34,730 nt of DNA from Candidatus Bathyarchaeia archaeon. GTDB taxonomy: Archaea; Thermoproteota; Bathyarchaeia; 40CM-2-53-6; DTGE01. The DNA lies in contig JAWBPF010000002.1 in NCBI GenBank assembly GCA_038825355.1, positions 1 to 34,730 on the forward strand. Reading direction: 5' to 3'. Both the position numbers and the translations under genes were made by a program. A model generated the notes under the pieces. It was not told the origin of the DNA, made no database searches, and saw nothing but the letters and a program-made list of their open reading frames with translations. Of this stretch, positions 1 through 34,730 are shown in pieces; the first letter of the stretch is position 1, and every line of letters begins with the position of its first letter.

Positions 1-259
1 CGGAATGCTCCTCGTTCGGTTGGAACATATAAGTTGAACCTTTTTCTACGGTGGCCTCCTCTCTACCCGTTTTAAACAGGGCTCTCCCCCTAAGGCAGAT
101 CCCCAGCTGCTCGTTGGGATGCTTGTGGAGAGGGATTAATGAGCCGGCTTTCATATCCACTAGAAAGAGCATTATACGCCTCCCAGACATGATCACCCTA
201 GCCGAAACACCCGATGTAAGCGTCCAAGACTCAGCAGAATCTATTCTCTTAATTATCAT
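1..259 (-). CDS. Cupin-domain protein, 3' end cut off by the window edge
   Basis: Absent from the ORF track because there is no stop in the window. A reverse-strand ATG at 259-257 opens MIIKRIDSAESWTLTSGVSARVIMSGRRIMLFLVDMKAGSLIPLHKHPNEQLGICLRGRALFKTGREEATVEKGSTYMFQPNEEHS. The HKHPNEQ...G and P-x-x-x-H spacing matches a cupin beta-barrel. It is divergent from purE. Confidence 0.55.
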   Translation of the reverse strand, partial: MIIKRIDSAESWTLTSGVSARVIMSGRRIMLFLVDMKAGSLIPLHKHPNEQLGICLRGRALFKTGREEATVEKGSTYMFQPNEEHS

Positions 260-337
260 TTAATATCACATTAGCTAAGGAGATGCCCCTCATGAATTTA
301 AGGCTTCCCATGATTGACGGGTGAATCCGATAAACGC

Positions 338-345
338 TTAAAATA
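338..345 (+). promoter_or_regulatory. TATA-like box (TTAAAATA) for the purE operon, implying a leaderless or near-leaderless transcript
   Basis: TTAAAATA is centred about 25 nt upstream of the purE ATG (367). No Shine-Dalgarno-like motif lies between them. Confidence 0.4.
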
Positions 346-366
346 GTTTGACCCATATGTTATTGC

Positions 367-825
367 ATGGCAAAAGGTAAGATCATTATAATCATGGGAT
401 CGGAGCATGATATGGAGTTCGCTTCAAGGATTAAGGATTTCCTCGATAGGGAGGGCTTCTCCGTCGAATGCGACTTCAAAATATGTTCAGCGCATAGGAG
501 TACCTATAGGCTCCTCCAACTGCTTCAGGAGCTTGAAGGCGAATCCCTTGTATATATAACCGTGGCGGGGTTATCAGACGGCTTGTCAGGGGTTGTGGCG
601 GGGAACTCCCTCCAACCGGTTATAGCATGTCCTCCAGATCTGGAGCGATACGGATGGGGTAAAGTCTTCTCTACGCTTTTCACCCCGAGAGGTGTCCCAG
701 TAACCTGCGCGATGCTGCCTGAAAACGCCGCCCTCGCCGCTGTGAGGATCCTAGCATTATATGATGAGAAATTAAAGGGGAAGCTCCAGGAGTATAGGGA
801 TCGTATCGCAGGGAGAGGAAGATAG
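367..825 (+). CDS. purE: PurE-family protein (N5-CAIR mutase / AIR carboxylase fold), divergent
   Basis: 152 aa with IIIIMGSEHD and CSAHRS matching the PurE GS-x-x-D and SAHR motifs. It is the first gene of the purEMSLQ row. The usual GGAAHLPG loop reads GLSDGLSG. Confidence 0.75.
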   Translation: MAKGKIIIIMGSEHDMEFASRIKDFLDREGFSVECDFKICSAHRSTYRLLQLLQELEGESLVYITVAGLSDGLSGVVAGNSLQPVIACPPDLERYGWGKVFSTLFTPRGVPVTCAMLPENAALAAVRILALYDEKLKGKLQEYRDRIAGRGR

Positions 826-951
826 GTGAGGATCCAGTGGGGCAAGGAAATCTGGGGATCCTACATGATCCACGGGATGTAAAAGGCATGGAATGAGTAT
901 CAGGTCTCAACTGAAGGAGTTTCGGGATATCGCTTATATTAGCCTTGGAAG

Positions 952-2052
952 GTGTTAATTTTGAGGTCTGGAGATGAATTGAAGGAGTACACCTATGCTG
1001 ATTCTGGTGTTGACCGAGATTTAAGGTTGAAATCTAAGGAGGCCTTAAGGCTTTTAGATTCTACGTTAACTCTCTCAAGATATGGAGATATAATTCAGCT
1101 TCCCTATGGGAGGCTCATACCCTTCAGGGATGGCTGGCTGGACCTGGTAATAGAGGGGGTTGGAACAAAGGTTCTAGTTGCTCAGTTAGCAGGTAAATTT
1201 GATACTATAGGAGTAGACGGTGTGGCTATGGCTGCCAATGATGTTATACGCTCCGGCGCCAGGCCTATATGTCTGGCGGATAACCTCCATGTTCAGAGGT
1301 CGGATCCCATCTTAATCAGGGAACTCCTAAAAGGCGTGATGGAAGGGGCCTTGGAGGCGGGCTGCCCAGTGGTTGGGGGCGAGATAGGCGACGTCGCCGA
1401 GATAGTAAGGGGGGTAAGTGGTGATGAAGGCTTCGATCTAGTGGTCGCCTGCATAGGTGAAGCCTCAGAAGCCGGGATTATAAGAGGGGTAAGGATAAAA
1501 ACTGGAGACGCGGTAATAGGCTTAAGGAGCTCGGGGATCCACAGCAACGGGGTCACCCTGGCTAGGAAGGTTCTTTTAAAGAGATGGGGAGGCTTATACG
1601 ACCCTTTCGATACGCCTGAAGAGCTCGGTAAGCCAATTGTTTACGAGATCCTAGAACCCACAAGGATATACGTGAAAACCATCCTTAGACTGTTGGATGA
1701 GTTTAGGGTTAAGGCGGCTGTCCATATAACAGGGGATGCCTACCTCAAATTTGAGAAGATCATGGCTTTAAACCCTGGGATAGGTTTCAAGTTCACGAAT
1801 TTTAAACCCCAAGCCATATTTCACTTAATCCAGGAGTCTTCCAGGAAGGTTAAAGGCCCCATAAGCGATTTAGAGATGCTGTACACCTTCAATATGGGGT
1901 GGGGTTTTGCGCTCATAGTTGATAGCGACTTAATAGATGACTGCCTCGACCTCCTTGGCAGGATAGGAGGAGAAGCGGAGGTTATAGGAGAGGCTAATAA
2001 ATCAGGACATATATCTGCTTATTTCAAAGGTAAGAAGCTTTTGTTGAGGTGA
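952..2052 (+). CDS. purM: Phosphoribosylformylglycinamidine cyclo-ligase (AIR synthetase)
   Basis: 366 aa with a PurM-like N-terminus (YTYADSGVD) and DLVIEGVGTKVLVAQ. The proposed start is GTG at 952, and the exact start is uncertain. Confidence 0.9.
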   Translation: MLILRSGDELKEYTYADSGVDRDLRLKSKEALRLLDSTLTLSRYGDIIQLPYGRLIPFRDGWLDLVIEGVGTKVLVAQLAGKFDTIGVDGVAMAANDVIRSGARPICLADNLHVQRSDPILIRELLKGVMEGALEAGCPVVGGEIGDVAEIVRGVSGDEGFDLVVACIGEASEAGIIRGVRIKTGDAVIGLRSSGIHSNGVTLARKVLLKRWGGLYDPFDTPEELGKPIVYEILEPTRIYVKTILRLLDEFRVKAAVHITGDAYLKFEKIMALNPGIGFKFTNFKPQAIFHLIQESSRKVKGPISDLEMLYTFNMGWGFALIVDSDLIDDCLDLLGRIGGEAEVIGEANKSGHISAYFKGKKLLLR

Positions 2053-2058
2053 ACATGA

Positions 2059-2313
2059 TTGAATCCTCATAGAGTTAGGGTGGAGGTCTCATTGAAGCCC
2101 GGCCACTCAGATCCTGAAGGCGATGCGACGGCTGAGGCGTTAAGGGATCTAGGCTATCCTGTTGAGGATGTGAAGGTCAGCAAGGTTTACACCTTAACGC
2201 TCAAGACATATTCAAGGGAGGAGGCTGAGCGCCTTGCAGAAGAAGTTTCTCGTAGGCTACTGGCGAATCCAACAAAGGACATGTATACGATAAGGGTTGA
2301 GGAGAAGGGATGA
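2059..2313 (+). CDS. purS: FGAM synthase PurS subunit
   Basis: 84 aa with a TTG start. VRVEVSLKPGHSDPEGDATAEAL is typical of PurS. Its stop overlaps the purL ATG (ATGA at 2310-2313). Confidence 0.85.
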   Translation: MNPHRVRVEVSLKPGHSDPEGDATAEALRDLGYPVEDVKVSKVYTLTLKTYSREEAERLAEEVSRRLLANPTKDMYTIRVEEKG

Positions 2314-4697
2314 ACCCCTACGTTAAAAGGGATACCCCCTTCCCCCTCCACGAGGTTAGGATCCTCAGGGCAGGAGAGGACTTACTGAGAAAGATCAGCT
2401 TAGAGATGGGTTTAGCGTTAAACCTTGAGGAGATGAAGAGCATAAAGAGATACTTTACGGCTTTGAATAGGAATCCAACGGATGTGGAGCTTCAAACCAT
2501 TGGGCAGACCTGGTCTGAACACTGTTTTCATAAGACCTTTAAGGGTGAGATACTCCTCGATGATGGGGCGAGGTTAGACAGCCTATTTAAGACTTTTATA
2601 GCGAGGGCCACAAAGGAGCTCGACCCCCCATGGTGTCTCTCGGTATTCGAGGATAACGCTGGGATAATAGCCTTCGAAGGAGACTACGGGATAGCTGTTA
2701 AGGTTGAAACCCATAACCATCCATCGGCTATAGAGCCTTTCGGAGGCGCTGCAACAGGTACAGGCGGAGTAATCAGGGACATCCTAGGCGTATGGGCTGA
2801 TCCCATAGCTTGCACCGACGTATTATGCTTCGGCCCCTTAAACTATGACTATGATAGGCTACCCTTAGGGGTTAAGCATCCCCGATACGTCTTTAAGGGT
2901 GTCGTAGCTGGCATCGGACACTACGGAAACAACATGGGCATACCAACAGTCAACGGAGCCATCTACTTCGATGACAGCTATACGGGAAACGTCGTCGTAT
3001 ACTGCGGCTGCATAGGGCTTCTACCGTTTAAATATTTCAAGAAGGATACTAGACCAGGGGATTCAGCGGTTCTAGCCGGAGGTAGAACGGGACGCGACGG
3101 GATCCACGGCGTAACCTTCGCATCCACGGTGCTCACGGAGGAGTCCGAGGAGGAATCTAGGCCTGCAGTTCAGATACCTAACCCTATAGAGGAGGAGAAG
3201 CTCTCAAGGGCTGTGAGAAAGGTTAGAGACGAAGGCTTATGCTCGGGGATAACCGACCTAGGTGGGGGAGGACTTTCAAGTGCTATAGGGGAAACCGCAT
3301 ACAGGTTCAATCTAGGAGTAGAAATCCATCTAGATAGGGTTCCATTGAAGTATTCCGGGCTGGCTCCATGGGAGATATGGATATCGGAATCCCAGGAGAG
3401 GATGCTCCTAACAGTTCCAGACAGCAATCTTGAGAGGGTCTTAGAGGCCTTCAGGGAAGAGGAGGTTGAAGCCACACCTATAGGCAGATTCGACTCTACA
3501 GGGAAACTGAGGCTAAGCTACAGGGGCTACATGGTTGGAGATTTAGATGTAGGGTTCCTCTTCTCGCCTCCAAAGGTAAGGCGTAGAGCCTTATGGGCGA
3601 AGCCTAAACCCTGTGAGGAGAGGATCCCCACCGAGCCTGAGGATCTATGCGAGACTCTGGAATCCATGCTCGCAATGCCCAACATCGCCAGCAGAGAAGA
3701 CGTTATACGCACATATGATCATGAGGTTAAGGGTAATACGGTGATAAAGCCACTCCACGGAGAACGAGGTGGGCCGAATGATGCAGCGGTTTTAAAGCCC
3801 CTGGATGATTCATGGCGTGGCTTAGCCGTATCCTGCGGGATGAACCCCTGCTACGGGAAGGTGGACCCATACTGGATGGCGGCTTCGGCCATAGACGAAG
3901 CTTTAAGAAATAATACCGCTGTTGGAGGGCGTAGGATCGCCCTCCTAGACAACTTTACATGGGGTAATCCTGAAAAGCCTGAGCAGCTAGGGGCCCTGGT
4001 GAGGGCCTGCGAGGCATGCTATAAAATAGCTAAGGGGTTCAAAGCCCCCTTCATATCAGGTAAGGACAGCCTATACAACGAGTCTCCCCTTGGACCTGTA
4101 ACCCCTACACTTCTCATAACGGCTGTAGGGATCGTCCCTGATGTGAGGCGGGTGGTCTCCCTCGACTTGAAGACCCCCGGCGACCCCATATACCTGGTTG
4201 GCATGACGTATAGGGAGCTAGGCGGATCCCACTACTACATGCTCCGAAAAGTTTCCTTTGGGAATGTACCGAAGGTTAGGGTAGGTGAAGCCCGCAGAGT
4301 AATGGCTGCAGTGACGCTGGCCATAGATTCAGGATGTATAAGGGCCTGCCACGACCTCTCAGAGGGGGGAATAGCTGTAGCAGCGGCTGAAATGGCGTTC
4401 ACCGGAGACCTAGGCTTTGAGATGGATCTCCGCCTAGTCCCATCTAGTTCAGAGCCCTGGAGGAGTGACCTCCTCATATTCTCAGAGTCCAACAGTCGTT
4501 TCATAGTTGAAGTCGATAAGCATCGTGAAGAGGACTTTAAGGCATGTCTCCGCTCAATCCCCCATGCCTGTATAGGAGCTGTCTCATCAGATCCCATACT
4601 CTCAATAAAGGGTTTGAAGGGAGAAACCGTTATCTCGGCTGAGCTGGATAAGCTCTACGAGTCTTGGCGTAGGGGGCTTGAGAGTTGGAGCCGTTGA
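2310..4697 (+). CDS. purL: FGAM synthase II (PurL)
   Basis: 795 aa with WSEHCFHKTF and VETHNHPSAIEPFGGAATGTGGVIRD, which are signature PurL motifs. Confidence 0.95.
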   Translation: MNPYVKRDTPFPLHEVRILRAGEDLLRKISLEMGLALNLEEMKSIKRYFTALNRNPTDVELQTIGQTWSEHCFHKTFKGEILLDDGARLDSLFKTFIARATKELDPPWCLSVFEDNAGIIAFEGDYGIAVKVETHNHPSAIEPFGGAATGTGGVIRDILGVWADPIACTDVLCFGPLNYDYDRLPLGVKHPRYVFKGVVAGIGHYGNNMGIPTVNGAIYFDDSYTGNVVVYCGCIGLLPFKYFKKDTRPGDSAVLAGGRTGRDGIHGVTFASTVLTEESEEESRPAVQIPNPIEEEKLSRAVRKVRDEGLCSGITDLGGGGLSSAIGETAYRFNLGVEIHLDRVPLKYSGLAPWEIWISESQERMLLTVPDSNLERVLEAFREEEVEATPIGRFDSTGKLRLSYRGYMVGDLDVGFLFSPPKVRRRALWAKPKPCEERIPTEPEDLCETLESMLAMPNIASREDVIRTYDHEVKGNTVIKPLHGERGGPNDAAVLKPLDDSWRGLAVSCGMNPCYGKVDPYWMAASAIDEALRNNTAVGGRRIALLDNFTWGNPEKPEQLGALVRACEACYKIAKGFKAPFISGKDSLYNESPLGPVTPTLLITAVGIVPDVRRVVSLDLKTPGDPIYLVGMTYRELGGSHYYMLRKVSFGNVPKVRVGEARRVMAAVTLAIDSGCIRACHDLSEGGIAVAAAEMAFTGDLGFEMDLRLVPSSSEPWRSDLLIFSESNSRFIVEVDKHREEDFKACLRSIPHACIGAVSSDPILSIKGLKGETVISAELDKLYESWRRGLESWSR

Positions 4698-4708
4698 AAG
4701 GTGTTAAG

Positions 4709-5512
4709 ATGTGCATAATCCGTGTAGGCGGAACAAACTGCGACAACGAGACTAGGAGGTCCCTCTTCGACGTAGGATTAAACGGGGAAGTCCTCCACCT
4801 CAACAGGGCAGCCAGGAAGGGACTAGATGGATACGACGCCCTAATCCTTCCTGGGGGCTTCTCCTACGGGGACTACGTTAGGGCGGGGGCGATATGGGCT
4901 AGGAGGCTCACCTCAAGGCTTCATAGGGGCCTGAAAAGATTCCTTGAGGATGAGAAGCCAATAATGGGCATATGCAACGGCTTCCAAGTCCTGGTTGAGG
5001 CTGGGCTTCTCCCCTCATTCAATGGCTTAGGAGACCTCCTAGATAAGGGTCCCCAAGCGGCCTTAGCAACCAATGAGCCCCCAGGCTACAGGTGTAGATG
5101 GGTGAGGCTGAGGATCGAAAGCTCAAGATGCATCTTCACCCATGGTATACCTGAGGGAGCTGTACTGAGGATCCCTGTAGCCCATTCAGAAGGGAGGTTC
5201 GCATTCCCCAAGGAGAAAGAGGAGGAATACCTGGAGAGGCTTACCGAGGAAGGGCAACTCGTATTACGCTACTGCTTAGAAGATGGAATCCCCGCACATG
5301 GGAGATACCCGTATAACCCTAATGGCTCCCTCTACGATATCGCAGGGATCTGCGATCCATCAGGTAGGATCTTCGGCTTGATGCCCCATCCGGAACGGGC
5401 ATACTATGGATGGCAGCTCCCAGACTGGACCAAGACGGGTGAGCCGCCGCCCTACGGCGATGGGAGACATTTCTTCATAGCTTTAAGATCATATCTGGAG
5501 AGATCTGCCTAA
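4709..5512 (+). CDS. purQ: FGAM synthase I glutaminase subunit (PurQ)
   Basis: Contains the GICNGFQ nucleophile elbow and MPHPER. I prefer ATG 4709 (MCIIRVGGTNCD) with GGTG at 4700-4703 over the track's TTG 4685, which would overlap purL. Confidence 0.9.
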   Translation: MCIIRVGGTNCDNETRRSLFDVGLNGEVLHLNRAARKGLDGYDALILPGGFSYGDYVRAGAIWARRLTSRLHRGLKRFLEDEKPIMGICNGFQVLVEAGLLPSFNGLGDLLDKGPQAALATNEPPGYRCRWVRLRIESSRCIFTHGIPEGAVLRIPVAHSEGRFAFPKEKEEEYLERLTEEGQLVLRYCLEDGIPAHGRYPYNPNGSLYDIAGICDPSGRIFGLMPHPERAYYGWQLPDWTKTGEPPPYGDGRHFFIALRSYLERSA

Positions 5513-6432
5513 CCTCCACCTCGTTGCTCCCTGAGGATGGCTTCAACCTCCTCTTTTGAGGGTAAACCCCTCCTAGCTCCTACTTCCCCTATACATTTAG
5601 AAGCTGTGAAACAGGCAAGTTTTAGACGGGCCTCTAGGCTTAGTCCCTTAAGGGTACCATATATGAAGCCTGCGTTGAAAGCGTCTCCAGCCCCTGTTGT
5701 ATCTACAACCCTGGTCTTAAAGGCTCCTACATGAAGGCTCTGTACTCCATCCATGGCGTAGCAGCCTCTACTCCCAAGCTTAACAACGACCATTTTAGGC
5801 CCGAGGTTTAGGAGCTTCTCTGCTCCATGCTCGAATCCGAGGCCTGTTAGGATACGGGTCTCCACCTCGTTAAGGAGGAGTATCTCCGTCCTCTCAAGGA
5901 GGGGTCTTATAGCCTCCTTCCTTCTGGCATATATCTCGCCGGGATCCAAGCTCACAATTATCCTGTCCCCGAGGCCTTCGAGGAGCTCTATCTGAGCTTT
6001 TAGGGGCTCATCTCCAACGAATGATGTTAAATGTATAAGCTTTGTTGATGAGGCATATCCCACGTCGACGTCTCCTCTTGTGAGGGTGTCGTTTACCCCT
6101 GGATCCACGTATAGCGCCCTCTCGCCTTCAGGGTCTACGAAGGCCATGACTACGCCGCTTCTCCCCTTACCAGCTACAGCTATCCCCCTAACGTCTACGA
6201 GGTTCTCCCTGAAATCTTTCAGGAGTAGATGGCCTTCCCTGTCATCAGCTACTTTCCCTACATATCCGGTGGAGAGGCCGAGCTTCGCGAGTGCCGTTAC
6301 AGTATTGGCTGCAGAGCCTCCGCATGACTCATTGTAACCCGTTATGAAACTCTCTTCCCCGGATCCTGCGATCCTGTTCACAAGGTAAACCTTATCGAGG
6401 TTCAGAGCTCCAAAGCCTATTACGTCGAACAT
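5509..6432 (-). CDS. PfkB/ribokinase-family sugar or nucleoside kinase
   Basis: 307 aa with the C-terminal TTGAGDAFNAGFIYG ATP/anion-hole motif and overall ribokinase-like layout. It is the last gene of the purF operon. Confidence 0.85.
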   Translation of the reverse strand: MFDVIGFGALNLDKVYLVNRIAGSGEESFITGYNESCGGSAANTVTALAKLGLSTGYVGKVADDREGHLLLKDFRENLVDVRGIAVAGKGRSGVVMAFVDPEGERALYVDPGVNDTLTRGDVDVGYASSTKLIHLTSFVGDEPLKAQIELLEGLGDRIIVSLDPGEIYARRKEAIRPLLERTEILLLNEVETRILTGLGFEHGAEKLLNLGPKMVVVKLGSRGCYAMDGVQSLHVGAFKTRVVDTTGAGDAFNAGFIYGTLKGLSLEARLKLACFTASKCIGEVGARRGLPSKEEVEAILREQRGGG

Positions 6433-6433
6433 A

Positions 6434-7357
6434 CTATCCTATGAGCTCCCTTAAGGATATGATGTGGCTTCCAAGTTTTCCCTGATAGTTGCCTGCAGAT
6501 ATCTTAACTACACCGTCCACTTGCGACGCGGCTTCAATCCCCACCTTCATAGCCTTCTCGACGGCCCCCAATGAAACACCGTTTATCACTACTTCGGGGA
6601 TATACTTTACATCCTCAGGGACCTTCGACTCTCGTCCAAGCCTATCCTTCAAGGATGGACAATAGTAATGGTTTGTAGAAGGGCCTATCCATGGATAATT
6701 CGTCTCGGGCTTCGAGCCTGCCGAGCATACGTCGAAGGGGGTTACAACTCCTTCAACCTCGGATATAGCTTTGAGAGCCTCCTCCCCAGCCTCCTTAACC
6801 GCCTTCCTCGTAGAACATAGATACCAGAAGTTGGCCCCCATCACTCCCTTACCGTATCCGAGTCGCCGCTCTATTATGAAATCCGGAACCATTATAGGCA
6901 CTACTATAACTTCCCTACCATACAATTCTTCAATCCATTCGTAGCCGTCGCCGCAGTAGCCTACCCGTTCCATCGTATCTATGAAACCCATAGGGTTCAT
7001 GGATGCATCGTACAGGGATGTGAAGGGCTTCACGAGTATATCCTGCCTTATCCTATAGGAGGATTCGATCTCAAGCTTCTTTATCGAGTCGCTTAAAGGC
7101 TTTGACGGCTCTATCCTACCCCAGAGCTGGATTATCGCTCCAGGCCTACCATCTGGTGTTTCGCCTGGTTTAAGCCAGGCTTCGACTCCCCCCTCAACCC
7201 TACCTATGACGACGGATGGTGTGGCGGTGGCGTCCTCAGCAGCTCTCCTAGCAGTCTCCTCATCGTCGGCGGTAACTATGAGCCTCAGGTATAAGCCGTC
7301 GAAGGCCTCAGCATACGTGTCCTCCACTATCTCCATTACATCCGGCATTTCACTCAC
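6434..7357 (-). CDS. ftr: Formylmethanofuran:tetrahydromethanopterin formyltransferase (Ftr) family protein, possibly a paralogue
   Basis: 307 aa resembling Ftr over its full length as I remember the family ([52 protein letters not shown]). Its start overlaps the stop of the upstream HAD-like gene. Confidence 0.85.
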
Positions 7358-8469
7358 CCGAGGGATCCCACAGCCTCTCCCCTAAGGGTTCTTCTAGCAT
7401 ATTTACTCTTCTCCATGAGGTTCATAAGGTTCTCCTCCGTTATAGTTGAGACTTCAAGGGGTATCTCTGACCTATACGACTTTAAAGCATTTATCAGCCT
7501 TGAAGGCAGATTAAACCTCTGCAGCCTCTCCAGGGTCCATTCGGATGCCACGTCAAGGACCAGTTCCCTGCCTCCATTTCTGAATAGATGCGCTAGGATC
7601 GCTGTAGGGGTTGCCGTACCTGATATCACGGCGACTTCAGCCTCCCTAAGGGCATACTCATTTCCGTTGAAGGATATTGATGCTCCTCCAGCATCCCTTA
7701 CAAGCTTCAGGGGAGCAACATCCGTTATACTGTCCCCGAGGTATATGACATCAGTTAAAGAGCATCTATTTCTAGAGACGACATCCTTTACGGCTTCAGC
7801 TTTTCCTTCCCCACCTATAGGGTTTACATCCAAGAGTATCTCTCCGCATTTCATGGAGGATAGTTCTCTCCAGAATATCTCATCCAGCCTTTCAAATACG
7901 GGTTTAAACCCCCTACTAGGGTCCATCAGGGCTTCAGGTGAAGGGTCGAGTACAGGCATCTCCAGGATTTCACGGCATAGCTCCCTAAGCTTTACATGCT
8001 CCTCCTCAGTCATCTCGTATCGGTCAAGATTGACTTGGGTGGAGTAGGCGCAGCTATGGGGAAGTCCCAAGGTTTCGCATACGGCTTCCACGTAGTGTCT
8101 ATAGCTTGTGCTGATGATATAGCTTGGCATGGCACCTCCTATGTATTTTAATGCTTCCAAGGCTCCAGGTACGAAGGCTATGCTACTCCGGGAATACTCA
8201 GCTATGCCCTCATCGGTTGCCCCGAAGGCTTTTAGGAAGGGTAGGATGAGCTTCAGGGTGTCCCCCGCCTTATATCCACGTCTCCTAACTACATCGGCTA
8301 ACACGTCGTCGTATCGGCTTATCCTCCTGAAGAATTCTCCTCCTCCAGGTATATAGTGGCTTGAGAGCTCGTAGGCGTTGTCATTTACAGTTATCGGTCC
8401 TTCACAGTCGGTTATGAAGACTCTACCCTCTATGCCAGCGGTCTTGGGCTTATCCATGGTAGTCATCAT
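7354..8469 (-). CDS. HAD-superfamily-like protein (resembles proteins annotated EhaR)
   Basis: 371 aa with HAD-like motif I as [10 protein letters not shown] (D-x-E variant), IISTS, a Lys in [10 protein letters not shown], and motif IV as YLGDSITD. The ATGATGA start overlaps the purD stop. Confidence 0.6.
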
Positions 8470-9875
8470 AGTCCTCTAAGGCTCCTCATATGGGCTATGC
8501 TTCGATTTATATGATCCTGAGAGGCTATATCCCCGCGATGCCAGAGGGCACCTCCTCTAATCCTCTCCAGGGCCTCGAGAGCCGTCTCCCTGGCTTCCTG
8601 GATCGAGTCGCCTATACCCACAGTGCATATAGCCCTAGACCTTAGAGGATATATCTGGCTGTCCCTCACCTCCATAGAGGCGGGATAAATCCTCAGCCTG
8701 TATGGATCCTTGTCAGCCAAGTCTTGAGCTTCCGTTAGATCCACCGGTAGGCCTACTTGGCTTTTATCAATCCTCCCAGGATATGCCTCCGAGAAGCCTC
8801 CGTAAATTGGGGGAACCTTATATATAACCACTGTGGCTTTCGCCTCCATGTCTACCTTCGTCAGGTTGCCGTCAAGGATTTTGAAGCACACCTCTGCTAA
8901 GTCACTCCTCATTACTGGAATTATATTTATTATCTCTGGATCACCGGGCCGGCTGTTTATCTCGAGGATCTTCACCCCTTCCCGTGTATGAATATAGGCT
9001 ATGTAGAAGGGTACTCCCAGAAGATTCGGGTTGGATCCCCCTCCCCTAAGGGCCTGAAATAGCTTTTCAGCGAACCGGATCTCCCTTTCCCTATCCCCTC
9101 TAGATAGGAAGGGTAGTACATCCCCGACATCCTTGTATGACCCCATCCCCCCTGTGTTGGGTCCTGCATCTCCATCGAAGGCCCTCTTATAGTCTCGAGT
9201 GTCCGGCAGCGGAATTAAATGGATTCCATCGCAGAATGCTTGGAAGCTGGATTCCTCGCCTATAACTTTCTCCTCGACTATCACGGGGCCGTAGGCAAGG
9301 TTCTCCCTGAAATGGCTGTAGAGGCCTTCTCTAGTCGTGAAATGGTCTCCCCATACTCCTACGCCTTTCCCAGCCGCTGGAGCGTCAGGTTTCACCACGG
9401 CCTCCCCTCCAAGCTCGTCCACCCATTCATAGAGTCTCCTTTTAAGGCTGGATTCATCCTTCAACTCCTCTGGATAGAATACTTTGAACTTGACGTTTAC
9501 TTCAGGGATGACTTCTTGGAGTAGCATCCTCTGCCTGACCTTACTTCCTTCAAAGGCGTAACTCTTCGTCGGACATATGGTTGGAATACTCAACTCACCC
9601 TCTAAGAGATCTCTCACACCTTCTATGATGGGTTTCTCAGGCCCAACAACTGCGAAGTCGATTCCTTCTCTATGCCTCGCAGCGTATCGCTTTATAGCCT
9701 GTACCTCCAGTTCAGGCATAACTATATGGTCAAAGGCTATCTTAGCGTTGAACGGGTTCCTCTGTTTATCGACTATGTACAGGTCTACCTTGTATTCACT
9801 GCTCCTGGAGAACATGTCGGCCATGGCTGCCTCCCTTGCGCCGTATGAGACGAGTAAGATGCCGATCCTATCCAT
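8466..9875 (-). CDS. purD: Phosphoribosylamine-glycine ligase (GAR synthetase)
   Basis: ATP-grasp protein with the PurD signature GPNTGGMGSY. I chose the internal ATG at 9875 (MDRIGILLVSYGAREAAM), which overlaps the purF stop by 8 nt. The track ORF extends to 9929. Confidence 0.88.
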   Translation of the reverse strand: MDRIGILLVSYGAREAAMADMFSRSSEYKVDLYIVDKQRNPFNAKIAFDHIVMPELEVQAIKRYAARHREGIDFAVVGPEKPIIEGVRDLLEGELSIPTICPTKSYAFEGSKVRQRMLLQEVIPEVNVKFKVFYPEELKDESSLKRRLYEWVDELGGEAVVKPDAPAAGKGVGVWGDHFTTREGLYSHFRENLAYGPVIVEEKVIGEESSFQAFCDGIHLIPLPDTRDYKRAFDGDAGPNTGGMGSYKDVGDVLPFLSRGDREREIRFAEKLFQALRGGGSNPNLLGVPFYIAYIHTREGVKILEINSRPGDPEIINIIPVMRSDLAEVCFKILDGNLTKVDMEAKATVVIYKVPPIYGGFSEAYPGRIDKSQVGLPVDLTEAQDLADKDPYRLRIYPASMEVRDSQIYPLRSRAICTVGIGDSIQEARETALEALERIRGGALWHRGDIASQDHINRSIAHMRSLRGL

Positions 9876-11358
9876 GGTCTCCTCCTCTAAGGATTGCCTC
9901 CTCCTCATATATTCTGTGATGTTCCTCAACTCCTTCTTCTAGGAGTTCTCTCATGCTGTCAGCCACCTTCTGGGCCATTGGCGTAGGATATCTTCCGGTT
10001 ATACAGGCTGTGCATAGTTCTTCCCTGGGCAGACCTGTGGCCCTTATATATGACTCTATAGACTGATAGTTTACGGAGTCGGCTTGGAGGATCTCCGCTA
10101 TTTCCTCAGGGTCATGGGATGCCCCTATCAACTCCCTATATGTAGCCATGTCTATACCGTAGAAGCAGGGAGCTATGATTCTCGGAAAAGTTACGAGTAC
10201 ATGGACTTCTCCAGCTCCCGAACCTTTCAGCCGTCTTATTACCTCTTTCATGGTGTCGCCACGCACTATACTGTCATCTATGAGGGCTACTTTTTTCCCA
10301 GATAATCTCCGGCCTAGGATGCTTACCTTCTTATTTAGTATTGTACGCCTCTCCTCGGAGAGCATTATGAATGCCCTCTCGGTTACATAGCGGTGTCTAC
10401 GAATGGCCCTCTCCCAGCGTAGCCCGGAGGCTTCATGCATCCCTAATGCAGCGTCATCAGCCGTCTCGGGCATAGATACTATCAGATCGCATCTATTCAA
10501 GATCTCGGGATATTCCTCTGCGAGGCCTCTACCCAGGGCTTCCCGGACCTCATATACGTATCTACCTCCTAGGAGGCTATCAGGCCTGGCGAAGTATGCG
10601 AACTCGAAAGCGCACAGACGACTCCCTCCGTTGCAGAGGCTCATCCTCGTGAAGCTTCGACCTTCAGCCTCAACGAGCTCTCCCGGGTTCACCTCAAACT
10701 CAAGGTTTAAGCCGTTTATCTCTAGTCCAATGGATTCGCTGGAAAACGCTTCAACGACGCTCTCAGGGGAGGCCCCGGCGCATAAAGGTCTTATTCCATG
10801 GGGATCCTTGAAGGCTGCAAGCCCACCTCCCGGGAGCATTACCACAACTGAATAAGCGCCCTCTACGTCCGCCATGCAAGCCTTTACTGCTTCAGGTAGG
10901 TCTCTATGCTCCTGGAGTTCCATGAGCAGCTTCCAGCATAGGGCTGCTGAATCACATGAACATCTTATACCTGTCCTGGTTTGGACATCCCCCTCCAGCC
11001 TTAATGCGTTCACCAGATTTCCGTTATATGATAGGACAGCCCAGCTTCCCGGGGAAGCCTCAGCTATCACAGGTTGAATATCCCTTAGGAGGCTAGATTT
11101 ATCCAAGCCTCCAGACGTACTGTAGCGGACGTTACCTATCCCTACATGGCCCGGGAGCTCAGCCGTCCATTCCTCCATCCCCTTCACATCTATTCTAGGA
11201 ATGATCCCAAGCCCCCTCCGGGTATGGAGGCCTCCATCATAAGTTGCGAATCCATGAGATTGATGACCCCTATGGTTAAGGGATTTCAAACCCCAATATA
11301 GATGCTGGAGTATGGCTTTGCCTTCACGGTCTAGGACGCCGTATACTCCACACGCCAT
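9868..11358 (-). CDS. purF: Amidophosphoribosyltransferase
   Basis: MACGVYGV places the Ntn Cys directly after Met. The PRTase motif is KKVALIDDSIVRGDT. ATG 11358 is preferred over the track's GTG 11385 because GGAGGT lies 9 nt upstream of it. Confidence 0.92.
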   Translation of the reverse strand: MACGVYGVLDREGKAILQHLYWGLKSLNHRGHQSHGFATYDGGLHTRRGLGIIPRIDVKGMEEWTAELPGHVGIGNVRYSTSGGLDKSSLLRDIQPVIAEASPGSWAVLSYNGNLVNALRLEGDVQTRTGIRCSCDSAALCWKLLMELQEHRDLPEAVKACMADVEGAYSVVVMLPGGGLAAFKDPHGIRPLCAGASPESVVEAFSSESIGLEINGLNLEFEVNPGELVEAEGRSFTRMSLCNGGSRLCAFEFAYFARPDSLLGGRYVYEVREALGRGLAEEYPEILNRCDLIVSMPETADDAALGMHEASGLRWERAIRRHRYVTERAFIMLSEERRTILNKKVSILGRRLSGKKVALIDDSIVRGDTMKEVIRRLKGSGAGEVHVLVTFPRIIAPCFYGIDMATYRELIGASHDPEEIAEILQADSVNYQSIESYIRATGLPREELCTACITGRYPTPMAQKVADSMRELLEEGVEEHHRIYEEEAILRGGDHG

Positions 11359-11367
11359 CTTGAGGTG

Positions 11368-11373
11368 ACCTCC
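11368..11373 (-). promoter_or_regulatory. Shine-Dalgarno-like site (GGAGGT) for purF
   Basis: The reverse strand reads AAGGAGGTCACCTCAAGATG, with GGAGGT 9 nt upstream of ATG 11358. Confidence 0.55.
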
Positions 11374-11802
11374 TTGATAGGCCACGTTCCATCATATGGT
11401 TCCCTAACCCCTACTGGTTAAAGGTTCCTTTTTAAACTAATCCGCCCATAAGAATAAACTCGGAGCATTTAAGGGGTACACCATAGACAAGCCTCAAGCC
11501 ATAATATAGGAAATATCCTACCTCGTGATGGGATGAAATATGTGGTAAGACCGATTTCAGAGCGGTTAATTCTAGGCTTTGAGCCTCATTAGTCTAGACT
11601 AATCTCCAAATAGTTGACATCTTACTACCTACGACCTAATAGGGAACCCATACTCGCACCCAGACTCCACATATACATATAAGGTGCAGGAATACATGAA
11701 TCTTACGAAGTCCTGTCTCCAGTTGAGTTCAACGTCTTCTGAAAGGAACTAATTTAATAAGGGAGCTATACATCATTATTAGAAATAGCCCGGGAACCAT
11801 GA

Positions 11803-11965
11803 AGCCCGGTGGAGTCGATCCCAAATCGCGGGGTCTACACCGAGTGTAGCGGACAAGCAAGGGCACCCTAAAATAGAAGCCAAATAAGGATGTAGAAAAG
11901 GGAGGTCCCTTGAGTTGCGGGCTTTGGACCCGTAGACGGGAGTTCGAATCTCCCCCGGGCTACCA
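11803..11965 (+). tRNA. tRNA-Gln(UUG) with two putative non-canonical introns and encoded CCA
   Basis: The 3' part is unambiguous: anticodon arm GCGGG-CUUUGGA-CCCGU (UUG at 11924-11926), T arm GGGAG-UUCGAAU-CUCCC, acceptor CCGGGCU, discriminator A, CCA. The 5' acceptor AGCCCGG is at 11803-11809 and is followed by UG. Joining exon 2 GUGUAGCGGACAAGCA (11844-11859) to UU at 11915-11916 gives a D arm GUGU/GCAU. This implies introns of about 32 nt (11812-11843) and about 55 nt (11860-11914), with junctions good to about 2 nt. Confidence 0.65.
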
Positions 11966-12143
11966 ACCCCATAGGGATCAATGAGTTTTTGCATATTGAA
12001 CCTGTCTTTGAACTATTCTTTTATACAGCCTCTAAAGCAGCCGGATAGCCTCAAATGAATCCTATTTTAAGCCAAGCTGAACTTCACTTCTATTCAAATC
12101 TAACAATTTGATATCAGGCTTGGTTAAGTTGAATTTGGAGGAT

Positions 12144-12170
12144 AGTCTGTTAGATGAAATCTAACAGACT
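12144..12170. repeat. Perfect 12-bp inverted repeat with 3-nt spacer (AGTCTGTTAGAT gaa ATCTAACAGACT)
   Basis: Read directly from the sequence. It lies in the AT-rich spacer between tRNA-Gln and the radical SAM gene. Confidence 0.9.
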
Positions 12171-12445
12171 TTAAATGCGAAAAACTTACTATAAATGGAA
12201 AACAAGCTACTAAAATGGTTAAAGATAGTTATTATTCTCAGATTTACTATTCCATAATTAAATTGTCGAGACTGATGGGTTGGGTAGCTCCTACAGGAGT
12301 TTTCAGTCTTTTATATTGTAGGAATTTGATTTTGTGAAGAAAACTTTTATAGAAAAACCGGCTTGTCCTTATAAACCTTAAGAAGGGATAAACCGTCACA
12401 CTTACATAAATAATTTCGATTTAAAACTCATTATGGTTAGGAGAG

Positions 12446-13468
12446 ATGAAGGATAAACTATACGTCTCGGAGCCCATATCAGGAGGGTTGATCCTCTCAT
12501 ATAAATGTACAAGCAAGTGCAGGCATTGCATGTATGCCTGTTCTCCGGATTGGAATCCTGACTGGATCCCTAGAAGAGACATGGAGGAAATTCTAACCCA
12601 ATTGGCTGGAAGAATAAAGGAAAGTCCCTACGGCTCAAGTAAAATTAGCTTAAACTATGGTCTGCATTTTACAGGTGGGGAGCCTTTCCTCAATTTCAAA
12701 TTAATTCTCGAAGCTGTTAATATGGCGAACGAGTTTGGAATCCCTTCAACCTTCCTGGAAACAAATTGTTTCTGGTGCGTTGACGATAAGGTAACGAGGG
12801 AGAGGCTTCAAGAATTACGTGATACGGGGTTGAATGGTATATTGTTAAGCGTGAATCCATTCATCCTGGAACAGGTGCCGTTTGAACGGGTTGAAAGGGC
12901 CTTTAGGATAAGTAGAGAAGTCTTCGGTGGAAACATAATAGTCTATCAGAGCTTCTTCTTTAGTCAATTTGAAAGTCTTGGCATCAGGGACGTCTTGAAT
13001 CTGGAGGAATATCTACTGAGATCGCCCTTCGGCCTTCGCTTCGCGGAGCTTCTTCCGATGGGTAGAGCCGTCTATAAGCTAGGCTACTTATACGAGAAGA
13101 CTCCTGCGAAATATTTCTTCAAGGAATCATGTAGAGAAGAGTTAACGAGGGGATGGCATGTTCACTTCGACAACTACTGCAATTATATACCTGGCTATTG
13201 CGGAGGCATCTCTCTGGGAGATGCGAGGGAGATCGACTCGCTACGTCAAGGCATAGAGTTGAGCGACAAGCCCATACTCGAAGCCTTATCTAAGGGGTTG
13301 GGGGAGCTCTATGAGTTCGGCTTAAAAGAATTCAACTATGAAGAATTAAGCGAAGGATACGTTTCGAAATGTCATCTGTGCCTTGACATAAGAAAGCATA
13401 TCGCGCAGCAGACAGGAGAACTCAAGGAGCTTGAGCCAAGGGAATTTTATTTTCGCCTAGACGACTAA
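12446..13468 (+). CDS. Radical SAM domain protein with a Cys-containing C-terminal region
   Basis: 340 aa with CTSKCRHC (the CxxxCxxC cluster motif) near the N-terminus and FTGGEPFLN. Further Cys pairs occur at CNYIPGYCGG and CHLCLD. AGGAGAG lies upstream of the ATG. Confidence 0.8.
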   Translation: MKDKLYVSEPISGGLILSYKCTSKCRHCMYACSPDWNPDWIPRRDMEEILTQLAGRIKESPYGSSKISLNYGLHFTGGEPFLNFKLILEAVNMANEFGIPSTFLETNCFWCVDDKVTRERLQELRDTGLNGILLSVNPFILEQVPFERVERAFRISREVFGGNIIVYQSFFFSQFESLGIRDVLNLEEYLLRSPFGLRFAELLPMGRAVYKLGYLYEKTPAKYFFKESCREELTRGWHVHFDNYCNYIPGYCGGISLGDAREIDSLRQGIELSDKPILEALSKGLGELYEFGLKEFNYEELSEGYVSKCHLCLDIRKHIAQQTGELKELEPREFYFRLDD

Positions 13469-13784
13469 GCGTAACATAGCCTTAAGGTCGTCAAGCCCTA
13501 GATTATGGTTAAGCCTGGCGCTTACACCTCTCCGAATTGGAAGTGAAAAGCCTAATTTTGGACACATTTCTATCTAGCTTTTAACATTTTATATTATCGC
13601 TGTATTGAAGATCCGTTTACTGACTGGACAGCAAGCTCTGATACTGTCTAAAGCCTCCATAGCTAAAGAAGGCTTTTGCCTCCCAGATATAATTCTATGA
13701 GGTTTCTGCTAATGAAGCTTATATAAGGTTATCCGGCCATATGAGTGAATGTTTAAAGTGATGCTAAGGAGATGTTTCACCTCT

Positions 13785-14627
13785 ATGGAGCCTGTCTTCT
13801 ATGTGAATGGGAGGTTTCTTCCACAAAGTCGCGCGTCTTTAAGCGTTTTGGATATAGGTATCCTTAGGGGTTTCGGGGTCTTCGATTTCACAATAACTTA
13901 TAACCGTGAACCATTTAGGCTGAGGGATCATCTGGAGAGGCTTAAGAACTCCGCAGGGATTATAGGGCTTGACCTCCCATGGAGCCTGGAAGAGTTAAAG
14001 AGTCTAGTCTATGAGGCTCTCGATAGAAACCCTGAGGGGGAGCAGGGCATAAGGATCGTCGTCACGGGTGGTGAGAGTCCTGATTCCCTCAGCTTAGCCG
14101 AGCAGCCTAGCCTGGTTATCATCGTTAAACCTTTGAAGGCTTATCCTAGGGAGTTCTTCACTAGAGGCATAAGGGTTATAACTTTCCAGGCTAGGAGGGA
14201 GATCCCTGAGGCTAAGACGTTAAATTATATTCACGCTATTAGGGCTTTAAGGCAAGCCAAGGGGGTGGGGGCTGAAGAGGCCGTCTATACATGGAACGAG
14301 CTCCTCTATGAATGTACGGCGTGTAGCTTCTTCGCCGTCAAAGATGGAAAAATCATCACAGCTGGGAAAGATGTCCTAGACGGGATAACGAGGAGAACCG
14401 TCCTTGAGATCATCCGAGATAGAGTATCCGTCGAATACAGGTTCGTAGAGGTCTCAGAGCTACCCTCTTTGGAGGAGGCCTTCCTAACATCCTCCAGCCA
14501 CGAGGTTATGCCCATCACCGTCATAGATGATCTTAAGATAGGGGATGGTAATCCCGGTCAGGTGACAAGGATGGTTATGAGGCTCTTCGGGGAATACACG
14601 GGCAAAGAGCTTCCCCATGAATCCTAG
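13785..14627 (+). CDS. Class IV (fold type IV) aminotransferase, branched-chain or D-amino-acid type
   Basis: MEPVFYVNGRFLPQSRASLSVLDIGILRGFGVFD is a typical BCAT/DAAT N-terminus. ATG 13785 with GGAG 9 nt upstream is preferred over the track start at 13749. Confidence 0.8.
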   Translation: MEPVFYVNGRFLPQSRASLSVLDIGILRGFGVFDFTITYNREPFRLRDHLERLKNSAGIIGLDLPWSLEELKSLVYEALDRNPEGEQGIRIVVTGGESPDSLSLAEQPSLVIIVKPLKAYPREFFTRGIRVITFQARREIPEAKTLNYIHAIRALRQAKGVGAEEAVYTWNELLYECTACSFFAVKDGKIITAGKDVLDGITRRTVLEIIRDRVSVEYRFVEVSELPSLEEAFLTSSSHEVMPITVIDDLKIGDGNPGQVTRMVMRLFGEYTGKELPHES

Positions 14628-14646
14628 ATCTTGAGGGGAGAACGCT

Positions 14647-15660
14647 ATGAGGGATCCCATCTACGTAGGGTTGTATGGAGTGGGGGAGATATCGAGCCTA
14701 ATAGCAAGGGAGCTCCTCAAGAGAAGGGGCATACAAATAGTCTCAGCGGTAGACTTGGCTGAAGACAAGGTTGGGAGAGACCTAGGCGAAATATTGGGGT
14801 TGCGGCATAGGCTGAGCTTAAGGATCGCCCGAGACCTAAAGGAAAGCCTACGGGAAGTTAGACCAGACATAATTGTCCACGCTACATCTTCAAGCCTCAG
14901 AGAGGTATACCCTCAGATAAAGGAATGCCTAGAGATGGGTGTTAGCGTCATCTCTACATGTGAGGAGCTAGTCTACCCATACTGGGGCAACAGGGCTTTC
15001 GCCGATGACTTAGACGGACTAGCGAAGAGGCATCAAGCCTCAGTTTTAGGCACAGGCATAAATCCAGGCTTCCTAATGGATACGCTCCCAATAGTCATGA
15101 CGTTTGCATGCCTAGAAGTGGATAGGATAAACGTTACGAGAGCTATGGACTCCGGTAAACGTAGGGGTAGCTACCAGAGGAAGATCGGCACAGGCCTCAC
15201 GCTTGAGGAGTTCAGAGATAAGGTAGAAAAACGAGAAATTACCGGGCACGTGGGCTTAAGCATCTCCATCGCTATGATAGCGGACGCGATAGGATGGGAT
15301 CTAACCGACATCGTAGAGGAGTCCCCTGAACCGGTTTTAGCCGATGAAACTATTAGGACTAGCTACACAGTGGTTAAGAGAGGTTCGGTCGCAGGCTTAA
15401 AGAGCGTTGCATACGGATTAAGAGGCGGGGAGGAGAAGATAAGGCTTAACTTCATATCTCATGCCGGGGTAAAGGAGGAGTACGACCAAATAGGCATAAA
15501 GGGTAAACCCAACATAGAGATGAGGATAGAGGGGGGAATCCACGGAGACATAGGAACCGCTTCGGTGATAATAAACTCTATCCCCAAGGTCATAGATTCA
15601 ACGCCAGGCCTCCATACCATGAGGGATCTACCTCTACCATCAGCCACCCTAAAAATATGA
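14647..15660 (+). CDS. DapB-N-domain NAD(P)-dependent oxidoreductase, amine dehydrogenase / 2,4-diaminopentanoate dehydrogenase-like
   Basis: 337 aa with an N-terminal Rossmann segment VGLYGVGEISSLIAREL. Size and layout resemble the dihydrodipicolinate-reductase-like amine dehydrogenase family. The family assignment is from memory only. Confidence 0.5.
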   Translation: MRDPIYVGLYGVGEISSLIARELLKRRGIQIVSAVDLAEDKVGRDLGEILGLRHRLSLRIARDLKESLREVRPDIIVHATSSSLREVYPQIKECLEMGVSVISTCEELVYPYWGNRAFADDLDGLAKRHQASVLGTGINPGFLMDTLPIVMTFACLEVDRINVTRAMDSGKRRGSYQRKIGTGLTLEEFRDKVEKREITGHVGLSISIAMIADAIGWDLTDIVEESPEPVLADETIRTSYTVVKRGSVAGLKSVAYGLRGGEEKIRLNFISHAGVKEEYDQIGIKGKPNIEMRIEGGIHGDIGTASVIINSIPKVIDSTPGLHTMRDLPLPSATLKI

Positions 15661-15882
15661 ATAGAACAACCTCCAGCGAAAGCCTCTAACAGGAATGTTT
15701 ACCGACCAACCGAGTTTAACACAGTAGAATGTGTTGGAAGGTGAAGTTACTGGCTCATATCAGCCGCCTACGAGCCAATCCACTTCCGCGATCAATATAG
15801 CCTATCATCTTCACAGGCAATTTGCAGTTTTCCACACTCTAATCGATACAGCGGTACTTGGATTGGCTCTTGGCGATCTCAA

Positions 15883-16050
15883 CTACAAAGCGTCGTAGAA
15901 CATCCACCGTTCTTTCTGAATCCTCTTAAGATAGGAAAAATCCATGTATTGAGAAATTCTCGCCTGAATCAGTTTCTTCAGCGCCAAATCTCTAAATATA
16001 ATGGTCAAATCTACGGCACATTTTATGGATGAGATCTCCAATAGGATCAT
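15883..16050 (-). CDS. Hypothetical 55-aa ORF, below the ORF-track cutoff
   Basis: Reverse-strand ATG at 16050 opens MILLEISSIKCAVDLTIIFRDLALKKLIQARISQYMDFSYLKRIQKERWMFYDAL. An AT-rich TATA-like stretch lies just upstream. It is divergent from the 16109 gene. I recognise no family. Confidence 0.2.
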   Translation of the reverse strand: MILLEISSIKCAVDLTIIFRDLALKKLIQARISQYMDFSYLKRIQKERWMFYDAL

Positions 16051-16108
16051 CCAATATATCAGAAAATATAATATATAGATGCCTACTTATTTTTGTACGT
16101 GATGTTGA

Positions 16109-16366
16109 ATGGAGGAAGCTGGAAGAGAGGTGGGAAGGGTAACTCACTACTATTCGAAGATAGGTGTAGCTGTAATCGAATTAAAAGCATCCTTAGCCAA
16201 GGGAGATAGGATCCTCATAAAGGGTAGCACCACCGATCTAGAACAGACCGTTGAATCGATGCAGATAGAGCATAAAGACATAGAAAAGGCAGAAGCTGGA
16301 CAAGCCATCGGATTAAAGGTGAAAGACAGGGTAAGAGAAGGAGACGCCGTCTACAAGATATCCTAA
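16109..16366 (+). CDS. Small beta-barrel protein resembling translation-factor domain II
   Basis: 85 aa. VGRVTHYYSKIGVAVIELKASLAKGDRILIKG...AGQAIGLKVKDRVREGDAVY resembles an EF-Tu domain-2-like fold. Confidence 0.45.
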   Translation: MEEAGREVGRVTHYYSKIGVAVIELKASLAKGDRILIKGSTTDLEQTVESMQIEHKDIEKAEAGQAIGLKVKDRVREGDAVYKIS

Positions 16367-16660
16367 AAGGGATTACCTGCGGCCCAACTTCATTCTTTAT
16401 CCATTCTATTTTAATCTACCCCGGTTAACTTACCATAGAGTAGGATCATCTAGATTCAACTCCATCCCGGGAATATTATCGCTCACCCCTCTTTTATATC
16501 AGTTTTACAAACAGGTAATCATGCTCAAGAATAGCCAAGGTTCGAAATCTCAGCCGCTTTACGCCTTCCAAGATGGGCTATAATCTCTTCTCCATTCATC
16601 TTTGTAATAGTGCGGGTCTGATATTCTCCTCTAACTAGCAAAGAAAGTCAAGAAATGAGG

Positions 16661-16774
16661 TGGGCCGGGCCGGATTTGAACCGGCGACCTTTCGGTTTCT
16701 TCATTCAGGGGGATTTATCAGCCGAACGCTCCTCGGCGCCTCATCCAGGCTCAACCAAGCTGAGCTACCGGCCC
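16661..16774 (-). tRNA. tRNA-Ile(GAU) with two introns (D-arm region and canonical 37/38)
   Basis: The reverse strand reads GGGCCGG-UA-GCUC-AGCUUGGUU...GAGC-G-UUCGG-CUGAUA[19 nt]A-CCGAA-AGGUC-GCCGG-UUCAAAU-CCGGC-CCGGCCC-A. The anticodon GAU is at 16717-16719. Thirty nt lie between the D-stem strands, implying a 19-21 nt insertion. Total length is 114 nt. Confidence 0.8.
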
Positions 16775-17345
16775 TCCTTAATAGACTTCATTCCAATAGA
16801 AACTATTTAATCTTTCTTGTCAGACCCAATCTCATGTAAACCAAGGATTTATCTCAGATTGGGATATAGCCTCTCCTTAGAAGCAGATGCGTTTGGTCCG
16901 GGCTTCTTTTCGAGTCCTCCTCCATTCATATAGGAGATGCCTCGAGGATTACTGGGATCCATTTGAACTGTATTACTAAGAGTTTGGTCTCCATGGTAGA
17001 CGATGAATCGGGACTGGCTGTCAAGCCAGGCTATGTTAAGGTTGATGGATCTAAACCTGCAGGGGCTATGGAGGCTAGAATATTGGAGTCGGCCTCTTTC
17101 TAGGAGGCCGAAAAATTAAGGCTATCCGCATGGAGCTGCCCTACTGTATAATATGCTGGGAAAGGCATAGTCTTCGATGCCATACTTATATGCTTCGGCA
17201 CAACTTATAATGGAGGTGGGCGGGGGAGGCAAGCTTCCGAAGATTAGTGTAGAAGATGCTTTAAAGTTAACTAGGGGAATAGTAGTTGACAACTCAAAGG
17301 TTCAAGGACATCCTACCCCTATTATTATTTATCTTCCTCGAGGTT

Positions 17346-18047
17346 TTATGGCTTCCAGCCGTATTCCCCTTGAAGCGGCACATATACGACTTTGGTCAGC
17401 TTCTCAACTTTTTCATTCCCCAGGTTATCTCTGATTATTAGGGTTAGATCCTGCCCTATCAGGCTTGATAATGGCCCTATCGGAGCTATAAGCCTTCCAG
17501 GCTTGTCCAGCTGCTCTAAGAGGGGTGGTGGAATCCTTGGGCTTGCCGCCGTTATACATATCTTATTATAAGGGGCACATTCAGGATATCCCTTGGATCC
17601 ATCTCCAAGCACAGCTATTACGTCCAAGTATCCGGCTTTATTCAAGTTTTCAGCGCCGAATTCGTATGTATCCTTGTTTATCTCAATGGTTACTACTAAT
17701 CCTTTGTCGCCTACAAGTTCTCTAGCTAGAGCCGCTCCATATCCGGATCCCATTCCGATCTCCAGAAACTTGTCGCCTATACATAGATTGAGGGGCTCAT
17801 AGAAGAGTGGATAAGTGTACGGTGCTGAAATCGTCTGTCTTCCGTTTCCTGGAATGGGATAGGGCTCATCAATGTATGAGTATCGCCTCAGAGATTCAGG
17901 CATGAAGAGTTCCCTGGGAACTCTCCGCATGGCTTCTATCATCCTGGGGGAACTCAGATAACCCAACCTGATGTAACGTTCAACCATCTTCTCCCTTTGT
18001 AAATTAAAATCTGAGCGGTCTTCCATTAACCTCCCTATCCTATCCAA
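17346..18047 (-). CDS. pcm: Protein-L-isoaspartate O-methyltransferase
   Basis: RQTISAPYTYP matches the PIMT TISAP motif, and LEIGMGSGYGAALARELV matches SAM motif I. The start is either TTG 18047 or ATG 18026. Confidence 0.85.
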   Translation of the reverse strand: MDRIGRLMEDRSDFNLQREKMVERYIRLGYLSSPRMIEAMRRVPRELFMPESLRRYSYIDEPYPIPGNGRQTISAPYTYPLFYEPLNLCIGDKFLEIGMGSGYGAALARELVGDKGLVVTIEINKDTYEFGAENLNKAGYLDVIAVLGDGSKGYPECAPYNKICITAASPRIPPPLLEQLDKPGRLIAPIGPLSSLIGQDLTLIIRDNLGNEKVEKLTKVVYVPLQGEYGWKP

Positions 18048-18167
18048 TTGTGGGAGTCATCTTTTCATACGATCAGAATGGAATAATATTACTCTCTGAT
18101 TTATCAGGTATTGCTCGATGAGTAGTTGAATATGATTTATGATATTCTTTAGAACTAAAAGGGGATT

Positions 18168-19406
18168 TTAAACCTCTTCCTGAAGAGACATGTGTAGGAA
18201 TACCTTTGCATCATTTACGAGGTTGTCTAGTATACAGTATTCGTTTGGTTGGTGGGCTGTCTCATCCATCGTCGCCCATACAACTGCTGGGAACCCCTCT
18301 CTTCTCAGGATTGCCGCTACGGTTCCTCCTCCTATGCCCATGGGCTTCCCATCCCTTCCATTCACGGCCTTAATAGCCCTTAACAACGCCTTTACCGCTG
18401 GGGAGTCAGGTGGGGTAGGAGGGGCTGCATCAGCTCTTTGGACTGTGGATACATCTACTTTAACTTTGAATTCAGACTCTATCTCCCTTGCCATTCCATT
18501 TATGTTTGCGATAACTTCGTCCACTTTTATCTTGGGAAGTATCCTGCAGTCCATATAGAATACGTCTTCACCTGGAATCGTATTTATATTGGGGACGTTT
18601 GCCTCTTTCTTCGTCGGCTCGAAGGTGCTTGTAGGCACCTCGTAGAGTTCATCCTTTTCATCAAATATCTCATACAATCGATCCAGTTTGGTTACGAGAT
18701 GGCTTCCCGCCTTAAAACTGTTCACAGCAAGGTCAGGCCTTGAGCCATGACCTTGTTTTCCTATCGTCTGAAACCTCAGCCAAAGCATACTCTTCTCTGC
18801 TATCTCAACCATGGTTCCATCGCTGTTTCCTCCATCCGGAACTAGGTAGAAATCCTCTTCTCTAAAGAGATCTCTCCGCTTCGAAAGGACGTATTTTAAG
18901 CCTTTCTCGCTCCCTGTCTCCTCATCTGACACGAAGAGTAATCCAACCCTCCTATAAGGTGTAACCTTTGAATCCCTCAATGCCTTCACAGCCATATACG
19001 AGGCCACAAGGCTCTGCTGGTTATCCTCTACACCTCTGCCGTATAGTTTCCCGTCCTTCAACTCCGCCTTGAACGGGTCGGTATTCCACAACTTTAAATC
19101 TCCCGGGGGTACCACATCCAAGTGAGTAATTATCCATAGTGTCTTATCGCCTCTAATACCGTTGAAGAAAGCTGCAATATTGGGTCGGAAGCCGTTGGGG
19201 ACACGTTCATCGGGGGCATTGACCTCCACTACCTTATCTGGATTCAATTTTTTAAGCATCTCCTTAACGTATCCAGCTTTCTCATACTCCCCTTTTCCCC
19301 CGTTCTCCGGTCCGATCGCCTGAAAAGCTGTCAACTTGGCCTGTATCTCAACTATCTCATCAACATAGCCATCTATTCTTGAGGCAATCCGGTTAAAAAC
19401 GTCCAA
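18168..19406 (-). CDS. M20-family metallopeptidase / deacylase (ArgE/DapE-like)
   Basis: ITHLDVVPPGD and LFVSDEETGSEKG are M20 metal-ligand motifs. The start is TTG, and an in-frame stop lies just upstream. Confidence 0.82.
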   Translation of the reverse strand: MDVFNRIASRIDGYVDEIVEIQAKLTAFQAIGPENGGKGEYEKAGYVKEMLKKLNPDKVVEVNAPDERVPNGFRPNIAAFFNGIRGDKTLWIITHLDVVPPGDLKLWNTDPFKAELKDGKLYGRGVEDNQQSLVASYMAVKALRDSKVTPYRRVGLLFVSDEETGSEKGLKYVLSKRRDLFREEDFYLVPDGGNSDGTMVEIAEKSMLWLRFQTIGKQGHGSRPDLAVNSFKAGSHLVTKLDRLYEIFDEKDELYEVPTSTFEPTKKEANVPNINTIPGEDVFYMDCRILPKIKVDEVIANINGMAREIESEFKVKVDVSTVQRADAAPPTPPDSPAVKALLRAIKAVNGRDGKPMGIGGGTVAAILRREGFPAVVWATMDETAHQPNEYCILDNLVNDAKVFLHMSLQEEV

Positions 19407-19638
19407 TGATCCCCACCATCATATTGAATAATTACCTTTAAATTTAATAGGGAGAATATTTTAAGGTTCCTCTAAATATTCTCAGCTGATAAAAAGCGAA
19501 TATTACTATGATCTGGAGATTAGGGATCTTCAATGGGATGTTGATGGAAGCTGTATGATGAAGATTGTTTAAAAACATTAATAGATAGTATATTTAGATT
19601 GCATTCAGGATTTTAATTCGGTTGGGAGAGTCTAAATC

Positions 19639-20334
19639 ATGGCGGATGTGAAGGATCTACCGCTCATAGTCGCAGACCCATATCCACCTTACCAGTATAT
19701 AGATAGGGGTAGAATACTGGGTTTAGATCATGACTTAGTGGTCAACGCTTTTAAAACTTCAGGATTAGATGTAAGGATAGAGCTACATCCATGGGATGAA
19801 TGTATCAGGATGCTGGATAATGGTGTAGCAGATGCAATATTCCAGATCGTTAAAACTCCTGAGCGGGAGAGGAAATATCTCTTCTCGGATCTCCTAAGAA
19901 AAGCCGTGACGGTATTATTATATAAGTCTAATGTCCCACATTTTGGATTAAATATCGATTCAAAAATTGAACGTCAACTCCGGGGGCTCAGATTGGGCTT
20001 AGTTAAAGGATACAGCTACGGGGCCCCCATAGATGATCTGAAAGGAATCGTAAAAGTTGAAGTTGATGGTCAGGAGGATCTTTTGACAGGTCTTGTTGAT
20101 GGACGCTTCGACGCAGCCTTGATCGATCGTGGTGTCTCCATATACCTCATTGATAAACTTGGATTTAAAGGGAAGCTTGAAGAGGTTAAGGGCTTCACGA
20201 TTACTAGGGAACTCTACCTAGCATTTCGTAGGGATAAGGTATCTCTCCTTAAATCCTTCAATGAGGGATTAAAAAGAATCAGGTTAAACGGCTTGTATGA
20301 GCGTATATTCCAGGAGTATAAGCTCCAACCTTAG
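19639..20334 (+). CDS. Family-3 solute-binding-protein-like domain protein without a signal peptide
   Basis: 231 aa. YPPYQYIDRGRILGLDHDLVVNAF...WDECIRMLDNGVADAIF...TPERERKYLFSD follows the polar amino-acid SBP pattern. There is no hydrophobic N-terminus and no adjacent permease or ATPase. Confidence 0.6.
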   Translation: MADVKDLPLIVADPYPPYQYIDRGRILGLDHDLVVNAFKTSGLDVRIELHPWDECIRMLDNGVADAIFQIVKTPERERKYLFSDLLRKAVTVLLYKSNVPHFGLNIDSKIERQLRGLRLGLVKGYSYGAPIDDLKGIVKVEVDGQEDLLTGLVDGRFDAALIDRGVSIYLIDKLGFKGKLEEVKGFTITRELYLAFRRDKVSLLKSFNEGLKRIRLNGLYERIFQEYKLQP

Positions 20335-20601
20335 ATAGGTACATCCCCAATCTTCACTTGAATATTTAAATATATTTACATGACTGCCGCAAATACTGGT
20401 CGGCTTATAGAGGCAAAGGTTACTGTAATCTAGGCATGTACGGTCCCTTGCATTCAGCAAAAATAGCTAGAGTACGCGAAGGCCAAATAAAGTGCTAAAG
20501 GAGATGATTCATCAAGGGTTAATGGAGCTGGCGTTAAATTAGATACAAGATATGGGGGGCCTTCTCTATTTTTCTATCCCAGTATCCTAGAAGGTTAGCC
20601 A

Positions 20602-21312
20602 CTATTTTATTTCTTTCTTAGGTGGCGTCTTGAAGCTTATCTTGCTCTGTGATAGACCCATCTGGACGAATATCTCAGCCAGCTTTATAGCAGCGGTAGC
20701 GGGTTCAACCACCGGTACTCCTAGCTCCCCCTGGATCTCCTTGGCTAGTTTAGCCATTCCGGTACATCCTAGGACTATCACGTCCGCGCCGTCCTCCTCG
20801 ATTGCCTTCCTGGCTTCTCTTAGTATCGAAGCCTTGGCCCTGTCATGGTCTTTAAGCTCTAATACCGGTATCTCAGCTGATCTGACGGAGGCTAGGCGAC
20901 TTTGAAGCTGAGACGCAGTGATATTACTCCTTATAACATCCACGGTGTTTGACAACACCGTTATGACTGAGAACTTATCTCCTAAAGCCAACGCTAGAAG
21001 CCTTGAAGCTTCTCCCCCACTCATGACGGGTATATTCGCCACCTCTCTGGCAGCCCTTAAGACTGGATCTCCGGCGCAGTCGATGGTTACTGCATCGTAC
21101 CCTTCTCTTTCAGCCTTTTTCACCTCATCCAAGATGTAGGGTGCGGCGTATGCTTCATCGGTGGAAGACTCGAGGGATACAGGTCCTCTGGGTAGGCATA
21201 CGACATCCACTGAGGTGCCTTCCATAGCCACCTGCCTCCTATGCTCTGCCTGTTCATCTCTAAACTCCTGGGAGGAGTTAGGTATGATCACTTTAACCCT
21301 CATATCTATCAC
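20602..21312 (-). CDS. Asp/Glu/hydantoin racemase family protein
   Basis: 236 aa with two candidate catalytic Cys contexts, TIDCAGDP and VLGCTGM. Confidence 0.72.
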   Translation of the reverse strand: MIDMRVKVIIPNSSQEFRDEQAEHRRQVAMEGTSVDVVCLPRGPVSLESSTDEAYAAPYILDEVKKAEREGYDAVTIDCAGDPVLRAAREVANIPVMSGGEASRLLALALGDKFSVITVLSNTVDVIRSNITASQLQSRLASVRSAEIPVLELKDHDRAKASILREARKAIEEDGADVIVLGCTGMAKLAKEIQGELGVPVVEPATAAIKLAEIFVQMGLSQSKISFKTPPKKEIK

Positions 21313-21415
21313 CGGAGAAATAATTAAATCATCATTAATATTTAAAATTAAAAAATAGTGTAAGGAATATATCTAGGTTCATCCTACATGGAAGGGCTGA
21401 GAAAGGCTAAAGAAG

Positions 21416-22084
21416 ATGTACAGATCTCGCAGTTCCATAACTGAAGTTCTCAGAGACATCTCGAGTTTCTCAGCGGAGCTTGGTTTAGATTTGAAGCGGG
21501 AAGAGGACAGGCTTAAATGGTTTATAGCATCTATTTTATTCGCTAAAAGGATCTCAGCCACCATCGCGAAGAGGACGTTCAGAAGACTTATGGATGAGGG
21601 TTTAGCGGATACGGATTCGATTCTTAAGGCTGGCTGGGATAGGCTTGTTGAGGCTTTGGACTCCGGGGGGTATGTAAGATACGATTTCTCTACGGCTACT
21701 AACATCCTAGAGAACATTAAGAGGCTCAAATTGGAATATAGAGATCTTGAAAGGCTGCATGAAGAAGCCTGCAACTCCAGGGATTTGGAGTCGAAACTTA
21801 TGGAGTTCAGAGGTTTCGGCCCAACAGCGGTTAACATATTCCTTAGGGAACTTAGAGGGATATGGTCTAAAGCGGATCCTAAACCATCTAGTAGAGCTTC
21901 AGAAATGGCCGAATTTTTAGGGTTGGAAACCCGAGAGGTTGAAGAGTTTGAATCCAGCCTTATAAGGATACACTTAGAATTCTGTAAGAAATCGAGATGC
22001 ATGGAATGCCCCGTGAGGGTTTATTGTGAAAGAAAGCTTTTAAAGTCAGGCTTTTCGGCGAGGCCTGCAAGGGTTAAAGGTTAA
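21416..22084 (+). CDS. HhH-GPD superfamily DNA-glycosylase-like protein with a C-terminal Cys cluster
   Basis: The helix-hairpin-helix-like segment is FRGFGPTAVNIFLRELRG. The C-terminal CKKSRCMECPVRVYC resembles the Endo III-type 4Fe-4S loop. Confidence 0.5.
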   Translation: MYRSRSSITEVLRDISSFSAELGLDLKREEDRLKWFIASILFAKRISATIAKRTFRRLMDEGLADTDSILKAGWDRLVEALDSGGYVRYDFSTATNILENIKRLKLEYRDLERLHEEACNSRDLESKLMEFRGFGPTAVNIFLRELRGIWSKADPKPSSRASEMAEFLGLETREVEEFESSLIRIHLEFCKKSRCMECPVRVYCERKLLKSGFSARPARVKG

Positions 22085-22190
22085 CTCTGAATGTATCGAA
22101 TCTTTCTTCGTAAACCTTACCCTTGCATATGGATTTGAATCCATGTTTGCGTTTAATCGCCCGCTGAGTAAAGGCTTTTAAGCCGCTCCC

Positions 22191-22799
22191 TTGAAATGTC
22201 TTCATGTATTAGACTTGCTGGAGGATCTGTTACTCCCTTTAATCACAGTAGGACTAGCGGAATTAGGCGATAAGACCCAGCTTTCCCTCCTCCTTCTATC
22301 ATCCAGGATTGAAAGTCGTTTAAGCCTCCTACTTGGAGTTCTATGTGCTTTCTTAATCGTGGATGGGGTTGCTGTAATGGCCGGCTCATGGGCTACTCAA
22401 CTCCTGCCTGAGATCTGGCTGAAGGTAAGCTCAGGAGCCATCTTCATTATCCTAGGTGCGCTAATATTACTGCGGGATATTAGGGTCAAGAAGGGAGAGA
22501 AAGGAGTTGGAGAGAGATACGGGAATGCTTTCCTCATGGGTTTTACCTTGATCTTTCTCACCGAGTGGGGAGATAAAACTCAGATCTCTTCGGCATTATT
22601 GGCAGCTAAATATAATCCTTATATGGTCTTCATCGGTACTATGAGCGCATTAGCAGCGTTATCTATGGTAGCGGTCTATTTGGGTGGAGAAATACTGTCT
22701 AGAATCAACAGAAGGTTGATGATGAGGATAAGTGGACTAATATTTATGATAATAGGCATATATATGATATTTGATCTATTCCCTAAAATAGGACTTTAA
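22191..22799 (+). CDS. UPF0016 / GDT1-TMEM165 family cation (Mn2+/Ca2+) transporter
   Basis: Two copies of the family motif are present (AELGDKTQ and TEWGDKTQ) in a hydrophobic protein with about six transmembrane segments. The TTG start is uncertain. Confidence 0.82.
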   Translation: MKCLHVLDLLEDLLLPLITVGLAELGDKTQLSLLLLSSRIESRLSLLLGVLCAFLIVDGVAVMAGSWATQLLPEIWLKVSSGAIFIILGALILLRDIRVKKGEKGVGERYGNAFLMGFTLIFLTEWGDKTQISSALLAAKYNPYMVFIGTMSALAALSMVAVYLGGEILSRINRRLMMRISGLIFMIIGIYMIFDLFPKIGL

Positions 22800-23040
22800 A
22801 AACGAGTAATAGGCTACTAATAAGGTATAGGATGAGGGCATCTGGGTTTAATATCTCATTAAAACTGAGCTAGGGGGCTTCATGAGGGCAGGTGACAGAT
22901 ACGAGCCTCATCTCGCTTCAGGGCCCGCCAAACTCAAGGTTCCTTAGGCGCTTGACCCCCTAGGGATCCTAAATGAGCTGCGCGATCTTGAGGGGTTATC
23001 GATTCCTCTTTTGGATCTGACTTGCAGCCCGACCAATTGC

Positions 23041-23259
23041 CTAAACAAAACTATATGGGCCTGTACAGGTATATACTACTGGCTTCCGGGGAGCCGTTAC
23101 CCAATATGGCCCTGTTGGAGTCCCCCATTGGAGGTGGTAGAGCATCATTCTCCTATACTCGTCAAGCAATCCCCTCCGCGTTCGCTCCCATTCCCGGATC
23201 CTTATTGCCTCACAAACCCATTGGAGGCCTATGAAATAATGGATAGGGTAATGGATCAT
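23041..23259 (-). CDS. Hypothetical 72-aa Trp/Tyr/Pro-rich ORF, weakly supported
   Basis: This is one of three mutually overlapping ORFs in the gap. It is on the same strand as, and 244 nt downstream of, the nitroreductase-like gene. ATTTTTA lies about 38 nt upstream of its ATG. I recognise no family. Confidence 0.2.
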   Translation of the reverse strand: MIHYPIHYFIGLQWVCEAIRIREWERTRRGLLDEYRRMMLYHLQWGTPTGPYWVTAPRKPVVYTCTGPYSFV

Positions 23260-23502
23260 GGCTGTTCACTCTAATCTTCTCGAGTTTCAACCCTAAAAAT
23301 CTAATTATGCAAATGGGATAAAGCCCCACAGGGATAAAAAACATTTTTTAGCATGTATATGAGCAACGAGGGCAACTCCCGAAAAGATCAAGTTGGTTCA
23401 TCCTATACCGCCTTCAACGGCCTTTCCACCCTTCTAGAATTAATCCCTTCTAACCTACGAGTTTAATATAGGGATTTATGAGGTGCCGTTCTCCTTTTCA
23501 GG

Positions 23503-24711
23503 TTACAGCTCCGGATGCCATATCTTCATATGTCTAATATCCGCCTCGGACAAGTACTCTGGGAAGTACTTATTGTAGTAGCCCAAGTCTATATGGTGTA
23601 CTTGGAGTAAGGCTGGGAAGTACACAGCATTACAATACTTAGGCAGTCTGCCATAGTTGTCGTATACGTAGCGGAGGTAAGCTTTAACAGCATCCACGAG
23701 CTCACCATACTCTTTGGGTATAGGCAAATTGTACCCTTTCGGGCCGTAGATACCCCGGGAGCCCCACTTCATCTCCACGATCTCATCCACAGCCTCCTCC
23801 ACATCCTTATAGGGGGGGCAGAACCCTTCTATGATCCCATCTATCCCAACCGGATTAGGTGAGGCTTGGGGGAAACCCTTCCCCCTTATATCTTCGATTC
23901 GGAACCCCATTAGTTCTATCAGGGTTTTAAAGTCGATGGTGTGCATTATGAAGGCCCCTAAACCCATGGCTTGGGCTGTGAGCATAATGTTTTGAAGAGC
24001 TATTCCCGCCTCCAAATTGCAGAGCCAAGGAAGCATTGCATCGTAGCTGAATATCGTCATCTTCTCTCCGTTAAGTAATCCCTTACGGATCCACTTCTCA
24101 ACTCCAGCGGGTTTATCCTCAACCTCATCCCACATACGCCACCTAAACTGGGCAATCCCCGTTAAAAGCATGTTAATATACTCCCTTGTAGTGTCGGCCA
24201 CCGGCATAAAAACCGTCGTACCCGGTTTATTGACCATGTCTACGAAGGCCGATCCTATGGCTTCCCTGGGAACTTGAAGCCTACCGTCTTTAAGCTTAAT
24301 CAGATTTCTACGATGATCCTGGAGTATCTTAACTCTATCAGCCTTAGAGGCTATCCTAGCCTTCTCTCCCGGTATAATCTCGTCGGAGACGCCTGACTTA
24401 TAGTAGAATACTCCTTCATCATTTGTATAGAATAGATGTAAAGTTAGGGATGCGCATGGGCTAGCGGCGGTCCTGCCTACAACCGTTAAATGACCTAAAA
24501 GGTGGCGTATCTCCTCTGTTGTAACGCCTGTGACACCGGCTCCAGCGAAACAGAGAAGGGCTAACTCCGCCTCGTTTAGGGGGATCGGCGCTTCAAAGGA
24601 CTTATACCCCAACCCAGCCCTCTTTACTGGCATCTCCCCGCCTAAGGGGAATCTCCTCGTCCTCCTCCTAAACATGGTTTCAAGGAGAGGAGCATCAAAT
24701 TCGACGGACAA
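23503..24711 (-). CDS. Nitroreductase-superfamily (possibly SagB-like dehydrogenase) protein, unusually large
   Basis: 402 aa with N-terminal FRRRTRRF, then LALLCFAGAGVTG, and EAGIALQNIMLTAQAMGLGA. These match the nitroreductase-fold pattern, with long insertions between them. Confidence 0.6.
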   Translation of the reverse strand: MSVEFDAPLLETMFRRRTRRFPLGGEMPVKRAGLGYKSFEAPIPLNEAELALLCFAGAGVTGVTTEEIRHLLGHLTVVGRTAASPCASLTLHLFYTNDEGVFYYKSGVSDEIIPGEKARIASKADRVKILQDHRRNLIKLKDGRLQVPREAIGSAFVDMVNKPGTTVFMPVADTTREYINMLLTGIAQFRWRMWDEVEDKPAGVEKWIRKGLLNGEKMTIFSYDAMLPWLCNLEAGIALQNIMLTAQAMGLGAFIMHTIDFKTLIELMGFRIEDIRGKGFPQASPNPVGIDGIIEGFCPPYKDVEEAVDEIVEMKWGSRGIYGPKGYNLPIPKEYGELVDAVKAYLRYVYDNYGRLPKYCNAVYFPALLQVHHIDLGYYNKYFPEYLSEADIRHMKIWHPEL

Positions 24712-24821
24712 ACCTTTTCATCCCTCCAATAGATTAACAAATATAAAGTTTGAGTAATAACTTATAAAAATAAGTCTATTATAGATCTGGACGACCAAAT
24801 TCTAGGCTTTTGGAGATCAGG

Positions 24822-25052
24822 TTAAAGAAGACGTTCCTCCACCAAGCCTTTATCCTTTAATCTTTTCAACGCAAGGCTGACTTCCCAAAGGTGACAGTTA
24901 AGAATCCTCCAGATGTGGGAAAGCCTCATCTCCTTATGAGCACGTAATAAAGATAAAATTTCACTCTCTAAATCTTCAATTGAGCGGCTGATCACCATCG
25001 AGGCGTGGGGCCCCTTCACAACCCATTCCCTATCCTCATAAGATCCTTCCAA
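24822..25052 (-). CDS. Small winged-helix DNA-binding protein (putative regulator)
   Basis: EILSLLRAHKEMRLSHIWRILNCHLWEVSLALKRLKDKGLVEE has a wHTH-like pattern. The start is uncertain, either TTG 25052 or an internal ATG giving 58 aa. Confidence 0.4.
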   Translation of the reverse strand: MEGSYEDREWVVKGPHASMVISRSIEDLESEILSLLRAHKEMRLSHIWRILNCHLWEVSLALKRLKDKGLVEERLL

Positions 25053-25487
25053 GAAGATATTTCCCCTTCCGTAGATTGAATTACTCTGCTGGAGATTAAT
25101 AAGCTTAAATACTCAAGGATCATGTATAACAGCTTAAGGTTGATTGGGTGAGGGGGTTTACCTCACCTCAAACCTTTCCGAAGATTTTCGAGATTTCTAT
25201 AATTTCAATACAAATAAGATGAGCTTGAGTGATAAGAGAGGTTTAAAACTATGCTCCTCCGAGAAGTTTTCGACCGTTAGACTCAGTCATCAAAGTCTTT
25301 GTAGAGCTTCTCATATAGGAGCGGCATATTAACCTTTAAGCCAACAATAAATCGGCAACTCAGATACATCTCTAACAGTTGGATGCGGGAGTTATCGGTT
25401 ATTAGTTGCGGATATTTTAAATAAAATTTTGGAAATAATGGAGTTAGGATCATTATACCTCATCCATTAACTTAGAGGAGGTAAATG

Positions 25488-25630
25488 TGGCGGGCCCGCG
25501 GGGATTCGAACCCCGGACCTACAGCTCTCTTCTAAGCTCTATTTAATCTATTAGGAGGCTGCCGCGCTTTCAGGCTCCTCCCTAACTAACCTTATCTATC
25601 GAGGGATGTGTCCTGCTGCGCCACGGGCCC
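25488..25630 (-). tRNA. tRNA-Arg(CCU) with two introns (about 40 nt in the D loop, 25 nt at 37/38) and encoded CCA
   Basis: The reverse strand reads GGGCCCG-UG-GCGC-[50 nt]-GCGC-G-GCAGC-CUCCUA[25 nt]A-GCUGU-AGGUC-CGGGG-UUCGAAU-CCCCG-CGGGCCC-G-CCA. The anticodon CCU is at 25553-25555. Confidence 0.8.
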
Positions 25631-25681
25631 TAAACACTCTTAAATCTTTAGGTCTTATAAATACTATGTCCATATTGGTCC

Positions 25682-25888
25682 TTGGGAAGTGTAGAGGAGG
25701 GATGGGGCTTCGCTTCGATTAGGCGTTGCTCCAGGTGCGGAAGAAGACTTAAGAAAAGTGAAAAGCTTAGCATGTGCGAGAGATGCAGAAAGGAGACTTT
25801 GAAACAGTTCTTAGCCCAGACACTGGATGATATCGAAGTTGATTTAAGGAAGTTAAGGCGTAAATCCTCTAGAGAAACTTTCTCATAA
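25682..25888 (+). CDS. Hypothetical small zinc-ribbon protein
   Basis: 68 aa with CSRCGRR...CERCRKE (CxxC...CxxC). The only available start is TTG. It shares the TTATAAAT element at about 25657-25664 with the divergent tRNA. Confidence 0.3.
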   Translation: MGSVEEGWGFASIRRCSRCGRRLKKSEKLSMCERCRKETLKQFLAQTLDDIEVDLRKLRRKSSRETFS

Positions 25889-25953
25889 TAGGATCTATAA
25901 AAGATATTTTATTCACGGCCGAGTACTAAGCTAGATAAATATTAGGTGTGGTT

Positions 25954-26961
25954 TCATTTTTTATTCTCTCCTTCTTTGAAATATGATATAACCCTCTCTC
26001 CAAATAGTTTGATCGTATTATTTGGATCGTAGCTGTAATCGTTTAGTATAAAGTGTCTTGCTCCTATAGCCCTAAATTCTTCGATTAACTCGATGAATTC
26101 ATCTACCGATGAAGAGAGGCAGGCGTTTGCCTTTATGGTCTCTTCAGGTACTTTTTCTCCCAACTCCTCTAGTTTCCTAGGATCCTTCTCATCGATGCCT
26201 TCTGGGATAAGCGATGCAGCATAGATCATTCTATATCTAGCTATGAGTTTATCCACGTCTCCTAACCCTACATCTAAACATACAGTCTTTTCGAAGCTCT
26301 CCGGATCTCTATTGGATGCTTTTAAGCCCCCTTCATAGGCTGGGAAGATTAGGTTCTTCAGGCGATCTATTTCTCCGGAGGTTATAAGGTGGCATCCTCT
26401 CTTACCTGAGAGAAAGGCTGTATTAGGTCCTAGGGCGATGATATATAATGGGATAGGCTCCGGCGGTTTATCATAGCAGTAGATGCCTTTAACCATGAAA
26501 TACTTTCCGTCGAAGTCAAAGTAGTCGGGGCTACTCCAAAATTTCGTTATTAGGTCCAGCGCCTCTAGAAAGATTTCGGATCTCTCATTCCATGAAGGCC
26601 ACTTCTCAAGGAAATGTCCCTCATTTAATGGCTCGCCCGTTCCGAAGCCTAGCAGGATCCTTCCCGGATACAGCGACGCCATGGTTGCAAAGGCCTGAGC
26701 AACGATTACGGGATGATATCTGAACATGGGAACGGTAGCGTTCACTCCTAAAGCTATTCTTTGACTCTTCTCAGCTATTGAGGTGAGCATTATCCAGGCT
26801 TGGGGGGCATGTCCATGGCTGTGAAAACTGGGTAATAGGTTATCTCCTATCCAGAGGGCATCGAATCCAGCCTTCTCTATTAATTTGGATAATTTAATGG
26901 TTTCACGGGGTTTAAGCCAGGAAGATGCTACATTTATATTGTAGCTTATCTTCAGTGTCAT
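25954..26961 (-). CDS. Luciferase-like (LLM class) flavin/F420-dependent oxidoreductase
   Basis: AGFDALWIGDNLL and LLGFGTGEP follow the LLM pattern. ATG 26961 lies 8 nt after a perfect GGAGGTGA (26970-26977) and is preferred over the track's GTG 26973. Confidence 0.78.
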   Translation of the reverse strand: MTLKISYNINVASSWLKPRETIKLSKLIEKAGFDALWIGDNLLPSFHSHGHAPQAWIMLTSIAEKSQRIALGVNATVPMFRYHPVIVAQAFATMASLYPGRILLGFGTGEPLNEGHFLEKWPSWNERSEIFLEALDLITKFWSSPDYFDFDGKYFMVKGIYCYDKPPEPIPLYIIALGPNTAFLSGKRGCHLITSGEIDRLKNLIFPAYEGGLKASNRDPESFEKTVCLDVGLGDVDKLIARYRMIYAASLIPEGIDEKDPRKLEELGEKVPEETIKANACLSSSVDEFIELIEEFRAIGARHFILNDYSYDPNNTIKLFGERVISYFKEGENKK

Positions 26962-27135
26962 ATTCAGGCTCACCTCCAGAGGGTTTTTGATGACGGCCTA
27001 GTTTTAGAGGTATAAATGTTGAAAATATTTAAATTTTTAGCCCTCGCAGCTCCTCAATAGAAATAACGATCATCAAACGGTTAGATGAGGATATAGCTGC
27101 ACATCAAGCATAAATAATCTTATGCTTCCATAACA

Positions 27136-28458
27136 CTAGCTCCTCTTCGACAGCCTCCCAATAAGATATCTCATCATCGAAGATACCGGCACATCATCTT
27201 CCATTCGCCTTTCCATATCCCGGATCTTGACTATTCCCTCACTAAGCTCCTTAGGAGCTACTATCACCGTATATAAAGCCCCAATGGCCTCTGCGTATTC
27301 TAATTGCCTCCTTAGACCCCTATTTTTGAGGTCTATTTCGCACGGGATCTCTCTCCTAATCTTGGAGGCTAATGTCACCGTCTCACCTCTAACCTCATCG
27401 TTTACTGCAGCCACAAAAACTTTCGGGTTCTGAGATGTGCCTCCAGGTATAAGCTTCTCCCTTCTAAGCGATATAAGCATACGCTCGATTCCACCAGCTA
27501 CCCCAGTTGCGGGGAGCTTCCTCTTACCGTAGAGCTCTCCTAGACAGTCATATCTACCCCCACCTAATATAGCCCCAACCTCTTCGCCCCCTTTATCATA
27601 GGCCTCGAAGACTATCCCGTCATAGTAATCTATGCCTCTGACTATGCTCATGTCTAGGATACATCTATCGAGCTTACCATACCATCCCAAATATTCGATC
27701 AGGCTACTCAAGCTTTCCAGCCCTCTAACATATGACCCTGATTCGCATCTAAAGGAGGATAACTCATCCAAGATTTTCCTCGGACTACCCCTTAAAGAGA
27801 CAAATTCAATGATCGACTCCAAGTTCTTTTGGGATAACGTTAAAGGTCGAAGCTTCTCCATTAGTTCAGGCTGGGATGCTTTTTTGATTTTATCTATTGT
27901 TCTAAGGATCTCCTCCCTAGTATTTCTATCATTGATTCCTAGGGACTCGATGTATCCTTCCACAAGGGGTCTACTGCTGATTAATAGTTCATGATCTTCT
28001 AATCCAACATTATCTAGAACATCGGCGCTTAACGCGATTATTTCAGCATCGGCTAATGGATGCTCGGATCCGTAAATCTCAGCATCCCATTGATGAAAGT
28101 ATCTATATCTGGCAAATTGAGGTTCATCATATCTCCACATACCTGATATGGCGCAAATCTTAAGGGGCTCGGGTAGATCTGTCCTACTTGCTATCATCCT
28201 AGTCATGCCGACTGTGAGGTCGAACCTTAACCCTAAATTGCGGCCCGCCTTATCCTTAAAGTAATATATCTCATCTCTTATAGACGGGCCGCTCTTCGCC
28301 TCTAAAGTTTCGAGGGCTTCGATCGGGGTTGGCTCAACGAGTTGGAACCCGTACCTCCCCATTACGTCGAGTATCCTCTCATAGAGCCAGAGCCTCTCCG
28401 CCATCTCCTCCGGATAGATATCATGCATACCCCTGGGGAGGATAAACCTCTCCGGCAC
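27136..28458 (-). CDS. hisS: Histidine-tRNA ligase
   Basis: LPRGMHDIYPEE, WRYDEPQFARYRYFHQWD and GGGRYDCL are class II HisRS motifs. Confidence 0.92.
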   Translation of the reverse strand: MPERFILPRGMHDIYPEEMAERLWLYERILDVMGRYGFQLVEPTPIEALETLEAKSGPSIRDEIYYFKDKAGRNLGLRFDLTVGMTRMIASRTDLPEPLKICAISGMWRYDEPQFARYRYFHQWDAEIYGSEHPLADAEIIALSADVLDNVGLEDHELLISSRPLVEGYIESLGINDRNTREEILRTIDKIKKASQPELMEKLRPLTLSQKNLESIIEFVSLRGSPRKILDELSSFRCESGSYVRGLESLSSLIEYLGWYGKLDRCILDMSIVRGIDYYDGIVFEAYDKGGEEVGAILGGGRYDCLGELYGKRKLPATGVAGGIERMLISLRREKLIPGGTSQNPKVFVAAVNDEVRGETVTLASKIRREIPCEIDLKNRGLRRQLEYAEAIGALYTVIVAPKELSEGIVKIRDMERRMEDDVPVSSMMRYLIGRLSKRS

Positions 28459-28464
28459 CTCTTA

Positions 28465-29055
28465 TCACCTCAAGATGGTTTTTAAGCCGTTCAGCCAAGG
28501 AGTTCCCCGCCTATCAAACTGTATCAAATCAAGGATATAGTATACTATGTCTGTCCTTCTATCAATTACAGCTAATACGAGCTCCTTCCTTTCCTTTTTA
28601 GCATACAAGAGTAAATTATTCAATCTGGAGAGGCTGGCATCCGTACCTTCATGGATTATGGATAAAAGGCGTCTTGTAACGGTCTTACCATATATTTCAA
28701 AATCTACGATGCTGGATTCCCTTACTATGTATCCTCTCTCTCTTAAATCCCTGTAAATCAAGTATTTTATCCACGTTTCCACCTTACTTTTCCCTAGTTT
28801 ACCGATGAGGTCTCGGAAAGAGAGGGGACTGTTGAGTGCTAAATCTTTCACATATAATTTCCCTTTTTCGACTAGATATAATGTCTCGTATGGATTTAAA
28901 TATAGCCGGCCTTGCCTCGGATAACCGTAGCCTTTCTCCCTTAAACCCTTAACTTCCGGACAGATCTTTATAAATACTTTATCGCCTTTCATATATGCCA
29001 CTAATGGCTCCATCTCTCCGATCTCAGCGGGTCTCTCAGCGACTCCAATTGCCAT
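28465..29055 (-). CDS. endA: tRNA-splicing endonuclease subunit (EndA family)
   Basis: 196 aa that aligns, from memory, with archaeal EndA: ETLYLVEKGKLYV, SPLSFRDL, KYLIYRDLRERGYIV, DFEIYG, KKERKELVLAVIDRRTDIVYYIL. It lies 6 nt upstream of hisS. Confidence 0.75.
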   Translation of the reverse strand: MAIGVAERPAEIGEMEPLVAYMKGDKVFIKICPEVKGLREKGYGYPRQGRLYLNPYETLYLVEKGKLYVKDLALNSPLSFRDLIGKLGKSKVETWIKYLIYRDLRERGYIVRESSIVDFEIYGKTVTRRLLSIIHEGTDASLSRLNNLLLYAKKERKELVLAVIDRRTDIVYYILDLIQFDRRGTPWLNGLKTILR

Positions 29056-29129
29056 TTAGGATGCCCTCTAGCTGTGGATTACTCCTTTAACTTATAAGGA
29101 TTGATCATCCATTAAAACCCTAATCAGCA

Positions 29130-30197
29130 ATGAATAAGCTTCGAGGGATCGGGATGTATCTCCCTCCAACCGTGGAATGGCGAGACGGCTCCGTAGCCTT
29201 AATCGATCAAAGGAAGCTACCAGTAAAGCTTAGAGTAGTTAAACTTAAAACTCCCAGGGAAGTAGCCGAGGCTATTCGATGCATGATGGTTAGAGGCGCT
29301 CCCGCCATCGGGGTTGCTGCAGCCATGGGTTTAGCCTTAGCAGCATATAAAAGTAGAGGGCTGGGCCGTCATGCAGCTTTGAGAAGTATCAGGAAATCTT
29401 ATAATCTCCTGAGTTCAACAAGGCCTACCGCGGTGAACCTGTTCTGGGCCTTAAACCGCGTCATGGAAAAGATCAATTCCACGAATGGTGGAGGAGATGA
29501 GATAGCCGACGCGGCTGTCCAAGAGGCTGAACTAATAGCAAAAGAAGACTTAGAAACTAATAAGAAGATAGCCCAGATAGGTTCCACCTTGATAAGGGAT
29601 GGGGACACCATCCTAACCCACTGTAACGCCGGCGCTTTAGCTACCGTTGGATATGGAACGGCTCTAGGGGTAGTTAGAGGAGTAGCTGAGTCAGGTAAAT
29701 CCGTGAAGGTCATAGCCACTGAGACCAGACCCCTACTTCAAGGGTCCAGATTAACGGTTTTCGAGTTACAAGAGGATGGGATACCTGTAACGCTCATCAC
29801 GGATAATATGGTAGGATATGTTATGGCGAAAGGTTTAGTGGATAAAGTAATCGTAGGAGCGGATAGGATATTATCTTCAGGGCACGTCATCAACAAGATC
29901 GGGACGTTATCAGTCGCCATAATATCTAACAGCTTCAAAATCCCATTTTACGTGGCTGCGCCGACGTCAACCTTCGACCTTGAAACATCCTTAGGAGAAT
30001 TAGTAATAGAGGAGAGGGATGGCGACGAGATACGTAAAATATGCGGCAGACAAGTTGCTCCTCTAGATGTACCTGTGCTTAACCCTGCATTTGACGTGAC
30101 GCCTCCAGATCTCGTCTCAGGGATAATAACCGAAAAGGGAATCATTATGCCCCCCTACAATGAGTCGATATCCACGATAATTAAAAGGGGGCTGTGA
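29130..30197 (+). CDS. eIF-2B alpha/beta/delta-like sugar-phosphate isomerase (MTR-1-P isomerase or ribose-1,5-bisphosphate isomerase)
   Basis: VEWRDGSVALIDQRKLP, MVRGAPAIGVAAA and ILTHCNAGALAT are present. The start is ATG 29130 or ATG 29154. Confidence 0.8.
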   Translation: MNKLRGIGMYLPPTVEWRDGSVALIDQRKLPVKLRVVKLKTPREVAEAIRCMMVRGAPAIGVAAAMGLALAAYKSRGLGRHAALRSIRKSYNLLSSTRPTAVNLFWALNRVMEKINSTNGGGDEIADAAVQEAELIAKEDLETNKKIAQIGSTLIRDGDTILTHCNAGALATVGYGTALGVVRGVAESGKSVKVIATETRPLLQGSRLTVFELQEDGIPVTLITDNMVGYVMAKGLVDKVIVGADRILSSGHVINKIGTLSVAIISNSFKIPFYVAAPTSTFDLETSLGELVIEERDGDEIRKICGRQVAPLDVPVLNPAFDVTPPDLVSGIITEKGIIMPPYNESISTIIKRGL

Positions 30198-30208
30198 AGC
30201 ATTAAGGG

Positions 30209-30952
30209 TTAGGGGCCCCTCCCTTTAGATTGTACGTTAAGGATAGTCTCGACCTGGTATCGACCTTGTTCGGCAAGCTTCTTCCAGTCGTCGCCTATGG
30301 AGACGAGGGCGAATATCCCTGTAACCTCTCCTCGAGCCCTCTCCACGATCCTGATAAGGGCGTTCTGGGCTTCTCCACTATCTATCACGTCGTCCACGAT
30401 GAGGATAGAATCGTTCTTCCTTATAATGCCTCTGGGCACGTAGAGGCTTATCGTAACACCACTACCTGGGAGGATATACATCTCCTCTAAGAACTCTCTA
30501 ACTCCTACTTCCCGCTCCTTCTTAGCTATCACCAGCTTTACCCCTAGACGATGCGCCAGCAACGTTGAGAGGGGGATCCCATCCACAGCCGCCGTTAAAA
30601 CCTTTGTTATACGTTTACCTGCAAACTTGTCCACCGCATACTGCACAGCCCTCTCTAAGAATAGTGTATCTCCTATTATCCTAGTATTATCAAAGTATCC
30701 GTAATCGTCTAACTGGATCCTCTTCTGAAGTTCATCATCTAAGCGGAGTATTTTTTGGAGAACATTATTCATCGCCTCGGCCCTCTCAATCGTGGGCAAG
30801 ACATGTCCCTTCACGTAACGGCTTAGAACGGTCTCAGGCAACCCAATCATCTGAGATAATTCCCTATAAGTATAATAATTCTTTGCTAAATTAAGCAGTT
30901 CTATAGTCATAAGCTTGTACTTCAAGTCAAGTATTCTTGAAGCATTACTCAT
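30209..30952 (-). CDS. HTH domain fused to a phosphoribosyltransferase domain (PyrE-like/GfcR-like putative regulator)
   Basis: The N-terminal YTYRELSQMIGLPETVLSRYVKG is an HTH. The C-terminal SILIVDDVIDSGEA is a PRPP-binding loop. Confidence 0.65.
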   Translation of the reverse strand: MSNASRILDLKYKLMTIELLNLAKNYYTYRELSQMIGLPETVLSRYVKGHVLPTIERAEAMNNVLQKILRLDDELQKRIQLDDYGYFDNTRIIGDTLFLERAVQYAVDKFAGKRITKVLTAAVDGIPLSTLLAHRLGVKLVIAKKEREVGVREFLEEMYILPGSGVTISLYVPRGIIRKNDSILIVDDVIDSGEAQNALIRIVERARGEVTGIFALVSIGDDWKKLAEQGRYQVETILNVQSKGRGP

Positions 30953-31519
30953 ATTCTCCTATCTCCCCTAATTCCTCTCCTCTAACGGATTCATAGCCTT
31001 TTATACACTTTCAAATAAAAATATATGGATTCAATATTTAAGATTATAATTGTTCATTAAATCTTCCACCTATCCCTAAACGCCGCTCCTTTCTAATCCA
31101 TACTTTCCATCGTAGCCCTCGGAGACATGTCGAGGGAACCGGGTGAAAGAAATTTGAGTTGAGAAATTCATCCATCCAAAATCTATAGTTTTATTCATAG
31201 CATTAAATAATGCCTCTAAACTTGCCTTTAAATCTGAACCTGACAAGGATAAGCTACTATAAGGTATCCCGGCGAAAGGTGGACTCAAAGGAAGATGTCA
31301 ACAAATTCAATGTGACCTTGATTCGTTCTAAAGTAGAAATTAGGCGATGTCCCTTCGGCGCCATTTTAAACAATCCCTAGTGCCCTAGATAAAAACTCTT
31401 CAGCTTAATATCCTTAAGATGATGGCGCCGCAACAACTGCCAAAAGAGAAGAAATATAAGGGAATACCCGGAATTAATTTACCAGCTATAAATTTCACCA
31501 TTGTAATATACTCTAGGAA

Positions 31520-31628
31520 GGGCCCGTCGTCTAGATGGACCAGGACACAGAAAATCTCATACTCTTGGGAATGATGTGTATGCCTTCGGAGCCTGGGATC
31601 CGGGGTTCGAATCCCCGCGGGCCCGCCA
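31520..31628 (+). tRNA. tRNA-Arg(UCG) with a 31-nt intron inside the anticodon stem (about position 29/30) and encoded CCA
   Basis: The sequence reads GGGCCCG-UC-GUCU-AGAUGGACCA-GGAC-A-CAG[31551-31581]GC-CUUCGGA-GCCUG-GGAUC-CGGGG-UUCGAAU-CCCCG-CGGGCCC-G-CCA. The anticodon UCG is at 31586-31588. TATAAAT lies about 25-30 nt upstream. Confidence 0.85.
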
Positions 31629-31756
31629 GCAATCATGCGTTAGGGTCAGGTAGCCAGCCTGGACCAAGTCTATACGAAAGTGTCTATAAAGGCTAGATTT
31701 AAAATACCAGCTGCGTGTAGCTAAGATAAAAACCCTAAGTGGATGTGCATTAGCCT

Positions 31757-31912
31757 TTAACCGCAGCAGCCTGAACCGGAGCCGGATACTAAGAGATTCT
31801 CGGCGAATGCTTTTATCCAGCAATCTTGGCAGATAGGAATATAGCCTAACTCCCTGTGATTCGCGTAAAGTAAGCTAACGTTGCCTTTTCCGCAGATTCT
31901 GCATTTCTTCAT
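31757..31912 (-). CDS. Hypothetical 51-aa zinc-ribbon protein with a Gly/Ser linker and C-terminal Cys-Cys-Gly
   Basis: Below the ORF-track cutoff. It reads MKKCRICGKGNVSLLYANHRELGYIPICQDCWIKAFAENLLVSGSGSGCCG. AAAATAAA lies about 24 nt upstream of the ATG, which would fit a leaderless transcript. Confidence 0.35.
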   Translation of the reverse strand: MKKCRICGKGNVSLLYANHRELGYIPICQDCWIKAFAENLLVSGSGSGCCG

Positions 31913-32115
31913 TTTAGTGTCATCATAGGTGTTTATTTTCCGAACGAAAACTATGTTTCTCTTCCTATTAAATTTTTCGAGAAGCGTCGCTCAGGTTTTA
32001 GTGTAGGGGCTGTTTGAGGCTTTTGACTTATAGAATTATGAAGAATTTCAGTTAAGGAGTGGCCCCTATTGAGCTCTTTACGTCTCTTAAGGCGATGAGT
32101 GACTTGGACTAAACT

Positions 32116-33027
32116 CTATTTGAGGGTAACCAAGTCACCGGTAATAAGCTGTTTACATCTATTGCCGAACGCTTCACGTAGAATCTTTATGGGTTTTATT
32201 CCGGTACAATGGCAAGGATATATGTGATCTGGTGATGCGCCCTCCTTAAGAGCAGCCACTGTTGAATGAATGAGTTCGTCGCTCGCCTGGGAGAGGTGGA
32301 AGCCTCCTATTATGGCGTAAATCCTATTTTCATCCATGATTCGCTGTGCAATCCTAATCGTATTAACTATGCCTCTATGGGAGCAGCCGGCTATTACTAT
32401 TAAGCCCTTATTCTTTGGTTTAATTATGAGTGCCTGCTCATCTATCATATGATCCTCCCTGAACTCGCAACCCTCAACTTTCCAGAAACCTATAGGCTTT
32501 TCATAGTCCGTCTCTAAGGGTATCTCGCCGCTCGTTTTAATCCCATTGACTAAGATTATAGGAGTCCTGGTTTGAACAAATAAGCCACCGTTCTCCCTTA
32601 TGAGAGAACGATTTAATCCATGCCCGATATAAATAAGGTTCGGCTTATAGGCGAATTTAGGGTCAAAAGTCCTGGGATGCACTATCACAGGTATGTGGCG
32701 ACTAAGAAATCTCAATACTGCGGGCAGCCCATCTGTATGGTCATAATGGCCGTGACTTAATACTACTGCATCTAGGTCTTCTAACCTTAGGTTCAAAGCT
32801 TTTATATTATACTTGAGTATACCTGGCGAAGGTCCTGCATCAAATAATATCTTTATCTTTGAATTCTTCGACGCTGCTTCAACCAATATTGAGAGCCCAT
32901 GTCTATGTAGGAGTGCTCCGTTTCTGGCCGGGGTATCGTCCACTACTATTATAATCTTACAAGATTCTATTATCGAATACTGCCCCAATTCCACGCCTTT
33001 TATTCTTATCGGAGTTTCATCAACCAT
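32116..33027 (-). CDS. MBL-fold metallo-hydrolase family protein (COG1237-like)
   Basis: VVLSHGHYDHTDG is the H-x-H-x-D-H motif. ILFDAGPSP and CHCTG are also present. Confidence 0.75.
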   Translation of the reverse strand: MVDETPIRIKGVELGQYSIIESCKIIIVVDDTPARNGALLHRHGLSILVEAASKNSKIKILFDAGPSPGILKYNIKALNLRLEDLDAVVLSHGHYDHTDGLPAVLRFLSRHIPVIVHPRTFDPKFAYKPNLIYIGHGLNRSLIRENGGLFVQTRTPIILVNGIKTSGEIPLETDYEKPIGFWKVEGCEFREDHMIDEQALIIKPKNKGLIVIAGCSHRGIVNTIRIAQRIMDENRIYAIIGGFHLSQASDELIHSTVAALKEGASPDHIYPCHCTGIKPIKILREAFGNRCKQLITGDLVTLK

Positions 33028-33296
33028 TTTATTTACTCCATTACACTACGACCATACCTGAAATTAATTAAAATATATTATTATTCTAACTGATAAAGCT
33101 TCCATGAGATTCTTATAAAATATTAAATTCTTTACTACACATTAAGTATCGAGATGCTCGTCCAACTCTACCTCAGAAGTTTAAGAATTTCTCGAAGGTT
33201 TTAATAGACATCGGTATCCCCGGATAAACGAATACTCCAGCTTACCTAAAGACTAAACGGATGTGATGAATGCTTTTCCTTGATCGTGCAAAGAGA

Positions 33297-33303
33297 ATTT
33301 TAA
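33297..33303 (+). promoter_or_regulatory. TATA-like box (ATTTTAA) upstream of the uORF-cimA unit
   Basis: It is centred about 28 nt upstream of ATG 33328, with a purine-rich BRE-like GCAAAGAG immediately 5' of it. Confidence 0.35.
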
Positions 33304-33327
33304 GTGGACATCAACTTTGAAGAAGAT

Positions 33328-33399
33328 ATGATAATAGTAATCCTTATTAAGGATCTATTCTACAGAAAACGGGAACTATCTTATGTAAAGGTGAGTTGA
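33328..33399 (+). CDS. Candidate 23-codon upstream ORF rich in Ile/Val/Leu (MIIVILIKDLFYRKRELSYVKVS)
   Basis: Read directly: ATG ATA ATA GTA ATC CTT ATT ... TGA at 33397-33399. This is 5 nt before the proposed cimA GTG. The cimA GGTGA ribosome-binding site (33389-33393) lies inside it. Confidence 0.3.
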   Translation: MIIVILIKDLFYRKRELSYVKVS

Positions 33400-33404
33400 A
33401 GTGG

Positions 33405-34730
33405 GTGACCGCCAAATCTACAGGTAGTCTAAGGGACAAGTCAATTATAGAGATACCCTTTAAACCGCAATCGATTGAAAGTGTTGAAATCTATGATACT
33501 ACGCTCAGAGATGGAAACCAAGCGGTTGGAGTAAACTTCTCTAAAAGCGATAAGTTGAAGATAGCTAGGAGACTCGATGAAATAGGGGTGTCCTCCATAG
33601 AAGGGGGTTGGCCTAACGCTACAAATCCCTCAGAAGTGGAGTTTTTCCGTGAGATAAAGAGGGAAGGTCTAAGGGCTGAGATCGTAGCCTTCGGCCGAAC
33701 CAGGAAACCATACGTGTCTCCCGAGGAAGATGGCGATCTCCAAGTGTTATTAGAGGCTGAACCTGACTCCATAATCGTCATGGGGAAGTCCTGGCCACTC
33801 CACGTATTCAAAGTCTTAGAGACATCCCTGGACGAGAACCTTAAGATGATCCAAGATACCGTGAAATACCTGGTTGAGTACGGTTATGAACCTATTTTCG
33901 ACGCTGAGCATTTCTACGATGGTTTTAAAGAGGATAGAAGCTACGCCTTGAAGGTTTTGGAGGTGGCTGCGAAGGCGGGGGCCTCTAAACTGGTGCTCTG
34001 CGATACAAGGGGATCATCCTCGCCCCTTGAAATCTATAATATTACGAGGATGATTTCGAAGAACTTCAATCTCCCAATAGGAATCCATGCCCACAACGAT
34101 AGAGGCCTAGCCACCGTGAACAGTTTATTCGCGGTCTTAGGCAATGCCGGTCAGGTTCAGGGGACGATAAACGGCATAGGTGAAAGGTGTGGTAACGCAG
34201 ATCTAGTCGAGGTGATACCTAACCTAGAATTCACATTCGACATTAGAACCGGGATAGATCTTAAAAAGCTCACTCAGATCTCAGACTATATATTCGAGAT
34301 AGCGAATATACACAGGGATAATTATAAGCCATTCGTGGGAAAGTACGCTTTCTCCCATAAAGGGGGGATACATGGACATGCGGTTTTGAAATGCCCAGTG
34401 GCCTACGAGGGGTTAGATCCAGCCCTCGTAGGTAATGTACGAGATATAACGGTTTCATCCCAGGCAGGGGTTTCAAACCTCATAGCTAAAGCTGGAGAGT
34501 TCGGATTCAAACTTGAGAGGGGATCGGCTGAAGCTAAAAAAATACTATTGAAGATAAAAGAGCTGGAAGGGAAGGGATACAGCTTTGAAAATGCGAATGC
34601 AAGCCTCCGCCTCTTAATCGCTGAGGAGCTGGGGGAGGGCTTAAACTTCTTTAACCTTGTTAACTGGAGGGCCTATGTTCTATGCGACGATGGAAGGATC
34701 TCAGCTGAGAGCACCGTTAAACTCAGGCTG
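33405..34730 (+). CDS. cimA: Citramalate synthase / 2-isopropylmalate synthase family (CimA-type), 3' end beyond the window
   Basis: Absent from the ORF track because there is no stop in the window. It translates VEIYDTTLRDGNQAVGVNFS, FDAEHFYDGFKEDRSYAL, IGIHAHNDRGLA and GIGERCGNADL. The frame opens at 33351. GTG 33405 is preferred (GGTGA at 33389-33393), with GTG 33390 and TTG 33396 as alternatives. Confidence 0.85.
   Translation, partial: MTAKSTGSLRDKSIIEIPFKPQSIESVEIYDTTLRDGNQAVGVNFSKSDKLKIARRLDEIGVSSIEGGWPNATNPSEVEFFREIKREGLRAEIVAFGRTRKPYVSPEEDGDLQVLLEAEPDSIIVMGKSWPLHVFKVLETSLDENLKMIQDTVKYLVEYGYEPIFDAEHFYDGFKEDRSYALKVLEVAAKAGASKLVLCDTRGSSSPLEIYNITRMISKNFNLPIGIHAHNDRGLATVNSLFAVLGNAGQVQGTINGIGERCGNADLVEVIPNLEFTFDIRTGIDLKKLTQISDYIFEIANIHRDNYKPFVGKYAFSHKGGIHGHAVLKCPVAYEGLDPALVGNVRDITVSSQAGVSNLIAKAGEFGFKLERGSAEAKKILLKIKELEGKGYSFENANASLRLLIAEELGEGLNFFNLVNWRAYVLCDDGRISAESTVKLRL

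What the first reader, a model, noticed from the sequence alone, without database searches (positions are those of the whole stretch)
5509..11358. A HAD-like / Ftr-like / PfkB-kinase trio is translationally coupled to purF-purD inside a purine cluster that shows no formyltransferase
Five minus-strand genes are packed stop-to-start. The purF stop (9868-9870) overlaps the purD ATG (9875). The purD TGA sits inside the ATGATGA start at 8469. The HAD-like stop and Ftr-like start overlap at 7354-7357. The Ftr-like stop (6434) and PfkB start (6432) are 1 nt apart. This is the signature of a single operon. The window holds purE, M, S, L, Q, D and F but no purN/purT or purH/purP/purO, and the reaction directly after PurD is a formyl transfer. 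A homologue of formylmethanofuran:H4MPT formyltransferase in that position is therefore a candidate for an undescribed C1-donor route into purine synthesis. Alternatively, it may be a kinase/phosphatase/formyltransferase module acting on a ribosylated intermediate. From memory, and this needs checking, the distal genes of the Methanothermobacter eha operon (ehaR, ehaS, ehaT) are annotated HAD-like, Ftr-like (ftrII) and ribokinase-like. That would be the same trio in the same order, with no assigned function.
Basis: partly seen in the sequence, partly recalled or inferred. Interest (0 to 1): 0.72.

Follow-up and report, generated by a model that had tools for sequence, protein, structure and literature searches.

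The report
Candidate missing purine formylation module in archaea
A Bathyarchaeia purine operon carries, right after purF and purD, the three genes that methanogen biologists call EhaR, EhaS and EhaT and regard as function-less hydrogenase subunits; they are the best candidate yet for the third purine step (formylation of GAR), whose enzyme has been missing in several archaeal lineages since 2011.

Summary
Five minus-strand genes (purF, purD, a HAD-like gene, an Ftr-like gene, a PfkB kinase; 5509-11358) are packed with overlaps or gaps of at most 5 nt. They face purE-M-S-L-Q, and the window holds no purN, purT, purP, purH or purO. The Ftr-like protein is 66% identical to Methanobacterium EhaS but only 38-42% identical to solved Ftr enzymes, and it falls in a separate clade.

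The order purD-ehaR-ehaS-ehaT holds in 15 of 15 Bathyarchaeia and Mnemosynella loci. In 13 Methanobacteriales loci the same trio ends the eha hydrogenase operon. In anaerobic bacteria a PurN-like formyltransferase takes the place of the Ftr-like gene between the same kinase and HAD families.

Published surveys report no purN or purT in Archaeoglobi, Methanobacteriales, M. kandleri and ANME-1. These are the lineages reported to carry this "Ftr2".

My best reading (about 0.5) is that EhaS formylates GAR, or its riboside, using the methanofuran/H4MPT C1 pool, and that EhaR and EhaT handle the ribose 5'-phosphate. No activity was tested. purN/purT absence in this genome is unknown. Some bacterial and DPANN contexts point to a glycoconjugate role instead.

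The parts
9868..11358 (-). purF (amidophosphoribosyltransferase); first gene of the operon
   Evidence: TIGR01134 307 bits. Starts MACGVYGV, with the N-terminal Cys right after Met. AGGAGG lies upstream of ATG 11358.
8466..9875 (-). purD (GAR synthetase); its start overlaps the purF stop by 8 nt
   Evidence: GARS_N, GARS_A and GARS_C domains. TIGR00877 232 bits. Junction read.
7354..8469 (-). ehaR-like gene: a HAD subfamily IB phosphatase-like protein of 370-371 aa
   Evidence: JGI names its homologues 'energy-converting hydrogenase A subunit R'. The PDB relative is 1Y8A (AF1437), E 9e-36. The AF2 model has pLDDT 92; the next Foldseek neighbours are phosphoserine phosphatases, ThrH and MtnX. 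Invariant residues are D21-x-E23-G-P, STSY 120-123, K223 and GDSITD 245-250.
6434..7357 (-). ehaS-like gene: an Ftr2-clade formyltransferase homologue (probable start ATG 7348)
   Evidence: FTR plus FTR_C domains; NF002554 344 bits. It is 66% identical to Methanobacterium EhaS and 38-42% identical to solved Ftr enzymes. The catalytic Glu is conserved (E255 = M. kandleri E245). It falls in a separate clade.
5509..6432 (-). ehaT-like gene: a PfkB (ribokinase-like) kinase; last gene of the operon, with its stop overlapping the purQ stop
   Evidence: PF00294 158 bits. The ribokinase equivalog TIGR02152 scores 148 bits, below its cut-off of 299.65. The closest PDB entries are ribokinases at about 105 bits. 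N-x-D and GAGD are kept, but GGKGAN has become GGSAANT.
11429..11436 (-). TTTAAAAA, a possible archaeal TATA box about 70 nt upstream of the purF ATG
   Evidence: Read from the sequence. It is only a consensus look-alike. No tool here covers archaeal promoters.
367..5512 (+). convergent purE-purM-purS-purL-purQ cluster
   Evidence: Pfam AIRC, AIRS/AIRS_C and PurS. purL and purQ are 57-64% identical to Pfam-annotated L001 genes.

Best explanation
purF-purD-ehaR-ehaS-ehaT is one operon of a Bathyarchaeia archaeon. I propose that the trio supplies the third step of de novo purine synthesis, GAR to FGAR, in organisms that use methanofuran/H4MPT instead of folate.

- EhaS is a paralogue of formylmethanofuran:H4MPT formyltransferase that keeps the catalytic glutamate. 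I propose that it transfers a formyl group from the MFR/H4MPT C1 pool (most likely formyl-methanofuran) to the glycinamide amine.
- EhaR (a HAD-IB phosphatase-like protein) and EhaT (a ribokinase-like kinase) act on the 5'-phosphate of the same ribosyl substrate. The simplest scheme follows the gene order: EhaR dephosphorylates GAR, EhaS formylates the riboside, and EhaT re-phosphorylates it to FGAR at the cost of one ATP.

What is shown: the operon structure, orthology to EhaR/S/T, the separate Ftr2 clade, conserved synteny with purD, and replacement by a PurN-like enzyme in bacteria. What is inferred: the acceptor, the donor and the roles of EhaR and EhaT.
For: 1. Position. The trio follows purF-purD in pathway order. 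In L001 it sits in a cluster with purE, purC, purP, purM, purS, purL and purQ, where step 3 is the only step specific to the pathway that has no gene, apart from IMP cyclohydrolase.

2. Conservation. purD-ehaR-ehaS-ehaT occurs in 15 of 15 Bathyarchaeia and Mnemosynella loci, down to about 45% EhaR identity.

3. Paralogy. All trio-linked Ftr proteins form one clade apart from the solved Ftr1 enzymes and FhcD. There are 13 clade-specific residue switches, while the oxyanion-stabilising Glu is kept (mechanism from PMC6926001).

4. Non-homologous displacement. In Desulfobacca, Desulfomonilaceae and Actinomycetota-type bacteria, a formyltransferase whose best matches are PurN sits between the same PfkB and EhaR families. 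Its best NCBIfam hit is TIGR00639 and its best PDB hits are all PurN; the N-x-H...D motif is present.

5. Co-variation. PurN-like proteins with the loop SSGRDQAA always have EhaR next to them (9 of 9) and PfkB wherever the upstream flank is on the contig (8 of 8; L067 starts at the PurN-like gene). A nested clade with the loop SSGRGQGS has lost both (4 of 4), within the same GT2...PmbA backbone.

6. A distant sister clade keeps the three families together in a different arrangement (L096).

7. Literature.
- No purN or purT in 2 Archaeoglobi, 4 Methanobacteriales and M. kandleri (Brown 2011, PMC3261824; repeated for M. kandleri in PMC10025317).
- ANME-1 also lacks both. Ftr2 is reported in ANME-1, Archaeoglobales, M. 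kandleri and Methanothermobacter (PMC9012536).
- Purine C8 of M. stadtmanae derives from acetate C2 even when formate is present, which points to a carrier-bound C1 donor rather than free formate.

8. The eha linkage makes sense under this reading. Eha supplies reduced ferredoxin for CO2 reduction to formyl-MFR, which would be the proposed donor.
Against: - No enzymatic data exist.
- Absence of purN/purT in this Bathyarchaeia genome is untested.
- It is unknown whether Bathyarchaeia have a second, canonical Ftr. If they do not, this gene may simply be their Wood-Ljungdahl Ftr.
- ANME-2a and 2b are reported to have both Ftr2 and PurN, so the complementarity is imperfect.
- In Archaeoglobi, ehaR-ehaT lie without an adjacent Ftr gene and without pur genes.
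- Bacterial and DPANN contexts contain GT2, PMT_2 (ArnT-like), PRPP synthetase and YdjC genes rather than pur genes. This fits a formylated glycoconjugate pathway.
- A kinase and a phosphatase are not chemically required for a simple formyl transfer. The dephospho-shunt costs ATP with no proven benefit.
- The PurN loop co-variation reflects a single evolutionary event. The role of that loop in binding the GAR phosphate is recalled from E. coli PurN structures and was not tested here.
Confidence: 0.5

Rival explanations
1. The three enzymes form a general module that toggles the 5'-phosphate of a 1'-substituted ribosyl (or pentosyl) compound and N-formylates it, for a glycoconjugate, lipid or cofactor pathway. 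This would be analogous to ArnA/ArnC/ArnT (formylated amino-arabinose) or HldE/GmhB (a kinase plus a HAD phosphatase). On this reading, the purine operon of Bathyarchaeia merely shares PRPP or ribose chemistry with it.
For: - Bacterial loci show PMT_2 (GT-C, ArnT-like)-PfkB-EhaR, GT2-PfkB-PurN-like-EhaR, and YdjC nearby.
- The L095 locus reads GT2-PMT_2-PRPP synthetase-Ftr-like-HAD.
- The PurN-like proteins score far below the PurN equivalog cut-off (35-70 bits against 150) and carry a C-terminal extension of about 100 aa, as sugar N-formyltransferases do.
- The EhaR-PfkB pair occurs without any formyltransferase in Archaeoglobi and in some bacteria.
Against: - 15 of 15 Bathyarchaeia and Mnemosynella loci place the trio directly after purD.
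- No aminotransferase, nucleotidyltransferase or dehydratase genes typical of amino-sugar pathways were seen beside the trio.
- The GT2...PmbA backbone persists in relatives that lack PfkB and EhaR, so GT2 may be a passive neighbour.
- This reading does not explain the reported match between lineages with Ftr2 and lineages missing purN/purT.
Confidence: 0.2
2. EhaS is an ordinary formylmethanofuran:H4MPT formyltransferase isoenzyme serving the H4MPT Wood-Ljungdahl pathway of Bathyarchaeia. Its place in the pur operon only reflects the C1 demand of purine synthesis. The true GAR formyltransferase (PurT, PurN or an unknown enzyme) lies elsewhere.
For: - Full-length FTR and FTR_C domains.
- Scores above the NCBIfam Ftr subfamily cut-off (344 against 297).
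- The catalytic Glu and 44 family-wide positions are conserved.
- All public annotations call it Ftr.
- I could not show that Bathyarchaeia have a second Ftr.
Against: - It belongs to a clade distinct from all characterised Ftr enzymes.
- Organisms with a proven Ftr1 also keep this paralogue.
- It is constantly associated with a kinase and a HAD protein that have no role in the Ftr reaction.
- It is replaced by a PurN-like enzyme in the folate-using bacterial version.
Confidence: 0.12
3. EhaT and EhaR are a ribose or nucleoside salvage pair: a ribokinase or ribose-1-phosphate kinase plus a phosphatase or mutase. They feed ribose 5-phosphate and PRPP to PurF. The Ftr-like protein has an unrelated or regulatory role.
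For: - EhaT's best family hits are ribokinase (148 bits) and ribose-1-phosphate kinases (138-140 bits).
- A PNP_UDP_1 nucleoside phosphorylase and purM lie near the bacterial module in L078 and L084.
- PRPP synthetase lies near the Ftr-like gene in L095.
Against: - The kinase and the HAD gene flank the formyltransferase gene specifically, not purF or prs.
- All equivalog cut-offs are missed by a wide margin.
- Ribokinase Lys43 is replaced, and the Glu143 position is not conserved in the family.
Confidence: 0.1
4. The three proteins are structural or accessory subunits of the energy-converting hydrogenase Eha, which is the current textbook view.
For: They are co-transcribed with ehaA-R in Methanothermobacter (PMC3087415). 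In 13 Methanobacteriales loci they lie between the polyferredoxin genes of the eha operon.
Against: - The window and all Bathyarchaeia, Archaeoglobi and bacterial loci have the genes without any hydrogenase gene nearby.
- All three are soluble enzyme folds with intact catalytic motifs.
Confidence: 0.03

Closest known systems
EhaR/EhaS/EhaT, the distal genes of the Methanothermobacter eha operon
   Same: Same three families in the same order. EhaS identity is 56-66% and EhaR identity 34-44%. The genes are tightly packed.
   Different: Here the trio is fused to purF-purD, with no hydrogenase gene in 34.7 kb. The literature assigns the methanogen genes no function beyond 'subunit'.
Ftr, formylmethanofuran:H4MPT formyltransferase (PDB 1FTR, 1M5H, 1M5S); FhcD (6S6Y)
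   Same: Same two-lobe fold family. The catalytic Glu245 equivalent and 44 conserved positions are kept.
   Different: Only 35-42% identical. It forms a separate clade with 13 fixed substitutions (for example M. kandleri F127 to C, T99 to V, S207 to A, G212 to E). It is always accompanied by a kinase and a HAD protein.
PurN and PurT, the two known GAR formyltransferases
   Same: The proposed reaction (GAR to FGAR) and the operon position after purD. A PurN-like protein occupies the equivalent slot in the bacterial module.
   Different: No sequence homology to either. The donor would be the MFR/H4MPT C1 pool rather than 10-formyl-H4F or formate plus ATP. Two extra enzymes are involved.
AF1437 (PDB 1Y8A), a structural-genomics 'hypothetical protein' of Archaeoglobus fulgidus
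   Same: The only solved member of the EhaR family. Same D-x-E-G-P, STSY and GDSxxD motifs.
   Different: About 30-34% identical (30% in the Foldseek alignment, 34% in alignment A1). In Archaeoglobi it lies beside an Asn-synthase-like gene, not beside a kinase or an Ftr gene.
HldE kinase with GmhB HAD phosphatase (ADP-heptose pathway); ArnA, ArnC and ArnT (recalled from general knowledge)
   Same: Precedents for a PfkB kinase paired with a HAD phosphatase on one sugar, and for transient N-formylation by a PurN/Fmt-type enzyme beside GT2 and GT-C transferases.
   Different: No orthology was shown. The resemblance is one of logic only and comes from memory, apart from the weak rfaE_dom_I hit of 43 bits.

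Membership tests
Ftr (formylmethanofuran:H4MPT N-formyltransferase) | Full-length FTR (PF01913) plus FTR_C (PF02741) architecture, above the curated cut-off | tested here: met
   147 and 194 bits. NF002554 scores 344 bits, above its cut-off of 297. TIGR03119 (fhcD equivalog) scores 239, below its cut-off of 292.6.
Ftr (formylmethanofuran:H4MPT N-formyltransferase) | Catalytic, oxyanion-stabilising glutamate (M. kandleri Glu245, FhcD Glu252) | tested here: met
   E255 of the window protein aligns with M. kandleri E245 and is conserved in both clades. Mechanism from PMC6926001.
Ftr (formylmethanofuran:H4MPT N-formyltransferase) | Groups with biochemically characterised Ftr enzymes | tested here: not met
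   The NJ tree of 80 sequences puts it with EhaS of Methanobacteriales, apart from 1FTR, 1M5H, 1M5S and FhcD. Identity is 38-42%, against 61-68% among the Ftr1 enzymes.
Ftr (formylmethanofuran:H4MPT N-formyltransferase) | Transfers formyl from formyl-MFR to N5 of H4MPT | not testable with these tools
   Needs an enzyme assay.
EhaR/S/T ('subunits' of energy-converting hydrogenase A) | Orthology and gene order R-S-T | tested here: met
   JGI name for the EhaR family. The same order occurs in 13 Methanobacteriales loci. EhaS identity is 66%.
EhaR/S/T ('subunits' of energy-converting hydrogenase A) | Genomic linkage to ehaA-Q hydrogenase and polyferredoxin genes | tested here: not met
   No NiFe hydrogenase, Complex1 or polyferredoxin ORF in the window. 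By contrast, L071 has all of them.
EhaR/S/T ('subunits' of energy-converting hydrogenase A) | Physical association with the Eha complex | not testable with these tools
   No purified-complex data were found in the papers read.
PurN (GAR formyltransferase, Formyl_trans_N) | Formyl_trans_N fold with the N-x-H...D catalytic motif | tested here: not met
   No window protein matches PF00551. Only the bacterial counterpart of the module has it.
HAD superfamily, subfamily IB phosphatases | Motifs I-IV (nucleophile Asp, Ser/Thr, Lys, acidic GDxxxD) and a Rossmannoid fold with a cap | tested here: met
   D21, STSY 120-123, K223 and GDSITD 245-250 are invariant. The Asp+2 residue is Glu (D-x-E-G-P), which is atypical. 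Foldseek neighbours are 1Y8A, then SerB/PSP, ThrH and MtnX.
Ribokinase (PfkB family, EC 2.7.1.15) | Equivalog-level score and ribose-binding signature GGKGAN plus Glu143 | tested here: not met
   TIGR02152 scores 148, below its cut-off of 299.65. The motif is an invariant GGSAANT. The position aligned to Glu143 is not conserved. N-x-D and GAGD are kept.

The most novel reading that the evidence does not exclude
A third, non-homologous solution to GAR formylation that needs three enzymes. EhaR removes the 5'-phosphate of GAR. EhaS (Ftr2) formylates glycinamide riboside with formyl-methanofuran. EhaT re-phosphorylates the product to FGAR.

This would explain four things:
- the missing purN/purT of Methanobacteriales, Archaeoglobi, M. 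kandleri, ANME-1 and probably Bathyarchaeia;
- why the trio rides on the eha operon, since Eha refills the formyl-MFR that is withdrawn;
- why bacterial relatives pair the kinase and the HAD protein with a PurN-like enzyme whose putative phosphate-binding loop is changed (GQGS to DQAA);
- why 'Ftr' counts used to infer Wood-Ljungdahl capacity in Bathyarchaeia may be inflated.
Probability: 0.2. Interest if true: 0.9.

Novelty: new variant of a known kind. Interest (0 to 1): 0.78.

Why it matters
Brown et al. (2011) concluded that at least two purine-pathway enzymes remain undiscovered in archaea. One of them is the GAR formyltransferase of Methanobacteriales, Archaeoglobi and M. kandleri, and later papers (2022, 2023) still list the gap. 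The Bathyarchaeia operon gives a specific and testable candidate.

If correct, it would have four consequences:
- It re-assigns two or three "hydrogenase subunits" to nucleotide metabolism.
- It links the anaplerotic role of Eha to the withdrawal of C1 units for purine synthesis.
- It adds a methanofuran-dependent reaction outside methanogenesis.
- It warns that "Ftr" hits in Bathyarchaeia and other MAGs are not by themselves evidence for an H4MPT Wood-Ljungdahl pathway.

The bacterial PfkB-PurN-like-HAD version offers a folate-dependent form of the module that can be tested directly in E. coli.

Tried and rejected
- **Domain fusions of Ftr homologues**. The only partners were FwdA-like amidohydrolase and FwdC-like GXGXG domains, which belong to the Ftr1/FhcD type. 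They say nothing about EhaS.
- **Naming the 50% representatives, to learn whether Bathyarchaeia also have a canonical Ftr1**. Names were truncated or absent, so the question stays open.
- **Literature searches** for an existing claim linking formyl-MFR to FGAR or GAR, and for AF1437, MTH403 and ehaR. Nothing relevant turned up beyond Brown 2011, Kaster 2011 and Chadwick 2022. White 1997 (PMC179124) is not held. The search for PurN phosphate-loop residues found nothing usable.
- **Rfam and tRNA scans of the window**. No riboswitch or regulatory RNA lies upstream of purF.
- **Archaeoglobi neighbours of ehaR** (Asn-synthase-like, FMN reductase, RNA cyclase, Nre, AdoMet synthetase). They have no evident link to purines or C1 metabolism.
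- **EhaT as a plain ribokinase.** I considered and rejected this because the cut-offs and signature residues are not met.
- **Whole-genome presence or absence of purN/purT.** This could not be done.

Full report
**1. The observation**

The minus strand of 5400-11700 was read directly.

- purF starts at ATG 11358 (MACGVYGV, with AGGAGG upstream) and stops at 9870-9868.
- The purD ATG at 9875 overlaps purF by 8 nt. Its TGA (8468-8466) lies inside ATGATGA, which also provides the start of the HAD-like gene.
- The HAD-like gene stops at 7356-7354.
- The Ftr-like gene starts either at GTG 7357 or, more probably, at ATG 7348. That ATG is preceded by GGTGA, and the public copy of this protein is 304 aa. 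The gene stops at 6436-6434.
- The PfkB ATG is at 6432. Its stop (5511-5509) overlaps the stop of the convergent purQ (5510-5512).

Pfam and NCBIfam confirm purF, purD, a weak C-terminal HAD match, FTR plus FTR_C (NF002554 344 bits, cut-off 297) and PfkB. purE, purM and purS are confirmed too. purL and purQ were identified by 57-64% identity to Pfam-annotated genes of L001.

Thirty window ORFs were scanned, and tblastn was run with purP and purC. Neither approach found purN, purT, purP, purH, purO, purC or purB. The packing is ordinary for an operon; the content is what is notable.

**2. Organism and identity of the trio**

The closest homologues of all the proteins come from Bathyarchaeia MAGs.

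JGI names the HAD-like family "energy-converting hydrogenase A subunit R". Kaster et al. 2011 state that EhaS and EhaT of Methanothermobacter were annotated as Ftr and ribokinase. They are co-transcribed with ehaA-R and are therefore considered unlikely to have those functions.

The only solved relative of EhaR is AF1437 (1Y8A), a structural-genomics hypothetical protein.

**3. Is the Ftr-like protein a typical Ftr?**

No. It is 38-42% identical to the three solved archaeal Ftr enzymes, which are 61-68% identical to one another. It is 66% identical to EhaS of Methanobacterium and to the Mnemosynella protein.

I built an NJ tree of 80 sequences: the window protein, 28 locus-derived proteins, 4 PDB sequences and 47 representatives at 50% identity. 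Every trio-linked protein forms one clade, separate from the clade that holds Ftr1 and FhcD.

The catalytic Glu (M. kandleri E245 = window E255; mechanism in PMC6926001) and 44 other positions are shared. Thirteen positions are fixed differently in the two clades.

Chadwick et al. 2022 described the same "Ftr2" clade in ANME-1, ANME-2a, ANME-2b, Archaeoglobales, M. kandleri and Methanothermobacter. They noted that only Ftr1 has been characterised.

**4. Neighbourhood survey**

One scan of GTDB genomes with an EhaR alignment found at least 587 relatives, of which the best 80 were returned. I mapped them by tblastn and by ORF clustering.

| Lineage | Arrangement seen |
|---|---|
| Bathyarchaeia (14 loci) and Ca. 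Mnemosynella (1 locus) | purD-ehaR-ehaS-ehaT in all 15. purF lies upstream in 11. purQ-L-S-M is convergent in most of them. L001 adds purP, purC and purE. |
| Methanobacteriales (13 loci) | The trio follows NADH-dehydrogenase-like, NiFe small-subunit and large-subunit genes and two polyferredoxin genes. A third polyferredoxin gene follows it, so it sits at the 3' end of eha. |
| Archaeoglobi (36 loci) | No adjacent Ftr gene. 16 loci have ehaR-PfkB. The AF1437 subgroup lies next to an Asn-synthase-like gene. |
| Bacteria (Desulfobacca, Desulfomonilaceae, Desulfobacterales, Actinomycetota), plus one contig labelled Methanomassiliicoccus | PfkB, then a Formyl_trans_N protein, then EhaR. Alternatively PMT_2-PfkB-EhaR, or EhaR alone. 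|
| A distant Ftr2-like sister clade (L096) | An EhaR-like gene (27% identical) followed by PfkB (39%), convergent with an Ftr-like gene (37%). The three families stay together in another arrangement. |

**5. The bacterial formyltransferase**

Its best NCBIfam model is PurN (TIGR00639, 35-70 bits, below the cut-off of 150). All of its best PDB matches are PurN, and the N-x-H...D motif is present. JGI calls the family purN. A folate-type, PurN-like enzyme thus occupies the slot that the Ftr-type enzyme occupies in MFR/H4MPT-using archaea. This is a non-homologous displacement inside a conserved kinase and HAD frame.

The family also splits by its N-terminal loop.

- Proteins with SSGRD(Q/R/E/K)(A/V)A have EhaR beside them in 9 of 9 loci examined, and PfkB in all 8 where the upstream flank is on the contig. 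L067 begins at the PurN-like gene.
- A nested clade with SSGRGQGS has neither in 4 of 4 loci, within the same GT2...PmbA backbone.

From memory, the equivalent loop of E. coli PurN binds the 5'-phosphate of GAR. If that is right, the loop change suggests that the kinase- and HAD-linked enzymes use a non-phosphorylated acceptor. This is an inference from a single evolutionary event.

**6. EhaR and EhaT**

EhaR has a complete HAD catalytic set: D21, STSY, K223 and GDSITD. It carries Glu instead of Asp at the Asp+2 position, and it has a conserved C-terminal RGEAxGxLG. Its AF2 model (pLDDT 92) matches 1Y8A first. The next matches are phosphoserine phosphatases, ThrH and MtnX, so it belongs to HAD subfamily IB.

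EhaT is closest to ribokinases but misses every equivalog cut-off. It keeps N-x-D and GAGD, which in ribokinase are the ribose 2',3'-OH contacts and the catalytic base. It has an invariant GGSAANT in place of GGKGAN, and it lacks a conserved Glu143 equivalent. This fits a 5'-kinase for a 1'-substituted riboside, but that reading is an inference.

**7. Published phyletic pattern**

Brown et al. 2011 found no purN or purT in two Archaeoglobi, four Methanobacteriales and M. kandleri, although these have otherwise complete pathways. (The paper prints "Methanomicrobiales", but the species it lists are Methanobacteriales.) They also cite labelling work in which purine C8 of M. stadtmanae derives from acetate C2 even with formate present. 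A 2023 survey repeats that M. kandleri lacks purT. Chadwick 2022 adds ANME-1.

These are the lineages reported to hold Ftr2. ANME-2c, with PurT, is not listed among the Ftr2 holders. ANME-2a and 2b have both Ftr2 and PurN, so the pattern is suggestive rather than perfect.

No paper in the searchable library combines formylmethanofuran with FGAR, and none mentions AF1437 or MTH403.

**8. Interpretation**

The best-supported explanation (about 0.5) is that the trio provides GAR formylation in MFR/H4MPT-dependent archaea. EhaS would be the transferase, and EhaR and EhaT would act on the ribose 5'-phosphate of the acceptor.

A colinear scheme fits the gene order, the PSP-like nature of EhaR, the riboside-kinase-like features of EhaT and the PurN-loop co-variation. 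In that scheme EhaR dephosphorylates GAR, EhaS formylates the riboside and EhaT re-phosphorylates it. It remains speculative (about 0.2).

The eha linkage in Methanobacteriales is then logical, because Eha supplies reduced ferredoxin for formyl-MFR synthesis.

**9. Rivals**

- **A module for a formylated ribosyl or pentosyl glycoconjugate (0.2).** Support comes from PMT_2, GT2, YdjC and PRPP-synthetase neighbours in bacteria and in a DPANN-like contig.
- **An ordinary Wood-Ljungdahl Ftr isoenzyme (0.12).** This cannot be excluded, because I could not establish whether Bathyarchaeia have a second Ftr.
- **A ribose-salvage pair (0.1).**
- **True hydrogenase subunits (0.03).**

**10. Verdict**

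The genes themselves are known (EhaR/S/T), but their link to purine synthesis appears not to have been described. It bears on a gap in the archaeal purine pathway that has been open since 2011. Interest is 0.78. I class it as a new variant of a known kind: a third, non-homologous route for GAR formylation, if it proves true.

Noticed in passing
window 16661-16774 (-): Rfam finds a tRNA (53 bits) spanning 114 nt, so it is probably an intron-containing archaeal tRNA. ARAGORN reports no tRNA in the window.
   Followed up: no
window 5509-5512: The stop codons of the convergent purQ (+) and ehaT-like (-) genes overlap by 3 nt. This leaves no intergenic space for terminators between the two pur operons.
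   Followed up: partly
window 11386-12445: A 1.1-kb AT-rich spacer (GC about 0.41-0.43) lies between the divergent purF and a radical-SAM gene. It holds TTTAAAAA at 11429-11436, about 70 nt upstream of the purF ATG. No Rfam family matches it.
   Followed up: partly
window 29130-30952: An IF-2B-family gene (the ribose-1,5-bisphosphate or MTR-1-P isomerase type, 310 bits) converges on an HTH_3 plus phosphoribosyltransferase-domain gene. This is further ribose-phosphate metabolism, 18 kb from the trio.
   Followed up: no
L049 11075-12049 (also L068, L074): In three Bathyarchaeia genomes a 324-aa ORF with an N-terminal membrane anchor is inserted between ehaR and ehaS. The trio therefore tolerates an unrelated insertion.
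   Followed up: partly
L051, L060, L065, L067, L078, L084, L087, L092, L093 versus L085/L086, L089, L090, L091: The bacterial PurN-like family splits by its N-terminal loop. The SSGRDQAA type is always flanked by EhaR, and by PfkB wherever the upstream flank is present. The SSGRGQGS type, a single nested clade that includes Desulfobacca acetoxidans, has lost both while keeping the GT2...PmbA backbone.
   Followed up: yes
L095 1055-7651: The contig carrying P0254, whose cluster holds an Aenigmarchaeota-labelled member, reads GT2, unknown gene, PMT_2/GT22, PRPP synthetase, two small ORFs, Ftr-like, HAD_2 phosphatase. This places an Ftr2-like gene in a glycosylation and PRPP context, in a lineage not expected to make purines or methanofuran.
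   Followed up: partly
L094 6001-12505: A 330-aa Ftr2-like gene in a Thermoproteota contig lies 5 kb from a 4HFCP_synth (MfnB, methanofuran biosynthesis) gene and next to carB.
   Followed up: no
L001 3917-5131; Archaeoglobi loci L008, L009, L015, L021-L023, L027, L028, L032, L034, L036: An archaeal AdoMet synthetase gene recurs within a few kb of ehaR in both Archaeoglobi and Bathyarchaeia (14 loci). Whether this matters is unknown.
   Followed up: no
L093 4469-6966: One bacterial module carries two tandem HAD-like genes (414 and 363 aa) after the PurN-like gene.
   Followed up: no
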